In this document: piece after piece, positions 1 through 64,000 of the stretch
How the letters are laid out: every line of letters starts with the position of its first letter
How positions within the stretch are numbered: position 1 is the stretch's first letter
DNA from: a virus
Lineage: Duplodnaviria; Heunggongvirae; Uroviricota; Caudoviricetes
Reading direction: 5' to 3' (one strand)
IMG/VR virus record: IMGVR_UViG_3300028602_000006
Length of the DNA stretch: 64,000 bases
Notes under the pieces: model-generated
The model's input: the letters and a program-made list of their open reading frames with translations, nothing else
What the model was told of the DNA's origin: nothing
Database searches by the model: none
Translations under genes and position numbers: made by a program

Positions 1-33
1 AAAAAATAAGAGGGGTAGGCCGAAGAAAACATC

Positions 34-60
34 TTGACTTATTTAATATCTTATGATAGG
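34..60 (+). promoter_or_regulatory. Promoter-like motif TTGACT-N12-TATGATAGG upstream of first ORF
   Basis: TTGACT at 34-39, TATGAT at 52-57, 11 nt before the ATG at 69. Same architecture recurs at 2280, 51043, 53064, 54085 and 55413. Confidence 0.4.
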
Positions 61-68
61 CTTTAGAT

Positions 69-1037
69 ATGAAAAATGGAAAAATAAAATTGATTACGAA
101 GAGTAGTCCTTTAACTGAAATAACTCCTAAATTTGATAAAGTTATTGGGCAAGCTTCAGCGATAAAGAAAATGGCGTTTTTTATAGAGACGCATGATATG
201 AGTACTCCGTTGCCAACATTTTTGCTGACGGGTTCTCATGGATTAGGGAAAACGTATATCGCCGAAAAGATTGCCAATTGTATGGGTAGGCGTTTTATTG
301 AAGTAAATAGTGGTATGTTAGATGATCAAGAAGATCTTGTCAATGAGATTCTTCTTGGTAGAGTTATAGGTGATACTCCTGCGACATTATTCTTTGATGA
401 ATCGCATCGTTTGAATTCAGAGGTGACAACGGCGCTCTTATCGTTGCTTAACCCGTCTTCTGATCATAAAAATTATTTGAACTATAAAGAGTGGAGTATA
501 GAGTTTGATATGCGAAATATAAATGTTATTTTCGCAACAACAGATGCCCATCGTATGTTCGGGCCATTAGTTAATCGTTGCGAAAGAATCTTTTTTGATT
601 CGTACAACCACGATGATTTGTTGGCAATGCTTCATCTTTATTGTCCTGATGCGTATTTTTGTTGCAATAAAGAAGACCTTACTAATGCTTGCAGGGGAAG
701 AGGTAGAGACGCCTTTCAATTGGCCGGAAAGATATCTCGCTATCTTAACCAAAAGAATACTCCTATCCTTTCTAAAATAGGTTGGGGAAGATTGAAGAAT
801 ATCTTTGAGATTTATCCTCTTGGTTTAAACCGTCAGGAAGTTGAGCTTCTTCATATCGTTAGCACTTGCGGACCAATTTCTGTTGCCAACATAGCGCTAT
901 CTATGATGCTTAACACTGACAATATCGAATCTGAAATTGAAGTTCGTCCTAGGGAACTTGGGTTACTCCAAAGTACGACGAGAGGGCGAGTTCTTACTGA
1001 GAAAGGCGAAAAATATATTAAGAAAATTAAATTTTGA
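69..1037 (+). CDS. RuvB-like AAA+ ATPase
   Basis: Walker A LLTGSHGLGKTYIA, Walker B LFFDESHRL and sensor ATTDAHR are colinear with RuvB (LLxGPPGLGKTTLA / LFIDEIHRL). Length 322 aa matches RuvB. Confidence 0.6.
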   Translation: MKNGKIKLITKSSPLTEITPKFDKVIGQASAIKKMAFFIETHDMSTPLPTFLLTGSHGLGKTYIAEKIANCMGRRFIEVNSGMLDDQEDLVNEILLGRVIGDTPATLFFDESHRLNSEVTTALLSLLNPSSDHKNYLNYKEWSIEFDMRNINVIFATTDAHRMFGPLVNRCERIFFDSYNHDDLLAMLHLYCPDAYFCCNKEDLTNACRGRGRDAFQLAGKISRYLNQKNTPILSKIGWGRLKNIFEIYPLGLNRQEVELLHIVSTCGPISVANIALSMMLNTDNIESEIEVRPRELGLLQSTTRGRVLTEKGEKYIKKIKF

Positions 1038-1223
1038 TAATGTGAAATGGGAGTAAAAAGTGGAAAAGAATGGCAAATCTGACTTGGCTGAAAAAATTGT
1101 ATCTGATATAGTAGAGGATCTAACTGATCGAAGCGGGATTGGAGATGCCTTTGAAGACTGCGATGAAGACATTCAGAAAGAAATAAAAGATACATGGGAA
1201 AGAATAGTTAGGAGACATATAAA

Positions 1224-1844
1224 ATGAATTGCTGGGAAGAATATAAAGTGAGTGACGTACCCGAGGGATCATCCGGCGAATGGAAGATAGATAGATTTGA
1301 GATAACCGCAGAAGATGCTAAATTTCAGAATATAAGAGCATCATTTTCTTTTGGCGGAAGAGGATCTTTTTTTGTTCCGGGAAAATACACTCGTTTAACT
1401 AGAGGCGGCTTGGTAATTATGTCCGATACATTTGATGAAATTAGTGATCATCTTGGGGCAATTTATCAAGCGAAAGGACATTGCTTAGTCGGAGGGCTGG
1501 GATTGGGAGTCGTTATTAATGGTTGTCTTATGAATCCTGAAGTTGACCATGTAACGGTTATAGATTTGAGCAAAGATGTTATTAATCTTGTTGGCGATCA
1601 TTATCAAAAGAAATTCGGGGATCGTTTAACCATCATTAATGACAACATAATGACTTGGAAACCGCCTAAAGGAGCGCATTATGGAATGGCTTGGTTTGAT
1701 ATATGGGATGAAATCTGCGAAGATAATCTAGAATCCATGGCCGTTTTAAATCGTCGTTTCGCTCGTAAATCGGATTGGAAGGGATGCTGGAAACAGGAAA
1801 CAATTAAATATTATAGAGACTGCAATAAAAGAAGGGGATGGTAG
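1224..1844 (+). CDS. Rossmann-fold SAM-dependent methyltransferase-like protein
   Basis: Gly-rich motif I-like VGGLGLGV, followed by an acidic beta-strand end (VTVIDLSKD) and IINDNIM. Weak assignment. Confidence 0.35.
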   Translation: MNCWEEYKVSDVPEGSSGEWKIDRFEITAEDAKFQNIRASFSFGGRGSFFVPGKYTRLTRGGLVIMSDTFDEISDHLGAIYQAKGHCLVGGLGLGVVINGCLMNPEVDHVTVIDLSKDVINLVGDHYQKKFGDRLTIINDNIMTWKPPKGAHYGMAWFDIWDEICEDNLESMAVLNRRFARKSDWKGCWKQETIKYYRDCNKRRGW

Positions 1845-2051
1845 AAATGGGTAATAGCGTCAAAATAGATTATGCATACAAAGATATATCTGAAGTTGAA
1901 GAAATTTTGGGATATACAGTAAATGAATCATTTAAAACAGGGTTTAGTATGGCAAGAATGACTAATCCCATGTTCGGAAAATTGGATAAGGCGCATAAAC
2001 AGAGGAAGAAATCGAAATCACATAAATAGTCTTTAATTAGCGGAGATAATA

Positions 2052-2303
2052 ATGCCCAATAATATTAAAGACATTATGGATGAAGAGGGTAAATGGTGCA
2101 GAATAGACGGATGTAACGGGGCAATGGAGTTGCAATGGCCATTCGGAGAAGAATGCACCTGCCATCTTGGACATCCACCATGTCATGCTTGCATTAATAT
2201 GAGGCTTACCTGTACTAAATGCGGGCATGTCATAGAAGACGAGAATTACGAAGACGACGAAGAATATAAGGGAAATGTCTTGACTCATTACATTAATTTA
2301 TGA
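2052..2303 (+). CDS. Small Cys/His-rich (zinc-binding?) hypothetical protein
   Basis: SD-like GGAGATAATAATG. Multiple CxxC/HxxC pairs (CRIDGCNG, CTCHLGHPPCHAC, CTKCGH). Confidence 0.45.
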   Translation: MPNNIKDIMDEEGKWCRIDGCNGAMELQWPFGEECTCHLGHPPCHACINMRLTCTKCGHVIEDENYEDDEEYKGNVLTHYINL

Positions 2304-2306
2304 TAG
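2280..2306 (+). promoter_or_regulatory. Promoter-like motif TTGACT-N13-TATGATAGG
   Basis: Near-identical to the motif at 34-60 (TATGATAGG shared). Lies 11 nt upstream of the small leader ORF at 2317. Confidence 0.4.
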
Positions 2307-2316
2307 GATTTGTTTT

Positions 2317-2424
2317 ATGATGGAAGTACAAAAATATATTAGGGAAAACGGTCTCGATAAACTTCGGGAAGAATTTTCGATAATTGTTACCGATTATCCT
2401 GACCGAATTGGAGCAATATTATGA
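2317..2424 (+). other. 35-aa leader ORF homologous to the N-terminus of the RNA-ligase-like gene at 7102, translationally coupled (ATGA) to the nuclease-helicase gene
   Basis: Hand translation gives MMEVQKYIRENGLDKLREEFSIIVTDYPDRIGAIL. This aligns with MTMHVQKYLREKGLKSLIDEFHIDVREYDDRIV of the 7102 ORF at roughly 60 percent identity. Its stop TGA at 2422-2424 overlaps the ATG at 2421. Confidence 0.5.
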
Positions 2425-4619
2425 ATACTATTAAACTTACGCATCCTTTTATAAATAAATGTCCTGACATTGATGAATTATTCTTCAATAAAGATGGCGA
2501 AGTTGTTTGTACGATTAACGCCTTTTGTGGTAAAATTAAAACTTTGTCAGCAAAGTACTCCGACAGGATGGATGAAAATAAATTCAAAGGTGATGCTTTA
2601 GAGTTGTTTACTGAATTTATGATCCGAACAGCGCCTGAAGACAATCGTATTGGTATTTACAACTACAAACCTATTACTGATGCAGAAGACGATGATGTCG
2701 GCGTTGATGGATTTGGGGCAGGCGAAGATGGAAATCCAGCTACAGTTCAGGTGAAGTACAGGGCCGGTAATTATGTCTTGACAGCAAATGCAGATCACCT
2801 TTCTAATTTTCTTACTGCGTCTTGGAATGACTTCGCAGTTCCTATCAATTCAAAAACAAATATGCTTATTGTCACAACAGGCCAAAAGGTAGATGAAAGA
2901 ACTCGTCAAAAGATGCTCAAAGACAAAGTGAGAGTACTTAACAGAGATTCTTTACGAAGAATGTACGATAATCGTCCTGAATGGTGGAAACGATTTTACG
3001 AATCAGTAAAAAATAACCGTTTTGCTCCTAGCCACAAACGTACCCCCATCGTTTTAAGACAGCATCAAAAAGAAGCAAAAGACGCAATCAAAAATGATAA
3101 AAACGGTAAGGGTAAAGTACTTCTTCCCACTGGAACAGGGAAAACCATAATTGAGGTCCATACAGCAATTGATTCAATCAAAGCGCTAAGGCGTAAAAAA
3201 GTAATCGCCCCCATCATTAAAGTTAATTCGAGTCGTATTCTTCTTTGCTTCCAATTAGCTGATGATTTTATTAAAGAATTCGCTATGGCAAAAATAAATG
3301 CTCGATATGTTAATTTCAATTCGGGCAAAAAAGATGAAACAGAATATGCTGAATTGATGCAACAAGAAGGGTGGGGGTATAGAAAAATTCTATCCACTAC
3401 AAATCCCCAAGAAGTTGCTAAGGTCTATGAGGATTGTAAAAAGAAAAATATGCCTTTGGTTATCTTCAGCACTTATCATTCCTCTGAAAGACTGGCTGAA
3501 AGTGGATTGGTTCCCAATATGACAATTAATGACGAAGCTCATAATCTAGTTTCTAGAAATTTTCATAGGGCCGCTAAATTACCTACTGATAGTAATATCT
3601 TCTTCACTGCGACTGAAAAGGTAACAGATTCCGATGACGGTTTGGGCATGAACAACGAGGACGTGTTTGATAATATAATTTACACAAAATCTGCAAAGGA
3701 ATTGATTGACGCAGGAGAAATGGTTCCTCCTTATCTTCATGTTGTTCGATCTTCTAACGAATGCCGCATTGATACGGATTACGAAATGATGTTTCAATCT
3801 ATCGTAGAAGCATTTAAACATCATGAAAATAAGATAAAAGAAGTGTCTTATGATGCTGAAAATATAGGCGCTAAAGTTCTTGTCGTTTGTAGAGGACAGC
3901 AGGATCTACTTCAGATGTTTAAGACAAAAGCGCTTGAACATTTTAAGACAAATTACCCTGATATCCATCTATTTGCCTTATCTTCTGAATTTGGGATGGT
4001 TAATGATGGAGAGTTCTTTGAACCTCCTGTAACAAATATCAAGAAATATCATATGTTGAAAAAACTTAAAGCTATGGGTCATAACGAGAGGGCTTTGATT
4101 TTTCATGTCGATATGATTGGGGAAGGGATTGATGTCCCCGGTGTTACAGGAATAATGCCATTTAGGAATTGTGAAGAGTCTAAATTAATTCAGAATATTG
4201 GCAGGTCAACTAGACTTCATCCTGAAGATCGTAAGCGTTTTTACAATGAAGAAATTAGCCCTAATGACCGAACAATAGGATGGATTAAACCTTATGCATG
4301 GGTTATCATCCCATCATATATGATCGATTCTGAAGGTATCGAGGCTCGTTTTAGATTTATTATAGATCGTGTCAGAAGAGAGTACGGCTACATCCCTCAA
4401 CAGCATACAGTTATAGATAATGTTGAGGGTTTAAGCGATGAAGACGAAATTGATACTGTCAATAAAATCACTAAGAAAAAGAAACAAGTAAAATCTCATA
4501 TAGAAGAATTCAAACATGAATATGAAAAAGTTTGTGTTATGGAGAAAATTATCATGGAAGATAAGTTGACTCAAAAAGAGAAGGATGTATGGGATGAACT
4601 TAAGGCTATGGGATTGTAA
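2421..4619 (+). CDS. PD-(D/E)xK-like nuclease domain fused to SF2 (DEAH) helicase; restriction-enzyme-like motor subunit
   Basis: N-terminal GVDGFG...VQVKY (D...QxK variant of PD-(D/E)xK). Helicase motifs I LLPTGTGKT, II NDEAHN, III FFTAT, and a QNIGRSTR arginine finger. Confidence 0.7.
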   Translation: MNTIKLTHPFINKCPDIDELFFNKDGEVVCTINAFCGKIKTLSAKYSDRMDENKFKGDALELFTEFMIRTAPEDNRIGIYNYKPITDAEDDDVGVDGFGAGEDGNPATVQVKYRAGNYVLTANADHLSNFLTASWNDFAVPINSKTNMLIVTTGQKVDERTRQKMLKDKVRVLNRDSLRRMYDNRPEWWKRFYESVKNNRFAPSHKRTPIVLRQHQKEAKDAIKNDKNGKGKVLLPTGTGKTIIEVHTAIDSIKALRRKKVIAPIIKVNSSRILLCFQLADDFIKEFAMAKINARYVNFNSGKKDETEYAELMQQEGWGYRKILSTTNPQEVAKVYEDCKKKNMPLVIFSTYHSSERLAESGLVPNMTINDEAHNLVSRNFHRAAKLPTDSNIFFTATEKVTDSDDGLGMNNEDVFDNIIYTKSAKELIDAGEMVPPYLHVVRSSNECRIDTDYEMMFQSIVEAFKHHENKIKEVSYDAENIGAKVLVVCRGQQDLLQMFKTKALEHFKTNYPDIHLFALSSEFGMVNDGEFFEPPVTNIKKYHMLKKLKAMGHNERALIFHVDMIGEGIDVPGVTGIMPFRNCEESKLIQNIGRSTRLHPEDRKRFYNEEISPNDRTIGWIKPYAWVIIPSYMIDSEGIEARFRFIIDRVRREYGYIPQQHTVIDNVEGLSDEDEIDTVNKITKKKKQVKSHIEEFKHEYEKVCVMEKIIMEDKLTQKEKDVWDELKAMGL

Positions 4620-4684
4620 ATATTATTGACATTGCTTGTCGGATATGTTAATCTTTTCATATCTTAAATGGTAAAGGATATTTA

Positions 4685-5881
4685 ATGAGTCAAGAAAAAA
4701 TATTGGATGCTCAAGCTGTTAGAAGTGTTTATGAGAAGTTTTCTATAGATTTGCCAAATATAGGCAATCTACAGAACGTTTTTACTCCTTATTCGCTTTG
4801 CAAGGATATGATTGGACGCCTGAAGAAGTATAAGAGGAAGTTTGAAGGAGCGAACTTCTCTGTTTTTAATCTTGAATTTGCTGAAGTTTTAATGTATGAT
4901 TATGGAGTTAAGGCAAATCAGATTTGGTTCTTTACTGATTGTGTTGAGAAGAGCAAATTCGCTCAGTTGAATAGGTATGCGGGGTTGAATGTCGAATTGG
5001 TTAATTTAAGCCGATTCTTACGGGAGAAGATTACTATGAAATTTGATGTTGTTATTATGAATCCGCCTTATCAGGCCCCTAAAGCCAAAGAGCACGAAGG
5101 GAGAGGAAAATGTGGAACATCGCTGTGGGAAGATTTTGTTAGGAAATCCTTTGAATTGGCGAAAGATGATGGATATGTTTGTGCTATTCACCCTAATAGG
5201 TGGAGAAGACCCGAGGGCAAAATTGGCGAATTAATTAAGTCAAAACAAATTCATTATCTTGAAATGCATGGACTGGAAGACGGAAGGAAAACATTTTCTT
5301 GCCAAACCGATTATGATTGGTATATTGCTCAAAACAAAAAATCAGAGACCAATACGCAAGTTGTAGACTATGATGGTGAATCAAATTCAATTGATTTGAA
5401 AAACGCTCCTTTCATTCCCAACTCCAATGTGAAAGATGTTTTGTCTCTCGTCGCAAAAGAAGGAGAAGAAAAAGTCAATTTGTTATGGAACTGTGAATAT
5501 CATACTCAAGCAAGAGCAAAAGACGGAACGATGTCACCAATACAAACCGATGAATTTAAATACCCTTGTGTTTATTCTGTAACAATCAAAGGAGAAGTTA
5601 AGTTTTGGTACTCAAGCAAAAAAGAACAATTTTTTGGAATTCCTAAGGTCATATGTTGCAATGGTCATACTATGCCAATTGTTGACAAAAATGGGGAGTA
5701 CGGATTAACTCAATTCGCATTTGGAATAGCTGATAAAAAAACAAATTTAGAAAAAATACAAAATGTTATGAATTCTGATGAATTCAGGAAAACAATAATG
5801 GGTTATAGAGATAATGGTGGCAATGTTTATGACAAGAACATGATAGCAACTTTCCGCAAAGATTTTTGGAACGAAATATGA
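4685..5881 (+). CDS. N6-adenine DNA methyltransferase (NPPY) with C-terminal putative target-recognition region
   Basis: VVIMNPPYQAP is a motif IV. Upstream NVFTPYSLCKDMI is a motif X-like element. No clear FxGxG motif I in this ORF. Confidence 0.6.
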   Translation: MSQEKILDAQAVRSVYEKFSIDLPNIGNLQNVFTPYSLCKDMIGRLKKYKRKFEGANFSVFNLEFAEVLMYDYGVKANQIWFFTDCVEKSKFAQLNRYAGLNVELVNLSRFLREKITMKFDVVIMNPPYQAPKAKEHEGRGKCGTSLWEDFVRKSFELAKDDGYVCAIHPNRWRRPEGKIGELIKSKQIHYLEMHGLEDGRKTFSCQTDYDWYIAQNKKSETNTQVVDYDGESNSIDLKNAPFIPNSNVKDVLSLVAKEGEEKVNLLWNCEYHTQARAKDGTMSPIQTDEFKYPCVYSVTIKGEVKFWYSSKKEQFFGIPKVICCNGHTMPIVDKNGEYGLTQFAFGIADKKTNLEKIQNVMNSDEFRKTIMGYRDNGGNVYDKNMIATFRKDFWNEI

Positions 5882-6453
5882 AAACCACCACAAAAACTTG
5901 TACCAAACGCCAAAATCGAAAAAAACAAACTGCTGAGGATTTTACTCCGGCATGGTTGGTTAATCAAATGCTCGACAAGTTAAATGAATATGGAAAAGAA
6001 TCATGGGAAGAAGGGAAAACTTTTCTTGATCCTGCTTGCGGGAATGGAAATATGCTCGTATGTGTTTTGAAGCGTAAAATAAAACTAGGACATGATCCAT
6101 CAGAGGCATTGAAAACTATCTATGGAACCGACATAATGGATGATAATATCAAAGAGTGTCGCTTAAGGCTCCTTAAAATTATTCAAGAAGAAGGAATTAA
6201 AATAACACTTGAGCACATTAAATCTGTGTTTAATAATATTATTGTAACGAGATTGAGTAGATACAAAAGTGGATCTCTTGACTATAATTTCAAATTCAAA
6301 AACAAAGCATCGCATAAAGATGTTATTAAGTGGTTAGACGGAATACAGAACCACAACTGGCTTGAGTTAGTGGGACACGAAAACATTAATGCCATCATAA
6401 AAAATGACGTTGAAGCTAGTTTTGTTGAAGAGAAATTTGCCGCATTCTTTTAA
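5866..6453 (+). CDS. Methyltransferase N-terminal-like fragment (motif X + motif I + post-I, no NPPY)
   Basis: FTPAWLVNQML, LDPACGNGNMLV (FxGxG-type) and IYGTDIMDD. Overlaps the previous ORF by 16 nt in another frame. Confidence 0.45.
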   Translation: MERNMKTTTKTCTKRQNRKKQTAEDFTPAWLVNQMLDKLNEYGKESWEEGKTFLDPACGNGNMLVCVLKRKIKLGHDPSEALKTIYGTDIMDDNIKECRLRLLKIIQEEGIKITLEHIKSVFNNIIVTRLSRYKSGSLDYNFKFKNKASHKDVIKWLDGIQNHNWLELVGHENINAIIKNDVEASFVEEKFAAFF

Positions 6454-6531
6454 AGGAGTTTTGTTGGCTTTTCTTGTATAATATGTACATGAGAGCGACC
6501 AATAAACTCGTAGAAATTAGATATTTAATAA

Positions 6532-6596
6532 GGCTCTACCTAAGTAGGATCTGGGAGTTTGGTCGCTTTCACCTACTTGGGGACGAGCCTTTTTTA
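6532..6596 (+). terminator. Long-stem rho-independent terminator
   Basis: GGCTC...CTAAGTAGG...CCTACTTGG...GAGCC nested stems are followed by TTTTTTATT. It also carries three copies of AGCGACCAA (two direct, one inverted). Confidence 0.5.
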
Positions 6597-6775
6597 TTCC
6601 AGTTAAGGAGAGCGACCAAAAATGAAAGACGAAATAGAAATTGTAGTGCGATTGAGCGAAATTGCATCGAAAAGATTAGATAAATTGCGAATAGATGGGA
6701 TTGATATAATATTCGACTTACACAACGATGTAGAAGAATATGTTAATGTTTGGCTGATAGGATTAGAGGTCAATT

Positions 6776-7055
6776 ATGCAAACTAAAACATGTTCAATTT
6801 GTAAAGAAGATCTATCTATACATAACTTTTACAAAGATAAGAAGTCTCCTGACAGGCATAGTTATCGATATTTTCGGATGGTATGAAGTGGTCAAACTAT
6901 GGAGGTAGAACGGGATGGCAAATAGATCATATCATTCCTTGTGCAAAATTTGACTTGACAGATGTAAAAGAACAGCAAAAATGTTTTCATTATTTAAATT
7001 TACGACCTTTATGGGGAAAGGACAATCAGAATAAAGCTGCAAAAATTGCTTGACA
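6776..7055 (+). pseudogene. HNH endonuclease, apparently frameshifted (zinc-finger N-part and HNH core in different frames)
   Basis: Frame 1 reads MQTKTCSICKEDLSIHNFYKDKKSPDRHSYRYFRMV*. The +1 frame continues ...GGRTGWQIDHIIPCAKFDLTDV...NLRPLWGKDNQNK* (HNH D-H-I...N...N). The shift lies near the T-run ATTTTC at about 6878. Confidence 0.45.
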
Positions 7056-7078
7056 TTTATCATCGAATCATATACAAT
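7050..7078 (+). promoter_or_regulatory. Sigma70-like promoter (TTGACA-17-TACAAT)
   Basis: TTGACA at 7050-7055 with a 17-nt spacer to TACAAT at 7073-7078. Lies 24 nt upstream of the rnl-like ATG. Confidence 0.55.
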
Positions 7079-7101
7079 GACGTAAACAATGGAGAAATAT
7101 T

Positions 7102-8343
7102 ATGACAATGCATGTTCAAAAGTATTTACGAGAAAAAGGTCTTAAATCTCTGATAGATGAATTCCATATAGACGTTCGTGAATATGATGACCGAATTGTC
7201 TTGAATTACGATCAAATAGAATCGCCGAGGTTTCATCCTATTTGTGATGAATGCCGAGCGCTTATTCTCCGTAAGTCTGATTGGTCAGTAATGGCTCGCT
7301 CGTTCGATAGGTTCTATAATTGGGGAGAAGGCGTAGAAGATCGTGTTCTTAAAGAAAATCCTTTAATGCAAAGAATTACTATCGATCCTTTTTCATCTAC
7401 AATATACGATGGAAATAACAAGTTTATGCCGTTCCCCTTGCAAAACTCTCTAGTGCAAGAAAAACTAGATGGGTCTCTCATATCTGTATATTGGGACGGA
7501 GAAGATTGGTGCGCTTCAACTAGAAAGATGGCCCATGCTGAGGGTCAAACTAATTTCGGAACCACATTTTCTGAAATATTCTGGGGCGTAGATAAGGATT
7601 TGAAAGAAAAACTTTCCAAGTCTAATTGCCATCAGCAAACTATTGTTTTTGAACTAACGGGGCCAGCGAATAGGATCGTGACCGCTTATCCTAATACAGG
7701 AATAACTTTAATCGGAGGCCGGTGGAACCTAGAGAGCCTTGACTATAAGGAACTAACTGCCAAAGAGCTAGATGACTTGGAAAAATCATGGGGTATAACC
7801 CGACCAAAAAATTACGAGGTCGATGATGCTACTAATTTAATCTCATTAGTTCATGGATTTCCCGCCATGGACGAGGGAGTTGTCTTGGTATATGAAAATA
7901 CAAATGGCTCTCATTTTCGTGTGAAGGTGAAAAACCCTCGTTATGTAGCTATCGCTAATATGAGGGCTAATGGAGGTATTTCACCTAAGCGAATTCTCTT
8001 TCTTATTATGGAGAATGAACATCACGAGTATTTGAAATATTTTGAGGAAGATCTCAAATACTTCAAATTTGTTGAGGAAGAATATCTCGAAGCAATAAAT
8101 CGTATTACAAATACATGGAATAAGGTAAAAGACATTAAAGATCAGAAAGAGTTCGCTTTGACAATGATGCCTCTTACTGAATATTCATTTGAAAAAGGTT
8201 TATTGTTTTCCGTCAGAAAAAACGGGACAACTGTTGAACAAGAACTTAAGAAAATAGAACCGAAGAAAATTGCGTTATCAATGAATCTTAAGGGGAAATT
8301 CGCCAAAGAATTTGGTGTACAAACGGAGGAAGAAGATGAGTAA
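7102..8343 (+). CDS. ATP-dependent RNA ligase-like nucleotidyltransferase (Rnl1-like)
   Basis: Motif I KxDG in QEKLDGSLISVYW. Size 413 aa. SD GGAGAAATATTATG. Confidence 0.5.
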   Translation: MTMHVQKYLREKGLKSLIDEFHIDVREYDDRIVLNYDQIESPRFHPICDECRALILRKSDWSVMARSFDRFYNWGEGVEDRVLKENPLMQRITIDPFSSTIYDGNNKFMPFPLQNSLVQEKLDGSLISVYWDGEDWCASTRKMAHAEGQTNFGTTFSEIFWGVDKDLKEKLSKSNCHQQTIVFELTGPANRIVTAYPNTGITLIGGRWNLESLDYKELTAKELDDLEKSWGITRPKNYEVDDATNLISLVHGFPAMDEGVVLVYENTNGSHFRVKVKNPRYVAIANMRANGGISPKRILFLIMENEHHEYLKYFEEDLKYFKFVEEEYLEAINRITNTWNKVKDIKDQKEFALTMMPLTEYSFEKGLLFSVRKNGTTVEQELKKIEPKKIALSMNLKGKFAKEFGVQTEEEDE

Positions 8344-8546
8344 AAATACAGTATTTGACATATCTACGGACATTGCAAATTGTTTTCCTGTATCTATGGA
8401 ATACAAACGGAAAATCAGGAATATGATACTTCGAGCCGCTAAACAAGCTATTCTAGAGCAGCAATTGGATAATACTACAATTGATTCAATAAATAGGTGG
8501 ATAGAGGCTGGCTAATATTCACTAAAATAAACTTTGCTTAAATTAC

Positions 8547-8574
8547 TTGATTTTTGGTCTAGTTATAGTATAAT
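8547..8574 (+). promoter_or_regulatory. Sigma70-like promoter (TTGATT-16-TATAAT)
   Basis: TTGATT at 8547 with a 16-nt spacer to a perfect TATAAT at 8569-8574. Lies upstream of 8602. Confidence 0.5.
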
Positions 8575-8601
8575 GGGGTTGTTGAATAAGATTGAATATA
8601 A

Positions 8602-9411
8602 TTGAAAGGAATAAATATGAAGATACATTTGTTGACGATTGATCCTCAGCGAGATTTCTGTAGTCCAAACGGCGCTCTTTTTGTTCAGGATGCAGATCAA
8701 GACATGATTCGTTTAGCGGCAATGGTTGACCGTTTGCGCAATAAAATTGATGATATCCACGTTACGCTGGATAGCCACAATGAAGTAGACATTGCTCACC
8801 CTATATTCTGGATTGATTCTAACGGAGCGCATCCTAATCCCTTTACTATTATTACAGAAGAGGATGTTGTCAAGGGTGTATGGACAACTACTAGGCCAAC
8901 ATGCCGCCAGCGAGCAGTTGATTATGTTAAAGCCTTAGCTTCCAACGGGCGCTACCCTCTTTGTATTTGGCCTCCTCACTGTATTATCGGTACAGAAGGA
9001 TGGACAATTCAGCAGCCTCTTGCTGACTCATTGTCAAATTGGTGCAAAGATCGCTTTAAGAAAGTAGATTATCAGGTTAAGGGTTCAAACGTATTTACTG
9101 AGCACTATAGCGTTTTCAGGGCAGATGTAATAGATCCGTCTGATCCATCAACGATGTTAAACACTGATCTCATTAAGGTTATTTCTGAAGCTGACGAAAT
9201 TTTGATCGCTGGCGAAGCAAGAAGCCATTGTGTCAATCATAGTTTTCGTGATCTTATCGGGGAACTTGGCAAGGAACACGCTCAGAAGTTCATTCTTCTT
9301 GAGGACGCTATGAGTGATGTAACGGGATTCGAAAATCTTGGAAAACAGTTTTTCGATGATATGATAGCTCTCGGCGTAAAATCAACCACAACTAAAGATT
9401 ATCTTGCATAA
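8602..9411 (+). CDS. Isochorismatase-family cysteine hydrolase (nicotinamidase PncA-like)
   Basis: N-terminal LLTIDPQRDFC (Asp of the D-K-C triad) and C-terminal GEARSHCVNHS (catalytic Cys context). Confidence 0.5.
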   Translation: MKGINMKIHLLTIDPQRDFCSPNGALFVQDADQDMIRLAAMVDRLRNKIDDIHVTLDSHNEVDIAHPIFWIDSNGAHPNPFTIITEEDVVKGVWTTTRPTCRQRAVDYVKALASNGRYPLCIWPPHCIIGTEGWTIQQPLADSLSNWCKDRFKKVDYQVKGSNVFTEHYSVFRADVIDPSDPSTMLNTDLIKVISEADEILIAGEARSHCVNHSFRDLIGELGKEHAQKFILLEDAMSDVTGFENLGKQFFDDMIALGVKSTTTKDYLA

Positions 9412-9447
9412 TAAGGATTTATCTTTAATTAACTAAAGGGGTAAAAT

Positions 9448-10221
9448 ATGCCTGATATTACAAATGAAACTACTGATATGACGAATCTACAGACGGCTTC
9501 CCGTTATGGATTCAGCGCTGTAGGACTTGATTCCTTGGGCGCTTCTGAATATACATTGGCTACCGTTGTTGTGGATGTCTCAGGATCAGTATCTGGATGG
9601 GTTAAACAACTAGAAGATTGTCTTAAGGCGATTCTTAAATCATGCCAAAGTTCACCTAGAGCAGATAACCTTCTACTGCGTTTAGTTTCTTTCGGAGATA
9701 ACGTCAACGAAGTTCATGGGTTTCGTCTTTTGGGCGACATTGATCCCAATGAATATGACAATTGTTTGACAATAAAAGGATGTACCGCTCTATTTGACGC
9801 AACGCACACTTCTGTTGAAGCTACAGCAGATTATGGCAAGTTGCTTATAGATCAGGGCGATATGACTGCGAATGCGGTTATCTATGTATTGACGGATGGA
9901 GGAGATAATGCCTCGAAGAATACTGCTTCTACTATTAAGAAATTATTGCAAAAAGTTAGATCGGATGAAAAACTGGAATCAATAGCAGTTATTCTAATTG
10001 GGGTGGGGTATGACGAAGATCATCTAAAGATATATCTTGATAAGTTCAAAAATACTGCCGAACTAGATCAGTTTGTCGATTTAACTGAATTGTTTAATAA
10101 TAGCTCGCCCGACAAGGCATTAGCTAAACTTGCAGGATATGTTAGTAAAAGTATATCGTCTACTTCACAGGCGCTTGCTAGCGGATCTTCTGCCGTATCA
10201 TCTTCATTATTGACATTTTAA
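9448..10221 (+). CDS. von Willebrand factor A (vWA) domain protein, TerY-like
   Basis: MIDAS motif VVVDVSGSVSG, downstream TDGGDN, about 250 aa. Confidence 0.6.
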   Translation: MPDITNETTDMTNLQTASRYGFSAVGLDSLGASEYTLATVVVDVSGSVSGWVKQLEDCLKAILKSCQSSPRADNLLLRLVSFGDNVNEVHGFRLLGDIDPNEYDNCLTIKGCTALFDATHTSVEATADYGKLLIDQGDMTANAVIYVLTDGGDNASKNTASTIKKLLQKVRSDEKLESIAVILIGVGYDEDHLKIYLDKFKNTAELDQFVDLTELFNNSSPDKALAKLAGYVSKSISSTSQALASGSSAVSSSLLTF

Positions 10222-10259
10222 GCGGAAACAAATTAAGTTTCTGACATGGTGAGGAGCTT

Positions 10260-10294
10260 GGGGTGGAGTAGTACTGAACTCTCCACCCCTTCTT
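10260..10294 (+). terminator. Hairpin terminator candidate
   Basis: GGGGTGGAG-loop-CTCCACCCC (9-bp stem) followed by TTCTT. Confidence 0.4.
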
Positions 10295-10310
10295 ACAATA
10301 GGAGCGAAAT

Positions 10311-10607
10311 ATGATTAAGTATAAAAACGGATTTGCAGGCCATATCGAAACATTAGAAATTGGCGATAGAATGTCTGTATTTTCTGGCCAAAGTTTTTAT
10401 CCTAATTGTTTGTTTATTAAAGTTACTTCGAAAGGGTTCAACATACTTAATGTCGATACGAATAGAGTGGTTCTGAAAAGGCATTTATATATGAGAGGAA
10501 TGGGTGGTAAACAATACCCTAAATATGGAGTCATTAAAGGAAATTTTGTTATTCCATCATGGTTATCTATACAGAAGAAATCACAAGAAAGAGAAATTGC
10601 GTCATAA
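10311..10607 (+). CDS. Hypothetical protein
   Basis: SD GGAGCGAAATATG. No recognised motif. Confidence 0.4.
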   Translation: MIKYKNGFAGHIETLEIGDRMSVFSGQSFYPNCLFIKVTSKGFNILNVDTNRVVLKRHLYMRGMGGKQYPKYGVIKGNFVIPSWLSIQKKSQEREIAS

Positions 10608-10618
10608 AGCGAGGAGTA

Positions 10619-11100
10619 ATATGAGTATATATAGCGATATCAAAAAGAGAATTTTAGAGTGTATGAAGTCTGGCGAAGCAGAAGAGCGAGACATTTTAAG
10701 GACGCTTATAGGAGAAATCCAATCTAAGATGTCTCGTGAAGGGAAAAACGAAGCCGATGATACGATGGTTGAAAAAACACTCATTTCTTTTAAAGAAAAC
10801 GCTTATCAAAGCACACTTGAAGGGATATCTGAAAAAATTGGCGCTGAGTCCTGTACCGATGCTTGGCTGGAATCTGACAAAAGAGCAAAGATAGAAATAG
10901 CGATCTATGAAAAGTTCTTGCCCAGTTATGAATCTGTAGAAAATATTATAGTTCTATTAGAAGAGTTCAGGGATAGAATTTTATCGGCAAAATCAGATGG
11001 CCCCGCTGTAGGCATGGCGATGGGATTTTTGAAGAGTGCGGGTAAGAAAGTACAGGGCAAGGACGTATCTGAGGCCGTTGCTATTATCAGGAAGGTTTAA
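10619..11100 (+). CDS. GatB/YqeY-domain protein
   Basis: Start placed at the ATG with SD GAGGAG. IKKRILECMKSGEAEERDILRTLIGEIQ and YEKFLPSYESVENI...GPAVGMAMGFLKSAGKKVQGKDVS match the YqeY pattern. Confidence 0.5.
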
Positions 11101-11309
11101 AAAATGAAAATTAAATCTAAAAAACAAAAATATGATTCGGGGAGCGGGTCATTGTTTTTTATGTTCTATGGGTCATCCGAAGATGAGGATAAGTGGGGGA
11201 AGCTTCTTACTGTCAAGTTCGGATTCAGGAAAATAAAGAGTAATATCTTTGTTAAGCCCTAATAATTCACGGAAGATATTTAGTATTGGCGCATAAATAG
11301 GCAATAAAT

Positions 11310-12185
11310 ATGAATACAGATAGCTATTTTGAAATAGGTAACTCTCATGAAGTTTGCCAAGATTTTGCAATTTCCGGCAATATTAATGAGAATATAAGTT
11401 TTGCCATTGTAACGGACGGATGCACGACGTCTCATAATCAGTGCGCCCAAGTAGATACAGGGGCCAGAATTTTAGCCTATTCCGCAAGAGAAGCCTTAAA
11501 AAAGATTTGGGCAGATAAGGATTCAACAATATTCGAAAACACGACTCAAGAAATGGTTAGTGAATTTTTACGGAACCAATCAATTGTTACAACTAGATTG
11601 ATTGAACGTCAACTTGGTCTAGATCCATTATGTGCCGACTGTACGCTTGTTGTGGCTGTTGCAGATAAATTCGGGAATGCTCATTCTTTTGTATACGGTG
11701 ACGGATCTGTTTTTGTACAATTAAAGGATGGGTCGCAACATATGATGGATGTGACATTTTTGAGTGGAGCGCCTCTTTATTTGTCCTATCAAACAGATGA
11801 ACCCAGAAAAATTGCATATATGGGTGTTTATGGTAATCTTCCAGTCCTTATTGATCGTTATATTTTGGACGGAGGAGAAATAGAAACAAAAAACTCTAAC
11901 CAGATTTTAGCATATGATTATGGTTTATATGGAGCTTGCAATTCTCAATGGAAGGACGTTGATTTTATATCTGTAACATCCGATGGCGCTAAAAGTTTCT
12001 TGAAAAATGAGGGAAATGAAACAAACACAGTCCCTCATATTAAAATAATGAACGAATTCAATGCTATCAAAAACAGAAATGGAGTTTTCATTCAAAGAAG
12101 AATGAAGACGATGGGGAAGTCTAATAAGAAATTAAATATCTCTCATTACGATGATATTTCTATATCTGCCATTTTAGTTGGATAA
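11310..12185 (+). CDS. PP2C-family Ser/Thr phosphatase-like protein
   Basis: FAIVTDGCTTSH resembles the PP2C metal-binding xxDGHGG motif. GDGSVF lies downstream. Placed between the vWA and kinase genes. Confidence 0.45.
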   Translation: MNTDSYFEIGNSHEVCQDFAISGNINENISFAIVTDGCTTSHNQCAQVDTGARILAYSAREALKKIWADKDSTIFENTTQEMVSEFLRNQSIVTTRLIERQLGLDPLCADCTLVVAVADKFGNAHSFVYGDGSVFVQLKDGSQHMMDVTFLSGAPLYLSYQTDEPRKIAYMGVYGNLPVLIDRYILDGGEIETKNSNQILAYDYGLYGACNSQWKDVDFISVTSDGAKSFLKNEGNETNTVPHIKIMNEFNAIKNRNGVFIQRRMKTMGKSNKKLNISHYDDISISAILVG

Positions 12186-12188
12186 ATC

Positions 12189-13877
12189 ATGCCAAAAATC
12201 GCATATAATATTGAGGGAATTGGAAATGTTGTCGTAACAGACAATAATTACCTTGGGGCTGGCGGCGAGGCGAATGTCTATGCGAAGAATGATCTTGCAA
12301 TAAAGATATATCACGATCCCTCTCGGATGATACCCATTCAAAAGATAGAAGAATTGCGGGAGATTAAAGACAAACGAGTCCTCGTACCAAAGCATATTGT
12401 TTATAAATCAGGAAGCTCCCCTGTAGGGTATGCAACTCCTTTCAAACCTGATACGCATCCTTTATGTAAACTCTTCACAAAGACATTTAAAGTTAAAAGT
12501 GGGATTAGCGATGACATGATAAATAATCTCGTTGTTGAAATGCAGCAAACTATTAAGAACATACATAAGGCAAATTGCTTAGTAGTTGACTTGAATGAAA
12601 TGAACGAGCTGGTTTCTCCTAAATTCGATAACATATATTTTATTGATGTCGATAGCTATGAAACCCCATCATTCAGGGCTACGGCGATAATGGAAAGCGT
12701 CAGAGATAGGCAGATTAGAAAACAGCGATGGAATGAAGGAAGCGATTGGTATTCATTTGCCATTTTATCGTTTCAGATGTGGATTGGCATACATCCTTAT
12801 AAAGGCAAACATCCCGATTATAAACCCGCTGAGTGGACAAATCGCATGGATGAAGGCGTATCTGTATTCGATCCTAAAGTTATTTTACCTAGAACTTGCT
12901 CGGATTTGTCTGTTATACCCAAAAGTCATATAGAATGGTTGCGAGATATTTTTGTCAATGGAGCTAGATGCTCTCCGCCTGATATGTCAGACAATTTACT
13001 TATAGTTGTCCCAAATTCATTTAAATTTATTACGGCTAGTAAATCTTTTGAAACAAAACTTATAGAAACTTGTTCTGAGCTAATTAATCGAGTCTTTAAC
13101 TTTATTGGGGTTAACTATTTAATAGGCAAAACTAATATACACAGGGGCAGGGCAATCGTACCTGTTAATATTGATGGGGCAGATGAAGTGTTAATGTGCG
13201 AATCGGAGGGAGTTGACCCTATAATTTGTATTCAAAAAAACGGGATAGCCAGATTTTATTGCGAGAAAGGTCAAGAGTTTGGTTCAATATCTGCAAATTC
13301 CATGATGGCTAGAAACGGCTGTATTTATACAATATATGACGGACGTTTAATGGAAAACACATTTAGCCGCATGGGGAATAAGCTTATACATTCCTGTAGG
13401 CAATCCGCTTCTGTAATGGACTTATCGACGCAAATGTTTAATGGGGTTATAATTCAAGATATATTAAACAAGAAGTATGTTACGTTACCCTATGCGAAAG
13501 GTCTCTGCGCTCATCTTCCAGTAAAAGAACTTGATGGTTATCGCATTCTAGGCGCAAAATCCGAGCGAAATGTTTGTGCTATTATGGCTGAAAAAAGTGG
13601 TAAATATTATCGCTTTGTATTATCGTTTGGCGCAACATATTCTAATTATACTGTTAGAGTTGTTGCGGATGTTCCCTATGCCGACATCAATTTAACAGTA
13701 ATGCCCAATGGAGTCGCAGTTCTTGCCTTAGAAGATTCTGTAGAAATATTTAAAGATGAAGGTGTTAAGATAATTGACAATCCCCCATTCGACGCTACAA
13801 AAAGAATATTTAATATCTCCGGGGTTATACATTATATTGATGGGAAAGAATTATATACTGCAAAAATGAAGAGTTGA
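12189..13877 (+). CDS. Ser/Thr protein kinase-like protein with large C-terminal extension
   Basis: Gly loop GAGGEANVY, AIK lysine, catalytic-loop-like HKANCLVVDLNEMN, DFG-like IDVDSYE. Confidence 0.55.
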   Translation: MPKIAYNIEGIGNVVVTDNNYLGAGGEANVYAKNDLAIKIYHDPSRMIPIQKIEELREIKDKRVLVPKHIVYKSGSSPVGYATPFKPDTHPLCKLFTKTFKVKSGISDDMINNLVVEMQQTIKNIHKANCLVVDLNEMNELVSPKFDNIYFIDVDSYETPSFRATAIMESVRDRQIRKQRWNEGSDWYSFAILSFQMWIGIHPYKGKHPDYKPAEWTNRMDEGVSVFDPKVILPRTCSDLSVIPKSHIEWLRDIFVNGARCSPPDMSDNLLIVVPNSFKFITASKSFETKLIETCSELINRVFNFIGVNYLIGKTNIHRGRAIVPVNIDGADEVLMCESEGVDPIICIQKNGIARFYCEKGQEFGSISANSMMARNGCIYTIYDGRLMENTFSRMGNKLIHSCRQSASVMDLSTQMFNGVIIQDILNKKYVTLPYAKGLCAHLPVKELDGYRILGAKSERNVCAIMAEKSGKYYRFVLSFGATYSNYTVRVVADVPYADINLTVMPNGVAVLALEDSVEIFKDEGVKIIDNPPFDATKRIFNISGVIHYIDGKELYTAKMKS

Positions 13878-13909
13878 AAATTACATAAAATAAGGGAGCA
13901 GTTAGAAAA

Positions 13910-15109
13910 ATGAACAACGAGAATAAATCCGGTTTAACCTTATTCACTGTTATGATAATGCTGGCGTTTTTATCTATAGTGGGGGTATATGCATACAACG
14001 CTATGAGGACGGACATCTATATTTCTAACAATTATAGAGAAGGAGTTGAAGCTTTTTGTCAGGCCGATGCGGGTATTTTTTATGTTAGGGGATTAATAGA
14101 GCAACAGCTTAAAGAGGATACTCTTATATTTGTGGATGGGGATAACTCAGTTTTTTATGAGCCTCCCGAAGGATTTACATTCTTGCCTATCACTAATATA
14201 CATAAGATATCTGAGGGTATATATTGCTATGAATGTACAGGAAAGAAGAATAATTCTAGCGCTACGGTTAAGGTGGTTGTGGCCAGAAAACCTCTCCTTA
14301 TGGCAGGGCTGTTGGGGGATTTAAGATTAAACATACAACCTTTGGTGAATATTTATAGCTATGATTCCATAAGTACATTTAATCCTATTCCTTCAGACAG
14401 TTCATCAGAAGCAACCATCGGTTCAAATTTTTTAATAGAAATATCTCCCGGAGTATTTATCGACGGAGAGATAGAGATTGGACAGTCACCTGATGGGATA
14501 CCTGCTGTAATTGTGGGGGATTTAGCAGCTCCAATAGTTGATTTTGGAAGATTTGAAGAAGATCCGCTCGGCGCTATTGGAGGAGAAATTGAATCACAAT
14601 TTATCGAATATATGCAACCTGTTAATAATAACAATTTATTGGTAGATCCTCCTCAGGCAGTAGTCGGTACGGAACTATTTATGAAGAAAAATACTGCAAC
14701 TCAATTTGTTACACTAGAGGCGGGAAATTATTATCTCACTGATATTCAAATCGGTCCAGACTGTGTATTAACAATTGATGACTCAAACGGTCCCGTTAAC
14801 ATTTATCTGGACGGAGAAATGTATGCAGGCCCAGGTAGCGACATAAATAGCCCATCGCCATTGTCTTTCAGTATTTTTTCTAGGGCAGAAGATCCTATTT
14901 TAGTGCAACCAAACGGGAGTTTTGACGGGTTTATATATGCGCCATTTTCAGAAGTTACTATGAAACCGGGGAATGATGGTCATGGTGTTGTATGGGGAGA
15001 TAAAGTATATTTGTATCCTCAGGGCGATTGGTATATTGATATAAATCTTTTAAAGAGATTTTTGTCGAAAGAATTATATTTTATGAGCTGGAAAGAAATT
15101 AGAAACTGA
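13910..15109 (+). CDS. PilX-like (type IV pilus minor pilin/assembly) N-terminal domain protein
   Basis: GLTLFTVMIMLAFLSIVGVYAYNAMRTDIYISNNYREGVEAFCQADAGIFY resembles the PilX_N pattern (hydrophobic helix ... AfqAAEAGl). Confidence 0.35.
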   Translation: MNNENKSGLTLFTVMIMLAFLSIVGVYAYNAMRTDIYISNNYREGVEAFCQADAGIFYVRGLIEQQLKEDTLIFVDGDNSVFYEPPEGFTFLPITNIHKISEGIYCYECTGKKNNSSATVKVVVARKPLLMAGLLGDLRLNIQPLVNIYSYDSISTFNPIPSDSSSEATIGSNFLIEISPGVFIDGEIEIGQSPDGIPAVIVGDLAAPIVDFGRFEEDPLGAIGGEIESQFIEYMQPVNNNNLLVDPPQAVVGTELFMKKNTATQFVTLEAGNYYLTDIQIGPDCVLTIDDSNGPVNIYLDGEMYAGPGSDINSPSPLSFSIFSRAEDPILVQPNGSFDGFIYAPFSEVTMKPGNDGHGVVWGDKVYLYPQGDWYIDINLLKRFLSKELYFMSWKEIRN

Positions 15110-15119
15110 TTATTATATC

Positions 15120-15147
15120 TTGACTTAAAGCCCATATATGATATAGT
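15120..15147 (+). promoter_or_regulatory. Promoter (TTGACT ... TATGAT / TATAGT)
   Basis: TTGACT at 15120, N11, TATGAT at 15137-15142, then TATAGT. Lies about 40 nt upstream of nadE. Confidence 0.45.
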
Positions 15148-15186
15148 AACTAGAAAATTATGATTGTATCGATAAGGATTTGAATT

Positions 15187-17250
15187 ATGTCAATTGAACA
15201 AAAAATAAGTATATGTTTCGGGCAAATTGAGGTCGCTCCCGGTCTCCCTAGGGTCAACACTGAAAAAATGTTGAAGTATATCAAAGAAGCTAAAGCTGAA
15301 GCATCGGATCTATTGATATTCCCAGAATTATGCATTCCGGGATACCTTCTTGGAGATATGTGGGAACGTCCTGATTTTCTAGAAGATTGTGAAGAATGCG
15401 GTAAGAAAATAATTGAAGCTTCTCAAGGAATAACTATAGCCTTCGGGAATGTCAAAACAGATCCTAAAAATAAAAACGAAGACGGCAGAATCCGTAAATA
15501 TAATTGCTGTTTTATAGCATCAAACGGGCAATTGGTCACAACTGTCACAAAAACTTTACAGCCAAACTACAGGGAATTTGATGATAATCGCCACTTTTAT
15601 GACAAGCGTAAGCAATTGACTGATTCATATCTTTCAGAGCCAAGTACAAAGGTTTCATTTTCTGAATTCATTGATAAGGCCTATGAGCCATCCTTAACAA
15701 TAAATGGAATTAAGATTGGATTCTTACTCTGTGAAGACGCTTGGGATACAGATTATTCATTCTCTCCTATAGATGTACTCGCACCCAAATGCGATCTGAT
15801 AGTCAATATGAGTTGTTCTCCGTTTACCATGGGGAAGAACCAAAAAAGGAACAGGCTTTTCTCTCAAAGAGCTAAAAATAATAATGTTATGATTGCCTAT
15901 ATAAATAATGTGGGCATTCAAAATAACGGGAAAACAATTTATACTTTCGATGGGAATAGTTGTCTTTATGATATTAATGGTGCGCAGTTTGACCTTTCTG
16001 CTCCTTTTGAAGAAAGCCTTGAAGTTTTAAGCTTGGATTTAGATGCTCGTACAGGATCATATGAAGAGAGCGCCATTGGTTCGTCAAGCGATGATATTGA
16101 AGATTTGTATTCATCAATTTGTTATGGAATCGAAAAATTTCTTCAGCAGATAGGAGTTAATAAAGTAGTAATTGGTGTATCCGGCGGGATTGATTCGGCT
16201 GTTGTTGCGGCGTTGTTTTCTGAAATTCTTCCTCCGGAAAATATTTATCTTATTAACATGCCTAGCTCTTTTAATTCTCAAACCACAAAAGACTTGGCAA
16301 AAGACTTGGCTAAAAATCTGGGATGTAAATATAGTATAATTCCTATTGGATGTAGTATTGATCACACTAGAGAACAATTATTAAAAGAAGGATTTGATGT
16401 TAGTAAATTCGTTTTCGAGAACATTCAGGCAAGAGATCGTTCTTCCAGAATTCTTGCGGCCATTGCTTCTTCAGTAGGCGGGGTTTTCACTTGCAACGCC
16501 AATAAGTCTGAGGCAACCGTAGGGTATACGACTCTCTATGGGGATTTGTCCGGATTTTTGTGCCCATTAGCTGACGTATGGAAGACAGACGTGTACAAGC
16601 TTGCTGAGTATATAAATGATAGTAGTGATGAGATGATCATTCCCTATGGCATACTCGCAGTTAAGCCTTCGGCAGAATTAAACAACGATCAAAATGTCGA
16701 TGAGGGGAAGGGAGACCCTATTATTTACCCCTATCATGATTTGCTATTTAGAAGTTGGGTAGAAAAGTGGGAGAGGGCAACCCCCGCTGACATTCTACAA
16801 TGGGTCATAGATGATGATTTAGAAGGGAAATTAGGCTTTGAGGATGGGGATATAGTTGCCAAGTATTTTGGAGGAGATAAAAGAGCTTTTGTTGCCGACT
16901 TGGAAAGATGGTGGAATCTATATGACGGATTTGCTTATGCGAAAAGAATTCAGGCTCCTCCTGTTCTTGCGATCAGCCGCAGAAGTTACGGATTCGATCA
17001 CAGAGAAAGTTTAACCGCTCCATTTTATAGCCAAAAATATTACAAACTTCGTATGCAATATTTGGGAGAAGATTTGTCCATGAAAGAGGTTTATGACAAT
17101 TTAAAAACTATAAAAGAGAATGTCATTTTTGTTATGGCGAAAGAAGCTGGATTAGATATGGGAAAGTTTACAACCAAGGATTTAGCTCTTAAGGGATTCA
17201 TGTCCAAGATCTATGATTTATCCGATGAAGATATGGTTCATTGGGAGTGA
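15187..17250 (+). CDS. nadE: Glutamine-dependent NAD+ synthetase (nitrilase/CN-hydrolase domain + NAD synthase PP-loop domain)
   Basis: N-domain FPELCIPGY (Glu) and LLCEDAWD (Cys). C-domain PP-loop VIGVSGGIDSAVVAAL. 687 aa, typical of the fused form. Confidence 0.8.
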   Translation: MSIEQKISICFGQIEVAPGLPRVNTEKMLKYIKEAKAEASDLLIFPELCIPGYLLGDMWERPDFLEDCEECGKKIIEASQGITIAFGNVKTDPKNKNEDGRIRKYNCCFIASNGQLVTTVTKTLQPNYREFDDNRHFYDKRKQLTDSYLSEPSTKVSFSEFIDKAYEPSLTINGIKIGFLLCEDAWDTDYSFSPIDVLAPKCDLIVNMSCSPFTMGKNQKRNRLFSQRAKNNNVMIAYINNVGIQNNGKTIYTFDGNSCLYDINGAQFDLSAPFEESLEVLSLDLDARTGSYEESAIGSSSDDIEDLYSSICYGIEKFLQQIGVNKVVIGVSGGIDSAVVAALFSEILPPENIYLINMPSSFNSQTTKDLAKDLAKNLGCKYSIIPIGCSIDHTREQLLKEGFDVSKFVFENIQARDRSSRILAAIASSVGGVFTCNANKSEATVGYTTLYGDLSGFLCPLADVWKTDVYKLAEYINDSSDEMIIPYGILAVKPSAELNNDQNVDEGKGDPIIYPYHDLLFRSWVEKWERATPADILQWVIDDDLEGKLGFEDGDIVAKYFGGDKRAFVADLERWWNLYDGFAYAKRIQAPPVLAISRRSYGFDHRESLTAPFYSQKYYKLRMQYLGEDLSMKEVYDNLKTIKENVIFVMAKEAGLDMGKFTTKDLALKGFMSKIYDLSDEDMVHWE

Positions 17251-17456
17251 AATAGTGAAAGAAGAAAAAGAACATTTTCAGAAAAAGAAAGTAAACAAAC
17301 TCAACATCCAAGAGGCGAGAGATATGATGGATCTATTGAGGAAATGTGATCAAACTTTAAGCAAGAAATTCAGGCATGTCAGGGAAAGAGTAGAATACCT
17401 AGAAAAATCTAATACTTAGTAGAGGGAAAAGGGCGATCTTGCTTGAATAAAAATAC

Positions 17457-17939
17457 ATGAGCAAGATCATAAAAACTCAAATAGATGGAGTCCCCGTAGA
17501 ACTGGAAATCAGAAATGTCGGTCCTGCCTCCATTGACGAAATTCAACGCTTAAGCGAGAATTTGGCAAAAGAATCAAGCGTCCGTAATCCGTCCTCAACA
17601 GAAGTTAGAGTAATTAGAGTAGGGGATGAAAATAGGCCAGCTACGCCGGAAGAAGTTGAGAAAATTGAAGGCCAAATTAAAGATACTCCTGTTGAATTAG
17701 TGGGAGACCTTATTGAAAGCTTAAGTAACGTATCTGAAGGTAAAGAGTGGTGGCAGTCGAAGATAGTTTGGACAAATATTGCGGCCATAGTTACAGCGAT
17801 TACAGCACTATTTGGATTGCCCATTCAAATCAACCCTGAGATAGCAATGGTGCTTTTCCCTGTTATACTCGGTTTGGTAAATGTTTTTCTTAGGGGTAAG
17901 ACGGATAAGGCGATCAAGCCAATTTTTAAGAAAAATTAA
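17457..17939 (+). CDS. Hypothetical protein with C-terminal transmembrane anchor
   Basis: Hydrophobic stretch WTNIAAIVTAITALFGL...VLFPVILGLVNVF at the C-terminus. Confidence 0.4.
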   Translation: MSKIIKTQIDGVPVELEIRNVGPASIDEIQRLSENLAKESSVRNPSSTEVRVIRVGDENRPATPEEVEKIEGQIKDTPVELVGDLIESLSNVSEGKEWWQSKIVWTNIAAIVTAITALFGLPIQINPEIAMVLFPVILGLVNVFLRGKTDKAIKPIFKKN

Positions 17940-18020
17940 TTTCTTTTATTCTCCATCTTATGTATAATAATTTTGTCGATTCATTGATGGAATTTAGTTA
18001 TAAATCAAAGGAGAAAAAAT

Positions 18021-18206
18021 ATGAGAGAAATTTTTGGATTATTACTTATTTTAGCGGTTATACTTGTTATAATTTTTGGTCCTTTCATAACTATATGGAG
18101 TCTCAATACATTATTCCCATCCCTAGCAATAGCATATACCTTTAATACATGGGTCGCATCTCTTCTGCTATTCGGAGGCGGACTAATAGTATTCATTAAA
18201 CGCTAA
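18021..18206 (+). CDS. Small two-TM membrane protein (holin-like topology)
   Basis: 61 aa with two hydrophobic helices and a basic C-terminus (FIKR). SD GGAGAAAAAATATG. Confidence 0.35.
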   Translation: MREIFGLLLILAVILVIIFGPFITIWSLNTLFPSLAIAYTFNTWVASLLLFGGGLIVFIKR

Positions 18207-18227
18207 CGCTCAAATAATTATATTAGA

Positions 18228-18261
18228 AAAAAACGGTAGATATTTTTCTACCGTTTTTTCT
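18228..18261. terminator. Bidirectional rho-independent terminator
   Basis: AAAAAACGGTAGA-TATTTT-TCTACCGTTTTTTC. Perfect 7-bp stem flanked by an A-run and a T-run. Confidence 0.7.
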
Positions 18262-18323
18262 TGTTTTTGCGGGAATATGTAGTAGAATATTTAGCAGATG
18301 ATTAATAACCATAGGAGAAAAAA

Positions 18324-18689
18324 ATGACAGAAGAAAATAAGTCTAATTTTACATTAGGAACAGATGAAGAAATGGAAGTAGTAACTCCGGAGGCACAGGT
18401 TATATCCGAAGTTAAGAGCTATACAGACAATGAGGGACGCTCAATAACAGGTTTGTATCCTCTTGACGGATCGGTGGCGACATTTATAGGCGGATTTGTC
18501 GTTCAATCTAATATGGGTCCAATTCGTATGAGGATTGATTTCCCAGAAGGATTGAAGCTTGAAGAATGCTTCGACCAATTTGACTTTTTGGCGCAGGAAA
18601 CAATGCAAAAAGCGCAGGAAGAGGCAGAGAATAGAAGCCGTATTATCACACCCGATCAGGCCAGAAAATCCGGCATAATTGTTCCATAA
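18324..18689 (+). CDS. Hypothetical protein
   Basis: SD AGGAGAAAAAAATG. No motif. Confidence 0.4.
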   Translation: MTEENKSNFTLGTDEEMEVVTPEAQVISEVKSYTDNEGRSITGLYPLDGSVATFIGGFVVQSNMGPIRMRIDFPEGLKLEECFDQFDFLAQETMQKAQEEAENRSRIITPDQARKSGIIVP

Positions 18690-18857
18690 GTGATATCAGC
18701 GGAGATATAGACGGAGGGACTTTTAGCACAAAGCAATTCATGAAGGTATATGAGATTATTTGCAATAATTTCTTAAAAAGATGCTTGACATTCAGTCTGC
18801 TATATGCGAAGATGCTGAATAATTGATAGTTGAATAATAATTAGAAAGGATATAATC

Positions 18858-20192
18858 ATGGCATCGTTAGTTGAGAAAGTACATCTGATAAAGTCTGACC
18901 CAGTAAACAATAACAATAAGTTTTGGATTGGAGAATTATATGATGATGATTCCGTGGTTTGTAGATGGGGAAGAGTCGGAGATACTGGGCAAAGTAAATC
19001 ATTCCCCAGCGGAGGAAAGAAATTTTTAGATTCAAAAGTCCGCTCTAAAAAGAAATCAGGACGTAATGGTGAAATCGCATATCGAGAAATAGAAATTATA
19101 GACGGAGCAAGCGTTCCTGCACCCAAAACATCCTCTACAAAAACTACCAGCGGTAGCCAACTATCTCAAATCGCCAAAAAGCAAATTCAAACTGGTGGTA
19201 ATCCTGAGGCACTTAAACTCATTGATTACCTTGTTAAAGTTAACGCTCATCAAATCGCAAGTATGACGGGTGGCCAAATTACTTATAACTATGATACAGG
19301 TCTTTTCCAAACTCCGATGGGTCTTGTTTCTCAGGCTAATATTGATGAAGCGAGAGATAAAATTACAGGTATTGGTGATATTGTAGCAAAGAAAAAGTAC
19401 AATGATCCTAATCTTATGGAACTTACTAGGGATTATCTTATGCTTGTCCCTCAGGATATTGGGCGTAAAAGGCTTGAACTTGATGATTTTTGGTGCGATC
19501 TAACTGCCGTTCAGAAACAGGATGCTATTCTTGACGGGCTTCAAGCTTCTTTAACGCAAGCAGCTAAAACCCCCGTAAAGTCCGTCAAAGATAATAAGCC
19601 CGAAGAGCAAATATTTCAAACTAAGCTCGAACTCGTTTCCGATCCTAAGGCGATTAAGAAAATAAAGGACTTATACCATAAAACTCGTCAGTCTATGCAT
19701 AATTGTTATCACCTTGATGTCAAAAAAGTATATACAATTGATATTAATACGGTTCAAGATGCGTTCAAAAGAGACGGCGCTAAGATGGATAATGTTTGGG
19801 ATCTTTGGCATGGGACTAGAGCGAGTAATCTACTCTCCATTCTTAAGGGCGGATTGATTATTCCGCCGTCAAATGCATCAAATGTTACTGGGCGTATGTT
19901 CGGAAATGGGGTTTACGCTTCTGATCAGTCCACAAAGGCTCTTAACTATGCTTATGGATATTGGGGCGGGGGCAAATCAGATGACAACTGCTTTATGTTC
20001 CTTCTTAAAATGGCCATGGGTAATTATTACACTCCTAAAAGTCCGTTTTCAGCTAACTCTGCTCCCAAAGGCTATGATTCCACCTTTGCACAGGCTCATA
20101 AGAGCGGGGTATATAATAACGAAATGATTGTATATAGGACATCCCAAATAAATCTTAGGTATTTGGTGGAATTTAGTCCGAATGGTAAATAA
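18858..20192 (+). CDS. Poly(ADP-ribose) polymerase-like protein (WGR domain + PARP catalytic domain)
   Basis: N-terminal WGR (FWIGELYDD...CRWGRVGDTGQ). Catalytic H-Y-E triad context HGTRASN...GIYFA-like GNGVYASDQ...YNNEMIVY. Confidence 0.75.
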   Translation: MASLVEKVHLIKSDPVNNNNKFWIGELYDDDSVVCRWGRVGDTGQSKSFPSGGKKFLDSKVRSKKKSGRNGEIAYREIEIIDGASVPAPKTSSTKTTSGSQLSQIAKKQIQTGGNPEALKLIDYLVKVNAHQIASMTGGQITYNYDTGLFQTPMGLVSQANIDEARDKITGIGDIVAKKKYNDPNLMELTRDYLMLVPQDIGRKRLELDDFWCDLTAVQKQDAILDGLQASLTQAAKTPVKSVKDNKPEEQIFQTKLELVSDPKAIKKIKDLYHKTRQSMHNCYHLDVKKVYTIDINTVQDAFKRDGAKMDNVWDLWHGTRASNLLSILKGGLIIPPSNASNVTGRMFGNGVYASDQSTKALNYAYGYWGGGKSDDNCFMFLLKMAMGNYYTPKSPFSANSAPKGYDSTFAQAHKSGVYNNEMIVYRTSQINLRYLVEFSPNGK

Positions 20193-20276
20193 AAAAGAAG
20201 AAGGGATAAATGTAATGCGAGAAGTAGAAATTTTCCCGCTCATGGAAGAACTTTGTAAATAAGATTTATTAAAAAA

Positions 20277-20408
20277 CGTCGGGTAGCTTAGTTGGGAAGG
20301 TAAATGTAACCCTGTCGTTCGTCACTCATGATATCATGATGACGACTTCAAAGCGTAGGGCAAGGAACGGCTCTAAGATCGGTGGTTCGAATCCATCCCC
20401 GACGACCA
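20277..20408 (+). tRNA. tRNA-like gene, atypically long (132 nt) with about 56-nt insertion; isotype undetermined
   Basis: 7-bp acceptor CGTCGGG/CCCGACG, discriminator A, CCA encoded. D-arm GCTT-AGTTGGGA-AGGT. Canonical T-arm GGTGG-TTCGAAT-CCATC. Central palindromic hairpin TCATGATATCATGA interrupts the anticodon region. Confidence 0.5.
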
Positions 20409-20456
20409 AAATAGAGATATGAAAGAATTATAGTCGCAAAGAATAGAGATTAGCTA

Positions 20457-21629
20457 ATGATACCATTTTACCTATTGCTCATTATTTATTGCTTCGTAAC
20501 GATGTTCATCCATTTTAAGTTCCATACTATTACTTGGTATGAATGGCTGGGTGTATGTCTGATTGGATTTGCTGTAACTGGAGTATTTCATGCTATTGCC
20601 GTTCATGGAATGACGGCAGACAATGAAATTTGGTCAGGTCAAATTACACGAGCAGTTCATTATCCAAGGTGGATTGAAGAATATCAAGTCGCTATATATA
20701 AAACAGTAACACATACTCGTAGTGATGGCTCTACATATACAACATCAGAATTCTCCCATTATGAAACCCGGCATAGAACTCATCCTGAACATTGGCAAGC
20801 AGAAACATCTATAACCCGACCAAAGGAAATTGATAAAAAGTTCTTCAATGAGATTGTTCAGAATTTTGGAGATCTTACCACAGAAAAGCCTCATAAAAGC
20901 GGATTCGATAGCGGCGATCCAAACATCTATGTAGCCTATAACAAAACTGGTTATGTCTATCCCATTACTGATATTCGATCATTCAAGAACAAGATCAAAG
21001 CATCCCCATCTGTATTTAGCTTCTCTAAAGTGCCAGAAGGAACACCAGTTTATGAATATCCTTATAGTCATTGGCTGGTATCTGCACGATTGATTGGAAC
21101 TGCATCGACGGTGATTGACATAACTGAATTTGATCGTCTTAATAGCCGACTCGGGCCTACTAAGAGGGTCAATGTCATTATTGTTGGGTTCAACTCATTA
21201 GATTCTCAATTGGGTCAATGGCAAGAGGCAAAATGGATCGGTGGAAAGAAAAATGATCTCGTGATTTGTTATGGTGGAACGACTAATGCAAATTGGGCGT
21301 ATTGCTTTGGATGGACAGAACAAGAGATAGTAAAGCGAAATATTGAGACTATTTTCTTGAAATTTCCCGTAAATGATGATATACTATTAAAAATAGAAAA
21401 TGAGATTAGAAAGAATTATGTCATTAAAGATTGGTCAAAATTTGATTACATTAGAGTGGAACCACCAAGATGGGCATTCATGATATTGGTTATTATTTTT
21501 ATTGGTACGCAGGGCGGGTTATGGGCATTTGCTCATTATAATGATTTTACTGATGAAGATAGGCCAATTATATCAGCACGGGAAAGAGAACGATTAATGA
21601 AAAAATATGGTTATAGGAGAATGAGGTAA
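20457..21629 (+). CDS. Membrane protein (N- and C-terminal TM segments), hypothetical
   Basis: Hydrophobic N-terminus (FYLLLIIYCFVTMFI...) and C-terminal TM (FMILVIIFIGT). Confidence 0.4.
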   Translation: MIPFYLLLIIYCFVTMFIHFKFHTITWYEWLGVCLIGFAVTGVFHAIAVHGMTADNEIWSGQITRAVHYPRWIEEYQVAIYKTVTHTRSDGSTYTTSEFSHYETRHRTHPEHWQAETSITRPKEIDKKFFNEIVQNFGDLTTEKPHKSGFDSGDPNIYVAYNKTGYVYPITDIRSFKNKIKASPSVFSFSKVPEGTPVYEYPYSHWLVSARLIGTASTVIDITEFDRLNSRLGPTKRVNVIIVGFNSLDSQLGQWQEAKWIGGKKNDLVICYGGTTNANWAYCFGWTEQEIVKRNIETIFLKFPVNDDILLKIENEIRKNYVIKDWSKFDYIRVEPPRWAFMILVIIFIGTQGGLWAFAHYNDFTDEDRPIISARERERLMKKYGYRRMR

Positions 21630-21630
21630 T

Positions 21631-22047
21631 ATGAATCTACGTGACATAAGACTATTAACTGACCCCATAGGCAATTTTTTAATGCTTGCGTTGGGAATTT
21701 TTATGATGTTTTTTACTATGTCAATGACCCAATTTGCATATTGGAATGGTTATCATATTACATTCATTGTTTTTGGTTTACTTACATTAGGGGTTGTTTT
21801 ACTTTTTGCGCATCACATAAGGGTTATAAAGGAAGCACAAAAGCTTCGTGATGAATATCGAAAGAGAACTGATCCTATTGGATGGAAATATTCTAGAGAT
21901 GGAGTGGAAGTTACAGGCGAAGTAATTGAAGATCTTACCAAATATACATTTAATGGTAAAGAAATTGTTTTGAATGATAAAGAATTTGATGGGATAATGG
22001 CAGTCAATAACATGATATGGCAAGAAAAACAACTGAGGAAAGTATAA
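21631..22047 (+). CDS. Membrane protein, hypothetical
   Basis: Two N-terminal TM helices. ATG overlaps the previous stop (TAATATG). Confidence 0.4.
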   Translation: MNLRDIRLLTDPIGNFLMLALGIFMMFFTMSMTQFAYWNGYHITFIVFGLLTLGVVLLFAHHIRVIKEAQKLRDEYRKRTDPIGWKYSRDGVEVTGEVIEDLTKYTFNGKEIVLNDKEFDGIMAVNNMIWQEKQLRKV

Positions 22048-22227
22048 TGGGAAATACAACAAAACGTATATTGAAAAACGAGAATTACTTGGGGACAAAT
22101 ATTGGAAAGACCCTAGATGGAAGAAAGTAAGAAAGCTAAGAGATGCGGGGAAACTGCGTGAAGCTAATAAAATTGTTTGTGAGATAAGATATAGTTATGG
22201 TTTGTAATAAGTAAAGGAAAATAAAAA

Positions 22228-22764
22228 ATGAAGACATGGATAGTATTAGGTAGTTTGGTTGCGGTATTGGTTATGTTTGGTGTGTTTGCAGTGGGATTGC
22301 TGAATAGTGAGGCTCGATTGGCTATTGCCGTTGAATCCAAACAAACGGATCAAACCAGCGAGTTTGATAATCTGACGAAAAAGATTTCACAGATGGCACA
22401 AATTCCAGAAGCCAAGAAGGATGCTCTAAAGGAAATCTTCGTGGAGTATGCCTCCGCACGTTCTGGCGACAAGACATCAGGTTCTTTGGCAAATTGGATT
22501 CATGAGGCTGTGCCGAATGTTGATATGAAGGAATTTGAGAATCTTCAGAATATCATTGTAGCTTCTAGGGATGCATGGACGATGAGACAGAAGGAACTGA
22601 TTGATTTGGATCGGGAGCATGATGCTATGTTTGTGGAATTTCCTACTGGTCAGATTCTTCGTATGTTTGGGCGCAAGAGGACTGAGATTGTAGTTATTAC
22701 ATCCAGCAAGACTGAGAAGGCCTTTGAGACTGGCAAAGATGATGATGTCCAGTTATTTAATTGA
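22228..22764 (+). CDS. LemA-family-like membrane-anchored protein
   Basis: N-terminal TM followed by LNSEARLAIAVESKQTDQ...FVEYASARS, which resembles the LemA block YNSLV...EQ...FTEVAEARS. Confidence 0.4.
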   Translation: MKTWIVLGSLVAVLVMFGVFAVGLLNSEARLAIAVESKQTDQTSEFDNLTKKISQMAQIPEAKKDALKEIFVEYASARSGDKTSGSLANWIHEAVPNVDMKEFENLQNIIVASRDAWTMRQKELIDLDREHDAMFVEFPTGQILRMFGRKRTEIVVITSSKTEKAFETGKDDDVQLFN

Positions 22765-23004
22765 TGGGATATATCAGAATGAAAACATTCGCACTAACAG
22801 TAAAAGCAGATTTAGAAAAATTGACATGTGGAGATGATTGCCCCTTTCGTCATTATGTTTCGTCTTCTAGTAAACAGAAATGCCTTCTTTACAATGATGT
22901 TTTAGAAGACTATTATGTGTATAACTCAAAAGAGGGAGTTAGAATGTGTGATAAATGTGTTAAAGTTCTTAGGAACATAAAGCAGTAAATACTAAGGAGA
23001 AATA

Positions 23005-23310
23005 ATGAAGAGTAGAATAACGTTAATAATAGCATTTCTAATAATCAGTACGTTGGTATATATTGGGGTGCAATTCGGAATTGATGTCGGATCGGTTCCA
23101 GTTCAAAATGAGATAGCGCTATCTCAGGTTGAGTCTAATAATAACACAGGTGATTGGATTGCAACTAACACGGCAAATCGAGCATCTGAAATGATTGGAG
23201 ATGTAGGGACTTATATTTATTACGCCATATTGCTTATTGGCGGATATAAGTTGGTTAAAATAGGCGTAGAAGTAAAGAACAAAAAAGAAAAGGAAAACAA
23301 AAATGCGTAA
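23005..23310 (+). CDS. Small membrane protein, hypothetical
   Basis: Signal/TM helix (ITLIIAFLIISTLVYIGV) and a second hydrophobic stretch. Confidence 0.4.
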   Translation: MKSRITLIIAFLIISTLVYIGVQFGIDVGSVPVQNEIALSQVESNNNTGDWIATNTANRASEMIGDVGTYIYYAILLIGGYKLVKIGVEVKNKKEKENKNA

Positions 23311-23611
23311 ATTAATTATTAGTCTATTCACAGTGGCAATTCTGATGCAAGGAACAACTGGATGCATTATTCGTCCATACAAAAAGGCATTACTTGAAGA
23401 ATTTGAGTCAAACGAAACAGTCTTCATGATTATGCTTGAAGGCAGTAGCGAGGATCAGGCAAAGTTTTCAAGTGTTGATTTGCTTGAAAGGCAAAGGTAT
23501 CTAGTAAACGGGTCGAAATTCCACAGCGATGGCTTCCTCTTGGAAGGCTTCGCAATCATGGGAAATGGATTCCATCTGCTAAGATTATCAAAGTTAATAG
23601 GTCGCCAGTAG
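23303..23611 (+). CDS. Lipoprotein-like N-terminal segment (possible detached N-terminus of the downstream SPFH gene)
   Basis: Signal peptide plus Cys (LFTVAILMQGTTGC). Ends where the SPFH reading frame is already open in another frame. Confidence 0.35.
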   Translation: MRKLIISLFTVAILMQGTTGCIIRPYKKALLEEFESNETVFMIMLEGSSEDQAKFSSVDLLERQRYLVNGSKFHSDGFLLEGFAIMGNGFHLLRLSKLIGRQ

Positions 23612-24333
23612 CTCGTCGATGGACACCCGAAGTTGAGTCCGGGACTTCCAGATCTAAACAGGGGCTTTCCGCAGAATCAAAGGATAGTATTGGTGTAACA
23701 TCTGGATTTGCTATTACGGCTTATATTAAAGAAATTGATGCAGCAAAATATCTGTATTACTTCCCGAATAGCCATCTTAGTGAAGTAATCGACAATCAGG
23801 TTTTCAATGCAGCGCAAGCAGTATATACGGCATGGGCAGCAAAATATAATCTGGATGAACTTCGTGAAAAGAAGTCAGAGATTACAGACGCCATGAGAGA
23901 AGAACTTATTCCCAAGTTTGCCGAAATGGGTATAACAATTGATAATACAATGGGATTAATTGGCGGTCTGTATTACGAAAATATAGATATTCAGAAGGCT
24001 ATTGATCAGGTCTTTATCTCTCAGACATTGGAAGAAAAGGCAGATGCTGAGCGTCTTGCACAGATTAAGGAGAACGAGAGAATTCTATCTATTGAACAGA
24101 ATCAAGCATCGATGCGTAAGGTAAAGGCTGATGCTGAAGCATATGAGATTACAAAGAAAGCCGAAGCTGTATCAAAGGGCGGAGATTCGTATATCAAATT
24201 GCTTGAACTTGAAGTCGAAATTCTCAGGATCGGCAAGTGGAATGGTACAGTTCCTCAGTTTAGCGGTGGGGATGGCGCTGGTGTAATCGGTCATGTTGTT
24301 GCGGGTAATGCGGCTCCTATCATAAATAAATAA
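23488..24333 (+). CDS. SPFH/band-7 (stomatin/prohibitin-like) domain ORF; no in-frame ATG/GTG/TTG before 23893
   Basis: Stop-to-stop frame from 23488 encodes ...TSGFAITAYIKEIDAAKYLYY...AVYTAWAAKYNLDELREKKSEITDAMREELIPKFAEMGITID...AEAYEITKKAEA. These are SPFH core and C-terminal motifs. The ORF track starts only at M23893. Confidence 0.5.
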   Translation, partial: KAKVSSKRVEIPQRWLPLGRLRNHGKWIPSAKIIKVNRSPVARRWTPEVESGTSRSKQGLSAESKDSIGVTSGFAITAYIKEIDAAKYLYYFPNSHLSEVIDNQVFNAAQAVYTAWAAKYNLDELREKKSEITDAMREELIPKFAEMGITIDNTMGLIGGLYYENIDIQKAIDQVFISQTLEEKADAERLAQIKENERILSIEQNQASMRKVKADAEAYEITKKAEAVSKGGDSYIKLLELEVEILRIGKWNGTVPQFSGGDGAGVIGHVVAGNAAPIINK

Positions 24334-24393
24334 CAATAAAAATTGCGAGGGGATGGAATTACCCATCCTCTCGCAAAACGCTGATAGGTAATT

Positions 24394-24888
24394 ATGAGCA
24401 TTAAAGAAATATTTTCAAAAGACCCTTGCGGATTTGTAATAGATTGTGATGTATGTCACGAACGCAAGGAGGATAATAAAATAGCGGAAAGGTTATGCAA
24501 TAATAGAATACATATTTGCGAATCTTGTCGAAAAATGATTCCCGATGATCTAGTTGATGCCCTAAGACAGTCTAATTATCCTCGAATTGATAAAGAATGG
24601 AGATGTAAAGCCGCTCGTCATTTCTTATTTAATATTCATGATAGTGATGATTCGTTCGTTTATGAATTAAGAACTCCGTCCAATTTGAAGGTCGGGACTT
24701 GGGCGGTTTACGGGAATGATTATTCTGAGGAATTTACAATACAAAGCGTCGAAAGCATCGAAAAATTGGAGGAGCGTACTGGTTATTTTGAGTTTAAATA
24801 TCGTGAAGGCCCGCTACATCTTTTGGGAGTGTTGAATGATGGCAAGCTTAGAAATTTTGTTTTGAAGTGGTCATTGGAGGAAGAATGA
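24394..24888 (+). CDS. Cys-rich hypothetical protein
   Basis: CGFVIDCDVCHER...CNNRIHICESCRK zinc-binding-like cluster. Confidence 0.4.
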   Translation: MSIKEIFSKDPCGFVIDCDVCHERKEDNKIAERLCNNRIHICESCRKMIPDDLVDALRQSNYPRIDKEWRCKAARHFLFNIHDSDDSFVYELRTPSNLKVGTWAVYGNDYSEEFTIQSVESIEKLEERTGYFEFKYREGPLHLLGVLNDGKLRNFVLKWSLEEE

Positions 24889-25202
24889 GCGAAAAGATGA
24901 AAAGTTATTGTAGCAAGATCATATGTCTGTTTGCGCTCGCTATATTCATTATATTATATACTGTTGTTTTACCTTCAGCTTTAACTGTGTTTTTTGTATG
25001 CCATGTATTTCAACTAGCTGATTATTGGATGATACTTTTTGGTTGCTTATTTGAAATAATATTAGTTTGCTTTATGATTATTCCGTTAAAAAGGCATTTA
25101 ATTGTGCCTCTATGGAATGATTACAAGTTTAAAAAAGAGCTTATATGTACGGCATCAAAAATTAACGAACCTGTATTGGATCACGTAGAGAGGGGAGAAT
25201 AA
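24867..25202 (+). CDS. Membrane protein, hypothetical
   Basis: Three hydrophobic segments. Confidence 0.35.
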   Translation: MVIGGRMSEKMKSYCSKIICLFALAIFIILYTVVLPSALTVFFVCHVFQLADYWMILFGCLFEIILVCFMIIPLKRHLIVPLWNDYKFKKELICTASKINEPVLDHVERGE

Positions 25203-25203
25203 A

Positions 25204-25482
25204 ATGATTAAAGTAATATTGGCATCAGTTACATTAGGGTTGATTCTTTACTTTGCGATAGTTTGGGTATCTTTTAATTTGCTTTTTGACACCATGCCAT
25301 ATATACCAAAGCTTCCATCTGGCTATTCTATGTATGTGAATGAGTTCGATGATTACAAATTTGTAGATCCAGACGGATACACATCAGAGACATATGACAA
25401 TAAGAAGTTCTGTATTAATGCGGCTATCGATCATTATAAAGAGAATCATTCGTCTAATATAATATGGAGGGCTGTAGACTAA
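25204..25482 (+). CDS. Small membrane-anchored hypothetical protein
   Basis: N-terminal TM. ATG follows the previous stop by 1 nt. Confidence 0.35.
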   Translation: MIKVILASVTLGLILYFAIVWVSFNLLFDTMPYIPKLPSGYSMYVNEFDDYKFVDPDGYTSETYDNKKFCINAAIDHYKENHSSNIIWRAVD

Positions 25483-26033
25483 TGAATACAGCATTGATTA
25501 GAATATGTAAAGGTTGTGGCGTAGTAACTGCGATAGATATGGATAATACGCCCGAGCATAAGAAGGACATGGAACTCCACGGCCATACTATATGCGAAGT
25601 ACCACAAGAGGACGCAATGACATATTGGAAGAGTGCAGGAAAATGCAAATGTAAAACAATAATTGAAGAAAATGCCGAAGAACCGCCATATATAGAGGCG
25701 ATTAGGGTATCAATAATTAAAGAAAGTAAATACAATCCGAAATATGGCAATACTAAACTTTGCAAATGCGGACATCCATACTATAGACATTTTGATACAT
25801 CTGAGGATATGGAGGCGGTGGGTTGTAAACATTGTTTTTGTATGGGATTCGAAGAAGGGAATGACCAAGCAAATGGAGGCGGAATAGAACAGGAAGAGAT
25901 TTTGACAGTTGACGAATTTAAAGAAAAATTGAGAAATTCTAAATACACCAACATACATGATTTTTATACGGATTTTGTTAAATGCAATCCTAGCGCCAAT
26001 GATATTCAAGAAATTAATAAAATTATAGGATAA
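25464..26033 (+). CDS. Cys-rich hypothetical protein
   Basis: CKGCG...CKCK...CKCGH...CKHCFC motifs. Confidence 0.4.
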   Translation: MEGCRLMNTALIRICKGCGVVTAIDMDNTPEHKKDMELHGHTICEVPQEDAMTYWKSAGKCKCKTIIEENAEEPPYIEAIRVSIIKESKYNPKYGNTKLCKCGHPYYRHFDTSEDMEAVGCKHCFCMGFEEGNDQANGGGIEQEEILTVDEFKEKLRNSKYTNIHDFYTDFVKCNPSANDIQEINKIIG

Positions 26034-26041
26034 TTTGCATC

Positions 26042-26386
26042 ATGAATAATCCAAATCCCAATGACAAAAATAACATCAAAATAGCCAAGTTTTGTGGATA
26101 CGAAGAAACTATTCTTTCTAACTGGCCGACTCAGCTACTTAATACTAAGACTGGTTTAGTAGAGACTATTCCTGATTATTGTGATGATTTAAACGCCATG
26201 CATAACGCTGAAGGCGTATTATTAAATAATGGGAGTATGTGGGATGATTATTGTGACTTATTAATGGATAACCTAGTCAAAAAGCAAGGATATCAGGCAG
26301 GAGAATTACTTATACATTCTTCGGCAAAACAACGGTCAGTTGCATTTTTAGAAATAATTGAGAGAGAAAATGGAAACGGTAATTGA
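26042..26386 (+). CDS. Hypothetical protein
   Basis: ORF in operon context. No motif. Confidence 0.35.
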   Translation: MNNPNPNDKNNIKIAKFCGYEETILSNWPTQLLNTKTGLVETIPDYCDDLNAMHNAEGVLLNNGSMWDDYCDLLMDNLVKKQGYQAGELLIHSSAKQRSVAFLEIIERENGNGN

Positions 26387-26675
26387 TTTGTCTGAACAAT
26401 CATTCAAAAATTCGCTCCATACTAATGAACGAACAAACATGAGTACCATTGATGATGACTATATGTTTGTTGCTTCAACTGATATGCCCGCATTATTGCC
26501 CAAACGGAAATTGGAAATATATCATAAGTGTTTATTGCCGGGTTGCGAAAATATGACATCACATAATGGAGGATATTGTAGCGCAGAACATTGTCGTCTG
26601 CATCGTAAAGGGATTAGTTTTCCACCTCTGAAGCCCCCTCATCAAGTAGCTCTTGTTCATCCGGCAATAGAATAG
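26358..26675 (+). CDS. Hypothetical protein with C-terminal zinc-ribbon-like motif
   Basis: CLLPGCEN...GGYCSAEHCRLH. Confidence 0.35.
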   Translation: MREKMETVIDLSEQSFKNSLHTNERTNMSTIDDDYMFVASTDMPALLPKRKLEIYHKCLLPGCENMTSHNGGYCSAEHCRLHRKGISFPPLKPPHQVALVHPAIE

Positions 26676-26937
26676 ACAGGAGTTTTTGCAATTCACCAAC
26701 ATGGACTTTCTCTTCATCTGCAATATCCTGTAGAGTTTTTTTCACAGTTTCATTGTCAGTTGAATCAACTACAGTCTCATATTGCTTTATTGCATCTTCT
26801 TCGGCTATGATGGCGTCCCTGATCGCCCTTGTAAGCTCTCTATCATTAAGCATTTCCATCGTTTCGACATTATCTAAATGTTGCGCTTTTCTTAATAAAA
26901 TCATATTTCCTGAATCTATATGCATGGTTTTCTCCAA
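26614..26937 (-). CDS. Ferritin-like/rubrerythrin-like four-helix-bundle protein
   Basis: Only clear minus-strand gene in the first 47 kb. Paired ExxH-type segments AIIAEEDAIKQYE and ADEEKVHVGEL. Followed by an AT-rich gap. Confidence 0.45.
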   Translation of the reverse strand: MEKTMHIDSGNMILLRKAQHLDNVETMEMLNDRELTRAIRDAIIAEEDAIKQYETVVDSTDNETVKKTLQDIADEEKVHVGELQKLLSILLPDEQELLDEGASEVEN

Positions 26938-27383
26938 ACAAGTGTTAACTATATTACCCTATATAATTCTATATTTTGACGGAGGCTTCCTTTGTCATAT
27001 TCTATGAATTAAAACTTGAAATGTCATATCATTTATACTATATTAATATAAGGAAATTTGGTGATTATTAAAGATATAACGATTGGGGAATATAGATATG
27101 GCAACAATGAGTTCTTTTCATGAACAATGTCGGAATAAACAGGCTGATTCCGCTGGCAGGCGGCGGATTAGGTTCGATTGGAAGAGTTTCCGTTTTAAAT
27201 GTGGTCGTTTTTTTCATATAATTCATCCTGTCAAGGGATACAAAGACTATATTTGGTGGGAATGGGAAGATAAATGATTTTTTCCGTAGATTTTATGTAT
27301 AATAGTAAAGGTTTAAAAAAAATATTAATGAATATTATTGATGCATCTTAATTATTAGATGTTAGGAGAACAAAAAAACTTAT

Positions 27384-28553
27384 ATGGAAATAAAATCTTT
27401 GTTGGTCGATGAACCTCCGTCTATTATTGCTGATTCTGTAATGGAATCAGCAATAACTTTACCTATCCAAAACGAAATCAAACGAATTGAGCGATGGGAC
27501 AACTGGCAATGGCAAATGCAAAACCGCATTAGAACAGTTTCTCAATTAAACAAGCAGTTTCCTTACCTAAATACGAGTGGCATATATGATGCATCTGTGA
27601 AATTTCCGTTTGCAATTACTCCGTATTACGCATCTTTAATTAGGAATGCCGATTTGTCAGACCCCATATTTGCAATGAGTGTTCCTCAGGCGGAAGAACT
27701 ATTGAATCCATCTTATTTGAAAGAAGACCCGCTTGAAGAAGAAAAGTACATGCCTGTTCCGGGATTAGTCCATAGATACCCAGACAGAGCGTTGTTAATC
27801 ACAACATCGTCCTGCGCCATGTATTGCCGTCATTGTACTAGGAAAAGAGTTGCGGGTAAAAGAGATACTTGCGTTAATGAATCTCAGCTTAGTAAAATGA
27901 TAGATTATTTGAGGATTCACCCAGAAATCCATGATGTAATTATATCTGGAGGAGATCCGCTAACAATGTCCACTGGTAAATTGGAATCGATAATTAAACA
28001 AGTCAGATCTGTTGAGAGCGTTGATATTATCAGAATAGGAACTAGGACTCCTGTTGTCCTCCCAATGAGAATAACATCCGTATTGGTCAATATGTTGAAG
28101 AAATATCATCCAATATATATTAACACTCATTTCAATCACCCAAATGAATTAACTCCGCAGGCTCTTGAGGCCTGTTCAAAATTAGTAAATGCAGGTATTG
28201 TTCTCGGTAATCAGTCTGTTTTATTAAAGGGTGTTAATGACGACGCTACAACAATGGAAACCCTGCTCCGTGGGTTATTAAAAGCAAGAGTAAAACCATA
28301 TTATTTATTCCAATGTGACTTAATAAGCGGTACAGAGCATTTTAGAACCCCGATATCAAAGGGAATTGAAATTATGGAGTATCTAAGGGGAAGACTAAGC
28401 GGATTGGCTATCCCATCTTATATTGTTGATCTTCCCAATGGAGGGGGTAAAATTCCAGTCCTTCCTAGCTATATTGTGGCATTTAAAGATGAATATACCT
28501 TATTCAGGAACCCAGAGGGCGATTTGATCCGCTATCCTTGCCCCATCCACTAA
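27384..28553 (+). CDS. Lysine 2,3-aminomutase family radical SAM enzyme (KamA/EpmB-like)
   Basis: CAMYCRHCTRK (CxxxCxxC) and ISGGDPLT signature. 389 aa. Confidence 0.75.
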   Translation: MEIKSLLVDEPPSIIADSVMESAITLPIQNEIKRIERWDNWQWQMQNRIRTVSQLNKQFPYLNTSGIYDASVKFPFAITPYYASLIRNADLSDPIFAMSVPQAEELLNPSYLKEDPLEEEKYMPVPGLVHRYPDRALLITTSSCAMYCRHCTRKRVAGKRDTCVNESQLSKMIDYLRIHPEIHDVIISGGDPLTMSTGKLESIIKQVRSVESVDIIRIGTRTPVVLPMRITSVLVNMLKKYHPIYINTHFNHPNELTPQALEACSKLVNAGIVLGNQSVLLKGVNDDATTMETLLRGLLKARVKPYYLFQCDLISGTEHFRTPISKGIEIMEYLRGRLSGLAIPSYIVDLPNGGGKIPVLPSYIVAFKDEYTLFRNPEGDLIRYPCPIH

Positions 28554-28573
28554 CTAAAAAGTCTTATTTTATT

Positions 28574-28597
28574 CTTGCATTATCATGGCATATATAG
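28574..28597 (+). promoter_or_regulatory. Promoter-like TTGCAT-N12-TATAGT
   Basis: Same N12 spacing as the TTGACT-N12-TATGA(G/T) family. Lies upstream of 28610. Confidence 0.3.
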
Positions 28598-28609
28598 TAA
28601 TATATTACC

Positions 28610-28867
28610 ATGAAGATAGAAGAAAAATTATGGCGGACTTTAATCAGGGTAGAACGATATGACAGCAAGAATATCTACGTGGTAATTCCGGGATATAACG
28701 TTAATGAAGAAATTACAATACCAAAATCAATAATTCCCGAAGATGTCTTAGTGGTTATTGAAACTGAAATTGACGAAGAAGAAATTTATCGTTTTCATGT
28801 ACAATGCAATATCGGGGCAAAAAGCAAAGAAGACTTGATTTTTGCTCCTCCTTGGGAATGCGAATGA
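28610..28867 (+). CDS. Hypothetical protein
   Basis: Stop overlaps the GNAT start (ATGA). Confidence 0.35.
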   Translation: MKIEEKLWRTLIRVERYDSKNIYVVIPGYNVNEEITIPKSIIPEDVLVVIETEIDEEEIYRFHVQCNIGAKSKEDLIFAPPWECE

Positions 28868-29304
28868 AAGACTTTGCCATAGAACACTACTCGGATCAGT
28901 GTAAGATTGACGATTTATGGGATTTCATAGAAGATAACCTATCGCTAAAAGGATTCCCAAGCCCTGCGTTCTGGATTACTAAACGGGCATTAGAACTGCG
29001 AAGAAAAAATAATGAGATTTTGCTTGCAATGATCGATAATAAAATGATAGGATGTATTGTATTAAATAGAAGCCTTATTGAAATCTTATGCATTAAAAGG
29101 AGATACAGAAAGCGTGGAATAGGTAATAAGCTAGTAAGATATGCGGAAGAATTACTTAAAAAAGACGCTAGAAGGAAATACTTAAGAGTTGATAGCTTTA
29201 AACCTTTTAAAGCTAAAAACTTTTATGATAAGATGGGGTTCGAAACATATAATCAAAGCGAATACTGCGATACATGGCACTTTAGGAGAAAACTAAATGA
29301 ATGA
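28858..29304 (+). CDS. GNAT-family N-acetyltransferase
   Basis: Acetyl-CoA motif A CIKRRYRKRGIGNKLVRYAEELL (R/Q-x-x-G-x-G/A). Start at 28858 or 28864 assumed rather than 28804. Confidence 0.6.
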   Translation: MRMKDFAIEHYSDQCKIDDLWDFIEDNLSLKGFPSPAFWITKRALELRRKNNEILLAMIDNKMIGCIVLNRSLIEILCIKRRYRKRGIGNKLVRYAEELLKKDARRKYLRVDSFKPFKAKNFYDKMGFETYNQSEYCDTWHFRRKLNE

Positions 29305-29617
29305 CGGAAGCATAGCTGGTCAAATTATATTGAGTATTGTTTTTGCGATACTATTGGTTGTTTCATATAATAAATCCACCAAAGCAGATCAAGCTGTTTA
29401 TGATCGCTATGAGGCGCTTAGTTCAGGAACGGTAGAGCGTGAAGATACCCCTTATAAAGACTCGGTTGTTAATCGTTACGAGGGGCAACGTGAATTTTGG
29501 GGCGGAATGATGTTCGCCAGTATAATGATTTTATGCCTCGTTTGCCCTATCTTCCGCTATCTTATATTTTCCATCCTCGGAGTGGCATTATTGGGAATGT
29601 TTGGGAGTAAGGATTAA
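29297..29617 (+). CDS. Membrane protein, hypothetical
   Basis: Three TM helices. Confidence 0.35.
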   Translation: MNDGSIAGQIILSIVFAILLVVSYNKSTKADQAVYDRYEALSSGTVEREDTPYKDSVVNRYEGQREFWGGMMFASIMILCLVCPIFRYLIFSILGVALLGMFGSKD

Positions 29618-29640
29618 CCATACTTTTCTCTTGCTTTTTA

Positions 29641-30165
29641 TTGGGTAATACTTATAATTTTGACATGAATATTTTTGCTACAGATAAATGTCCGGTAGAG
29701 TCTGCGAAGGCTCTTCCGAATATTTTGGTTAATAAAATGATTGTAGAATCCGCTCAATTGCTTAGCACTGCTCACTATGTATTGGATAAAAACATGAAGG
29801 GATACAAAGCCACTCATATAAATCATCCATGCGCTAAATGGTGTAGGGAATCGAAAGGCAATTATGATTGGCTATTCAATCATTTCGATGCTCTCTGCGA
29901 CGAATATGAGGCTCGAAATGGTAAAACTCATAAATCGAGCGAGCTAAAAGATATATTGTCTGTATGCCCATCTTCCATAGCACAAAAAGGCGTTACAGAA
30001 TTTGCGAAAGCAATGCCTGACACTTTTAAGGAGAAAGGCTCTGCAATAGATTGTTATATTGCTTACTTAATATCAAAATTTGAAGGATGGGAAACTAGAA
30101 CGGATAAAAGGAAAATAACGCCAAGCTGGGGATGTCGCAACGCTCCTAAGTGGCTCAGGAGGTAA
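29641..30165 (+). CDS. Hypothetical protein
   Basis: No motif recognised. Confidence 0.35.
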   Translation: MGNTYNFDMNIFATDKCPVESAKALPNILVNKMIVESAQLLSTAHYVLDKNMKGYKATHINHPCAKWCRESKGNYDWLFNHFDALCDEYEARNGKTHKSSELKDILSVCPSSIAQKGVTEFAKAMPDTFKEKGSAIDCYIAYLISKFEGWETRTDKRKITPSWGCRNAPKWLRR

Positions 30166-30166
30166 C

Positions 30167-30907
30167 ATGGCAACTTTTTGGTTTATTAGACATGGGGAAT
30201 CTACAGCGCAGGCCAAGCCCGATGTAATAGGTGGTAGATCTCCGGACGCCGAAATAACCACCGTAGGTGCTTCGCAAGCTAGGGCGTTGGGATACTGCTT
30301 GGGGAAGGATAAAACACTTATTGGTGGATTTGATGACCTATGGAGATCAACGCTTATTCGAGCCAAGCAAACTTGTGATCTTATGATGGCAGAGATGGGA
30401 AGTTCATGCGAGCGCCCCATGAATACCCCGTCACCAATAGTAGATTCACGTCTAATTGAACTTGATCAAGGTAAATGGCAAGGGGAAGATAGAAAAAGTG
30501 TATATACTCCGCATATGATCCAACTGATAGAATCGAATACGTTGCATTTTTGCGCTCCGGGAGGAGAATCACAATTTCAAGTAACAGAGAGAATGCTTTC
30601 TTGGTTATATGATGCTTTACGCTTGGCTAGAACCAATCGAACTTTAAGAGAATCAATAATGCCATCGTTACGCAGTTTAAATGAATCTGATTACAATATA
30701 GCAGTCGTAGGACATGGATATGCGATTAGATGTTTATTGTGCAATCTATTTGATATACCAAACCGACAGGCCTTTCATATTAAGATCGATAACTGCTCAA
30801 TTACGAAAGTAAGAATATGGAGTGACGATTTCGACCATTTGGAAAATAATCTAAAATGTAATTTGGATTGCCTAAATTTTGTGTACCCTGATGTTAAATA
30901 TGCTTGA
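30167..30907 (+). CDS. Histidine phosphatase (phosphoglycerate mutase-like superfamily)
   Basis: N-terminal RHGE motif FWFIRHGESTAQ. Second His context VVGHGYAIR. Confidence 0.6.
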   Translation: MATFWFIRHGESTAQAKPDVIGGRSPDAEITTVGASQARALGYCLGKDKTLIGGFDDLWRSTLIRAKQTCDLMMAEMGSSCERPMNTPSPIVDSRLIELDQGKWQGEDRKSVYTPHMIQLIESNTLHFCAPGGESQFQVTERMLSWLYDALRLARTNRTLRESIMPSLRSLNESDYNIAVVGHGYAIRCLLCNLFDIPNRQAFHIKIDNCSITKVRIWSDDFDHLENNLKCNLDCLNFVYPDVKYA

Positions 30908-30931
30908 CAATGTATTTATTTACGATATACT
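30904..30931 (+). promoter_or_regulatory. Sigma70-like promoter (TTGACA-16-TATACT)
   Basis: TTGACA at 30904 and TATACT at 30926. Lies upstream of 30943. Confidence 0.45.
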
Positions 30932-30942
30932 CTTTGTAAATA

Positions 30943-31281
30943 ATGAAGGGAAGTATTATGGAACTAAAAATACCAGAAATGAGAAAAGAAGGTGGAGTAA
31001 CAATTTATTCTTTGCATAATGCGAAACTGTTAATAAATAAGTTTGGCAAACCTGATCGGGTTATTCTTAACTATGTTGTTGATCCATGGGATTATGTTTG
31101 TATAGCTGAATGGGGAAATGATTCATTTACATTTTCAGGATTTTCGTGGGGGTATTATGGTGAAGGATCTCGTGGTCTTGCTGAATTCCTTAATCTCTGT
31201 AGGCCTAAAACAGATACAGATACATGGTTTAAAAAAGTAACATCGCTAGAGAGAGAAATTAACGATTATAAAATCATATAA
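30943..31281 (+). CDS. Hypothetical protein
   Basis: SD GAAGGGAAGTATTATG. Confidence 0.4.
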   Translation: MKGSIMELKIPEMRKEGGVTIYSLHNAKLLINKFGKPDRVILNYVVDPWDYVCIAEWGNDSFTFSGFSWGYYGEGSRGLAEFLNLCRPKTDTDTWFKKVTSLEREINDYKII

Positions 31282-31583
31282 CTAATGAAATGATGGATGC
31301 ATGGGTAAATTACAAAGGGGAATGAAATGACTGATCGAATAAAGGGATTGACCGTAACAATAGAAAATATGCGAGAAGATGATGCTGAAAATATAATTAA
31401 CGCCGTCAGAATGATAAAAGGTGTTGTTGACGTAAATGCGCATGTTGCCGATATGGATCACTACATGGCCGTTGAAACAGTAAGGCATCAAATGCGAATG
31501 CAGATATTGGATATTATTATTCGTCCAAATGATGATTCGGGAAAGAAGACCGTTTAAATAACTAAAAAGAAAGGTAATGTCAA

Positions 31584-32366
31584 ATGAGTAATTCAATAGA
31601 TCAGGTAATTCGGGATGTAATTGATAAATTTGTGTCGGACGGTTTCATGTTTACCGCTTTCGATGTAACTCGTACCGTCAGGGAAGAAGTTGGGAAGAGC
31701 ACCTCTGTTTCTCATAATGATGTTAAAGTAATTATTCAGAATGCTTTTAATAATGGTGAGCTGGGCCAGTATGTACGTGATTTGATTAACGTAGGAACTA
31801 AAGTAGAGCCTTTTGTCTATTATCATCCATATAGCGATATAGTAAATTATGATCCCAAATGGATTCTAAATGATCCTAAACAGGACAATATGAAGGCCGA
31901 TTTATCCAAAGTGCCGTCAACTCCTGTAAACCCTGTTACTCCGTCCACTTCTGGCGGTTATCAGCCTCCAATACTTGATCTTGATGAAGACGATACTACT
32001 CCTGTTTCTGCGGCACCATCATCCACAGCAGGATCGCTTGCCATTTCAAATGCCATTCAACCCAAAAATAATCTCGGCAAGAACCAGCACCGATTGACGA
32101 GAGAAGGGCGTTTGCAAATTCCTATAAACATTGTTCGAGAGGCTGGATTTCAGGTCAACCAGAATACTTCTGTTATTAATGACAATGGAAAATTAACTAT
32201 TATGGGACAAGCAATCCCCGCAGTGAATTCAGAAATTGTCAGGGTTAATAAAGATGGCCGCATTAGAATATGCCACTCCATCTTAAAGTCAATCACTAGT
32301 AATCCCAAGAATGAAGTGTTTAAAGTTGAACGAAATAACGGAGAAATTATTATTGAAACTGTTTAA
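31584..32366 (+). CDS. Hypothetical protein with two C-terminal AbrB/SpoVT-like swapped-hairpin motifs
   Basis: GRLQIPINIVREAGF and DGRIRICHSILKSI resemble AbrB/MazE-type motifs. Low-complexity Pro/Ser/Thr linker in the middle. Confidence 0.35.
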   Translation: MSNSIDQVIRDVIDKFVSDGFMFTAFDVTRTVREEVGKSTSVSHNDVKVIIQNAFNNGELGQYVRDLINVGTKVEPFVYYHPYSDIVNYDPKWILNDPKQDNMKADLSKVPSTPVNPVTPSTSGGYQPPILDLDEDDTTPVSAAPSSTAGSLAISNAIQPKNNLGKNQHRLTREGRLQIPINIVREAGFQVNQNTSVINDNGKLTIMGQAIPAVNSEIVRVNKDGRIRICHSILKSITSNPKNEVFKVERNNGEIIIETV

Positions 32367-32384
32367 ATGGATTTGATAGATTGA

Positions 32385-32433
32385 CGAAAAAGTCCCTTGG
32401 AGAATTGTATAATGATCCAAGGGACTTTTTTCA
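32385..32433. terminator. Bidirectional rho-independent terminator
   Basis: AAAAAGTCCCTTGG-loop-CCAAGGGACTTTTTTC. Perfect 11-bp stem with an A-run and a T-run. Confidence 0.7.
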
Positions 32434-32455
32434 GACGGAAAGCGAGAAATAAGAA

Positions 32456-33028
32456 ATGAATGAAACAAACAGAGATATTTTGAAAAACCATTTTAGTCGT
32501 ATTGATTTTGACCCTAGGTTTAAATCAGATAACATTATTTATTGGTTTGACGGAACAGAATACTCATTCTTGAGCAATTTTCATATGCACCCCATAAAAT
32601 ATAATGGGAAAGTTTATGCATCAACGGAACACGCCTTTCAAGCCGCAAAAACCCTCGATGATATGTGGAAAGAAGCTATCCGTATTACAAAAACTCCCGG
32701 AGAAGCTAAGAGAAAGGGAGGTTTATGCCCCTTGAGACCCGATTGGGAGGAAGTAAAAAATTCAGTCATGGCCGAAGTATTGGAAATAAAGTTTCAAGGC
32801 CCTTATCTACAAGACGCATTACTTAACACCTATCCGAATTATCTTGTTGAAGGTACGCTATGGCATGATAACTGGTGGGGGATTTGCCTATTGAAAGATT
32901 GCAAGAAATGTGAAGATAAGAAGGCGTTAAACATGTTAGGAATTCTTTTAATGGAATTGAGAGAAAAAATACTAACAAGACGATTACAGGAAGAGGTTGA
33001 TCTAGTTAGGGGCATTGAAGGTAATTAA
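32456..33028 (+). CDS. NADAR (YbiA-like, DUF1768) domain protein
   Basis: YWFDGTEYSFLSNFHMHPI...ASTEHAFQAAKT...WHDNWWG are hallmark NADAR blocks. Confidence 0.7.
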   Translation: MNETNRDILKNHFSRIDFDPRFKSDNIIYWFDGTEYSFLSNFHMHPIKYNGKVYASTEHAFQAAKTLDDMWKEAIRITKTPGEAKRKGGLCPLRPDWEEVKNSVMAEVLEIKFQGPYLQDALLNTYPNYLVEGTLWHDNWWGICLLKDCKKCEDKKALNMLGILLMELREKILTRRLQEEVDLVRGIEGN

Positions 33029-33508
33029 ATGGGAATGACTGAACAACAGAAGAAACGGTGGAGAGAATATAAACATCGTGATTATAAGCGATCTCGCATC
33101 TTCCAAAAAATGAAAGAGTGCAAAGATGAAATAATTAAACTCCACAAAGACAATGAAATAATTTATGAGGATAGGGTTTATAGATTCTACCATGCTTCTT
33201 TTAAGATTTTTTGGCTGCAAAACCAAATCGAAGATATCTTAAAATTGCTCAAGAAATTAAACCCGCATCGTCCATACAAATTTGACGAATGGTTCCTTAA
33301 AATCATAAAAGAAGCTCAGGATAAAGGTCAATTTAACATAGATTATAATGAAGATTTTAGCGCCCATGCAAGGCCAGTCTTGGAAGCTTATCTACATTGT
33401 AAGTATTTTCTTGATATGTTAAGGGAATGTATTAAAATAAAACAAGAACCAAAATCCTGCATAACTTCGGGATGGGCAGCGATATTAGAACTATATAACT
33501 TAAGGTAA
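33029..33508 (+). CDS. Hypothetical protein
   Basis: ATG follows the previous stop directly. No motif. Confidence 0.35.
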   Translation: MGMTEQQKKRWREYKHRDYKRSRIFQKMKECKDEIIKLHKDNEIIYEDRVYRFYHASFKIFWLQNQIEDILKLLKKLNPHRPYKFDEWFLKIIKEAQDKGQFNIDYNEDFSAHARPVLEAYLHCKYFLDMLRECIKIKQEPKSCITSGWAAILELYNLR

Positions 33509-33511
33509 AAT

Positions 33512-33964
33512 ATGACAGATAAAAGCAAAAATCAATTGATAATATTCATAACTCTATTCTTCACACTTGTGGCATCATTTTTATATCAAAAGTATAGCGG
33601 AGATCCTAACGGAGAATTAATAAGTAATATATTGGGGGGAAATGAAACATTATCCAACATGGTAAGCGTTGTATGGGATGAAAGTGATGTTAAAGATGTT
33701 AACCCATCAAATGTGATCTTGGAACTTGAATATGGGAAAATTATTGAAGCAGGAGTCTACAGTAATGATCTTGGAATAGCAACACGGTATATTTATTTCC
33801 CTAATTGGCCTTTCCCCTCAAATCAAGTGGTCGAATGCAGTAAATTATCTCTCAAGGATTCTATTACTGGTAAGGACTTAACCAATGTTATCTCATTTGT
33901 TTTAACTCCGTCTAATAAATCGTTAGAAGTACTCATTGTTCCTTATGACGGGAAATTATTTTAA
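33512..33964 (+). CDS. Hypothetical membrane-anchored protein
   Basis: N-terminal TM (LIIFITLFFTLVASFLY). Confidence 0.35.
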   Translation: MTDKSKNQLIIFITLFFTLVASFLYQKYSGDPNGELISNILGGNETLSNMVSVVWDESDVKDVNPSNVILELEYGKIIEAGVYSNDLGIATRYIYFPNWPFPSNQVVECSKLSLKDSITGKDLTNVISFVLTPSNKSLEVLIVPYDGKLF

Positions 33965-33975
33965 AGGAGGATATT

Positions 33976-34410
33976 ATGGAAACAATAGAATTCAGAGTTT
34001 GGAGTAGGCCTCTTAAACGATGGTTGACAGATTCGGACGGGAGTCTTCATTGTCGCAGTAATTGGATGATGGATATCTTTACCGGAGAAATTGTTGATTG
34101 GGTGAATAGTAGAGGCGGCGAAGAAGAATATTACTCGCCAGAAAGAGAGCGTATATATGCTGAGAATAGTTCGGGAAAAATAAGTACATTTATAAAGCAA
34201 ATGTATACTGGGATTGATGACAAAAATGACCAAAAAATATATGATGGGGATATCGTTGACTTTAATGGCACTAAGGTATTGATAGAATGGAATGCTTCCG
34301 AAGGTTGTTTTTGGGGCGGTTGCAATAAGCAACGGCACATCTTGCAGTATTGGGACATGTTGAGGGTTATCGGGAATATAATTGAAAACCCCAATTTGTT
34401 AGAAAGTTAA
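33976..34410 (+). CDS. Hypothetical protein
   Basis: SD AAAGGAGGATATTATG. Confidence 0.4.
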   Translation: METIEFRVWSRPLKRWLTDSDGSLHCRSNWMMDIFTGEIVDWVNSRGGEEEYYSPERERIYAENSSGKISTFIKQMYTGIDDKNDQKIYDGDIVDFNGTKVLIEWNASEGCFWGGCNKQRHILQYWDMLRVIGNIIENPNLLES

Positions 34411-34651
34411 AACATATGCTCACGAATGAACAAATAGTTAAAGCAGATCAGTGGAGGATTTTGCATGCCGAGCATGTTACGGAGCTATTAAAAGAAAATG
34501 ATCCTTCATATCCTCCAAACAAAGAAGACGCTTCGCATCCAGAGTTATGGAAGGCTGGCCACTGGAAGTGGTTTCTAATAAACGCATAAAGCGAAAATCA
34601 ATTTTAAATTTTTAAAAATTGTGAAAATATTATATTTTGGAGTTATAAATA

Positions 34652-35149
34652 ATGGTTGAAAAATTTAATAAGAAAGAACTGGATCTTCCTTGGGCTAAAT
34701 CAGAAGAAATTGACCGTCATATATATTCAGAGAAATACGGACTTGTAATCCATTGTTGTCACAGAAATTTTAGTGATTTTATTTTAGAAGCGGTAAATAA
34801 CTATCATGATTTAATGGCTCTTAAAGAAGAGTATGAGAGTGCAAAAGAATTCGTTCTAGATGATAAGTGTTCTGAATCGGAACAACATTGCGGATGCGTA
34901 TCGGTATTAAGACCGGAGACAAAAAAGCTGGAAAAAGAAAATAAGGATTTAAAGGACAGGGTTAAAAATCTTTTGAAATTTCGAATCAGCGTTTCTGACG
35001 AATACAGAAAGAAAGCGCAAAGATGTTTTAATGAAGAATGTCCTCATTATAACGTTAATATACCTACTTTTTGCGACTCTTTAAGCATTAAACAAATGAG
35101 AAAATGTACTAAACTTAGGGCTGAAGAATCTGAGGTAGATAATGGGTGA
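34652..35149 (+). CDS. Cys-rich hypothetical protein
   Basis: CCHRN...CSESEQHCGC...CFNEECPHY. Confidence 0.35.
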   Translation: MVEKFNKKELDLPWAKSEEIDRHIYSEKYGLVIHCCHRNFSDFILEAVNNYHDLMALKEEYESAKEFVLDDKCSESEQHCGCVSVLRPETKKLEKENKDLKDRVKNLLKFRISVSDEYRKKAQRCFNEECPHYNVNIPTFCDSLSIKQMRKCTKLRAEESEVDNG

Positions 35150-35336
35150 GGACAAAAATAAAGATAACTGTTTAATCGGTAATCATTTCATAGGAATCGC
35201 AAGTGATGGGTTCGATCTTCATGATTTTGTTCATACATACGATGACCTAAACGAAATATATAAGCTGGGGATGAAAATGACTTGTAAATTCAAATTCTGC
35301 CCACATTGCGGAATAATAGTGAACGGAGGAGAATAA

Positions 35337-35699
35337 ATGAAATCGGGATGCGGGTTTAATGAGGCGCAAACAGATAATGAAAAGCTTTGGAGATCAGAAT
35401 GGGAACAAATCTCTAAAATTGCAAAAGAATTACAAGAAGAAAATGATCGTCTAAAGATTCTTTTGAAGATAGCAATATGCCCGAATTGTGATGGAAGCGG
35501 CGCTATCCCAGTTCAAACTTGCGCTCGCCAATATGTTACACATGATATGGCGATGGATGCTTGTTGTCCCGAAATGGAAGGAAGTTTATACTGTGATGAT
35601 GAATGGGAAGCAACGCAATGTCAATGGTGTTACGAAAAAGATGAAATATTAAAGACAACTGAAGATAAGAAAATTAAGGAGGATGATCTCCCCTTTTAA
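35337..35699 (+). CDS. Cys-rich hypothetical protein
   Basis: CPNCDGSG...CCPEMEGSLYCDDEWEATQCQWC. Confidence 0.35.
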   Translation: MKSGCGFNEAQTDNEKLWRSEWEQISKIAKELQEENDRLKILLKIAICPNCDGSGAIPVQTCARQYVTHDMAMDACCPEMEGSLYCDDEWEATQCQWCYEKDEILKTTEDKKIKEDDLPF

Positions 35700-35900
35700 T
35701 ACTAAATTAAAGGAGGCGAATAATGATTATTGAAAGTGATGAAGTTATATACTCTCTTCAAGATCCACCCGATAAGGATGAACAAATAACTGTTAGAGCA
35801 ATACGTTCTGCATATTCGGATGAATGGATTATTTTTACAGAGAATGACTATGGTGAATTAGATATTAGTTTAATAAGTGAAGCAGAGTTGGTAGAGCAAA

Positions 35901-36197
35901 ATGGCGAAATACCAAAAGACTGATTTTGTCTGTCCGATTTGCGAAAGAAAAGTTCCCGAAGGACTTATAGAGAAACATCATCTCATTCCTAAATGCAAAA
36001 AGGGAAGAGTGACCATAATGTTATGCGTGAATTGTGGAGATATCATACATAAGTTAATACCGCTAAATGAGTTAAAGAATAAGTATAATTCGATAGAAAG
36101 TCTGAAGTCGCATTCGTCTATTAAGAAATGGGCGGCATGGATTAAGAAGCGAAATGATTTTTCAGTTTGCATGGCGAGAAAGAAAAGAAAGAAGTAA
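35901..36197 (+). CDS. Small HNH nuclease-family protein
   Basis: CPICERK...EKHHLIPKCKKG...LCVNCGDIIH (HNH His-Asn-His with flanking Cys pairs). Confidence 0.55.
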   Translation: MAKYQKTDFVCPICERKVPEGLIEKHHLIPKCKKGRVTIMLCVNCGDIIHKLIPLNELKNKYNSIESLKSHSSIKKWAAWIKKRNDFSVCMARKKRKK

Positions 36198-36226
36198 TTT
36201 AGGATAAATAGAAGAAGGAAAGAAAA

Positions 36227-36544
36227 ATGAAATCAGATATGATAGATATTATTCAAGAACTGGTACACCTCTGTCCTGAGACAAACCCCAATTTCAGAGC
36301 TTTAATACTACTTGGAGAAGAATTTAGGAAACATGATCTTCCCATAAAGTATATCGGGAAAATAAAAATAGATGTTGATGAGAATTTTTTCGAAGATAAA
36401 CCTCAAGTTGAAGAATTCATGCGTATAATGGGAGAAGTTATTTCAAAAATTTATAAGGCTATTGTAGATGAATTCGGGGAAGAAGACGCAAAATATATTT
36501 TTTCTGATATGATGGAAGATTTCTCCATTATTCACAAACTCTGA
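36227..36544 (+). CDS. Hypothetical acidic protein
   Basis: SD GAAGGAAAGAAAAATG. Confidence 0.4.
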   Translation: MKSDMIDIIQELVHLCPETNPNFRALILLGEEFRKHDLPIKYIGKIKIDVDENFFEDKPQVEEFMRIMGEVISKIYKAIVDEFGEEDAKYIFSDMMEDFSIIHKL

Positions 36545-36548
36545 TTTG

Positions 36549-36577
36549 ATCGAAATCAAAAAAATATGTATAATAAT
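36549..36577 (+). promoter_or_regulatory. Extended -10 promoter (TTGATC-15-TGTATAAT)
   Basis: TTGATC...TG-TATAAT with 17-nt overall spacing. No SD-led ORF for about 170 nt downstream. Confidence 0.45.
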
Positions 36578-36980
36578 TAGAAATGAGTATTCCATTTTTA
36601 AATCTTACGCTAAAAATACAGCGAATTTTGCGCTCACTTGCCGGCGCTGCTATAAACACTTTTGTCTACCTTACGTATTTTAAACAAATTCGAGAGGAAG
36701 TTATTAGACCATTAGGAAAAGAAAACAGTCCAACCCAAAAGGCAAGCGGATATGAATACAGAACAAACTTTAGAAGATCTTATTGTTAAGGCGAAAGAAT
36801 GCGATTTGTTTTATAAAGATCCTCCCGCACCTGAAACATGCGAGTTTCTATCTTGCGAAAATCCTGCCGTCTTGTACCTAGAACGATTTCATGTCTGCGT
36901 TGCCCATGGATTTAGATTAATTCAATGCTTGACAGAAAAGCCATTAAATGATACTGTAGATCAGAATAGTAATAATATAA

Positions 36981-37439
36981 ATGATTGCAACCATAAAGAA
37001 TAATATTATGAATGAAACAAGTTCATTTTTTACGCAGTATCTTAACGAAACCGTCGATAAAGCGGGTACGCCATTTTCGACATTGAATTGGCTAAAACAT
37101 CTTGATACCGACAGCTTAGAGATGTTATGCGGATATATTGACAATTTCGATGAAAGAACCCCAATGGAAAAAGTCGATGAAAATGAGGCCAAGGATATGT
37201 TCCAGCTCGTTCATCAACTAATTATTCTCGAAACAGATAAGAAAGAATGGGAATCTGACTATCCCGACGATATTTCCGCTCTGCAAGCTTTATCTGGGTT
37301 GATCGTGATGGAAGGTATGCGAAGAAAGGGGATTATAGAAATTAAAGGCGATGGACTTATTACGAAAAAGAATACTTTCTCAAAGCTTACTAAACTTGGG
37401 GCAGAAGTTCAAAAAGAATTGAAGGCAAAATCACATTGA
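36981..37439 (+). CDS. Hypothetical protein
   Basis: No motif. Confidence 0.35.
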   Translation: MIATIKNNIMNETSSFFTQYLNETVDKAGTPFSTLNWLKHLDTDSLEMLCGYIDNFDERTPMEKVDENEAKDMFQLVHQLIILETDKKEWESDYPDDISALQALSGLIVMEGMRRKGIIEIKGDGLITKKNTFSKLTKLGAEVQKELKAKSH

Positions 37440-37523
37440 TTAAAACATTGACAAATAAAGCTTTATATTGTCTGATCATACGATAATATATTGCTTGAAT
37501 GATAGAAATAGAGGAGAGAAAAA

Positions 37524-38075
37524 ATGATTTTTATAGTGCTTAGCGTTTTACTTACTATTTTCGGGATAGCATTAATTATTTGTGCATTCAGAGAATTCTT
37601 TGACGGCGTTTATACAGTAATGGGACGTATAGTATCTGCTGGGCTTATGGTTATTCTTATCTTCTTTATTTTTGCGCTTTGGGTGCTTGGGATTTATGGC
37701 ATACAATCTTTTTGTGAATACCAGTTTAGATATACGACATGCGTTGAAGATAAAATTGAAACCATAGTATCTTTGGACAAATCCCCTTCTATTAATGGGC
37801 GCTTTATTCTCGGAAGTGGATCTATTAACGGGCAATCACAGTACACCTTCTTCGTAGAAAAAGGAACGAATCAATATTTGCGATCCAATCTTCCTGCATC
37901 AGAGACTTTAGTTCAGGAGCATGAAAATATGAAATGCCCGAATGTATCTTATGAAAGAAGTTATTACGATGTACCTTGGTGGTCGACCTCAGAATGCAAA
38001 CTAGAACCTTTTAAAGACCATAATTATGTTTTGAATGTGCCAACTGGAACTATCATTAGGGCGATTGAATTGTAA
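37524..38075 (+). CDS. Membrane protein with extracytoplasmic Cys-containing domain
   Basis: Two N-terminal TM helices. SD AGGAGAGAAAAAATG. Confidence 0.4.
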   Translation: MIFIVLSVLLTIFGIALIICAFREFFDGVYTVMGRIVSAGLMVILIFFIFALWVLGIYGIQSFCEYQFRYTTCVEDKIETIVSLDKSPSINGRFILGSGSINGQSQYTFFVEKGTNQYLRSNLPASETLVQEHENMKCPNVSYERSYYDVPWWSTSECKLEPFKDHNYVLNVPTGTIIRAIEL

Positions 38076-38088
38076 TGCGGGGAAAATA

Positions 38089-38424
38089 ATGAAAGCAATG
38101 ACTAAAGATTTAAAGCCCCTAGGATTTAAGGGCGATAATATATTTGGATCAAATTGTCATAATATATATCATCTTGCTATTCCAAAAACAAGAAAGATAA
38201 TTGTTGTCGATAATTTGAACCAAGCTATATATACTTATGCGTTGACACCTACGCAATGGACTCAATGGGAGACTAATAAGCTTTCGATTGTACCTATGAA
38301 TTCAATCACAGTAACAGGGGGCAAATGCATTGGTAAATATAAAATAGAGCATAAGGGTGATTTCAAAAAAACTTTTAAGACTCAGAAATCTTTAATAGAA
38401 TACATAACAGGGGTAACTAAATAG
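38089..38424 (+). CDS. Hypothetical protein
   Basis: Start set at MKAMTKD (SD GGGGAAAATAATG) rather than the upstream in-frame ATG. Confidence 0.35.
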   Translation: MKAMTKDLKPLGFKGDNIFGSNCHNIYHLAIPKTRKIIVVDNLNQAIYTYALTPTQWTQWETNKLSIVPMNSITVTGGKCIGKYKIEHKGDFKKTFKTQKSLIEYITGVTK

Positions 38425-38425
38425 C

Positions 38426-39682
38426 ATGTCAAAAAAGATCAAGTTTTTCAAAATAAATAACGTTCAAGTAGTGCATATACCTTCCGAAAGCAATATATCG
38501 GCATTCGGAGTCCAAGTTGTAGCGGGAGCAAGATATGAAAACTTCTCCAACGCAGGTGTTGCTCATTTTGCAGAGCATATGTTTTTCAAAGGGACAGGGC
38601 TATATGATTGGAAACAGCAAGATCGATTATTCGCAAAAGCTGGCGCATCTCAGAACGCTTACACAGGTAATGATCTTGTTATGTACCATGCAACATTCCC
38701 AGAGATAAATAAAGACAAAGTTATACATCTTATAATGGACATGTTCTTTAACGCTACATTCCCCGAAGATGAAATGGAAAAAGAACGTCAAGTAATAATG
38801 GAGGAGAAACGAAGACTTTTAGATGATGCGGATGGTTTCTTTTACGACTCAATCGGAGAGAACCTTTTAGAATGGCAAATAGGTCATTCAACCATAGGAA
38901 CATTTGAAACCATAAAATCATTAAAGAGGAAAGATATTATTGAATTTCTTAACTCAAGATGCGGTATCGAAACCATAACAATTATTTATGTTGGCAAGGA
39001 AAGCAATGATCTCAATAAAATAATTGAAGACAATATTCCTGCCAATCATCCGTATCTCAGCAACGGGAAAACTATTTTGTATGGGCAGAAGTTGTGGAAT
39101 AGATCGTCGGTAGATAACGCAGATAAAATAAAATTAACTGTCCATCGAAATGATATAACTCAAGCTCAGCTAAACATGTCGATTGCAGGACTTCCATTTA
39201 ATTCTAAACACCGGTTTGCAGAAAAGATTTTGCTTCGGGGTCTTGGAGGAGGGATGTACTCAAAATTATTTTCACGTATTCGCCAAGAACTAGGATTATG
39301 TTATAGCGTTGGGTTTTCTTCTTATGATCTAGCTCTCCCTGAATATCAGATGGTCTTTTTGTATGGCGGAACCGCTCCAGAAAATATTCCTCAGTTTATG
39401 GAAGAATCGGAAAAAGTAATCGACACCGTAATTAGAGATGGGATGGAAGAAGAGATATTTGAATGCGCAAAAGCTGATCTTTTAGCATCCACTCTTCGTT
39501 CAACAGAAACATCAATGGGCAAACTAGAGTATTACAATTCCAGAGCGGCTTTTGGAGAATGTAAACCGATTGATGGTATTGTTCACAATATACAAAATAT
39601 AACGATTGATGAATGCAATGAAGTTGCCAATATTTTGTTTAGCGGTAATCGGAATTGGTCGGTCATGATCCCATTGGAGTAA
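38426..39682 (+). CDS. M16-family (insulinase/pitrilysin-like) zinc peptidase
   Basis: Inverted zinc motif HxxEH in GVAHFAEHMFFKGT. Downstream EEKRRLLDD (Glu ligand region). Confidence 0.7.
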   Translation: MSKKIKFFKINNVQVVHIPSESNISAFGVQVVAGARYENFSNAGVAHFAEHMFFKGTGLYDWKQQDRLFAKAGASQNAYTGNDLVMYHATFPEINKDKVIHLIMDMFFNATFPEDEMEKERQVIMEEKRRLLDDADGFFYDSIGENLLEWQIGHSTIGTFETIKSLKRKDIIEFLNSRCGIETITIIYVGKESNDLNKIIEDNIPANHPYLSNGKTILYGQKLWNRSSVDNADKIKLTVHRNDITQAQLNMSIAGLPFNSKHRFAEKILLRGLGGGMYSKLFSRIRQELGLCYSVGFSSYDLALPEYQMVFLYGGTAPENIPQFMEESEKVIDTVIRDGMEEEIFECAKADLLASTLRSTETSMGKLEYYNSRAAFGECKPIDGIVHNIQNITIDECNEVANILFSGNRNWSVMIPLE

Positions 39683-39889
39683 TATTTCTAAAGAAAGGGC
39701 TTGAAAAATGATAGATAAAGAGTTAGAATACTTATCAAACAAAGTTCGCAAGGGAATTCCTATTGGCATTCCTGATATATTAAGAGTAATTAAATATCAA
39801 AAAAGAAAGAAATCAATTAAAGATAGAATTATTTCAAATTGGTATTATATGAAAGGGTTGACGGGCGAAGAAAATGAGGAGTAAAAAAT

Positions 39890-40444
39890 ATGAAACAATA
39901 TAGTTTAAGCAAAGTGTTTGGGAATATAGCATTCGCAATTAAGAATGCATTAATATTCTTTGTCAAGTTTATCGTTCCGGGTGCGCTCATTTTAGCAATT
40001 ATACTTGCGCTCATTCTCAGAATATTCTTCTTGTCTTTTGTGGATAAACATGAACTTGGTTATTGCTATAACAAGATCACTGGCGAAATTGTAAAATTCG
40101 AACGCACAGGGTACTTTTTATTTCCTCCTTGGTTCTACTCAGTTCACTCTATCGATTTAAGGCCAATGCAATTACAGATAACAGCCAATTCATTCGGTAA
40201 TACAAGCGCCATGGATATGGTCAATCAGCGAGTTCTTAATGCTAAACTCGTATCCTTCAATCCTGACGGTCTTGAAACTTTCATCGAATGGCATGGGCGT
40301 AACGCTGGAGATAGGAGAACAGAGCTTGCTGAAATTCTAAGATGTTATGCCTTTGACAGAGAGGGAGGTAAGAATTGTCCTTTCCTGACGATTGAGAGAG
40401 AACTTAGCCCCGCTCAAACTCCCGATAAAGAAACGGATGAATAA
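39890..40444 (+). CDS. Membrane protein with SPFH-like N-terminal segment (paralog A)
   Basis: TM followed by GYFLFPPWFYSVHSIDLRPMQLQIT. Paralogous to the next ORF. Confidence 0.4.
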   Translation: MKQYSLSKVFGNIAFAIKNALIFFVKFIVPGALILAIILALILRIFFLSFVDKHELGYCYNKITGEIVKFERTGYFLFPPWFYSVHSIDLRPMQLQITANSFGNTSAMDMVNQRVLNAKLVSFNPDGLETFIEWHGRNAGDRRTELAEILRCYAFDREGGKNCPFLTIERELSPAQTPDKETDE

Positions 40445-40989
40445 TGGAATCACCGCTGAAACTATTATTGATTGAATTAAAGACTGATGTGATGAAAACA
40501 TTTCCGTTTTTGGAAAGAGGAGTCGCATTCTTTAAGACTTCGTTATGGAAATGGATCAAGAGAACTATGATCGCCATTTTTATATGGCTATTCTTATGGG
40601 TTAACCTTATAACACATATAGAGCCGACAGAAGCAGGGATAGGAATTAATTGGTTTAATGGTAACTTACAGCTTCTAGATCGTTCTGGATGGCATGTTAC
40701 TCCTCCTTGGGTGTGGGTATGTAAAATTGAAACAACTCCCATGAGAGTTAGCGTGTCAACTGCCAGTCGAGGTTATAGTTCTAAACTAATACAATTCAAT
40801 AAAGAATTTTACAAAGAATTTGTTGAAACAGAAGGATGGTATTTTTATTGGTGGTATAATCGGCTTTCCTTTAATATAGGATATGATCGCAATGAGGAAT
40901 ATCGTGGGTTTAGGGATATTATGAGGGCTTACGCATATTCTGCCAAAAAATATCAGTTTATTACGACGCTGAAAGAGTATGAGGATTGA
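40444..40989 (+). CDS. Membrane protein with SPFH-like N-terminal segment (paralog B)
   Basis: TM followed by GWHVTPPWVWVCKIETTPMRVSVST. Start overlaps the previous stop (TAATGG). Confidence 0.4.
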   Translation: MESPLKLLLIELKTDVMKTFPFLERGVAFFKTSLWKWIKRTMIAIFIWLFLWVNLITHIEPTEAGIGINWFNGNLQLLDRSGWHVTPPWVWVCKIETTPMRVSVSTASRGYSSKLIQFNKEFYKEFVETEGWYFYWWYNRLSFNIGYDRNEEYRGFRDIMRAYAYSAKKYQFITTLKEYED

Positions 40990-41413
40990 AATGGGTGCAA
41001 TTATAAAAAGAGTGAATGATAAATTTTTAGTTACAAATACTGTTTCTGATGACACTTCTGCTCCTCTCACTCTTAAAGAGGCTATTGCCAGAGTATCAGC
41101 CTCTGAAATATTGAATCATCGTGAAAAGATCATCGAGTATTATATGACGTTTCCGCATGGTTGGGGCAAACATGGCATGCGGATATGGACATGCAATGAG
41201 CAGGGACGCAATGACTATTTCGAGTTCATATTAGCCGTATTAAAGAAAAAAGATTACTGGAAAATTATTGAAGAAACTTACAACGAGATATACGACATAC
41301 TTAACGATGATAATTCCGATTATAAACCCTACCGTGAAATAAAATGGATCGGAGAAATATTAAATCAAACTTTAAAAGAGAAGAACCATGAAAAAAAAGC
41401 CATACCTTGTTGA
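40979..41413 (+). CDS. Hypothetical protein
   Basis: No motif. Confidence 0.35.
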   Translation: MRIEMGAIIKRVNDKFLVTNTVSDDTSAPLTLKEAIARVSASEILNHREKIIEYYMTFPHGWGKHGMRIWTCNEQGRNDYFEFILAVLKKKDYWKIIEETYNEIYDILNDDNSDYKPYREIKWIGEILNQTLKEKNHEKKAIPC

Positions 41414-41726
41414 TGTGAATTTCGAAGGCGAAGGTACATTTCTAGTATTTGCAACCGACGAACGTGACGCAAAAAATACGATTGATGTGACTTGCGAGGA
41501 TGTAGATATGGAATGTTATGAGAAAGTACGTCTAGTAGAAAGCGAAAAGAATATTCCTGATTACATTATGGATAAAAATGGTGATATTAATCCAGAATAC
41601 GTTTATGGGCTTGAGAATGGAGAAACTGCGCTAGAATATTTTGAAGATTTAGCAAAGAAAATAAAAATGAGACAATTGGACGAAAAGCATTACCATTTTG
41701 ATTTCTGGGGGAAAGAGGAACAATAA
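41388..41726 (+). CDS. Hypothetical acidic protein
   Basis: Overlaps the previous ORF by 26 nt. Confidence 0.35.
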   Translation: MKKKPYLVDVNFEGEGTFLVFATDERDAKNTIDVTCEDVDMECYEKVRLVESEKNIPDYIMDKNGDINPEYVYGLENGETALEYFEDLAKKIKMRQLDEKHYHFDFWGKEEQ

Positions 41727-42330
41727 TGCCTTCAGCAGTAATTGTTTTAGTTTTTATAACGGGATGTTTATTGGCATCCATTCATATAACGAGAGATAAC
41801 GATAAAAAACATTTGCATAAAATGTTGGTACGGGAAGTGGAGAAGACGAATTTAACATTCAACATAACAGAATAAGGTAAGCTATGACTCCGAATGAGAT
41901 AGAAAAAATGATGAATGATGCAAAATGGGGCAAAACAATTAGACAGATATGGAATGCTATTAATCTTGCGTATTCAAGCACAGATGACAAAATAGTTGCC
42001 TTCAAAAGTTATGTAAAATTATTGCATGAAGATACCGGAATGATTTTAAAGATGATGGAAAATTGAAAGGAAAATAAATGAAGAAATTTAATGTAAAAGT
42101 CCAGCGTACAGAATATAAAGAACATATTTTTTAGGTAGAGGCTGAAAGCGAGGCCGAAGCCAAAGAAAAGGCTCTCGATGAGCATTCTTTTGATTATGGT
42201 TGGAATGATGATGTTCTCTATGGTGCGGATGAGGTCATAGAAGACGTTAAAGTAAAGAAAAATAAAAGACCTTGTTGATGTTTTAGGAGAATCATCTCGG
42301 GTAAAAAATAGTGATAATTGAATATAAGGA

Positions 42331-43032
42331 ATGGAGACAAAAATGTCAAATATACTCAAGCCAGTAGAAAGATATCCAGAATTTGATCTTACAGACAGGA
42401 GCAATGACCATATCGGATATTACGCCGAGATTAATGATGATGAATTTACTATATTAAAGAGGATATTCCTAGAAGAATTTGAGGTCAAACCAACTGCCAT
42501 ATTAAAAGGCGCGTTGTGCAAAGGCATCCTAGATATGGAATATGTAAAGAGCATGGTTAATTGCCTGAATAAAAACCACAATGAAGAAGTAGAGGACGTG
42601 GAAGCAATAAAAGAAACATCTTCTGAAAACACATACGATAATATGGAAGGAGATGAAATAGATGAAATTCCTAAGCTTCTACAAGAGGAAGAGTTTAAGG
42701 CAATCATCAATAATCTAATTGATGATATTGCAACAGACCTTATTAAGCGAAAACTTGGATTAAGCCTTCTTATTGGAGCTAATGAAGAAGGTAAATTGCA
42801 AGTGATAGGATATCAGAGTAACGGAACTGTTTATCACGTCTCTAACGCTTTCGATGTGATCAGAATTTATGGATCTTCATTCGGACAGTCTGGGATGCAT
42901 TCAATTGGGAACTTCTTTAATGATGGGAGAAAGAAAAAATATAATGAAAAAATGGAGAAAGAAAAGACCCTTGTAGAAGAAAAAAAGCCTGTCAAAAGGT
43001 CACTTATTAAAAGATTCTTTAGGATGAATTAA
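42331..43032 (+). CDS. Hypothetical acidic protein
   Basis: SD AAGGAATGGAGACAAAAATG. Confidence 0.4.
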   Translation: METKMSNILKPVERYPEFDLTDRSNDHIGYYAEINDDEFTILKRIFLEEFEVKPTAILKGALCKGILDMEYVKSMVNCLNKNHNEEVEDVEAIKETSSENTYDNMEGDEIDEIPKLLQEEEFKAIINNLIDDIATDLIKRKLGLSLLIGANEEGKLQVIGYQSNGTVYHVSNAFDVIRIYGSSFGQSGMHSIGNFFNDGRKKKYNEKMEKEKTLVEEKKPVKRSLIKRFFRMN

Positions 43033-43330
43033 ATATAGTCTGAGAACGCATGAGGTAATGGAAAAGAAAGGATAATTTTATGAAAAAGATAACACCAAGA
43101 ACAATTATTTATAGCGGAGCATTGTTAATTTCTGTTGGCATTGGTATTGGAGCCGGATCTTTAATTACTATGTTCTCTTCCATATGTATATTATTGGGAT
43201 TATGCGCAATTATTGACGGTATAATGCAGGCAATAAACTGCTGCTGAATTATCTTGTTTTATTTAAACTTTATACTATATTAACTAAGTATAAAATAAGG
43301 GGTATAGATCTATCAAATAAGGCATTAGTT

Positions 43331-43792
43331 ATGAAAAAGTGGTTTAAAAATATATTCTTTAGTTTGTTCCCATGTAATGAAACCTGTCTGTCTAAATATA
43401 GATGGTATAGAAAATGGCATGGTGGTGTATGGAACTTATGGCTTACTGATTTTTGCGGACGAATATGGGTTCACTATGGTTCCGTCTATGTCCCTCAATC
43501 ATCTAAGCTAATAAAAATAGAAAATTATAATAACCACAATAATATTGAGATAGACCCTCTTAAAAATGAGTTAATGGGAATAGTATCAGCACAGATAGGT
43601 GTAAGTAAAAACAATATAGATACTACCTCCGATTTAATAGATATTGGAGGAGATTCTCTAGATTATATTAGTATCATAATGCATGTGGAGGAGGAATTTA
43701 ACGTAGAGATCCCGGACGATAAATTGTCATCTTTAAAGTCTATAGACGATATGTACGATTATCTCATTAGTAAAGGTGTAAAGATTTCCTAA
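43331..43792 (+). CDS. Carrier-protein (ACP/PCP-like) domain protein with Trp-rich N-terminal extension
   Basis: C-terminal LIDIGGDSLDYISIIMHVEEEFNVEIPD matches the phosphopantetheine attachment motif (GxDSL). Confidence 0.55.
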   Translation: MKKWFKNIFFSLFPCNETCLSKYRWYRKWHGGVWNLWLTDFCGRIWVHYGSVYVPQSSKLIKIENYNNHNNIEIDPLKNELMGIVSAQIGVSKNNIDTTSDLIDIGGDSLDYISIIMHVEEEFNVEIPDDKLSSLKSIDDMYDYLISKGVKIS

Positions 43793-44820
43793 GAGTGGGC
43801 ATTCGAAATAATTAAAGTAGATAAAAATAGAGTTATGGACATCAGATTGCAATACCAATGTTCTCTGATGGATGCCAAAAGAATCGTTATGAAAGAAGCC
43901 TTGCTTGACGCTACTAAAAACGCAAAATCTATAGAAGACATAAAACAAGTAATTGAAGATACTGCGCTATGAAAGGCTAAGAGGCAACTTAATCCATCAA
44001 TGGTGGTAGAATTGATAAAACTTGAAACGAGCGTTCCAGATAAAAATGGGATGACTTTGTGTTAATTAAACTCTCCCAACATAAGGAGAAATATGAAATC
44101 TGAAACGAACGAAGTACCGGGAAAAACTTACCGTGAAGCGCCTTACTGGGTCTATGTATTTCTCCATCCTTTGATGTGGATGCGATGGAAGAGAACATCC
44201 CAACGTGTGCTTTCAACGCCCGACAACCAGTATGTGACTTTCTTAGCATACATTAGGGGGCATCGATAAAAACTAAAGGATTTTGCGATAAAAATAATTC
44301 CGCAATAGGAGAATTACAATGATAGTTACAATATTCATTATTTTATTGATTGTCTGCTTACTTATTGTACGCAAGAGAGAAACCGGAATACAATATCTGC
44401 CACTCAGAATGATTATAGAGGAAATAGAACATATGATTCACGAGGATAAGATGACGGCAATCGCATCAATAAAATACCTAGAAATATTAAACGCAATGAG
44501 CGAAATGCTATGTACGAGACTCAATCACCAAGATTCTCTGTATGCATGCCAATATAATTTATTTTTTTTAACTTATGTACTTTCAAAATACACGAAAGAT
44601 GATTTATACACAGCATACGAAAATCTAGGAGTCTAATGAAAACAGAAATAACTATCCTAAAAGTAGAAAAGTTAACAATAGAACACCCCGAATCATGGAT
44701 GAAAGGTGAACTCAAGCAACTGGCTCAACAATATTGCGAATCCAATGGTTCTGTCAGCAAGCGATGGGATCTTACCGGCATTAATATAGAAAGAAATTGC
44801 ATTATCGAAAAAATACTTGA

Positions 44821-45357
44821 GTGAATAACAATAAAAGGATAAATAATATGAAAAACAATACACTTATACCAATAATACTGATTGTATCTCTCGTATCTCT
44901 GTCAATGCTCTTAACAGGATGTAATCTAAATAAACTTATTGAACCGATTCTTGAAAAATCATACGAGGTCGTCATTTATGTGGAGCAAATTGTCAGTAAT
45001 GAAAGTCCCGAAGATTTGATGTCTAAAATGAATAATATAGACCAAGCCCTAGTCGTCCTGTCGCAAAGTCTATCTTTTATAAACAAAAATATAAATAATC
45101 CGCAAACGCAAGACATAATACTTGAAGTGATCAACAAAATAGATGAAGTACATAACTATATACAAGAAACCGATATAGATGATGTTGCGGAAATAAAACA
45201 AAAAATTATGGATACTATGAGTGATGTTAAAGGGGCTATAGAATCTATCGCAGACAAACTTGGTATCATCCTAGATGTAACTGTTAAAAAGAATTCCAAT
45301 ACTGTAGATTTACTCAATCAATCAATAAATGAATTGGAAAAACTGATCGAAGAATGA
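44821..45357 (+). CDS. Lipoprotein, hypothetical
   Basis: Signal peptide plus lipobox LLTGC. Coiled-coil-like remainder. Confidence 0.5.
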   Translation: MNNNKRINNMKNNTLIPIILIVSLVSLSMLLTGCNLNKLIEPILEKSYEVVIYVEQIVSNESPEDLMSKMNNIDQALVVLSQSLSFINKNINNPQTQDIILEVINKIDEVHNYIQETDIDDVAEIKQKIMDTMSDVKGAIESIADKLGIILDVTVKKNSNTVDLLNQSINELEKLIEE

Positions 45358-45372
45358 AGAGGAGAATAAACT

Positions 45373-45612
45373 ATGAAGTGCATTAAGAAAAATGATGAAG
45401 TCCGTAAAGTGGACGATAAAGAAGCTAGAGAAAAAGTATTGAATGGATGGGAATATTGTTCTAGGGAGAGCTGGAGGAAAGCCAATAATGCCTCTGGCCC
45501 TAAGCCTTCGGAAAAAGATGAAAAAGCAGAGATTACTCCCAAAAAGAAAAAACACGCTCGTAATGATAGGAAGGGGCAAAAATCGGTCAAGAATTCTGAT
45601 GTTGTGAAATAA
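45373..45612 (+). CDS. Small basic (Lys/Arg-rich) hypothetical protein
   Basis: SD GAGGAGAATAAACTATG. KKKKHARNDRKGQK tail. Confidence 0.4.
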   Translation: MKCIKKNDEVRKVDDKEAREKVLNGWEYCSRESWRKANNASGPKPSEKDEKAEITPKKKKHARNDRKGQKSVKNSDVVK

Positions 45613-46774
45613 ATTTGAATAAAGGAAGGCTCAAAGAGTAATATGGCCATTAAAGGTCGGCATCCGACCTCCTTATAAATCAATTGGTTCATATACTCAC
45701 CATCCCTTCTGACGGGTAGCGAACGTTTGAGATAGCTCCCGTATTAATTATTGCAATTCAAGTAAATGACAATTAAATCTACAACTATATTGCCTGCTGA
45801 TTCATTCAAAATAGGAAAGAAATACTTTAAATATTTGTCTCCTCCTTCATCTTCTCTTTTGGGGGAGAATGAAGAATGGGTACTGGGGATTGTCCCTTTA
45901 AATACCTATTATATCGCTTTAAATTTTGATAGCCCTGAACATAAGGGGAGCGAGCTTAGATCAGATAGGAATCCTCCGTATAATGGGGATATGAACGGAA
46001 TGAGATGGTACAAAGCAAAATCTTAAAAATGATTAAGATGAGAATAGATTTTGAAGAAAAAAAATAAAGCTACAAAAACATGGTAGCATTATGGGATATT
46101 GTGTTGTTAAAGAAAAAAATCTATCAGGACTTATTAAGAAAGTTAATTCACTTTCTTGTGATGGATATAGGCCTGTTGGCGGAATAGCGGTTATTCAAGA
46201 ATCTGAGGTTTATCAAGTATACATGTATTATCAGGCAATGTTTAAGAAGGACGATGTATGCGCAGAAGAGTTTTAGAGATGGTCTAGTTGGGATTAATGA
46301 TTCGGAGATCACCATCAATGAATAATAGAGAAAAATCAATACAGAAAATACGACGTTGGCTTAAAAAGAATGATATGACCTATGATGATATAGGAGGCGT
46401 AGGCCAATTGTCCAAAGCATCAGATGAAATTATCTCCGAAATATTAGAAGATATAGCGGAAGATGAAGCTAAAGACATGGGCAGACGCTATGAGGAACAA
46501 GAAGCCCTAAAATATATGTCAGAAGAAGATTCGTTATGAAAACCAATCAATGATATAAGAAAAATTAGAGATATAACGGCAGAACAGGTAACAAAATGAA
46601 TAATAGATATTCTTTTGATGATTGGGGCATAGGCAGATTAAAGAATAGTGGAAGAAGCCTAACGAGTCATGATATTGCTCGTCCTAATGGCATAGATAAG
46701 TCTGATTGGTACAAGTTTGCATGTGAAGTAATCAAGATTCTTAATTCTTGTGACAAAACGAAAGAAGGTAACTA

Positions 46775-47044
46775 ATGAGAGTGGATTATGAAATTGTTTA
46801 TTTAAAAGAGGGCAAACTTTTATTCAAGCAGTTTTCCTATGAAATGGACGAAACAAATATTCCCTTTAACTCACATCTACCTGACGACGCTTATGAGTTT
46901 TATAAACGATTACATGACGCTAATGTTCCTGTAATAGTTCTTATTGGTGAATTGGAACGAGGATCTGGCTTGATAAGATATTCGGGTGCTGATCCTGTTA
47001 GTGACTTAACGACAGAAGGTAACAAAGAGGGCGAAAATGATTAA
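46775..47044 (+). CDS. Hypothetical protein ending in TTEGNKEGEND
   Basis: Its C-terminus lies in the repeated TAACGACAGAAGGTAACAAAG element. Confidence 0.4.
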   Translation: MRVDYEIVYLKEGKLLFKQFSYEMDETNIPFNSHLPDDAYEFYKRLHDANVPVIVLIGELERGSGLIRYSGADPVSDLTTEGNKEGEND

Positions 47045-47400
47045 GACGCAAAAAGAGTTATATGAGAACCTAAAAAGCATCAGAGAGAATGAAGCTCTCT
47101 CAAAATATCTTGAAGAGATATTTCAAATACTTCATAATAAGTTTAGTGACATAACGACAGAAGGTAAAAAAATTCTTGACATAGAATAAACAGAGGCTAT
47201 ATTAGTAGCAACAAAGGTAGATATGTTAATAGCTTTTATATTACTAGTATTTCTTTATGGAATACAAACATGGAGAGTTAAAAAGTGGAAGTGGAACTAT
47301 GAGCGTCTACTTAGGGATTATCACAGATTAGAAGAAAGGTATATAACGGAATAATGACTAAAAATAAACAGATTGTATAGTCAAATACATAACGACAGAA
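47007..47400 (+). repeat. Three dispersed copies of TAACGACAGAAGGTAA(C/A)AAAG at successive small-gene junctions
   Basis: Copies at 47007-47027, 47152-47172 and 47380-47400, with a partial copy at 46755-46776. Each encodes a -TTEG(N/K)K C-terminus and supplies the GAAGGT SD for the next small ORF (ATGs at 47037, 47223, 47421). Confidence 0.6.
47176..47203 (+). promoter_or_regulatory. Sigma70-like promoter (TTGACA-16-TATATT)
   Basis: TTGACA at 47176 and TATATT at 47198. Confidence 0.4.
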
Positions 47401-47501
47401 GGTAACAAAGGCGAATAAAAATGGTTGATGTATATAATTGTCAGGAAGGTTGTCATCCCTTTGCAGATTCATGTGAAGAATATATGAAATCTATGAATGA
47501 A

Positions 47502-48731
47502 CTACCCAGACACTAAAGATGTCTGGGTTTCGTGACTCGCAGGCTCGTCTAACGACAACGCCTCCTCACGTTTTTGTTTTGATTCCGACTGTATTCCACA
47601 ACCAGAATTGTAAATCATTAATCCTTGACTGAGGGCTTCGCCTGCAAGTCTCAGCCCTTGCTCCAATATATTTTTTGAAGCATTGATGTCTCTATCTAGT
47701 TTAGCACCACAAACAGGACAAACCCATTTTCTATCTTTCAATGTCAAATCCTGATTAACAAACTTACACTTGTTACAGGTTTTGCTTGAAGGGAAGAACT
47801 TATCTATTTGAATTAGGTTTCGTTCATTCCATTCCGATTTATACTTCAGTTGTCTTAGGAATTCGCTCCAAGAACAATCTGAAATACTTTTTGCTAGGTT
47901 ATGGTTTTTCATCATATTTGCAACAGATAAGTCCTCAACACAGATCGTTTGATTCTCACGAACTATTTGAGTTGTTATGTTATGGATATGATTTAGCCTA
48001 CTGTTTGTGATTTTCTCATGAACTCTAGCAACTTTGATTCGTTGTCTATTCCTACTACTTGATCCTTTTTGTTTTTTACTGAGTTGTTTCTGCTCATAAG
48101 AAAGTTTTTTAGCATACTTATTAGTAGTTTTTATGTTCTCATAGATTTTGCCATCAGAACATATTGCTAAATCTTTAATTCCTAAATCAACTCCTACTTG
48201 ATTTTTGTTCTTTTTATATGGAGCGTGTTCGGTTTCACAGGTAATAGAAACAAAATACTTACCTGATGGATTTTTGGAAATGGTTGAAAAGAGTATTGTT
48301 CCTTCAAGTGGTCTATCCTCTTTTACCTTGATGGGTTGTTTGAATTTAGGTATCTCTAGTTTCCCATTCTCATACTTAGTTGATTGAGGAATACGAAATG
48401 ATTGTTTGTCTTTCTTGGATTTGAATCGTGGGAACTTACCTTGTTTTGAAAAGAATCGGTTGTAAGCTACTTCTAAGTCTCTTAATGAAGCTTGAACTGA
48501 CTGAGAGTTAGTTTCTTTAAGCCAACTATATTCGTCTTGTTTCTTTAGCTTAGTGAGAGAGGATGCATTGTCATAATAGTTTAAAGAAGTGTTGTTTTCA
48601 AGATAGGCGTTTTTTCGTTCATTAAGAAAATGGTTCCATACAAATCTTTTAGCCCCGAAGTGTTTAGCCAATAGGACTTCTTGATCCTTAGTTGGGTATA
48701 TTCGATATTTAAATGACTTCTTTATTTTCAT
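47502..48731 (-). CDS. tnpB: TnpB (IS200/IS605-family OrfB, RuvC-like plus zinc finger)
   Basis: C-terminal CNKCKFVNQD...WVCPVCGAKLDRDINASKNI. The 3' end overlaps the perfect hairpin CCCAGACA-CTAAAGA-TGTCTGGG (47505-47527). No adjacent tnpA. Confidence 0.75.
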   Translation of the reverse strand: MKIKKSFKYRIYPTKDQEVLLAKHFGAKRFVWNHFLNERKNAYLENNTSLNYYDNASSLTKLKKQDEYSWLKETNSQSVQASLRDLEVAYNRFFSKQGKFPRFKSKKDKQSFRIPQSTKYENGKLEIPKFKQPIKVKEDRPLEGTILFSTISKNPSGKYFVSITCETEHAPYKKNKNQVGVDLGIKDLAICSDGKIYENIKTTNKYAKKLSYEQKQLSKKQKGSSSRNRQRIKVARVHEKITNSRLNHIHNITTQIVRENQTICVEDLSVANMMKNHNLAKSISDCSWSEFLRQLKYKSEWNERNLIQIDKFFPSSKTCNKCKFVNQDLTLKDRKWVCPVCGAKLDRDINASKNILEQGLRLAGEALSQGLMIYNSGCGIQSESKQKREEALSLDEPASHETQTSLVSG

Positions 48732-48734
48732 GTG

Positions 48735-49202
48735 TTATTTATAATTTTTATCCAAAATAGATACATTTTTACCACTAAATACGCAACATGTTAGTATCCC
48801 GCTTTCTAATATCTTTACACCATCATATTTATGAATATCTTGAATGACATTGTTTATAACCCAACTTGTGCTAACATCATCTATATCTGGTCTAGATAGC
48901 AATTGCGTTTCGACATTAGAATCGTTAAATTTTATCCCGATGTCAGAAAATAGGAATTCAATGTCTCCGTCATCTATATTTATTGTATCATCCATATCAT
49001 ACGCTGTTAAATCTAAGTAGTTAGAGGCGGATAATCTCACGGTATATAGGACGTTTGCCTTTTTGCCTTCTGTAGACCAACTAATATAGTCAGATGCCAT
49101 ATTTTTATCACTAGTAAACCAACTGTAATCATTAAATTGATCAAAATCTTTTACTGATCCATGATACCATAACTCGGCAGATGCTATTTTATATATTCTC
49201 AT
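48735..49202 (-). CDS. Hypothetical protein directly upstream of the solo tnpB
   Basis: Same strand as tnpB, 3-nt gap. No HuH motif, so not TnpA. Confidence 0.4.
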   Translation of the reverse strand: MRIYKIASAELWYHGSVKDFDQFNDYSWFTSDKNMASDYISWSTEGKKANVLYTVRLSASNYLDLTAYDMDDTINIDDGDIEFLFSDIGIKFNDSNVETQLLSRPDIDDVSTSWVINNVIQDIHKYDGVKILESGILTCCVFSGKNVSILDKNYK

Positions 49203-49348
49203 GCTTAATAATTCACTAAAAATTTAATTTATACCTTCTTATTCTAAAAATATTTACAAAATCCTTCTTTTTTTGCAGGAATTTTCCACTTTATTTTTGA
49301 ATAATATATTGGTACTTGAAAACATTAAGGAATCCTGTATAATATAAA

Positions 49349-49708
49349 ATGAAAACAAAAGAATGCCGATTCAGTAAAAAATGCCCCTTATGGGATATGA
49401 CTTTGAACGGGGCAGAATGGTGCGATGGCGATGCAATTGGTATAGATTTTGAGAGATGTCCAAAGCCTAAAAAGTGCAAGGAGGCATTGAAATCTTTGAC
49501 TGCGGGAAAAATGAGCGACTTTCATCTATATTATAAGCTTCCTTATTGTGCAAGCATGGTTAATGGAGAGTCTGAAAATCGATGTCAGATTCTTCGTTCA
49601 GATACAGAAAAAATTGTTACCTATGCATCCACCCCAAAGAAAGCTGAACAAATTTGTAAAAAGTTTTCTAAAACAGGAATCCTTCCAAAAATGAATAATT
49701 GTAACTAA
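49349..49708 (+). CDS. Cys-rich hypothetical protein
   Basis: Several Cys pairs (CRFSKKCPLW, CDGD, CPKPKKC). Confidence 0.35.
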   Translation: MKTKECRFSKKCPLWDMTLNGAEWCDGDAIGIDFERCPKPKKCKEALKSLTAGKMSDFHLYYKLPYCASMVNGESENRCQILRSDTEKIVTYASTPKKAEQICKKFSKTGILPKMNNCN

Positions 49709-49735
49709 GTTAAAAACTTTAAAAGGATAAATGAA

Positions 49736-50527
49736 ATGAAAATGCAAAAATGGTATAAAATAAACGAAGATGATCCATGGAATAACAACGAATTAATAGG
49801 ACTGGTCGCTGGCATTGATGAATATGGCTACACGACATGGTTCTCAAAAGCGTTTTACTGGGCGGGCGGTCAAAACAGTATAGAGGACTGGAGTAAAACA
49901 TACGATAATTTCCACGAATGCTCAGAAGAAAAAGCGATGACATTTATCAAGGCACAAAAATGGTATAAAGAAGGATGTGATGCCGATAAACTACCAACCC
50001 CTCTTATCTCAAACGAAGAATTTAAACTAATTGGGGGTAAGTTTGAAATATGCTGGTGCGAAACATGTAAGTCTTATTATGTAAAATGTCCTCGATGCGG
50101 GAATAACTGCTGTAACGGAGGATATGGAGATAATGGGCATTGCGATTTTTGTAAATACGCCTACGAATTCCAAGATGTAATTAATAGAATATTGAAAGAA
50201 AGAGATATTTCTCCATCATTTGAGAAGAGCGGGGATTTGTCGGATGATACGGCAGAAAAAATAGAAAAATGGCCGTATACATTAATGGATGAGATTTGGG
50301 ATTATATTGATAAATGCTGGAATCATGAATATGGAAAAATAGAAATAAGATCGGAAGTAAGAGAGATCCATTTTTCTACCGGCGGTTGGAGAGACAATGA
50401 GTTAATAATTGACTCCCTGCATAAAAATTCCCAATTCTGGCACGTTCACTGGTTGTCTTCCCATAAAGGCGGTAGATATATTTTTAGATATCCTGAAAGT
50501 CTATTATCCAACGAGGTGAAATCATGA
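49736..50527 (+). CDS. Cys-rich hypothetical protein
   Basis: CWCETCKSYYVKCPRCGNNCCNGGYGDNGHCDFC. Confidence 0.4.
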   Translation: MKMQKWYKINEDDPWNNNELIGLVAGIDEYGYTTWFSKAFYWAGGQNSIEDWSKTYDNFHECSEEKAMTFIKAQKWYKEGCDADKLPTPLISNEEFKLIGGKFEICWCETCKSYYVKCPRCGNNCCNGGYGDNGHCDFCKYAYEFQDVINRILKERDISPSFEKSGDLSDDTAEKIEKWPYTLMDEIWDYIDKCWNHEYGKIEIRSEVREIHFSTGGWRDNELIIDSLHKNSQFWHVHWLSSHKGGRYIFRYPESLLSNEVKS

Positions 50528-51042
50528 TGGGAATTAGATCTCCTAGCCTGTTTAATGCCAAAGAAAAAGAATTAAAGCTACTATTAAGCATTACTGCACA
50601 AACATCTGACGGGAAATGGATATTGGCTAGACCCTATGGCTTAATCGGATTATATTTGGGAAGACGCCTTAAATATGCGTGGAATGTTTTTATTGGAAAA
50701 TATGATGTCCTGAAATGGGAGGAATGATATCAACAGCATTAAGCCATCGTTCTTTATAGCATTCTCTATTATGTTTTTTGTAGGGAGGAATTCAAAATGA
50801 AAATTGAAAAAGGTGTTAATTATGTAGTGCGATGCATCCGAGACAATAATAATCGCTTTGGATTCGGTTATCGGCATAAAAAAGGTCAGTTTGTTACCTA
50901 TATAGGAAAAGGATCTTTTGACATCAATGAAGCCCATATCTACAAACATAATAAAAACGGAGATATGGTATTCGATGAAACAACTGATTTATGGGAAAAA
51001 TATTACGAATATGTACCCCTAATTATTCTTACAAAATTAAGC

Positions 51043-51075
51043 TTGACTAATTGAAAAGAATATGAGATGATGTTG
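51043..51075 (+). promoter_or_regulatory. Promoter-like motif TTGACTAATT-N8-TATGAGATGATGTT
   Basis: Near-identical to 53064-53095 and 55413-55440. Lies upstream of 51108. Confidence 0.45.
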
Positions 51076-51107
51076 TCTGTAATAGCTGAGAAAGAAGTAA
51101 AAAGGAA

Positions 51108-51431
51108 ATGGAGAAAATAATGAATGTAAGATATATTGTGATGTTAGCGGTATCGTTTGCCCTTATGGGTTGTCAGCCGGATACAAAGGTACTTGATGCT
51201 GGTAAAAAGGTAAAAGCTGCCTTTGGATTTTTTGCTCCTAAAAATTTGAATGACTTAAGAAGCAGAGGGCAAGAGGTAACAGAAGCACAATGGAGAAATA
51301 CATCTGCAAGTAATGAATATTTGTTCGGTGCAGGTGTTGGTAAAATCGGAAATATGGGCATAGTACAGCCACAGCAAGTTATAGTATTAAATCAAGTAGC
51401 CACAAATATTGTTGAAGCAGGAGAAAAATAA
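51108..51431 (+). CDS. Secreted/lipoprotein-like hypothetical protein
   Basis: Signal peptide plus LMGCQ lipobox-like. Confidence 0.4.
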   Translation: MEKIMNVRYIVMLAVSFALMGCQPDTKVLDAGKKVKAAFGFFAPKNLNDLRSRGQEVTEAQWRNTSASNEYLFGAGVGKIGNMGIVQPQQVIVLNQVATNIVEAGEK

Positions 51432-51638
51432 TGGCAGAAGTCCAAGAAATTAATATTATTGGTGATACGGAATCCCCCCTTGAAGTAATGGGAATTGCTA
51501 TATTTGTAAATAAAAATCCCGAACTTGTTTTCCGCAAAAGAATCGGGATGAGAGAGTCAGTCCTCCTTGATTTTAGGGGCGGCGATGACAGTATTTATTC
51601 GGGAGTAGATATACAGTTTGATGTAAAGTTATAAGATA

Positions 51639-53057
51639 ATGGGGACTAATATGAACTGCAAATATATCATTGTATTATTTTTGATTGCTGGCTCTTGTTA
51701 TGGAATCACGAACAGGTTTGATAAATTGGTGACGCTTGAAGGAGCGGAATATTTAAAGGCAAAAATAACCGAAAGCCATATTCAAACAAACAGATATGGG
51801 CATGTCTACGGAAGTATGACGATTATTTATAATGGCGGCGTGGGCGATATATTAGTTAATAGTTTGCCAGATGATGTTCGTGTATCTATCGGCTTACCTT
51901 CTCGTGAACAGGTTAGGGCGAGTATAGAAAAGTGCAAAGAAAATCGCAGAAAAGACAGGGAAAGCATTCGTGAGTCAAATAGGAAAAGGGCGCAGGAACA
52001 TCAGAATCAATTGGAAGGTTATGATCTGGAATATGAGCGACAGTTAGAAGAATATAATCAGAAATATGCAATATGGGACTACGAAATAAGGCAGATTGTA
52101 TCCCAGATTGAAATAAGAAATCGCTATAATGATAATCTTCGTCAAGAAGCCAATAAACGAATCGAATTGGAAAATGCTGAGGCCATAAGGAATGGGAGGA
52201 TTAAACTAAGTAATAAAATTAGAACTCTTGGTCTTTATCCATTATCAAAAATAAACTATAGAGATCTTCAAAGTGATTGTTATAACGACGAAGAATTTGC
52301 GAGCAAAAAAGATAGAAGATTTGAGTTAAATTATCTCGGCAAGGTTATAGAATGGGTTGGTGTTATTGAGGACAGTGGCATATTCTCTAACACTGGAGAA
52401 CCGTATTTGAAAATCAAAACATCAGGTGATTACTTGGGGGATGATTCTAGCACCATTATAGTAGAGTTGGAAGGTACGTCAGAAATTGATAAAATCTCTG
52501 GTAAAGCTGGCGAGATTATTATGTTTCGTGGAATTATGCAGAGCAGAACCACAACTCCCGCCCTCATTAATATTCCCAAAATATTGGGTATTACGCTAGA
52601 AAATGATAACAATACCTTACAGTTAGGTAATTGTATTATTATTGCCAGATTATCTCCCATGAATTACGGGGCGATGGAGGAGACCATAGATATTGATTCT
52701 ATTCAAACTAAATCAGTTAAGCCAATTATGCCCGTAAAACTACCGCCGGCGGCTTCACCCAGAGTAATTGATTTGCCAGTGGAAATTACAGATAGGATGG
52801 CGTTTGAAGAGCCTACCATTTCTATGCCATATTTACCCAATCAGCCCGTAGTAGCTTCTTTAAGAGGTACTATTCGATGCCCTGCTTGCCGTGGTACTGG
52901 ACAAGGCGTACAATCGTCACAGCAGAGGATTGTTTGTGATAAATGTGTGAATGGAAATCGAAATTGTACTTATTGTAAGGGAACTGGATGGAGATATGAT
53001 ACTCCCGCCACGCCTCCCTGTTCAAGATGTAACGGATCAGGGAAAATCAGACAATAA
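51639..53057 (+). CDS. Signal-peptide protein with coiled-coil region and C-terminal DnaJ-type CxxCxGxG zinc-finger repeats
   Basis: CPACRGTG, CTYCKGTG and CSRCNGSG repeats at the C-terminus. N-terminal hydrophobic signal. Confidence 0.5.
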   Translation: MGTNMNCKYIIVLFLIAGSCYGITNRFDKLVTLEGAEYLKAKITESHIQTNRYGHVYGSMTIIYNGGVGDILVNSLPDDVRVSIGLPSREQVRASIEKCKENRRKDRESIRESNRKRAQEHQNQLEGYDLEYERQLEEYNQKYAIWDYEIRQIVSQIEIRNRYNDNLRQEANKRIELENAEAIRNGRIKLSNKIRTLGLYPLSKINYRDLQSDCYNDEEFASKKDRRFELNYLGKVIEWVGVIEDSGIFSNTGEPYLKIKTSGDYLGDDSSTIIVELEGTSEIDKISGKAGEIIMFRGIMQSRTTTPALINIPKILGITLENDNNTLQLGNCIIIARLSPMNYGAMEETIDIDSIQTKSVKPIMPVKLPPAASPRVIDLPVEITDRMAFEEPTISMPYLPNQPVVASLRGTIRCPACRGTGQGVQSSQQRIVCDKCVNGNRNCTYCKGTGWRYDTPATPPCSRCNGSGKIRQ

Positions 53058-53063
53058 ATCTTA

Positions 53064-53095
53064 TTGACTAATTCCCCAAAGCATGAGATGATGTT
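53064..53095 (+). promoter_or_regulatory. Promoter-like motif TTGACTAATT-N8-CATGAGATGATGTT
   Basis: Copy of the 51043 motif. Lies upstream of 53121. Confidence 0.45.
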
Positions 53096-53120
53096 CAGAA
53101 ATAATTGAAAAGGAACTGAT

Positions 53121-53558
53121 ATGAAAAAATTAACTATGGCATGGAAAAAGGGGGAGAAGGAGTTTCATTCTATTTATGGCGTAAAAAATGATTTTGCCCT
53201 TGAACTTCTTATTATGAAAGCTATTCCAATCTCTATGAAAGATGCAAGTAAGTTAGGTCTTAAAAATACCTCTTCAGATCAAATTGTAACATTTATAACC
53301 GCAAAAGAAGCATCTAAATATCTTGAATCAAAAGGGTGGAAGTGGGTTAATATTATTAAAGGACGACAAATGAGCAAGAAAACAGACGATTTTAAAGAGT
53401 GGGGAGATGCATGGGTATATTGCAATCAGCATCTTCGGGTACATAAGACGGGTTGGTGTACCGTTAGTGTTAATAACAAGGTCTGCGTATGCTCTGGCGA
53501 AAAGACAGAGGATGAAGCTGAAAAGAAATGCAAAAAATGGGGGTTCAAAATTGTATGA
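53121..53558 (+). CDS. Hypothetical protein
   Basis: No motif. Confidence 0.35.
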   Translation: MKKLTMAWKKGEKEFHSIYGVKNDFALELLIMKAIPISMKDASKLGLKNTSSDQIVTFITAKEASKYLESKGWKWVNIIKGRQMSKKTDDFKEWGDAWVYCNQHLRVHKTGWCTVSVNNKVCVCSGEKTEDEAEKKCKKWGFKIV

Positions 53559-54084
53559 GCAAGAAAACAGACGCATTTAATTCACTTCCTGACTTTCAAA
53601 AATGGAAGACACAGAAAGAACAAAAGGGGAATGAATAGTGCAACTTGATATTGATGTAGATGTTTTAATACAAAGTATCTCTATAGGTAGAAGTATAAAT
53701 AATGAAGACGCTTTTGCTTTAATAGCAGGTATTGACGAAAGAATAGCCGATTATGACTTCACTAAAAGGTTGGCAGATCATTTCACAAATATTATTAAAA
53801 AAGAAGACGAAATCAAGGACTAATGTGAAAATATTTGGAAGAACATTTCTTTTCCCCATATTGATACATAAGACAGAGAGTGGTTATAGCGGGCAACCCA
53901 ATCTAACTGTACGATGGAACAAGAGTCGTATGGCGGGAACTATGAAAACCACAAGTTATACTCTTGAAATATGTACCAAGACAAAAAAATGGCAATGGGC
54001 ATTTGTTTGGAGGCCAGATGTTACTCGTCATTGGTGGGTCACAAGTAAGAAAAAAATACCTAATTATTCTTATAAAATTAAAGC

Positions 54085-54108
54085 TTGACTTATCTCCCCA
54101 AATATGGT
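54085..54108 (+). promoter_or_regulatory. Promoter-like motif TTGACT-N12-TATGGT
   Basis: Same architecture. Lies upstream of 54141. Confidence 0.35.
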
Positions 54109-54140
54109 CTAATGTCTTTAAAGAATAAAGAAAGGCAGAT

Positions 54141-54638
54141 ATGAAAGAAGTAAAAATGACCGCACATGTTCTTAACACCATAGACACATTCTTGAAAAAT
54201 GGAAAGGATGCCCTAATGGACGTTTCTAATGGCTATAAACCATCTCCAAAATGGCGTGATTGTACTCTAAATGATTTTTATAATGCCGTACATATATGCC
54301 ACCTCCTGCAAAATGAGAAATTCGAAAAAGCAAATGAACTTCTCGAATCAGTAGATGCCTCAATATTGCCGTGGACTATCAGAAAGTGGATAGATAAATG
54401 GTTTGAGGCGCATATAAAACAAATGAAAGATCATCCGTTTGACAAAAATTTAGCGCCAAAAGGATATTATGCGGTAATCCAAAGTAAAGTGGAACGAGAA
54501 GAGTCTTCATGTTCAGGCTGTGCTTTTAATGTATTTAATGTAAGTTCTTCTTGCGGACCGGATCGCCCCTGTTGCCAAGATGAAAGACCCGATAAACAAT
54601 TCGTCATTTTTAAGAAAAGAAAGACAAGTAAACATTAA
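54141..54638 (+). CDS. Hypothetical protein
   Basis: SD AAAGGCAGATATG. Confidence 0.35.
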   Translation: MKEVKMTAHVLNTIDTFLKNGKDALMDVSNGYKPSPKWRDCTLNDFYNAVHICHLLQNEKFEKANELLESVDASILPWTIRKWIDKWFEAHIKQMKDHPFDKNLAPKGYYAVIQSKVEREESSCSGCAFNVFNVSSSCGPDRPCCQDERPDKQFVIFKKRKTSKH

Positions 54639-55412
54639 TTAAAGTCAGCGCCAAATAAGATAATTTCGAAAACGTCTTATGCGGCCTTCAAGCAGGGTTC
54701 CCCGGATTAATTTCCGGTTGGCTGACAGTTGTTATATGGAATGATATCTAAAAACATATGATTACCGTAACCCGCACCAATTTTTAATCAAGGAGAATAT
54801 ATGATGCGAGAATCACAAAAAGAAAAAATAGCCCATTATAATGATCGAATGGGCTGTCAATTGCGGTGGATTCTCAGAAAAAGAACTCTTCCAAGGTAGA
54901 AGGCAATAATATGGAAAATCAATATAATTTAAGCGATGACGATATCGGAGACTTGCTTACTGGATATGCCGATGGAGAACGACGAGTAATGCAAGAAACA
55001 GGAATGGAAATTGATGAGATTGAGGAATGGGGATTGAATCATAATATCGAAAAATGCCCTACTTGCGGTTGCTGGACTGAATCTCATAACTTGTTACCCG
55101 ATGAACCCGATGACAGCGACGAACCTGACGGATTTTGTGACAATTGCCGTTAAAATTAAGAGGAAAAAAGAATGAAACTCTATGGAACTATAGGCCCAAA
55201 TTGCGAACACTTCCGATTTATACGAGGAAGACATACCGGAGGAGGAACATATCTGTGGCAACGAGTCGAATGTAAATGCCTCTTCCATCTATTCGGATTA
55301 AACTGGGGTAAGAAAAAATGGAGAATCACTGGATCACCCATTAGAGAACACGAATGTAATTATTACGAAATAAATAGCTAATGTCCAAAGGTAAAAGAAC
55401 TCAATAAATGGC

Positions 55413-55440
55413 TTGACTAATTCCAAATAATATGAGATGC
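55413..55440 (+). promoter_or_regulatory. Promoter-like motif TTGACTAATT-N8-TATGAGATGC with no downstream + gene before the IS element
   Basis: Third copy of the 51043-type motif. Followed by a GC-rich patch and then the IS200/IS605 element. Confidence 0.35.
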
Positions 55441-55798
55441 CCCGCCCCCAAACCGCCCACTACCTCCATCTTTATCTTCTAAATACAATATTGATTTTTG
55501 TGAAGGATAAAATATTATCAAAACCATCAGTAAGAATGAATATAGATTATATAGGAACATATGATAGGCCGGGTCTATGGGAAAAATAATCCATTGGCAG
55601 TACATCGACATCCCTCTTTGTGACTCTGTAATAGTAGCGATGCGGCGACTTGTAAGATATAATCCTTTATAATCTTTAGCTTCTTCAGGATCTTCCACAA
55701 ATATACACTCCCGTTCAAAATAATCCTAGAAAAATAAAGGATTTGTTATTTATATATAGAATAAATAACATAAACGATAACTGCGTGGAGTTAAAATA

Positions 55799-56212
55799 AT
55801 GGAGCTAAAAAATCCGAATAGAATATTTCATGAAGAAAAAAAATATGTGTACTCTTGCCAGTATCATGTAATCTTTTGCCCAAAGTACCGAAGAAGTGTA
55901 CTAATAAATGGAATAGAGAAAAGGTTGAAGGAACTTATCCATGAGAAGCAAAAGGAATATAACTATGAAGTAATAGACATAGAAGTAATGCCAAACCATG
56001 TGCATCTTCTATTAGATATAAATCCTAAAATGGGGATATGGTCTATTATTAGCAAAATTAAAGGATATACATCTAACACACTTCGTAAAGAATTTCCTGT
56101 TCTAAGATCTAGATTACCTACACTATGGTCTGGTTCAAAATTTATCGGTACAGTCGGATCTATATCACTAGATGTTATCAAAAAATATATTGAGGAACAA
56201 AAGAACAAATGA
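55799..56212 (+). CDS. tnpA: IS200-type Y1 HuH transposase TnpA
   Basis: CQYHVIFCPKYRRSVL, HuH MPNHVHLLL, catalytic Tyr region KGYTSNTL. 137 aa. Confidence 0.85.
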   Translation: MELKNPNRIFHEEKKYVYSCQYHVIFCPKYRRSVLINGIEKRLKELIHEKQKEYNYEVIDIEVMPNHVHLLLDINPKMGIWSIISKIKGYTSNTLRKEFPVLRSRLPTLWSGSKFIGTVGSISLDVIKKYIEEQKNK

Positions 56213-57282
56213 TCCTAACTTATAGAATTAAGCACGATAGAGACTTTAGTTCAGAGCTTAGTAAGGCATTGAAAATCGCTAAGTTCGCTATTCGTACTAA
56301 ATCTCGTTCAAGTAAAGATGTAAGTTTTTTTGGTCTTAAATCAATAATATCTAACCAAATACTTAAAAAATATGCAGGCCAAAAGAACTGTAAATTAATT
56401 CACTCAGTGAAACTAACAATCCCAAATCAGGGTATTAATGTAGATCAAGAAGAGCGCATCGTCAATATTCCATGTATAAAGCTGAAACTACAATACCACT
56501 TCCCAAATAACTTCAATAAAGTCAATCAAATAGAAATAGATAATAAGTATTGTTATATATCATGCCAATTCCCCGATAAACCTGAAATCGAAATAGAAAA
56601 CTACATTGGTTTAGATAGAAATACCACTGGGCATATAGCGGTGGGAGCTATTGTCTCTACAGGTAAGGTTTATAAGTTGGGAAAGAAAGCTTATCATACT
56701 CACCGTAAGTACAAAAAAATTCGAGCACATCTACAAGAGAAAGGCGCTAAGAAAAAACTAAAAAGAATAAGAAAACGAGAGAAAAATATTATCAAAGATA
56801 TTAATCATAAAACTTCTAGAAAGATCGTTGAAATAGCTAAAGATAATAAATGCGGAATAGCTTTAGAGGATTTAAAAGGAATAAGAAAAGGCAAAAGAAG
56901 TAATAAGATAAACAAAACAGGAGAAAGTTTCAAGTCTTCCATAAATAGTTGGGAATTCTATCAATTACAGACTATGATAGAATACAAAGCCAAAATATGT
57001 GGGATACCTTTAGTATATGTTGATCCCAAATACACATCTCAAAAATGTAGTAAATGCGGACTCATTGCTAAGAATAATAGGAAACAAAAAAAGTATACAT
57101 GCACCGAATGCGGTCATGTTGATCATGCGGATGCTAATGCTGCTTTTAATATTTCAGCATTGGCATTTCAAAGAAAATCAATGAGCAATGATCAATCCAT
57201 AGCAGACAGGGATGTTATGGAAGGGAGCACTGATACCCCGCAGTTGGAAACACAACACGAGCTTATAGCGAGTGTTGCTTAA
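56209..57282 (+). CDS. tnpB: TnpB (OrfB) RNA-guided nuclease-family protein
   Basis: Overlaps tnpA by 4 nt. C-terminal CSKCGLIAKNN...YTCTECGHVDHADANAAFNI zinc finger and RuvC-III. Confidence 0.8.
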   Translation: MILTYRIKHDRDFSSELSKALKIAKFAIRTKSRSSKDVSFFGLKSIISNQILKKYAGQKNCKLIHSVKLTIPNQGINVDQEERIVNIPCIKLKLQYHFPNNFNKVNQIEIDNKYCYISCQFPDKPEIEIENYIGLDRNTTGHIAVGAIVSTGKVYKLGKKAYHTHRKYKKIRAHLQEKGAKKKLKRIRKREKNIIKDINHKTSRKIVEIAKDNKCGIALEDLKGIRKGKRSNKINKTGESFKSSINSWEFYQLQTMIEYKAKICGIPLVYVDPKYTSQKCSKCGLIAKNNRKQKKYTCTECGHVDHADANAAFNISALAFQRKSMSNDQSIADRDVMEGSTDTPQLETQHELIASVA

Positions 57283-57568
57283 CCAAGAGCATCCTGTACT
57301 TTAAGGTATGGGTAGTATGTCAGTATGCACTGAATGGCGTGATTATAACCGCCTAAGCCATTTACACTCAAAAAAATCACAGTAAAAATTACTTTTGCAA
57401 TTCGCCTTCAATCACTCTTTTTACTATATATAGTGTTGCGAAAATAGAGTGGGACAAAAAGACGCTAATTTTGTTCACGGAATATTCTTTATGATTCCTT
57501 TGGCGGGGGACAAGTGGGAGGAAGTGGGGTAAAGTGGGGGATAAGTCATATTGAAAACCTACAAAAAA

Positions 57569-57656
57569 TAGATCCACGTAGATCCACAGCATGTTTTTAT
57601 GAGAAAAAACATGTAGAAATTGAAGCATGTTTTTATGAGAAAAAACATGTAGAAAT
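57569..57656. repeat. Tandem direct repeats: TAGATCCAC x2, then 32-nt unit GCATGTTTTTATGAGAAAAAACATGTAGAAAT x2 (4-nt gap), each unit internally palindromic
   Basis: Units at 57589-57620 and 57625-57656 are identical. Each contains the inverted repeat CATGTTTTT-ATGAG-AAAAACATG. Confidence 0.7.
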
Positions 57657-57799
57657 GAGAGAGTTGATTGAGAGAGTTGATATGGATTAGTATCTGGCGT
57701 GAGATTTAGGAAGTAAAAAACGAAAAAAACTCTTGAAAAGGCAATAATAATTTGTAGAATACAGAGCGATTAACGTCCTAAATGGAATAGGAGAATAAT

Positions 57800-58474
57800 A
57801 TGAAAACAGAGATAACTTCTGAAGAGATGGTAAAGGCGACAAGGAAAAAGGTATTTTGGAGGCTATATGGTTTGCCATGGATAATTTGCGTATTTATCTT
57901 GGCGAGTACATGTATAGGATGTTTATTTTATGTACGGGATCTACAAATAAGATTCGACAGGAAAGATAGTTTTAGGGAAAAAGTATTATTGGCCAGTAAA
58001 AAAGGCGGAGAAGTACTTAGGACTGAGCTAGAATCAGAATTAATTAATAGGGGGATAATTTTAGGGGTTGAACGTATTCGGAGGGAAATAGTTGATCGTG
58101 GGTATGGATATTGGGATGTAAATGATAATACATTAGATATTGAATTCAAATGGTATGATATAAAGCAGACATCTATATCTGAAAGTACCAATATAATCTA
58201 TTCACGGAATGTGCGGGATGTGGGGAAGAGAGAACGGGAAGAAAGGGAATATCCTTTTACATGGGATAATTATAAATTTAGTCAAGAGATAGGTTTAGAT
58301 TTTGAGAATCAGTTAATTGGGACTGTACGGTTAACAATTGATCATTTATTTAAGACGAGAGGAATAAAGGATGCACGGAATGATATAGAATTTAGCATTC
58401 ACGTAAAGAATGAGGTAGAGGAATCTATTCGCAAGAGATTTGATGGATTTGAAACTTATAATAGAACTAACTAA
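57800..58474 (+). CDS. Membrane-anchored hypothetical protein
   Basis: N-terminal TM (LPWIICVFILASTCIGCLFYV). SD GGAGAATAATATG. Confidence 0.4.
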   Translation: MKTEITSEEMVKATRKKVFWRLYGLPWIICVFILASTCIGCLFYVRDLQIRFDRKDSFREKVLLASKKGGEVLRTELESELINRGIILGVERIRREIVDRGYGYWDVNDNTLDIEFKWYDIKQTSISESTNIIYSRNVRDVGKREREEREYPFTWDNYKFSQEIGLDFENQLIGTVRLTIDHLFKTRGIKDARNDIEFSIHVKNEVEESIRKRFDGFETYNRTN

Positions 58475-58485
58475 AAGGATATCAA

Positions 58486-59085
58486 ATGGTTAAGAAAATA
58501 ATGAAGAAAAGAGGAAGACCGCCAAAGAAAGCTACAGCGCCAAAGAAAGTGTCCAAGAAGAAGTCATCTAGAGCGAAAAAATCTTTCACGGAATGTGTGC
58601 AGGCAGGTAAGAAAGCGCCAAAGAAAGCGGTAGCGCCAAAGAAAGCGGGGAAGAGGGCAAAGAGCAATAAAGATATATTATCTGATAAGCCAAAACTTTC
58701 AAAGCGTCCAAAATGTCCTAGGGGTAATCCGAATTTTATTAAGAAAAGGAAACCCACGGAATGTAATTTAGAGCCATCGCCAACGCTTAAGGTATTTAAG
58801 ATATTGGGATATTGCTCTGGCACTGAATGTAATGGGATAGTAACTACTGGGGATTATGAGGATAAGAAGAAGGGGATAGTTTGTTGTGTTAGTTGTGGGA
58901 AACGTCAAAAAGTTACTAGATTGAGGAAAAACATTAAAAGGGCTGAAAAACCATCAAAAGATTTTTCACGGAATAATAGAAATGATTTAGATGATATTAC
59001 TATTCCTCATGATGGATTACTTAGAGATATTCCAGATATACCTGATGAATTTCGTAATATAAAAATAGGGGAGGAGTGGGATTAA
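58486..59085 (+). CDS. AT-hook / histone H1-like lysine-rich DNA-binding protein with C-terminal zinc-ribbon
   Basis: KRGRPPKK (AT-hook RGRP core). Repeats APKKVSKKK, APKKAVAPKKAGKRAK. C-terminal CxxC...CCVSCGKRQK. Confidence 0.55.
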   Translation: MVKKIMKKRGRPPKKATAPKKVSKKKSSRAKKSFTECVQAGKKAPKKAVAPKKAGKRAKSNKDILSDKPKLSKRPKCPRGNPNFIKKRKPTECNLEPSPTLKVFKILGYCSGTECNGIVTTGDYEDKKKGIVCCVSCGKRQKVTRLRKNIKRAEKPSKDFSRNNRNDLDDITIPHDGLLRDIPDIPDEFRNIKIGEEWD

Positions 59086-59825
59086 TTATGATATGGCAAT
59101 TAACTTATAAGATAAAAACGGTTGATAAAGCGACTTGTAATTGTAATGTTCTTATTGAGACGCATGAGAAAAATAATAGTCAACATGTAACGAATCTTTT
59201 TTGGCATGGGATTGGGGAATATGTTAGTAATATGCGCCTTAAATTGATAGAGATTATTGATATTGAATGTTTAGGGGTAGTAAGCATAAAAGATGTAGAG
59301 TAATAAGTATTTATCTTTAGGAGGTAATTTTGGGGAAAGGAGCATTATTTTTTAAAGTTACGGGATCTAATCCATCTGATTATGCGGTATACAAGATAAT
59401 TAATTCTATTAGCGGGCGGCGTATTTATATATCTGAGGGGGAGACATGGGATAGGGGGAATAGATGGAACAGGCCCGGCAGGAATAATCGATGGCCATTA
59501 ACTTGGTATTATCCTGATCCTCGGAGTCAAAAAATAGAATATTTAAATGATTTTGATATATTGGATTAAATAATATATTGGAATAGAATATTTTTATGGA
59601 TTAAACGTCTTATTTCATTTTAGAATATAATTAATATCTTTGATGGGGGAGTTCTGACTATTATTTCGAATTAATTAAATTTATATTAAATATTTAGCCT
59701 CATTTACTTTAAAAGGGTATTTAACCGTTGACCTCAAACCTACAAAATCCTACAAACAACTAAAAAATACTTTTATTTAAATAGAGGATTTTTCTGTATA
59801 ATATAGAATAAAAGGAGTATGAAAA

Positions 59826-60065
59826 ATGAAATCATCAAAATTTGCAAGGATAATGAAAGATATGGAAAATAAAAATCATAAGGTCGTTAGAGTCTCTAAA
59901 ACAGAATTTGAACTAGATACGGGAGACATTTACCCAATCCCGTTTGATTTGGGATATGAACCAACGCTAGAAGAATTCCAAAAATTTATAAATGATTCCA
60001 AGTCGCTTATATCTGAATTCATTAAAAAGTCAGAAAAGGAGAAGCGAAATGCTAGAAAAAGATAA
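59826..60065 (+). CDS. Hypothetical protein
   Basis: SD AAAGGAGTATGAAAAATG. Confidence 0.4.
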   Translation: MKSSKFARIMKDMENKNHKVVRVSKTEFELDTGDIYPIPFDLGYEPTLEEFQKFINDSKSLISEFIKKSEKEKRNARKR

Positions 60066-60735
60066 ACTCCTTAGTATGGCAGAAACTTGTTCTCTTCTCA
60101 ATGTATCCCAAGAAACCTTAAGGAATTGGGATGCTGATGGAACTCTAAAGCCAGTTAGAACAAAAGGTGGTCATCGTAGGTATAAGCAGAGCGATATTAA
60201 TTCTTACATGGGAATTAAAGAAGAAGAAATCAATAGGAATCTTCTTCCTGTTGCGACTTATGCTAGAGTGAGTAGTCATGAACAGAAACAAAAAGGCGAT
60301 TTAGATAGACAAAGCCAAAGATTGTCTGAATACTGTGCCAAAAAGAAGTATAGAGTTGAACACATTATTAAGGATGTCGGTTCAGGTCTATCGGACACAA
60401 GAAGTGGATTTAATAAATTATTTGACCTTGTAATCCAGAAAAAAGTATCTAAAGTAATTGTAGAGCATAAAGATAGATTGACTCGTTTCCAATTTAATGT
60501 ATTAGTAAGATTTTTTGAGAGTTATGGTGTTGACATAGAGAAGGTTGAGTCTACGTCTTCTAATGATGAAGAGGAATTAGTTCAAGATATTATGATGCTT
60601 ATGGCTGTTTTCTCAGGGCGACTTTACGGCAAAAGGTCAGCAAAACGAAGAAAAGAGAAAAAATTGCAGAAAGAGCTTGACTTACTCAATGGTTCTGGTA
60701 TGATGACGCCAACAGTTGAGAAAGGAATAGAATGA
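60049..60735 (+). CDS. IS607-type serine recombinase (MerR-like HTH + resolvase catalytic domain)
   Basis: N-terminal HTH LSMAETCSLLNVSQETLRNWDADG. Catalytic YARVSSHEQ, DVGSGLSD, RLTR. Start set at the ATG with SD AAAAGGAGAAGCGAAATG. Confidence 0.7.
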   Translation: MLEKDKLLSMAETCSLLNVSQETLRNWDADGTLKPVRTKGGHRRYKQSDINSYMGIKEEEINRNLLPVATYARVSSHEQKQKGDLDRQSQRLSEYCAKKKYRVEHIIKDVGSGLSDTRSGFNKLFDLVIQKKVSKVIVEHKDRLTRFQFNVLVRFFESYGVDIEKVESTSSNDEEELVQDIMMLMAVFSGRLYGKRSAKRRKEKKLQKELDLLNGSGMMTPTVEKGIE

Positions 60736-61424
60736 AAAACGATAACCAATTAGACAATGATATGTTGGCAACTTCGATAACCCATCCAAGAAATATTGCG
60801 GTTAAATGTTGGGATGTGCTTTTAGAGAAGTGTAGTTCATTGTCTTGTTTTGCGTCCAGAATAGAAAAACAGGCTGGAATTATAGAAAAATCAGAAAAAG
60901 TTGATTTCTTTGATAAATATGGCGAGGATGGAGCCAATTCTTTCAAAGGTGATGTAACAGAGGTTTTTGCAGAATATGTCCTTAAAGGATATGGAAGAAC
61001 ATGGGGAATTTATAACTATGTTCCATTCTTTTCTGTTTGTGGGGAAGATCAAGATGTGGGAGTGGACGGAACAGGCAAGACAAAAGACGGAAGAGTTATT
61101 ACGGTTCAGGTTAAATATGGCAACTGGTCAACTGCCCTTGATCATATTAAAAGAAAATTAAGAACCTTCCATTGGACTTCAATTTCGAAATATGGAGTTG
61201 GAACCACAAGTAGAGATCAAATGTTTGTCTTTACCTTGGCTCACGATATAAATTGGATGACTTTAGGTGGACATTTTCATGGGAGATTGAAATTCATAGC
61301 CCAAGAAGAGTCTGGCGGAATTTATCTTCCAAATAACGATCCAACAGAAGTTTGTTCTTTGAAGTCTGTCTGTGGCAATAATCCTACGTTTTGGAAAACA
61401 TTTTGCGAAATGGTGAAATCATGA
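60732..61424 (+). CDS. PD-(D/E)xK-like nuclease domain protein (paralog of the N-terminus of 2421-4619)
   Basis: QDVGVDGTGKTKDGRVITVQVKY parallels DDVGVDGFGAGEDGNPATVQVKY. ATGA overlap with the recombinase gene. Confidence 0.6.
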   Translation: MKNDNQLDNDMLATSITHPRNIAVKCWDVLLEKCSSLSCFASRIEKQAGIIEKSEKVDFFDKYGEDGANSFKGDVTEVFAEYVLKGYGRTWGIYNYVPFFSVCGEDQDVGVDGTGKTKDGRVITVQVKYGNWSTALDHIKRKLRTFHWTSISKYGVGTTSRDQMFVFTLAHDINWMTLGGHFHGRLKFIAQEESGGIYLPNNDPTEVCSLKSVCGNNPTFWKTFCEMVKS

Positions 61425-63781
61425 AAACAAATCATATATTCAAATTCAAAATTCTTAATGGAAGCGTCTCTAATGCTGGTAATTTGATGCCTTCTGATTT
61501 GTCCTTTGACGGATTTGGACAAAATCTTAGGAAACTTTCACTAGAAAGTAAAACTGCTAAAGACTTTATTGAGAGTGGCTTTCAGTCTTTTGTGGAAGCA
61601 TTGATACTTTATTTTGGAGATAAAATCGGTATCAGTGATTACGAAAATATTAATTCGATTAATCATAAATATAAGGCTCATGGTCTTGGCAAGAGAAATG
61701 GCAAGGTTGTAACTGCTTTCTTCGCCTTTAATGGCAAAGAGTTCATGACAGATGGCAACAGTCAACTTACTGAATATTTTTCTCAATCATGCTATCTTGA
61801 CGGATTTGATTTGTCTGCCGATGAAAAGGTATTCAATATATTTTCTGATTCTGTTGCGATTCATGAAAACACTATAAAGAACTTTGTTTTGCCAGAGAAA
61901 ACAAAATTTTATGGAATTAATGAAATCAAGTCTTTGGTTGATGGCAATATCGGTTTCTGGAAGGCATATAGGGAATCTTTGGAAAATGCCGTCAATGAAG
62001 TTTTATCATGTTCAATGGATTTTGTTCCAGACGCATACCAAGTGGAAGCAATAGATAGGCTATTGGCTATTCGTACAACAGAGTTTATTTCTGGTCAAAA
62101 GATGGAAAGCGAAATAATAAATGAAGTTTGTTTAGATAAGCCTCGATTCAAAATCTCCAACAATAAGATAATTACATTCTATAGACATGAAAAATTAATC
62201 ATTGAAATAGATATGTCTCATAAGAGAGCACAGGTAATATGGCCCACTGGAACGGGAAAAAATGAAATTATGATGGAATTTTCAATACGATTGGCTAAAC
62301 TGCTTAGATCGCAAGGGATGTCAGTTAAAATATTATTCATATCTCCTCGTATTAATTTAGGAGTGCAAGGAATTAGAAAAATTGTCAATAGGCTCAAGCA
62401 GTATGATGCTGATAATGAAGTTGAAATAGTTAATTTTTCGTCAGGAGGCTACGATAATGATAGCCTCGCAAAACTTGATTGCAATATTGATGGAGTAACC
62501 AGCACAACGTCGGTGAATGTTCTCAAAGACATTATCAATAGGTCAAATGGTTGTACTTTTGTTTTCTCCACATATAATTCAGTTGATAAGATTATTGATG
62601 CTGGTATTAAATTTGATCTTATAAATTGTGACGAAGCTCATAATATTGTTAAGGGGAAAAGCATTCCGCAAAAAAGTAGAGAGGCTGTTATTTCTGAACA
62701 GGCTAGACGCCTTTCTCCTTTTACTGTATTTTATACTGCCACACAAGCTCTAACTGGGACTCCAGATGCCCCTATAGAAGATGGGAAAGGAATGGATAAC
62801 CCATCATTATTCGGAGAAGTTATTTCCCGAAAGACTCCCAAGGAAATGATAGAATGTGGAAAAATTGTCCGTCCTCTTTTGTGCCATTTGTCGATTACAA
62901 AAGCTATTTTAAGAAAGCACGTTGACATCTCTTCTGCAACGCAGGAAGAAATAACTAAAAATGCGGAACTTAATGCTTATATAATATGGGAATCTTATTT
63001 AGAAATTGAGAGAATCAACCAAAGACATTCCTTAAATAGTGACCAAAATTGCATCAAAATGTTGGTTAAGTGTCCGGGAGGTAAATCATATTCTGAAATA
63101 ATAAAATCAAAAACATTTCAGCAATATAGCAAGAAATTTCCTAGTGTTGGAATATATGGAATTTCTAGCGATTGGGGTAATTGGATAGACGGAATAAGAT
63201 ATGAATCAAATTCTAAATCAGAAAATCTATTCTTAGACACGTTAAGGGACAAAAAATCAGATGAAAAAGCAATCATTCTTCACATAGCGAAAGTAGGTGA
63301 AGGATGGGATGTACCGGGAATTAATGCTATTCTTCCCTTTGGCGACATGAGCGATATTACTTCAAGTCAGGCTTTGGGTAGGGGAATGAGACTTCATCCT
63401 TTTGATAGAGAAAGATTGTCTAAGAGCTTGATAGTCCCTTCGGATTGCTATAAAGGGAAGTTCTATAAGCCATTCTGTTATGTTATTATGCCAAAATATT
63501 GTGGATTTAGCGATATTAACAGAAACAATATTGAGAGAATGGTGGATCAGATTCAGTCCGATATTGGGTATTGTCCTTATGAGATATTCAATGAGGAGAC
63601 CTATGATGGCAAGATGATTACTGTTCCACCGCCTAGAATTGAAAAGACCTATACTGTTCCTGAAGAGATTGAGCATGAATTTAGTATTATTCTTTCAATT
63701 GAGGAAAGAAAAAAGCAAGAAGAGTTTAGGAAACAAGTGGATAGCGAGAAAGAGGCGTTGCGAAAGGAATTTGCGTTATGA
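61391..63781 (+). CDS. SF2 DEAH-type helicase (paralog of the C-terminal part of 2421-4619), Walker A variant GKN
   Basis: WPTGTGKN, NCDEAHN, FYTATQ and GEGWDVPG...QALGRGMR. Overlaps the nuclease-domain ORF by 34 nt in another frame. Confidence 0.65.
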   Translation: MENILRNGEIMKTNHIFKFKILNGSVSNAGNLMPSDLSFDGFGQNLRKLSLESKTAKDFIESGFQSFVEALILYFGDKIGISDYENINSINHKYKAHGLGKRNGKVVTAFFAFNGKEFMTDGNSQLTEYFSQSCYLDGFDLSADEKVFNIFSDSVAIHENTIKNFVLPEKTKFYGINEIKSLVDGNIGFWKAYRESLENAVNEVLSCSMDFVPDAYQVEAIDRLLAIRTTEFISGQKMESEIINEVCLDKPRFKISNNKIITFYRHEKLIIEIDMSHKRAQVIWPTGTGKNEIMMEFSIRLAKLLRSQGMSVKILFISPRINLGVQGIRKIVNRLKQYDADNEVEIVNFSSGGYDNDSLAKLDCNIDGVTSTTSVNVLKDIINRSNGCTFVFSTYNSVDKIIDAGIKFDLINCDEAHNIVKGKSIPQKSREAVISEQARRLSPFTVFYTATQALTGTPDAPIEDGKGMDNPSLFGEVISRKTPKEMIECGKIVRPLLCHLSITKAILRKHVDISSATQEEITKNAELNAYIIWESYLEIERINQRHSLNSDQNCIKMLVKCPGGKSYSEIIKSKTFQQYSKKFPSVGIYGISSDWGNWIDGIRYESNSKSENLFLDTLRDKKSDEKAIILHIAKVGEGWDVPGINAILPFGDMSDITSSQALGRGMRLHPFDRERLSKSLIVPSDCYKGKFYKPFCYVIMPKYCGFSDINRNNIERMVDQIQSDIGYCPYEIFNEETYDGKMITVPPPRIEKTYTVPEEIEHEFSIILSIEERKKQEEFRKQVDSEKEALRKEFAL

Positions 63782-64000
63782 TTCTGTCAGCAAAACAATT
63801 GGCTCTTAGAGAGTATTATCAAGAAGTATTCAAGGAGTGGGAAACTCTTGATAATAACTTGCAGAATGTTTTTACGCCTTATGATCTTTGTGAGAAAATG
63901 ATAGATAAGGTTTGCAAGTATTGTGAACTAAAGGGCAAAAAGATATTGGTTACGAATTTGGAATTTGCTATAGTTCTTGTTGAAAGAGGGATTGATCCTA
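63779..64000 (+). CDS. Methyltransferase paralog (5' part; continues beyond window)
   Basis: LQNVFTPYDLCEKMI...NLEFAIVLVERG parallels LQNVFTPYSLCKDMI...NLEFAEVLMYDYG of 4685. ATGA overlap with the helicase gene. Confidence 0.5.

Follow-up and report, generated by a model that had tools for sequence, protein, structure and literature searches.

The window, by which we mean the whole stretch of 64,000 nucleotides of DNA from a huge phage (Caudoviricetes) that was analysed, carries a run of genes that begins with a PncA-like gene, passes through genes for a vWA-domain protein, a PP2C-type phosphatase and a Ser/Thr kinase, and ends with the gene for an NAD+ synthetase, NadE. These genes, the genes inserted among them and two further genes with a bearing on NAD+ and ADP-ribose are collected in Table 1.

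Table 1. Positions and main characteristics of the genes considered
Feature	Position	Strand	Characteristics
PncA-like nicotinamidase-fold amidohydrolase	8617..9411	+	264 aa; first gene of conserved four-gene cassette
vWA-domain protein	9448..10221	+	MIDAS-type DxSxS (VVVDVSGSVSG); Ser/Thr/Gln-rich conserved C-terminal tail
ORF inserted between vWA and PP2C	10311..10607	+	no conserved part of cassette
YqeY/GatB-like protein inserted between vWA and PP2C	10621..11100	+	no conserved part of cassette
PP2C-type protein phosphatase of cassette	11310..12185	+	Pfam PP2C_2 34 bits (cut-off 24); cassette HMM 258.3 bits
Ser/Thr protein kinase	12189..13877	+	C-terminal all-beta, propeller-like domain, about residues 285-562
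PilX_N/DUF7305 protein between kinase and NadE	13910..15109	+	Pfam DUF7305 45.3 bits, PilX_N 22.1 bits
Glutamine-dependent NAD+ synthetase NadE	15187..17250	+	687 aa; N-terminal CN-hydrolase glutaminase and PP-loop synthetase domains
WGR, PARP regulatory and PARP catalytic protein	18858..20192	+	Pfam PARP 100.8 bits, WGR 38 bits
NADAR-domain protein (ADP-ribose-related)	32456..33028	+	Pfam NADAR 76.2 bits (cut-off 35.1); relatives' HMM 143.4 bits

The PncA-like protein, NadE and their neighbours

The original prediction took the first protein to begin at TTG 8602 and to be PncA-like from its Asp and Cys contexts. Homologue N-termini and the gene call on the source contig (8617-9411) place the start at ATG 8617, with TTG 8602 as an in-frame codon upstream, but the PncA-like character stands, in that the residues are invariant and the fold matches those of nicotinamidases. 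In alignments A1 and A2 (23-25 homologues, 34-82% identity), the residues D9, D52, H54, H61, W118-P119-x-H121, K155 and C205, numbered in the 264-aa form, are all invariant and line up with residues for catalysis or metal binding in yeast Pnc1, in M. tuberculosis PncA and in the S. pneumoniae nicotinamidase. D9, K155 and C205 align with D8, K96 and C138 of 3pl1 and with their yeast Pnc1 equivalents; D8, K96 and C138 are the residues that we take to be the Asp-Lys-Cys catalytic triad of M. tuberculosis PncA. The metal-ligand motifs TLDSH (D52, H54), AHP (H61) and WPPHC (H121) are likewise invariant in the family, the first two aligning with TIDAH...FHP of the S. pneumoniae nicotinamidase and the third with WPPHC of M. 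tuberculosis PncA. None of the PncA metal and Cys residues, whose lack would have spoken against a nicotinamidase, is missing, since D52, H54, H61, H121 and C205 all align.

Curated sequence models are not reached. Pfam Isochorismatase (PF00857) is matched with 24.7 bits, below its cut-off of 27, and the NCBIfam nicotinamidase model NF008623 with 29.6 against a cut-off of 174, over the N-terminal 55 residues only. When the AlphaFold2 model of the protein (pLDDT 94.7) is compared with the PDB by Foldseek, ranks 1 to 26 are all nicotinamidases (best 2wta, E = 3.6e-15), and other amidases of the isochorismatase-like fold appear only from rank 27. The PDB nicotinamidases matched have 179-216 aa, and relative to canonical PncA the protein is about 50-80 residues longer, with two insertions and a C-terminal extension. 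As judged from sequence and model, 8617-9411 encodes a divergent, metal-dependent amidohydrolase of nicotinamidase type with a Cys nucleophile, which probably recycles nicotinamide and belongs to a distinct subfamily.

The assignment of NadE from its CN-hydrolase E/K/C residues and SGGIDS PP-loop is borne out. The protein scores 147.5 bits with Pfam NAD_synthase, 50.8 bits with CN_hydrolase and 132 with TIGR00552 (cut-off 63.65), and its motifs FPEL (Glu), KTLQPNYREFDDNRHF (Lys), LLCEDAW (Cys) and SGGIDS align with those of the A. baumannii glutamine-dependent NAD+ synthetase 5kha; with the full-length equivalog PRK13981 it scores 341, and the cut-off of 479 is not reached. By these matches, 15187-17250 encodes a glutamine-dependent NAD+ synthetase.

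Between these two genes, the vWA protein has weak matches to Pfam VWA_2 and VWA_CoxE and scores 315.6 bits with the cassette HMM, and its tail motif LAKLAxFVSxSISxQSQALGTG is kept in phage and bacterial members alike. In the kinase, residues K39, D134, N139, D153 and D155 are invariant, and its homologues carry PF00069. The C-terminal half of its AlphaFold2 model (pLDDT 89.9) is rich in beta structure, and among its Foldseek matches only LRRK2 is aligned over the whole query, while the remaining ones cover the kinase domain. LRRK2 is a kinase followed by a WD40 propeller. For the two genes inserted at 10311-11100 and for the PilX_N/DUF7305 protein, counterparts were not found by tblastn against 88 related phage loci; the YqeY/GatB-like protein matches Pfam YqeY with 21.1 bits, below the cut-off, and PHROG 1460 with 55 bits. 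The WGR-PARP gene lies 1.6 kb downstream of NadE, its H-Y-E triad is intact in alignment with human PARP1, and its product is a predicted NAD+-consuming ADP-ribosyltransferase that would release nicotinamide.

A four-gene cassette in phages and bacteria

The PncA-like gene stands first in a cassette that continues with vWA, PP2C and Ser/Thr kinase genes in this order. Among 61 dereplicated phage loci, vWA comes directly after the PncA-like gene in 89%, with a median gap of 54 nt between the two; PP2C is present in 89% and the kinase in 90%, and 52 of the 61 have the full triad. When the test is turned around and started from the kinase, the PncA-like gene is found in 69 of 71 kinase-centred viral loci; these proportions overstate the number of independent events, because synteny among related phages is partly inherited. 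In complete chromosomes of Capsulimonadaceae the order is pncA-vWA-PP2C-kinase-pncB, with gaps of 12-90 nt. The partnership of the PncA-like gene with the vWA-PP2C-kinase triad is close to obligate, in bacteria as well as in huge phages, while NadE is an optional neighbour of the cassette: 34% of the dereplicated phage loci have it no more than 10 kb from the PncA-like gene, and none of the 23 bacterial loci sampled has it nearby. The original picture of a PncA and NadE pair that flanks a separate triad therefore has to be given up, as the PncA-like gene belongs to the cassette of the triad itself. In a search of the literature, no article was found that connects a nicotinamidase to vWA or TerY genes.

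NAD+ salvage genes in relatives and in this phage

In relatives, where gene families were identified with NCBIfam and Pfam, the PncA-like gene adjoins genes for PncB, NadD, NadE, Prs and NrtR, an NAD regulator that responds to ADP-ribose, and the cassette is repeatedly joined to these genes or interleaved with them. One or more of PncB, NadD and NadE lie within 10 kb of the PncA-like gene in about half of the 61 phage loci (PncB in 31%, NadD in 16%), and NrtR is present in 26% of them; the bacterial loci have PncB in 30% and NrtR in 26%. PncB is bona fide (401 bits against a cut-off of 379), with examples at L056:18564-19778 and, about 28 kb from the PncA-like gene, in LR756511. PncA, PncB, NadD and NadE occur together in four phage loci, and interleaved, abutting operons of the form PncA-vWA-PncB-NadE-PP2C-NadD-kinase are found in L019, L020, L051 and L084. 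Genes for PARP, NADAR and Tpt1 also recur near the cassette. The hydrolysis of nicotinamide to nicotinate by the PncA-like protein is a prediction to which the linkage with PncB and NrtR in relatives lends indirect support.

Of the Preiss-Handler steps, this window holds the first (PncA-like) and the last (NadE) only. The first reading of the sequence had seen neither PncB nor NadD here, and had suggested that genes for a NaPRTase and an NaMN adenylyltransferase be sought elsewhere in the genome. Pfam scans of all ORFs of at least 70 aa and a six-frame HMM search with profiles from relatives found neither in contig bases 1-71,424, nor any CTP_transf_like match, on a contig that runs on for approximately 111 kb more, but both are present in the loci of relatives. 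Nor were NAMPT, NMNAT, PnuC or NadR found in contig bases 1-71,424, and window ORFs of at least 70 aa have no Pfam match to PRPS-like, NAPRTase/NAMPT, cytidylyltransferase-like, PnuC or NadR families. The complete relative LR745208 has the cassette, but PncB, NadD and NadE were not found in it by tblastn. With PncB and NadD lacking in these 71 kb, this phage has an incomplete pathway, unless both are supplied by the host or by genes elsewhere in the phage genome. The proposal of a Preiss-Handler-type variant thus gains by association with PncB, NadD, NadE and NrtR in relatives, but not from a complete set of genes in this phage.

Nicotinamide turnover, a putative switch and alternative readings

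NAD+ depletion is a major strategy by which bacteria defend themselves against phages. The rebuilding of NAD+ by phages is an established counter-defence (bioRxiv 10.1101/2024.02.11.579819; PMC13464706), and operons of the type NrtR-pncA-pncB-nadD-nadE, responding to ADP-ribose, are established in bacteria (PMC2330246). With moderate confidence, we take the region to be a conserved NAD+ island as it occurs in this phage, where salvage from the PncA-like enzyme to NadE, with the triad as switch, keeps NAD+ available.

Consider an infection during which NAD+ is cleaved, either by NADase defences of the host or by the phage's own PARP, and nicotinamide is released. The PncA-like enzyme would deamidate nicotinamide, the nicotinate so formed would be taken to NaAD by PncB and NadD (of the host, or encoded in the rest of the phage genome), and the phage NadE would amidate NaAD to NAD+. 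The triad would act as a phosphorylation switch coupled to the PncA-like enzyme, with the conserved Ser/Thr-rich tail of the vWA protein as likely phospho-acceptor and the propeller of the kinase as likely sensor, and the net effect would be that NAD+ remains available for phage replication. The PncA-like gene and NadE may serve counter-defence, but the phage's own consumption of NAD+ would account for their presence equally well, because a WGR-PARP with an intact H-Y-E triad is encoded so close downstream. More tentatively, the nicotinamidase-like, vWA, PP2C and propeller-kinase proteins may make up an undescribed four-component system, in which a phosphorylation switch coupled to nicotinamide turnover senses or responds to NAD+ cleavage and gates Preiss-Handler rebuilding, and which in phages would be an inducible, regulated counter to NAD+-depleting immunity.

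The phage pathways NARP1 (Adps and Namat, i.e., ADPR-PP plus nicotinamide), NARP2 (NAMPT and NMNAT) and NARP3 (PnuC and NadR) have the same presumed purpose, that NAD+ is rebuilt from its breakdown products during infection (bioRxiv 10.1101/2024.02.11.579819; PMC13464706). They differ in that all three, the only phage NAD+ pathways proven so far, are experimentally established amidated routes, whereas the route here is deamidated, incomplete and predicted from sequence; none of their genes is found by Pfam among window ORFs of at least 70 aa, and PncA and NadE are unmentioned in both of these sources. For huge phages, a deamidated Preiss-Handler route is so far known from annotation only. The available part of the account of NAD-jumbo phages (Li et al. 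2024, Microbiome, PMC11662467) describes, at the level of annotation, huge phages with salvage or Preiss-Handler genes (e.g., a pncB-nadD-nadE cluster), pncA and NAD+ consumers including PARP, and proposes that the NAD genes feed phage enzymes or counter NAD+ depletion. In contrast, the window here has PncA-like and NadE genes only, and no mention of a vWA/PP2C/kinase triad, or of its link with pncA, was found in that part of the article. Such NAD+ gene sets in jumbo phages are already known, and what is added here is the nicotinamidase as a fixed partner of the kinase/phosphatase triad: a distinct subfamily, locked to vWA, phosphatase and kinase genes in bacteria and phages, and sometimes with all four pathway genes interleaved. 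The genes and their order in relatives (NrtR, PncA-like, PncB, NadD, NadE) are the same as in the niacin salvage operons of bacteria that NrtR regulates, nrtR-pncA-pncB(-nadD-nadE) (Rodionov et al. 2008, PMC2330246), but the classical operons have a canonical short PncA and are without vWA, PP2C and kinase, and this window is without NrtR, PncB and NadD.

Control of salvage by the switch would tie NAD+ homeostasis to post-translational signalling, a rare arrangement among prokaryotes and their viruses, and would provide TerY-P-like triads with a biochemical partner that is defined. Should the triad play no such part, what is left is one more jumbo phage with two NAD+ genes.

Yeast Pnc1 relieves the inhibition of Sir2 by nicotinamide, and the genes here might, in place of countering host defence, serve the phage's own ADP-ribosylation in a similar manner: PARP (and in relatives Tpt1) uses NAD+ and releases nicotinamide, an inhibitor of PARP-type enzymes, which the nicotinamidase would clear, while NadE would top up NAD+. 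This is somewhat unlikely as the main role. It agrees with the intact PARP close to NadE, with the NADAR protein in the window, with the recurrence of PARP, NADAR and Tpt1 in relatives, and with the NAD+ consumers of jumbo phages discussed in the available part of PMC11662467. However, PARP lies within 10 kb in only 11% of the dereplicated phage loci and in one of 23 bacterial loci, and from this rarity follows that the cassette does not depend on PARP. Such a use of the genes is compatible with the NAD+ island reading and does not exclude it.

We think it unlikely that the cassette is a TerY-P-like conflict system, which excludes rival phages or senses NAD+ cleavage, with the nicotinamidase-fold protein as effector or sensor, e.g., by destroying nicotinamide needed for rebuilding of NARP1 or NARP2 type, and with NadE as an independent metabolic gene. 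The vWA, PP2C and Ser/Thr kinase composition, in conserved order, is the same as in TerY-P, a stand-alone anti-phage system (Anantharaman et al. 2012; Gao et al. 2020, per PMC11090510), bacterial cassettes occur without NadE or NadD, and kinase and PncA-like gene are tightly associated whichever of the two one starts from. Yet no PADLOC model, TerY-P included, matches the vWA or PP2C protein at E <= 0.01, and the only PADLOC match of the kinase is a weak one, to PD-T4-6 (E = 0.0033). The kinase ends in a propeller-like domain and not in the OB-fold or zinc ribbon fused to described TerY-P kinases (PMC11090510), and here there is a fourth obligate gene, the nicotinamidase-like one, as well as linkage to NAD+ salvage genes. 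Many genomes, moreover, place the cassette between pncA and pncB with NrtR ahead, as is typical of housekeeping salvage operons.

That 8617-9411 encodes an isochorismatase-fold hydrolase for a substrate other than free nicotinamide (a different carboxamide, for instance, or a side chain in the Gln-rich tail of the vWA protein), with NadE nearby by coincidence, would fit the unreached PncA models, the insertions and extension, and the absence of NadE from 66% of phage loci and all bacterial ones, but is improbable when every catalytic and metal ligand of nicotinamidases is invariant, nicotinamidases come nearest among solved folds, before other amidases of the isochorismatase family, and the gene is linked to NrtR and to PncB, an enzyme that uses nicotinate, in phages and bacteria.

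The NADAR-domain protein stands at the margin of the NAD/ADP-ribose gene set.

The PncA-like protein and NadE

The PncA-like gene, at first drawn from a TTG at 8602, is real, but the ATG at 8617 is where the homologues start and where the contig annotation places the gene, which gives a product of 264 amino acids. Profile matches of this protein are weak: it reaches 24.7 bits with the Pfam Isochorismatase model (cut-off 27) and 29.6 with the nicotinamidase model of NCBIfam (cut-off 174), and in a phmmer search of the PDB nicotinamidases top the list with E-values that are weak throughout (0.005-0.08). In the phmmer alignments, the motifs DPQRDF, TLDSH...AHP, WPPHC, KGSN and SHCV fall on catalytic and metal motifs of yeast Pnc1, M. 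tuberculosis PncA and the S. pneumoniae nicotinamidase. Residues D9, D52, H54, H61, W118, H121, K155 and C205 are invariant in 23-25 homologues with 34-82% identity to the window protein, and P119 is invariant in the 23 closer ones. These positions match the Asp/Lys/Cys triad (in M. tuberculosis D8, K96 and C138) and the metal ligands (in M. tuberculosis D49, H51, H57 and H71). Modelled with AlphaFold2 from the homologue alignment, the structure has a mean pLDDT of 94.7, and when it is compared with the PDB by Foldseek, ranks 1-26 are all nicotinamidases, with other amidases of the same fold from rank 27 on. Motifs, invariant residues and Foldseek ranking together bear out the isochorismatase fold with PncA-like Asp and Cys contexts that had been read from the sequence, and they go further, in that they mark the protein as a predicted nicotinamidase-type member of this fold, divergent and longer.

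That nadE is unambiguous is confirmed. Its CN-hydrolase and NAD_synthase domains exceed the Pfam thresholds, the TIGR00552 cut-off is also passed, and the protein aligns with the glutamine-dependent NAD+ synthetase of A. baumannii (5kha) at FPEL, K...PNY..FD..R.F, LCED.W and SGGIDS.

The deamidated, or Preiss-Handler, route runs from PncA over PncB and NadD to NadE. PncB and NadD had not been seen in the window, and this holds in a Pfam scan of every window ORF of at least 70 amino acids and in a six-frame HMM search of contig bases 1-71,424 of 182,571, with models made from the relatives' PncB, NadD, NrtR, Prs and Tpt1: none of these five is found in bases 1-71,424. NAMPT, NMNAT, PnuC and NadR are likewise missing among the scanned ORFs, and therefore the phage NAD+ reconstitution pathways NARP1, NARP2 and NARP3 are absent from the region searched. 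Phage PncBs are mutually only 29-48% identical. In complete relatives PncB and NadE sit tens of kb from the cassette (LR756511 has NadE at 99.5 kb, its PncA-like gene at 131.6 kb and PncB at 160.1 kb), from which follows that a gene missing from the window is not thereby missing from the genome. Both genes are thus confirmed, and the proposed Preiss-Handler-type set is supported in part: the two enzymes and their context in relatives stand, while the middle of the pathway is wanting over the searched bases.

Features of the window and, in L171 numbering, of the same contig beyond it
Feature	Position	Strand	Remark
Helicase/methyltransferase module, first copy	2421-6453		ResIII helicase, Eco57I-like methyltransferase, N6 methyltransferase fragment
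Rnl1-type RNA ligase	7102-8343	+	
PncA-like gene	8617-9411		cassette
vWA	9448-10221		cassette
vWA C-terminal tail	10090-10221		LAKLAGYVSKSISSTSQALASGSS...
Phage-specific insert within cassette region	10311-11100	+	includes YqeY/GatB-like protein
PP2C	11310-12185		cassette
Ser/Thr kinase	12189-13877		cassette
Kinase C-terminal domain	13040-13877		residues ~285-562
Phage-specific insert after cassette	13910-15109	+	PilX_N pilin-like N-terminus, DUF7305
NadE	15187-17250		
WGR, PARP regulatory and PARP catalytic protein	18858-20192	+	H-Y-E triad intact; 1.6 kb downstream of NadE
Lysine-2,3-aminomutase-like radical SAM enzyme	27384-28553	+	
Histidine phosphatase	30167-30907	+	
NADAR-domain protein	32456-33028	+	Pfam 76 bits
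M16 peptidase	38426-39682	+	
Acyl-carrier-protein-like PP-binding protein	43331-43792	+	
TnpB (Cas12f-like TNB)	47502-48731	-	
TnpB (Cas12f-like TNB)	55799-57282	+	
Serine resolvase	59992-60735		
Helicase/methyltransferase module, second copy	61421-64000, on to contig base 65518 (L171:10690-14787)		
TnpB (Cas12f-like TNB)	L171:14784-15872		follows second module copy

The cassette in phages and bacteria

The surroundings of the PncA-like gene were surveyed in 80 viral contigs with a PncA-like relative, in deposited-phage loci and long metagenomic contigs, in 80 loci (out of at least 592 matches) from bacterial and archaeal genome assemblies, complete Capsulimonadaceae chromosomes included, and in 78 further viral loci centred on the kinase. 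In an initial tblastn pass, most loci had vWA, PP2C and kinase directly 3' of their PncA-like gene, and NadE was uncommon. All ORFs were then clustered without bias, and the recurrent families, named by NCBIfam and Pfam, include NrtR (a Nudix domain with the NrtR winged helix), PncB (401 bits, cut-off 379), NadD, Prs, Tpt1/KptA, NADAR and a metallophosphoesterase. Final counts come from family HMMs run over all ORFs, with loci dereplicated at 90% PncA identity and at least 8 kb required on each side.

Genes within 10 kb of the PncA-like gene; percentages are over related genomes with kinship ignored, and some contigs labelled as bacterial MAGs are possibly mis-binned phage, a problem from which complete chromosomes are free
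Gene	Phage loci (n=61)	Bacterial loci (n=23)
vWA	89%	65%
PP2C	89%	48%
Kinase	90%	57%
NadE	34%	0
PncB	31%	30%
NrtR	26%	26%
NadD	16%	0
PARP	11%	1/23
NADAR	11%	1/23

The complete triad of vWA, PP2C and kinase lies within the same distance in 52 of the 61 phage loci and 10 of the 23 bacterial ones. PncA and NadE had been described as flanking this triad; the co-location is there, but the PncA-like gene is itself a member of the cassette. Between its stop and the start of vWA lie, in the median, 54 nt in phages and 72 nt in bacteria. Reciprocally, the PncA-like gene is present in 69 of the 71 viral loci centred on the kinase. No fusion of the PncA-like protein with another cassette protein was found when looked for; the search gave one possible vWA-PP2C fusion only, in the relative L091.

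At least one of PncB, NadD and NadE accompanies the PncA-like gene in 32 of the 61 phage loci, and all three do so in four. Complete Capsulimonadaceae chromosomes (GC 0.61-0.68) have the order pncA-vWA-PP2C-kinase-pncB, in which 12-90 nt separate pncB from the gene before it, and Pyrinomonadaceae have NrtR-Tpt1-pncA-vWA-PP2C-kinase. The phage loci L019, L020, L051 and L084 read pncA-vWA-pncB-nadE-PP2C-nadD-kinase, with genes that abut or overlap. The relatives of greatest synteny to the window, L007 and L011 (RuvB, Rnl1, PncA-like, NadE), are without the triad, yet their PncA-like gene and NadE are about 1-1.5 kb apart. Chance neighbourhood of PncA and NadE is rejected, as their closeness persists across many different gene orders in relatives. 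Since the proximity to NAD+ genes survives so many arrangements, functional coupling is favoured over inherited order alone.

In nearest-neighbour analysis, the PncA-like sequences of phages and bacteria are partly intermixed, which is consistent with exchange between the two. The phage relative L054 has two PncA-like genes (9908-10786 and 14679-15554 of that locus), inside a full PncB-NadE-PncA-vWA-PP2C-kinase-PncA-NadD-NrtR island.

The triad and its proposed role in NAD+ salvage

The vWA protein, read directly, has a DxSxS MIDAS motif and a Ser/Thr/Gln-rich C-terminal tail, LAKLAxFVSxSISxQSQALGTG..., that is strongly conserved in bacteria and phages and from which we infer a candidate phospho-acceptor of the triad. 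In the kinase, the invariant Lys is in place, as are the Asp/Asn residues for catalysis and Mg binding. The C-terminal part of its AlphaFold2 model (pLDDT 89.9) is, with confidence, an all-beta, propeller-like domain, and Foldseek aligns the whole query to LRRK2 only, in which a WD40 propeller follows the kinase. In composition (vWA, PP2C, kinase) the triad is the same as the anti-phage system TerY-P, but TerY-P kinases, where described (PMC11090510), carry an OB-fold or a zinc ribbon instead of such a domain. A PADLOC scan, with models including TerY-P, of the cassette, NadE, PARP and RNA ligase gave a single match, a weak one of the kinase to PD-T4-6 (E = 0.0033), and because neither vWA nor PP2C was matched the triad is not filed as TerY-P.

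ADP-ribose-responsive NrtR-pncA-pncB-nadD-nadE operons are classical units of bacterial niacin salvage (PMC2330246), and the islands of the relatives are the same unit, but with a vWA/PP2C/kinase switch built in. Salvage is the best-supported reading of the window genes. In this reading, cleavage of NAD+ would release nicotinamide, which the PncA-like enzyme would convert to nicotinate; the middle steps of PncB and NadD would be supplied by the host or by the genome outside the searched part, and NadE would make the last amidation. The triad may act as a switch on this salvage. The cleavage could be due to host NADase defences, as first proposed, or, equally, to the phage's own WGR-PARP, a predicted PARP1-like ADP-ribosyltransferase.

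The PncA and NadE pair, as originally described, is of an already known kind. A 2024 study (PMC11662467) describes jumbo phages whose salvage or Preiss-Handler pathways are complete (a pncB-nadD-nadE cluster), along with pncA in phages and PARP among the NAD+ consumers, and proposes that they serve in counter-defence; isolated jumbo phages, such as Atu_ph07, have annotated NadE and PncB. The experimentally proven NARP1, NARP2 and NARP3 rely on other enzymes, and PncA and NadE are not mentioned in the papers on them (bioRxiv 10.1101/2024.02.11.579819; PMC13464706). A literature search that lay outside the TerY-P paper of Anantharaman et al. 2012 gave no paper in which a nicotinamidase or isochorismatase-fold gene is connected to vWA, TerY or PP2C. 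As far as checked, what appears to be new is a distinct subfamily of predicted nicotinamidases that is firmly tied to a kinase/phosphatase/vWA switch and interlaced with Preiss-Handler operons of bacteria and huge phages.

The contig and the surrounding genes

The window covers bases 1-64,000 of the 182,571-base metagenomic contig ena:ERZ27250894:k141_2398814, with a GC content of about 0.36 and nearly all genes on the + strand. At NCBI the same contig is filed within a Synergistaceae MAG, with the PncA-like gene as WC119_00060; this placement is probably a binning artefact, and possibly a hint of the host. The closest deposited relatives of the PncA-like protein belong to uncultured huge phages of 462-595 kb, and the gene content of the window (RuvB-like ATPase, helicases, methyltransferases, Rnl1-type RNA ligase, TnpB elements, radical SAM enzyme, M16 peptidase) fits a huge phage. 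Megablast of 8000-20500 against deposited phages gave no match. Promoter-like sites (52 against 48.2 expected) and terminator-like sites (10 against 8.2) in 6400-20600 are at chance level, and therefore no operon boundary is claimed for this phage.

RNA repair is a theme around the NAD island. The window contributes its Rnl1-type ligase; relatives (L155:9215-9778 and L051:5991-7064 among the loci) have a DRB0094-type RNA ligase, Tpt1/KptA (the NAD+-dependent RNA 2'-phosphotransferase) and a metallophosphoesterase; L022:17523-18680 holds an ORF that looks RtcB-like by eye only. Farther downstream, four genes of the window look metabolic: those of the radical SAM enzyme, the histidine phosphatase, the M16 peptidase and the PP-binding protein. 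The two copies of the three-gene helicase/methyltransferase module are diverged paralogues, with 28%, 40% and 50% amino acid identity. The three TnpB genes have also diverged from each other, and one of them has an IS200-type Y1 transposase as its partner.

Follow-up and report, generated by a model that had tools for sequence, protein, structure and literature searches.

A huge-phage copy of a candidate four-gene nicotinamidase, vWA, PP2C and kinase-propeller cassette, with a possible role in the control of NAD+ salvage

We analysed a window of 64,000 nucleotides (the whole stretch of viral DNA under study) and conclude with moderate confidence that it carries a conserved cassette of four genes, here in its huge-phage version, encoding a nicotinamidase (PncA-like), a MIDAS-containing vWA protein, a PP2C phosphatase and a YegI-type kinase with a beta-propeller. 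The four genes are kept together on one strand and in a mostly constant order in many bacterial phyla and in more than 150 huge-phage contigs, and catalytic or metal-binding residues are retained in all four proteins. Because the cassette sits inside NAD+ recycling gene clusters across these bacteria and contigs, we propose that its phospho-switch probably controls NAD+ salvage rather than tellurite resistance. There is about an even chance that it belongs to Preiss-Handler NAD+ salvage gene clusters, a link to NAD+ that is based entirely on gene neighbourhood.

An earlier note on this DNA had described a TerY-P-like triad of vWA, PP2C-like and kinase-like genes with a YqeY-domain gene between its members, lying upstream of a PilX-like gene and nadE. 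All three triad genes were confirmed as plus-strand open reading frames, the YqeY-like gene does fall between vWA and PP2C, and the PilX_N/DUF7305 gene and then NadE follow the kinase as described. PP2C and kinase folds were both recovered by structure prediction; the lack of these folds, named in that note as grounds for rejecting its reading, was not observed. The coordinates of these features are shown in Table 1.

Table 1. Predicted features of the cassette and its surroundings in the window.
Feature	Coordinates	Strand	Evidence or remark
Predicted nicotinamidase (PncA/Pnc1-like cysteine hydrolase), fourth cassette member	8617..9411	+	alignment A4, PDB profile search, synteny
YegL/TerY-type vWA protein, 257 aa, complete MIDAS site	9448..10221	+	family alignment, hhalign, JGI names, phrog_7371
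98-aa ORF, variable insertion	10311..10607	+	between vWA and PP2C genes
YqeY-like protein, variable insertion between vWA and PP2C	10621..11100	+	Pfam YqeY E 1.7e-4; phrog_1460 E 8e-15
PP2C (PPM) Ser/Thr phosphatase, PP2C_2 family, 291 aa	11310..12185	+	PF13672, invariant Asp residues, AF2/Foldseek
YegI-type Hanks Ser/Thr kinase domain, residues 1-265 of 562 aa	12189..12983	+	
Seven-bladed beta-propeller, kinase C-terminal domain, residues about 287-560	13047..13877	+	presumed sensor or docking domain
PilX_N/DUF7305 gene	13910..15109		downstream of kinase
Glutamine-dependent NAD+ synthetase NadE, last step of NAD salvage	15187..17250	+	NAD_synthase E 4.6e-43; CN_hydrolase E 1.8e-13
WGR-PARP protein, possible NAD+-consuming partner	18858..20192	+	WGR and PARP Pfam marks

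The DVSGS motif of the vWA protein, previously read as a MIDAS DxSGS, corresponds to D43-x-S45-x-S47, and the MIDAS site is complete; D43, S47, T113 and D150 are invariant and S45 nearly so in an alignment of 30 family sequences. Pfam VWA_2 is below its cutoff for the window protein alone (E 3.5e-4), while many members of the family carry PF00092 and the JGI name for family members is YegL. The window protein matches phrog_7371 (5e-13) and aligns with E. coli YegL from the MIDAS site to the Ser-rich tail (hhalign 92.8% probability, E 4e-7). The C-terminal tail (LAKLAGYVSKSISSTSQAL...LTF) is conserved, and since this Ser/Thr-rich segment is equally conserved in Variovorax, where the kinase is missing, it need not be a phospho-acceptor.

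The PP2C protein scores 34 bits to PF13672 against a cutoff of 24, and its family has invariant residues at D18, D36-G37, D131, D225-G226 and D281-D282, the metal Asp residues among them. The AF2 model has a pLDDT of 95.1, and the top 50 Foldseek PDB matches are PPM/PP2C phosphatases without exception (50/50). The match to E. coli PphC is weak (hhalign 27% probability, E 6.6e-4, 121 columns), and both proteins are in PF13672 (Pfam PP2C_2). The kinase has the full set of catalytic residues, and its domain aligns with E. coli YegI (hhalign 97.7%, E 1.4e-12) across the N-terminal strands, the KIYH motif, DxNxxN and IDxDS(F/Y)Q. No alignment was obtained between the YegI C-terminus and the window protein, whose last 275 residues form a soluble seven-bladed beta-propeller in the model; neither a Zn ribbon nor an OB fold was found at this end. 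Judged from their sequences, the kinase and the phosphatase both look catalytically competent.

Nicotinamidases are set apart from isochorismatases by their metal site (DxH ... H). The product of the gene upstream of vWA has metal-site residues D57, H59 and H126 that are invariant among the 21 sequences of alignment A4 and match the DwH and WPvHC motifs of yeast Pnc1 (2h0r), and the catalytic triad D14, K160 and C210 is likewise invariant. Yeast Pnc1 is also the best match in the PDB profile search (E 1.3e-16), with other nicotinamidases recovered too, and on these sequence grounds we predict the product to be a PncA/Pnc1-like nicotinamidase. The family contains a ∼60-residue insertion (positions 60-120) that canonical PncA lacks. 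This gene, immediately 5' of the vWA gene, was overlooked in the earlier note and is the most constant partner of the triad.

Linkage was assessed in 88 related viral loci fetched by the kinase and, reciprocally, in 78 new loci fetched by the PncA-like gene. PP2C is present in all of the kinase-fetched loci (88/88), vWA in 84 and the PncA-like gene in 81, in each case directly upstream of vWA. In 80 of the 88 all four genes lie on one strand, and in 73 the order is PncA-vWA-PP2C-kinase; where loci are rearranged, the PncA-vWA and PP2C-kinase pairs are mostly preserved. Starting from PncA, the remaining cassette genes are all within 10 kb in 67 of the 78 new loci. The triad had been thought unexpected on such an element, but both scans show the cassette to be recurrent in related viral loci.

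The same compact cassette is present in true bacterial chromosomes, including those of Capsulimonadaceae and Spirochaetota. All four genes are found at 40 of 46 evaluable GTDB loci; 36 loci show the canonical order, with median intergenic distances of 41, 88 and -4 nt. In a Capsulimonadaceae chromosome of 6.18 Mb (L104) the order is PncA-vWA-PP2C-kinase-PncB, and on a 2.28 Mb Spirochaetota contig (L090) it is PncB-NadE-PncA-vWA-PP2C-kinase-NrtR, amid CheR and OmpL1 genes. Not all lineages have the full set: PP2C was not found in the cassette at the Myxococcota loci, the Thiotrichales and Beggiatoa loci have a kinase with no other cassette member within 10 kb, and Variovorax has a kinase-less PncA-vWA pair beside Nudix, Macro and NAD kinase genes. 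Occurrence in ordinary bacterial chromosomes argues that the basic function is cellular NAD+ homeostasis, re-used by the phage.

Genes for PncB, NadE, the NAD regulator NrtR, ADP-ribosylglycohydrolase and PARP flank the cassette or are interleaved with it. A PncB gene is found no more than 10 kb away in 15 bacterial and 27 viral loci, frequently between vWA and PP2C; NrtR (Nudix plus NrtR_WHD) is present in 28 bacterial and 10 viral loci; and many loci have NadE inside or next to the cassette (L017, L040, L044, L061, L069, L076, L084, L090 and L121 among them). A merely incidental nadE does not fit this repeated interleaving of NadE, PncB and NrtR with the triad, nor the status of the nicotinamidase gene as an integral fourth member. 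The window's WGR-PARP protein has homologues close to the cassette at L004, L009, L022-L026 and L068, and among the bacterial loci at L097 and L106 (E about 1e-114). No PncB or NadD gene was found within the 64-kb window, and the salvage pathway is thus incomplete locally.

The likeness to TerY-P, suggested previously, holds in part. TerY-P triads consist of adjacent TerY-type vWA, PP2C and Ser/Thr kinase genes and are a predicted metal-sensing phosphorylation switch (Anantharaman, Iyer and Aravind 2012, as defined in PMC11090510). The window triad shares this make-up, and it is homologous to E. coli K-12 yegL-pphC-(yegJ)-yegI with the vWA, PP2C and kinase genes in the same order. However, TerY-P kinases end in a Zn ribbon, or in an OB fold in the defence versions (PMC11090510), whereas the window kinase ends in a beta-propeller; and the genomic partners of TerY-P are Ter genes and restriction or CoCoNuT systems, while those of the triad here are PncA, PncB, NadE and NrtR, with the nicotinamidase as a constant fourth gene. 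The supposed tellurite connection was not borne out, with no Ter genes among the conserved neighbours of related loci. YegI has Ser/Thr kinase activity, and PphC is the phosphatase paired with it (bioRxiv 10.1101/819920; 10.1101/303594). The C-terminal region of YegI is membrane-anchored, in contrast to the soluble propeller that accompanies the full catalytic set in the window protein, and unlike at the cassette, no nicotinamidase or NAD genes were found near the E. coli locus. The DRA0331-DRA0334 operon of Deinococcus radiodurans also encodes a vWA, Ser/Thr kinase and PP2C signalling module, which as described differs in having an FHA protein and DNA-damage sensing and no nicotinamidase (bioRxiv 10.64898/2026.01.23.701218).

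Our literature search found no paper describing a PncA-vWA-PP2C-kinase cassette. Rodionov and colleagues reportedly described, in 2008, NAD salvage operons of the type pncA-pncB-nadE under the Nudix-related regulator NrtR, and the bacterial cassette loci resemble these in their flanking NrtR, PncB and NadE genes; we know of no classical NrtR regulon with vWA, PP2C or kinase genes embedded between pncA and pncB/nadE. In phages, the NAD+ reconstitution pathways NARP1 and NARP2 (attributed to Osterman and colleagues, 2024) are said to use Adps and Namat, and Nampt and Nmnat, enzymes that differ from those of the cassette. In jumbo phages, NAD+ synthesis genes form clusters that contain pncB, nadD and nadE of the Preiss-Handler pathway and are thought to offset host NAD+ depletion (PMC11662467; PMC7824862). 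Neither of these two papers mentions a vWA, PP2C or kinase component; in the present cassette, a signalling triad accompanies the salvage step.

Tentatively, and with somewhat less confidence than in the cassette itself, we suggest that these loci encode an undescribed, phosphorylation-gated entry into NAD+ salvage, running from a propeller-kinase/PP2C switch through a MIDAS-vWA adaptor to the nicotinamidase, and common to many bacterial phyla and a large huge-phage clade. The propeller would sense a cue tied to NAD+ consumption, and phosphates would be placed by the kinase, and removed by PP2C, on Ser/Thr residues of the vWA adaptor, the nicotinamidase or NrtR. The vWA protein, whose gene adjoins that of the nicotinamidase and in some cases overlaps it, may bind the nicotinamidase via its MIDAS site, and the output would be control of the conversion of nicotinamide to nicotinate, with which NAD+ resynthesis begins. 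During phage infection, the cassette and NadE might maintain the NAD+ supply, plausibly in the face of host defences that deplete NAD+. If this is correct, it would give the enigmatic YegL-PphC-YegI/TerY-P class its first physiological context, and phages would be using the cassette as a regulated means of NAD+ reconstitution that counters NADase immunity.

A role for the triad in host takeover or anti-defence, as raised in the earlier note, is possible. We consider it unlikely that the triad is a phage-borne TerY-P-type defence or superinfection exclusion system, one that would detect a rival phage and set off an abortive or protective response, with the NAD genes mere neighbours. The three proteins do have the homology and order of a TerY-P-type triad, and TerY-P-like modules are reported to work as antiphage systems on their own (Gao et al. 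2020, cited in PMC11090510). Genes resembling restriction-modification components (ResIII, Eco57I, N6_Mtase) lie 3-7 kb upstream in the window, but no such gene was seen next to the cassette elsewhere among the loci examined. PD-T4-6 defence-kinase models are matched by 28 of 39 kinase family members, but the PADLOC matches are to generic kinase models only (PD-T4-6, mad6, MkoA); no model matched the window vWA and PP2C proteins, and alignments A3 (vWA) and A1 (kinase) gave no TerY-P match, the presence of TerY-P models in the release being unconfirmed. The absence of a Zn ribbon or OB fold also speaks against defence, as does the occurrence of the cassette as a near-universal feature of this phage lineage and not a variable island, and the bacterial cassettes belong to NrtR-containing NAD salvage operons surrounded by housekeeping genes, outside defence islands.

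Slightly less probable again is a host-takeover kinase/phosphatase pair like T7 gp0.7, in which the kinase would phosphorylate host proteins and PP2C would remove phosphates from them, both being functionally separate from the vWA protein and nicotinamidase. The apparent competence of both enzymes would suit this reading, the propeller could dock on a host protein, and in L045, L075 and L083 the PP2C-kinase pair has been relocated as a unit, apart from the PncA-vWA pair. Yet the four genes co-occur in most viral loci, the identical cassette resides in bacterial chromosomes, where takeover is needless, and a rough NJ tree groups the bacterial kinases by bacterial taxon, the pattern expected of resident genes. 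The least probable reading, in our view, is an inherited gene order without functional coupling, in which a general-purpose signalling triad happens to adjoin NAD genes. The viral loci are all from related huge phages with long-lived synteny, long-range conservation of gene order in the phages can be explained by common descent alone, and the phage members are separated by variable genes, among them YqeY and orf98, with inserts reaching 6.5 kb. Against this, at least eight bacterial phyla share the gene order, their genes overlapping or a few tens of bases apart, the pairs mostly survive rearrangement, many loci carry PncB and NadE between cassette members, the association holds from both starting points, and the NAD-linked hydrolase ADP-ribosylglycohydrolase (ARH) takes the place of PP2C in L108 and L111.

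Neither the YqeY nor the PilX-like gene is a conserved component of the module, and a YqeY-like gene is near it only in L008, which is the window's own contig, and L073. The 98-aa ORF gave no family matches when these were sought; a homologue with 51% identity lies 5' of the vWA gene in L007 only.

Searching for loci around kinase homologues by tblastn and HMMs shows that a fourth gene, at 8617-9411 directly upstream of the vWA gene, constantly accompanies the vWA-PP2C-kinase triad; it was missed in the earlier note. All 88 viral loci with the kinase encode the PP2C, 84 the vWA protein and 81 the nicotinamidase-like protein; the four genes are on one strand in 80 of the 88 and follow the order PncA-like-vWA-PP2C-kinase in 73, and rearranged loci (L045, L075, L083) mostly retain the pairs PncA-like-vWA and PP2C-kinase. 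In the reverse scan, from the nicotinamidase-like gene, 67 of the 78 new viral loci had all three partners within 10 kb. This linkage, taken across bacteria and phages, is strict and reciprocal, and the cassette occurs widely among bacteria and among huge phages, with more than 150 contigs of the latter carrying it. In phage loci its members are set apart by variable insertions that reach 6.5 kb; the YqeY-domain and PilX-like genes, previously listed as context of the module, are not conserved across related loci, nor is the 98-aa ORF of the window a conserved part of the cassette.

Positions of the cassette and neighboring features in the window and in related loci (L-numbers)
Feature	Locus	Position	Strand	Remarks
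ResIII helicase	window	2421-4619	+	RM-like
Eco57I-like protein	window	4685-5881	+	RM-like
N6_Mtase fragment	window	5866-6453	+	RM-like
T4 Rnl1-type RNA ligase	window	7102-8343	+	RNA_lig_T4_1, E 2e-17; phrog_562
Predicted nicotinamidase	window	8617-9411		
vWA protein	window	9448-10221		
PP2C	window	11310-12185		
Ser/Thr kinase	window	12189-13877		C-terminal seven-bladed beta-propeller
PilX_N + DUF7305 protein	window	13910-15109	+	prepilin-like N-terminal hydrophobic segment; between kinase gene and NadE
NadE	window	15187-17250		
WGR-PARP protein	window	18858-20192	+	
Radical SAM protein	window	27384-28553	+	lysine-2,3-aminomutase C-terminal domain (LAM_C, E 1.4e-15)
Transposase	window	47502-48731	-	phrog_506, E 1e-134; read as TnpB/IS605-type
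Transposase	window	56209-57282	+	phrog_506, E 1e-44; read as TnpB/IS605-type
NrtR	L135	11700-12425		directly downstream of kinase gene
NrtR	L147	5552-6298		directly downstream of kinase gene
NrtR	L090	11710-12423		directly downstream of kinase gene
ADP-ribosylglycohydrolase	L108	1698-2771		between vWA and kinase genes
ADP-ribosylglycohydrolase	L111	1759-2832		between vWA and kinase genes
ADP-ribosylglycohydrolase	L105	8861-9958		between vWA and kinase genes
740-aa methyltransferase-domain protein	L139	2685-4907		example
PncA-like cysteine hydrolase + vWA pair	L169	8052-9711		Variovorax sp. WDL1 plasmid 2, NZ_LR594690.1; no PP2C/kinase

The fourth gene codes for a predicted nicotinamidase. Among solved structures its profile best matches yeast Pnc1 (2h0r, E 1.3e-16) and then other nicotinamidases, and in the family alignment D14, K160 and C210, which make up an Asp-Lys-Cys triad, are retained, as are the metal-site residues D57, H59 and H126. 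Matches to Pfam Isochorismatase and NCBIfam PncA are only partial because the family carries an insertion of about 60 residues.

The three triad proteins are as the earlier note described them. The vWA ORF carries the DVSGS motif, and its MIDAS site is complete: in a 30-member alignment D43, S47, T113 and D150 show no variation and S45 hardly any. The PP2C scores 34 bits against a Pfam PP2C_2 cutoff of 24, and its acidic metal ligands (D18, D36, D131, D225, D281/D282) are invariant in the family. No match to its profile was found by sequence in the PDB, so a fold search was needed; the AF2 model (pLDDT 95) has the PPM fold, and all 50 of the top 50 Foldseek PDB matches are PPM phosphatases. 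A lack of PP2C and kinase folds, which would have spoken against the triad, was not observed. An invariant serine of the kinase, S156, seems from the alignment to correspond to one of the activation-loop autophosphorylation sites of YegI, and all four cassette proteins look catalytically competent from their conserved residues.

Escherichia coli K-12 encodes a triad of this class, yegL-pphC-(yegJ)-yegI, in which YegI is an active kinase (10.1101/819920). By hhalign the family of the window kinase matches YegI over residues 1-283 (97.7%), that of the vWA protein matches YegL from the MIDAS site to the tail (92.8%), and that of the PP2C matches PphC weakly (E 6.6e-4). As defined in PMC11090510, the TerY-P triad combines a PP2C with a TerY-like vWA protein and a kinase that ends in a Zn ribbon, or in an OB fold in the defence versions, and it is associated with tellurite resistance and with restriction systems. 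The earlier TerY-P-like reading thus stands insofar as these alignments make the locus a homologue of the TerY-P/YegL-PphC-YegI class; it fails for the C-terminal domain of the kinase and for the genomic context, both of which differ, and the nicotinamidase gene is an addition to the triad. Papers on jumbo-phage NAD+ clusters mention no kinase, phosphatase or vWA component, and we found no description of a PncA-vWA-PP2C-kinase cassette in the literature. As far as we could find, this variant of the YegLKI/TerY-P-type switch, with a propeller kinase and joined to a nicotinamidase within NAD+ salvage clusters, is undescribed.

We scanned one genome per GTDB species for bacterial copies and analyzed the best 80 of 166 confirmed matches. 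Among these, all four genes are present in 40 of the 46 loci having at least 5 kb upstream, and the 36 loci in canonical order are compact, the median distances between genes being 41, 88 and -4 nt. GC content ranges from 0.27 to 0.75 and tracks that of the genome. Complete chromosomes of Capsulimonadaceae are among the carriers, as are megabase contigs of Armatimonadota, Chthonomonadaceae, Spirochaetota and Acidobacteriota; Myxococcota loci are without PP2C. Mis-binned phage DNA is ruled out for L090 and L104 by their CheR, OmpL1 porin, sigma-70, GGDEF and BlaR1 neighbors and by GC content matching the genome, but may explain some of the short MAG contigs with low GC, for example L094, L124 and L151. 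A rough neighbor-joining tree of the kinases, which is only indicative, groups bacterial sequences by taxon and viral ones in several interleaved groups, suggesting that the genes are resident in bacteria and were transferred more than once. Variovorax replicons annotated as plasmids (∼0.8 Mb) have the PncA-vWA pair alone, adjoining genes for two Nudix proteins, a Macro-domain protein and NAD kinase; the WDL1 copy also adjoins a nucleoside 2-deoxyribosyltransferase gene and, coming from a cultured strain, makes the core pair experimentally tractable.

Conserved neighbors, called by clustering and Pfam, embed the cassette in Preiss-Handler and ADP-ribose-related gene sets. NrtR (Nudix + NrtR_WHD) is nearby in 28 bacterial loci and PncB in 15 (both among the best 80 of 166 matches), and in 10 and 27 viral loci, respectively; in phages a pncB gene often separates vWA from PP2C. 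Also conserved are NadE, ADP-ribosylglycohydrolase and a WGR-PARP protein. L090 has the order PncB-NadE-PncA-vWA-PP2C-kinase-NrtR, flanked by CheR-PAS genes and an OmpL1 porin gene, and L104 the order PncA-vWA-PP2C-kinase-PncB-flavin reductase-sigma70. The position of nadE beside the triad is therefore not a coincidence, as PncA, PncB, NadE and NrtR recur with this triad subfamily. Even in Thiotrichales-type loci (L135, L147), NrtR adjoins the kinase gene; there it is the sole partner, the other three cassette genes not being found within 10 kb. This makes it a candidate substrate or partner of the kinase. In L108 and L111 the ADP-ribosylglycohydrolase gene is exactly in the PP2C position, and in L105 it follows the vWA gene at a distance of about 1 kb; PP2C was not detected in these three loci (Capsulimonas, Armatimonadota), a hint that the modification erased in these lineages might be ADP-ribose. 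Close WGR-PARP homologues (E ∼1e-114) occur near the cassette in the chromosomal-scale Chthonomonadaceae contigs L097 and L106, and homologues are seen near it in several phage loci, so that the salvage module is accompanied by an NAD+-consuming enzyme. We note also a 740-aa protein with an N-terminal methyltransferase domain, encoded 3' of the kinase gene in 15 loci of Acidobacteriota and relatives (L092-L141) and absent from viral loci, and a Caspase-NB-ARC-TPR protein of conflict-system type that in L159 (275-3298) is encoded no more than 10 kb from the cassette, with clustered homologues in L097 (3718-7013), L106 (3513-6974) and L123.

To our knowledge, vWA-PP2C-kinase triads (TerY-P; YegL-PphC-YegI) are widespread and have no known substrate or physiological role. 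The ties of this subfamily to nicotinamidase, PncB, NadE and NrtR in bacteria, and to the NAD+ gene sets of huge phages, yield a testable hypothesis, that Ser/Thr phosphorylation controls NAD+ salvage. The kinase and PP2C would form a reversible switch, with the propeller sensing a cue of NAD+ turnover; its target would be the vWA adaptor, the nicotinamidase or NrtR, the vWA protein would bind the nicotinamidase, and the output would be a gating of nicotinamide-to-nicotinate conversion. We give this scheme as a whole an even chance. Weighing against it, PncB and NadD are absent from the 64-kb window, in which no NrtR gene was found either, and the Ser/Thr-rich vWA tail, considered as phospho-acceptor, shows the same conservation in the Variovorax pair that has no kinase, which reduces that idea to speculation.

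Two further points weigh against the scheme: descent alone can account for the gene order kept among phages, and homologous triads can serve as defence systems. PADLOC, applied to the window proteins and to the vWA and kinase family alignments, returned generic kinase models only. NAD+ depletion is a major antiphage strategy, and a regulated salvage module so common on huge-phage contigs therefore bears on how very large phages withstand such depletion. With regard to NAD+ salvage in the phage itself, we propose tentatively that the cassette helps to maintain NAD+ together with NadE and perhaps the PARP, possibly against NADase defences. The observation in the earlier note is confirmed, and its interpretation only partly supported.

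The window is the initial 64 kb of a metagenomic contig that is 182.6 kb long and has its proteins labeled at NCBI as a Synergistaceae MAG; it has ∼36% GC, with nearly every gene on the plus strand. A phage identity agrees with its PHROG matches to a clamp loader, helicases, an RNA ligase and an NAD synthetase; no structural genes were seen among the scanned ORFs, and the window yielded no tRNA genes. A DNA-level search against phage records gave a single 85-base match, so relatives had to be sought at the protein level; these are the uncultured huge phages LR756511, LR745208 and LR756500 (462-595 kb) and, in IMG/VR, contigs that reach 618 kb. Between 6800 and 17600, promoter (45 found, 37 expected) and terminator (7 found, 6.6 expected) scans were at chance level. 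The PilX_N/DUF7305 gene, odd for a phage, has no counterpart at this position in any related locus. The RM-like trio just upstream of the cassette is a phage-borne restriction-modification or anti-restriction set, and in the related phage loci L005 and L007 the cassette likewise has RNA-repair genes (RtcB, RNA ligases) on its flanks. The first of the two transposase genes is among the few minus-strand genes of the window.

Follow-up and report, generated by a model that had tools for sequence, protein, structure and literature searches.

Poly(ADP-ribose) polymerases (PARPs) serve as the DNA-break-sensing enzymes of eukaryotes. Two bacterial representatives, Herpetosiphon aurantiacus HaPARP and Clostridioides difficile CD160 CdPARP, make poly(ADP-ribose) (PAR) in vitro, HaPARP in a DNA-dependent manner (PMC8120803; PMC5966428; PMC4245714). 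Phage PARPs have already been listed (Perina 2014, PMC4245714; Iyer 2021, PMC7824862; Iyer 2022, PMC9503650), including those of isolated jumbo phages (PMC7824862) and of Cellulophaga phage phi4:1 (PMC4245714). They are also listed in the 2024 Microbiome paper on NAD-jumbo phages, which are larger than 200 kb and in which genes for NAD+ synthesis, nadE among them, occur together with NAD+-dependent enzymes; PARP is regarded there as a DNA-damage sensor (PMC11662467). No experimental test or biochemistry of any phage PARP was found in the literature searched.

Here we describe an intact PARP gene in a probable giant bacteriophage. It was found in a 64,000-nt stretch of IMG/VR record IMGVR_UViG_3300028602_000006 (the window), and its product is a further member of the catalogued phage PARPs. 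An earlier note on this DNA had stated that PARPs are rare outside eukaryotes. This view is outdated: 2,641 metagenomic homologues were retrieved at E≤1e-5, homologues occur in 67 IMG/VR loci, most of which belong to contigs of 100 kb or more, and in 21 cellular genome loci, and such proteins are annotated in jumbo phages. No near-identical DNA was found among isolated phages.

Domain organisation and predicted structure

The earlier note had read the ORF at 18858–20192 as a WGR-PARP with an intact H-Y-E catalytic triad, and this was borne out by Pfam, by a phmmer alignment against the PDB, by an AlphaFold2 model and by Foldseek. The ORF agrees exactly with the note, and all four motifs quoted in support are present, namely CRWGRVGDTGQ (residues 35–45, nt 18960–18992), HGTRASN (318–324, nt 19809–19829), GNGVYASDQ (349–357, nt 19902–19928) and YNNEMIVY (419–426, nt 20112–20135). 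In the profile search the PARP catalytic domain (PF00644; E=9.2e-29, 100.8 bits, cutoff 26.7) and the WGR domain (PF05406; E=1.8e-9, 38 bits, cutoff 22) were above their cutoffs, whereas the regulatory domain (PF02877; E=9e-5, 23 bits, cutoff 26.8) remained slightly below; its helices are visible in the model, and PF02877 is recorded for most of the homologues. The best phmmer match in the PDB was human PARP1 (E=1e-23), and the full-length alignment with PARP2 covered aa 12–367.

The AlphaFold2 model (mean pLDDT 79.8) divides the protein into the three domains given in Table 1. The PARP fold was recovered when the model was submitted to Foldseek: the best matches were DNA-break-bound WGR-CAT chains of PARP1 and PARP2 (E about 5e-27; TM up to 0.69). 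Superposition on PARP1 catalytic-domain structures gave target-normalised TM values of 0.61–0.69, and about 350 columns could be aligned with PARP1 structures comprising the helical and ART domains. Computation shows, at the level of the model, a three-domain PARP fold with a predicted autoinhibitory helical domain in a phage protein. The disordered linker that follows the WGR domain is a possible automodification region.

The GC content of the PARP gene region (0.38) matches that of the window (0.33–0.38), so that the gene looks resident rather than newly acquired. A promoter scan around the gene returned scores no higher than those of shuffled sequence.

Table 1. Features of the PARP gene and of other named ORFs in the window (nucleotide positions refer to the window).
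Feature	Position	Strand	Size or residues	Description and basis
Glutamine-dependent NAD synthetase (NadE)	15187..17250	+	687 aa	CN_hydrolase + NAD_synthase, E=4.6e-43
T4 Rnl1-type RNA ligase	7102..8343	+		Pfam; family recurrent beside PARP in other phage loci
Isochorismatase-like ORF	8602..9411	+		Pfam E=2.8e-5, 24.7 bits, under cutoff 27
PARP gene	18858..20192	+	444 aa	ATG start; WGR, helical regulatory and ART catalytic domains
WGR domain	18858..19097	+	aa 1-80	
Disordered Ser/Thr/Lys-rich linker	19107..19154	+	aa 84-99	ASVPAPKTSSTKTTSG; pLDDT <50, composition
Helical (PARP_reg-like) autoinhibitory domain	19158..19562	+	aa 101-235	AlphaFold2 helices, sub-threshold PF02877, Foldseek alignment
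ART catalytic domain	19620..20180	+	aa 255-441	Pfam, PDB alignment, AlphaFold2, Foldseek
Codon of triad residue H318	19809-19811			
Codon of triad residue Y353	19914-19916			
Codon of triad residue E422	20121-20123			
Protein X	31584..32366	+	260 aa	Winged helix at the N terminus, then a disordered linker rich in S/T/P/D, then a MraZ/AbrB-like double domain at the C terminus
NADAR-domain protein	32456..33028	+	190 aa	PF08719 E=3.5e-23, 83.1 bits (cutoff 35.1)

Predicted DNA-break contacts of the WGR domain

The WGR domain was compared with the PARP2 residues that touch DNA breaks (listed in PMC6294510). Residues N18, N20, K21, W23 and W37 align with PARP2 N127, N129, K130, Y132 and W151, and G38, R39, Q45, K60 and K64 align with G152, R153, Q159, K179 and K183; nine of the ten contact positions tested align with conserved residues of the phage domain. 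These residues are kept in 76–82 of 84 homologues, the W23 and W37 positions varying among aromatics (W/Y/F). Profile searches with the WGR domain gave E=1.7e-9 for PARP3 and E=3e-6 for PARP2. For PARP2 Y201 there is no alignable counterpart because the phage WGR is shorter (≈ 80 residues), sequence and profile alignments both ending at about residue 67; the invariant Y75 is a candidate, by inferred mapping rather than by alignment. As judged by these computations, the residues with which PARP2 grips nicks and 5'-phosphorylated ends of DNA are conserved in the phage PARP.

This bears on the proposal of Iyer et al. 2021 (PMC7824862) that such enzymes serve host takeover. The PARP would then act like T4 Alt, ModA and ModB, modifying host proteins (such as RNA polymerase or the translation apparatus) with chains instead of single units so as to redirect the cell. 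PART/PARP is among the commonest viral ART families (PMC9503650), the genes around the PARP are of early or middle type, and relatives have a gene for a sigma-70-like factor nearby. However, the strict conservation of both the WGR and the autoinhibitory helical domain points to break-dependent rather than constitutive activity. Moreover, the PARP is neither fused to nor beside head or packaging proteins, unlike virion-delivered ARTs (PMC9503650), and its pairing with protein X (see below) is also found in cellular chromosomes, where a takeover function would be senseless. We consider host takeover an unlikely role.

Active site and type of product

Residues H318, Y353 and E422 align with H862, Y896 and E988 of PARP1 in the phmmer alignment, that is, the catalytic Glu is present. 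The triad is intact in 83/83 full-length non-redundant homologues at 30–80% identity; the PARP match is not a chance one. The equivalents of PARP1 K903 and Y907 (K360 and Y364) are likewise found in all 83. By computation, the predicted NAD+ donor site, made up of H318, G319, Y353, K360, Y364 and E422, is intact.

Other positions are less uniform. At the position of M347, which corresponds to PARP1 M890, 64 homologues have Met and 13 have Leu. The position of PARP1 Y986 is occupied by N420, an Asn that is invariant across the prokaryotic and phage clade, while position 419 is variable. PARP1 S904, a nicotinamide contact in PARP1 structures, is replaced by A361, and Ala occurs in the sub-clade of the window PARP (20/83). 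From the presence of the Glu it had been predicted that the enzyme could extend polymers. The Glu alone does not justify this prediction, since features of the acceptor loop and D-loop as well as M890 and Y986 tune elongation and branching beyond E988 (PMC6486540); in the phage PARP M890 is kept whereas Y986 is changed to Asn and S904 to Ala. The product may be long polymers or only mono- or oligo-ADP-ribose.

Phage or bacterial contig

The carrier of the PARP gene is a probable huge phage. The description of the DNA as a phage-like genome is supported by its huge-phage-type gene content and by the most closely related PARPs in syntenic surroundings, which lie on IMG/VR viral contigs of about 160–476 kb. 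It is qualified by contig positions 1–71.4 kb (39% of 182.6 kb), in which neither a tRNA nor any gene for capsid, portal, terminase or tail was found, and by the NCBI entry ‘MAG: WGR domain-containing protein [Synergistaceae bacterium]’. Given this label, the missing virion genes and the PARP homologues that sit on real chromosomes, the contig might be part of a bacterial chromosome or plasmid or be another extrachromosomal element, with just another bacterial PARP. We hold this to be highly improbable. The genes are dense, co-directional, short and mostly unannotated; Rnl1, DenV, YopX, a RuvB-like ATPase, paralogous methylase blocks and TnpB copies are present; the nearest syntenic relatives (161–476 kb) are viral; the PARP ORF matches PHROG 23333 (E=5e-59); and the absence of virion genes refers to the said 39% of the contig.

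Genes accompanying the PARP

In the window, NadE stands two genes (1.6 kb) upstream of the PARP. A NADAR gene reported at 32456 was confirmed, PF08719 scoring well above cutoff; PADLOC PDC-M42C also matches its product (E=4e-8). The NADAR substrates on record are ADP-ribosylated nucleic-acid bases, no activity on PARP products being reported there (PMC11125620). Of the ‘NAD+ supply genes’ mentioned in the earlier note, NadE is the one clear case; the remainder amounts to the sub-threshold isochorismatase-like ORF, a weakly supported nicotinamidase candidate. NAMPT, NMNAT, PncB and Nudix were not detected among the ORFs of 90 aa or longer in the window. On the minus strand, the ORF at 48735–49202 gave a weak, unconfirmed match to ART-PolyVal.

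Neighbourhoods were compared across 84 non-redundant PARP loci (65 viral or metagenomic, 19 cellular). NadE lies within 10 kb of the PARP in five of these, all close relatives of the window, and NADAR, by iterated HMM search, also in five. These counts rule out NadE as a conserved partner, and NADAR was likewise rejected as such and retained as an occasional neighbour of protein X. The suggestion that PARP, NADAR and NAD+ supply form one system is weakly supported, the association not being conserved. Homologues of the isochorismatase-like ORF were found near the PARP in nine loci.

The recurring partner of the phage PARP is protein X, followed by DNA and RNA ligases, and not NADAR or NAD+ supply. 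An ATP-dependent DNA ligase is present in 9–13 loci, often within 1 kb, and Rnl1 in 12–13, often 65–1,000 nt upstream; X exceeds both in frequency. PNKP, RtcB, Pol X, KptA, RuvB-like, AlkB-like and DenV proteins occur in individual loci. Much of this company of repair genes could mirror synteny shared among related huge phages instead of function.

The ligases are relevant to a further model, in which the PARP would place ADP-ribose on 5'- or 3'-phosphates at DNA breaks or genome termini, capping these against exonucleases such as RecBCD or marking and priming them for ligation. PARP1–3 ADP-ribosylate phosphorylated DNA ends, which then become phosphatase-resistant, and 5'-phosphates modified by PARP3 may serve ligases (PMC8385414). 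The phage PARP has the minimal architecture of PARP2/3, ligases are frequently its direct neighbours, and NADAR, a nucleic-acid ADP-ribose hydrolase, adjoins X in the window and in two other loci (L031, L102); a missing protein-type eraser would also pose less of a problem. Yet such DNA-end modification is established mainly in vitro (PMC8385414), and NADARs are documented on base-linked ADP-ribose, with nothing reported there for the phosphate-linked form (PMC11125620). NADAR is, furthermore, near the PARP in just five of the 84 loci, and the sequence does not discriminate between DNA and protein acceptors. DNA ends as the principal target appear distinctly unlikely to us.

Protein X

Protein X belongs to an unannotated family of ≈ 220–260 aa with about 1,600 cluster representatives, and it is predicted to be a DNA-binding protein. 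By HMM count it is found near the PARP in 41/84 non-redundant loci (33/65 viral or metagenomic, 8/19 cellular). In 39 of these 41 it shares the strand of the PARP and lies downstream of it; in 20 loci its reading frame opens no more than 64 nt past the PARP stop codon. Clustering of ORFs from both strands had placed X in 18/19 cellular loci; this was an artefact that arose where GC-rich PARP genes contain alternate-frame ORFs, and the figure was discarded for the HMM count. In the window X is displaced 11.4 kb downstream of the PARP, with NADAR directly 3' of it. The X-NADAR adjacency recurs in L031 and L102, and in L031 PARP, X and NADAR are contiguous.

Among the top 150 X representatives (100–343 aa) there was no PARP-X fusion of the Rosetta-stone type, the X profile matched AbrB alone in the PDB (E=0.17), and matches in BFVD were to uncharacterised proteins only.

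The two genes could also constitute a conflict module. Breaks would trigger the PARP as an effector that consumes NAD+ or is toxic (superinfection exclusion, abortive infection), X would regulate it or act as antidote, and the cassette would move between bacteria and phages. The cassette is indeed common to phages and phylogenetically scattered bacteria (Armatimonadota, Planctomycetota, Omnitrophota); X bears an AbrB/MraZ-like domain, and the AbrB/MazE-type fold is typical of antitoxins; counter-defence genes are found near the PARP in relatives, e.g. Gad1 in L007. However, no PADLOC-DB v2 defence model matched PARP or X at E≤0.01, and X, with 220–260 aa and a downstream position, differs from typical antitoxins, which are small and upstream. 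In addition, a phage NadE would counteract NAD+ depletion, and the PARP already has built-in autoinhibition. A conflict module is quite improbable in our view.

Infected bacteria contain no chromatin and usually no PARG. Pfam matches to PARG, Macro or ARH were not found in the window ORFs, nor in the seven PARP neighbourhoods with precomputed Pfam annotation, and the PARG signature GGG-X6-8-QEE was absent from the window and from the 10 kb around any of 97 PARP loci. As no eraser was found there, a reversible signalling cycle is not demonstrated. Tentatively, PARP and X may be seen as a previously undescribed two-gene module that huge phages share with several bacterial phyla and in which a break-sensing writer would be joined to a dedicated DNA-binding acceptor, recruiter or regulator. 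This might represent a PARG-less prokaryotic counterpart of the eukaryotic pairing of PARP with histones and HPF1, in which NADAR would occasionally erase ADP-ribose linked to nucleic acids. The pairing is the sole lead here that we did not find described before; protein X is absent from the NAD-jumbo phage paper (PMC11662467).

Proposed function

We give about an even chance to the interpretation that the gene encodes a compact PARP2/PARP3-like, DNA-break-activated ADP-ribosyltransferase for nucleic-acid maintenance in the phage. The WGR domain would bind DNA strand breaks, and this would lift the block imposed on the active site by the helical domain. The ART domain would then spend NAD+ to ADP-ribosylate itself, a partner protein and/or DNA ends, self-modification occurring most likely on the disordered Ser/Thr/Lys-rich linker. 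X would be the most likely acceptor, recruiter or regulator, and the phage NadE would help to keep up an NAD+ pool drained by the PARP and by other NAD+ users.

The role would lie in break signalling or end handling during phage replication, recombination or repair, or under attack by host nucleases. Such a role is suggested by the gene company over the 84 loci, i.e. X in about half of them, ATP-dependent DNA ligase, Rnl1, PNKP, Pol X, topoisomerase II, RuvB-like ATPase and DenV. Support by analogy may be drawn from HaPARP and CdPARP, which have the same architecture and are active in vitro. Counting against this maintenance function are the distance between X and PARP in the window, where the two are not adjacent, the altered Y986 and S904 positions, the lack of an eraser in the window and around the 97 loci, the possible origin of the repair-gene company in shared synteny, and the lack of virion genes in the 71 kb inspected.

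With 444 aa, the protein is compact and probably soluble; it represents a large clade of more than 2,600 sequences and offers a practical entry for biochemistry. The corrected choice of partners, X and ligases instead of NADAR and NAD+ supply, directs experiments to DNA-end biology and to a specific candidate for a substrate or regulator, and it is relevant to the question whether eukaryotic PARP signalling derives from a break-handling module of phages or bacteria.

Comparison with known systems

T4 Alt, ModA and ModB are, like the phage PARP, phage-encoded NAD+-consuming enzymes of ART fold. They differ in being mono-ARTs of the R-S-E (cholera-toxin-like) clade, without WGR and helical domains and with host proteins as targets (PMC8120803). 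With the NAD-jumbo phages the window shares NadE and PARP; unlike these, it has the last-step NadE and a doubtful nicotinamidase in place of a complete pathway, and its contig, possibly incomplete at 182,571 bp against >200 kb, showed no virion genes in the first 71 kb. An annotated ‘poly (ADP-ribose) polymerase’ is carried by the jumbo phages Xanthomonas XacN1 and Xoo-sp13, Stenotrophomonas CM1/RAS14, Klebsiella FBKp34 and Cellulophaga phi4:1. These phages of 137–385 kb show full-length homology (97–99% coverage) to the window PARP, but identity is 33–40%, and for the Cellulophaga proteins the match is confined to the catalytic part.

The phage PARP is 20–25% identical to human PARP2/PARP3. 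It lacks their N-terminal disordered DNA- and chromatin-binding region and differs from the human enzymes in the Asn at PARP1 Y986, the Ala at S904, the shorter WGR and the absence of an HPF1, PARG and histone context. The WGR-helical-ART order, the H-Y-E triad, the equivalents of K903, Y907 and M890, and the break-touching WGR motifs NNNK(F/Y) and (W/Y)GRVG..GQ are shared. HaPARP and CdPARP are paired with a reversing PARG, unlike the phage PARP, for which no PARG signature was found in the window or the 97 loci; by description, they have the three-domain organisation and the triad in common with it, and, as is reported of many bacterial PARPs, its regulatory domain escapes the Pfam cutoff yet is visible in a model.

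The PARP gene and its predicted fold

The earlier note had called a WGR-PARP with four motifs and an intact H-Y-E triad, and this enzyme call was right: all four motifs lie in one plus-strand ORF, and Pfam, PHROG and PDB searches agree (see table). With Pfam, the PARP catalytic domain (E = 9.2e-29) and WGR (E = 1.8e-9) scored over their curated cutoffs and the PARP regulatory domain (E = 9e-5) slightly under. PHROG 23333 spans the protein end to end (E = 5e-59). The PDB search returned human PARP1 catalytic fragments at the top (E = 1e-23), and PARP2 was aligned over residues 12 to 367.

A model predicted by AlphaFold2 from 67 clade members, with a mean pLDDT of 79.8, showed three folded modules, i.e. 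WGR (1–80), a helical bundle (101–235) and the ART domain (255–441), connected by two disordered linkers. Its best Foldseek matches in the PDB were DNA-break-bound WGR-CAT chains of PARP1 and PARP2 (E ~5e-27, TM up to 0.69), and the PARP fold was thus found by structure prediction.

A strong terminator-like hairpin (13-bp stem and T-run) lies between small ORFs ending at 18206 and a 121-aa ORF that directly precedes PARP; because of this hairpin, the 121-aa ORF and PARP may form their own transcription unit. No promoter signal around PARP rose above shuffled-sequence background.

Features of the window and of loci fetched chiefly around PARP homologues (L-numbers; L100 extends the window's own contig)
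Feature	Position	Strand	Remarks
PARP ORF	18858–20192	+	ATG start, 444 aa
PARP motif 1	18960–18992	+	aa 35–45
PARP motif 2	19809–19829	+	aa 318–324
PARP motif 3	19902–19928	+	aa 349–357
PARP motif 4	20112–20135	+	aa 419–426
Terminator-like hairpin	18228–18259	+	
121-aa ORF	18324–18689		
X, window copy	31584–32366	+	260 aa; X-family HMM E = 4.4e-40; directly upstream of NADAR
X, elsewhere	L019:3587–4279; L078:6287–6967		X-family matches
NT5C/CTP_transf_like block	L101:1740–5598; L102:7727–13147		
Helicase/methylase block 1	2421–6453	+	
Helicase/methylase block 2	61391–64000, on to contig ~65.5 kb (L100:10690–14787)	+	then TnpB
vWA-like ORF	9448–10221	+	
PP2C phosphatase	11310–12185	+	
562-aa ORF	12189–13877	+	
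Pilin-like gene	13910–15109	+	PilX_N/DUF7305
Pilin-like genes, elsewhere	L006:13845–14225; L102:2569–3840		N_methyl prepilin-type
Rubrerythrin-like ORF	26614–26937	−	
Radical-SAM gene	27384–28553		lysine-2,3-aminomutase-like
GNAT acetyltransferase	28804–29304		
TnpB	47502–48731	−	no adjacent TnpA
155-aa ORF	48735–49202	−	3 nt upstream of TnpB
Y1 TnpA (IS200/IS605)	55799–56212	+	overlaps TnpB
TnpB (IS200/IS605)	56209–57282	+	
IS607-type serine recombinase	59992–60735	+	
Third TnpB	L100:14784–15872		just past window end
Homing endonucleases	L006:11390–12232; L007:11377–12354; L009:11099–12526		GIY-YIG or LAGLIDADG
TNB-domain protein and Cas3-like helicase	L002:1–5384		TNB-domain protein 1,119 aa; 524-kb relative
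Gad1 (anti-Gabija) homologue	L007:8195–9193		0.8 kb upstream of PARP

Catalytic and DNA-break-contact residues

Alignment with PARP1 placed H318 on H862, Y353 on Y896 and E422 on E988, so that the catalytic Glu is present; K360, Y364 and M347 fall on K903, Y907 and M890, Ala361 on S904, and N420 at the Y986 position. Among 84 aligned non-redundant homologues (30–80% identical), drawn from cellular as well as viral and metagenomic loci, all three triad residues are kept in 83 of the 83 that are full-length, as are G319, K360, Y364 and N420, a pattern which indicates selection on catalysis. The M347 position is Met in 64 homologues and Leu in 13. At A361 (codon 19938–19940), Ala is found in 20/83, which form the window sub-clade, and Ser in the remainder; Ser904 of PARP1 is a nicotinamide contact. 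The PARP1 Tyr986 position is Asn throughout the phage and bacterial clade (83/83).

From the Glu, the earlier note had suggested that polymers could be extended. Polymer synthesis does not follow from this residue alone, because M890, Y986, the D-loop and the acceptor loop also tune elongation and branching in PARP1 (PMC6486540), and the window PARP keeps M890 and has Asn for Y986. Polymer formation is nevertheless plausible by analogy, since the bacterial HaPARP and CdPARP of the same architecture make PAR in vitro, HaPARP requiring DNA for activity (PMC8120803, PMC5966428, PMC4245714).

The WGR domain of PARP2 contacts the DNA break through N127, N129, K130, Y132, W151, R153, Q159, K179, K183 and Y201 (Obaji et al., PMC6294510). 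In sequence and profile alignments with the WGR domains of PARP2 and PARP3, the first nine map to N18, N20, K21, W23, W37, R39, Q45, K60 and K64, all conserved in the clade, with W/Y/F exchanges at the aromatic positions. The alignment ends short of Y201, for which Y75, invariant and located in the final WGR strand, is the obvious candidate equivalent.

NADAR and NAD supply

It had been proposed that PARP, a NADAR gene at 32456 and NAD+ supply genes form one system. The NADAR gene was confirmed. As to supply, the 687-aa glutamine-dependent NAD synthetase NadE, two genes upstream of PARP, is real, but the match of an isochorismatase-like ORF (a possible nicotinamidase) to Pfam is sub-threshold, and NAMPT, NMNAT, PncB, Nudix, Macro and PARG were not found among the window ORFs. 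NAD synthase lies within 10 kb of PARP in five of seven neighbourhoods with precomputed Pfam annotation, these five being close relatives that also share RuvB-like, Rnl1, M16 or PNKP genes. Of 97 fetched loci, 84 with PARPs below 90% identity were searched as six-frame translations. Homologues of the window NadE appeared in 5/84 and NADAR, by iterated HMM, also in 5/84, which leaves the system unsupported as a conserved unit; the NadE–PARP link is lineage synteny and no general rule.

In the de novo and Preiss-Handler pathways the final step belongs to glutamine-dependent NadE, and the phage enzyme is therefore dependent on host NaAD; a contribution to the NAD+ pool in the window lineage fits. 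Downstream of X and NADAR in L101 and L102, an NT5C nucleotidase gene and two CTP_transf_like (NMNAT/NadD-type) genes, one product also matching MazG, have the look of a block for nucleotide/NAD metabolism; in the window, none of the three families turned up.

NADARs are documented to take ADP-ribose off guanine on nucleic acids, and phage NADARs have been proposed to guard phage DNA against host DNA-modifying ARTs (PMC11125620, PMC11543638); PMC12945103 adds activity on cytidine in nucleic acids. The NADAR literature examined holds no connection to PARP products.

A conserved neighbour, protein X

Unbiased clustering of neighbouring ORFs singled out a family of ~220 aa without Pfam match, here named X, whose gene immediately follows PARP in numerous viral and cellular loci. 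Its architecture is a winged helix, a disordered linker and a MraZ/AbrB-like double domain. HMM searches found X in 41/84 loci (33/65 viral or metagenomic, 8/19 cellular), on the same strand and downstream of PARP in 39 of the 41; in 20 cases the X frame opens at most 64 nt from the PARP stop codon. The exceptions are L087, where X is adjacent upstream, and L081, a doubtful match. A count of 18/19 cellular loci from looser clustering was an alternate-frame artefact and was discarded.

The family comprises 1,615 representatives at E ≤ 1e-3 (828 at E ≤ 1e-10), uniformly of 200–260 aa, and no fusion to PARP occurred among the top 150. X is absent from PADLOC, has no annotation in any source checked, and no paper describing it was found in the literature search. 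In the window sub-lineage X has moved 11–15 kb downstream of PARP (11.4 kb in the window) and is followed by NADAR within 0.1–5.5 kb in the window, L098, L101 and L102, not in L099; one unrelated locus, L031, has PARP, X and NADAR contiguously. This proximity is suggestive and statistically weak. The PARP–X pairing is the only element found to be undescribed, and it merits experimental follow-up.

Other neighbours and a likely role

After X, the genes that recur most often beside PARP are those of ATP-dependent DNA ligase (9–13 loci) and Rnl1 RNA ligase (12–13 loci), both often less than 1 kb away. One sub-lineage has topoisomerase II subunits, dNMP kinase and a non-specific endonuclease nearby; PNKP, RtcB, Pol X, KptA and AlkB-like genes occur in individual loci. 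There is no conserved eraser, the PARG signature being absent from every locus screened.

Fold, donor site, break-contact residues and regulatory helical domain are established computationally. In the proposed mechanism, WGR would bind a nick or 5'-phosphorylated end, relieving autoinhibition, and the ART domain would then move ADP-ribose from NAD+ onto PARP itself, a partner or DNA ends. Because of the ligase and repair neighbours and the dedicated, predicted DNA-binding partner X, the most likely reading, held with middling confidence, is that the enzyme serves break signalling and end handling on phage DNA. That the enzyme modifies host proteins, as predicted for jumbo-phage PARPs (Iyer 2021, PMC7824862), we consider unlikely, and that it caps DNA ends slightly less probable still; that PARP belongs to a conflict or toxin-like cassette regulated by X is distinctly improbable.

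Homing endonucleases immediately downstream of PARP in three related phage contigs suggest that PARP is a conserved landing site for them in that lineage. In 7/84 loci, four of them cellular (e.g. L091), a PP2C homologue is found no more than 10 kb from PARP. In the window, PP2C is grouped with a vWA-like ORF and a 562-aa ORF; homologues of the latter in L006 and L009 have Pkinase matches, and the arrangement resembles a vWA-PP2C-kinase triad. Pilin-like genes recur near PARP/NadE. In L002, genes for a Cas3-like helicase and for a protein containing a Cas12f-like TNB domain lie 5–10 kb upstream of PARP; in L007, a Gad1 homologue is found 0.8 kb upstream.

Source contig

The same protein has been deposited under the name 'MAG: WGR domain-containing protein [Synergistaceae bacterium]', on ENA contig ERZ27250894:k141_2398814 (182,571 bp), of which the window makes up positions 1–64,000. 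The window ORFs are dense, mainly short and co-directional, few with Pfam matches, which include RuvB-like ATPase, T4 Rnl1-type RNA ligase, DenV, YopX, M16 peptidase and a radical-SAM enzyme. GC is uniform (0.33–0.38) and no tRNA was found in the window. The nearest PARP relatives with common gene order are IMG/VR viral contigs of 161–476 kb, and viral PARP loci lie on contigs of at least 100 kb in 40/67 cases and at least 200 kb in 25/67, which makes a huge phage the preferred reading. A non-phage origin of the contig, from a bacterium or some other extrachromosomal element, is very improbable in view of those syntenic viral relatives, although no virion gene was seen within contig positions 1–71.4 kb.

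Two paralogous blocks each encode a ResIII helicase, an Eco57I-like methylase and a small N6-methylase (28%, 40% and 50% protein identity, no DNA similarity). IS200/IS605 and IS607-type elements are also present, and the three TnpB copies are mutually only 24–32% identical, and hence independent acquisitions. The 155-aa ORF beside the first TnpB gave a weak, sub-threshold ART-PolyVal match (E = 8e-5) and no PDB or PADLOC match; it is a possible candidate for a second ADP-ribosyltransferase-like gene. The rubrerythrin-like ORF, one of few minus-strand genes, is followed by radical-SAM and GNAT genes; acyl-carrier-protein and YqeY-like matches were also obtained from window ORFs.

Relation to known PARPs

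A word-indexed protein search returned 2,641 PARP homologues at E ≤ 1e-5; the best 120 of these are all ~440 aa with the same domains, often named poly [ADP-ribose] polymerase by JGI. Full-length homologues (33–40% identity), several of them already annotated as PARP, also occur in isolated jumbo phages of Xanthomonas, Stenotrophomonas and Klebsiella. Scanning of cellular genomes gave 21 PARP loci, many in Armatimonadota, including chromosomal contigs of 1.0 and 6.1 Mb, and others in Planctomycetota, Omnitrophota, Variovorax, Gemmobacter and a Pseudomonas megaplasmid. Viral PARPs are on record (Perina 2014, PMC4245714) and PART/PARP is counted with the commonest ART families of viruses (Iyer 2022, PMC9503650). 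With these homologues, annotations and surveys, the earlier view that PARPs are rare outside eukaryotes is outdated. No experimental study of any phage PARP was found in the literature search.

In gut 'NAD-jumbo phages', genes for NAD+ synthesis such as nadE accompany NAD+-dependent enzymes, including PARP (PMC11662467). The best match of the window PARP is 40% identical among isolated phages and 82% among metagenomes. Within the known WGR-PARP family of phages and bacteria it is a further, fairly divergent member, ordinary in kind.
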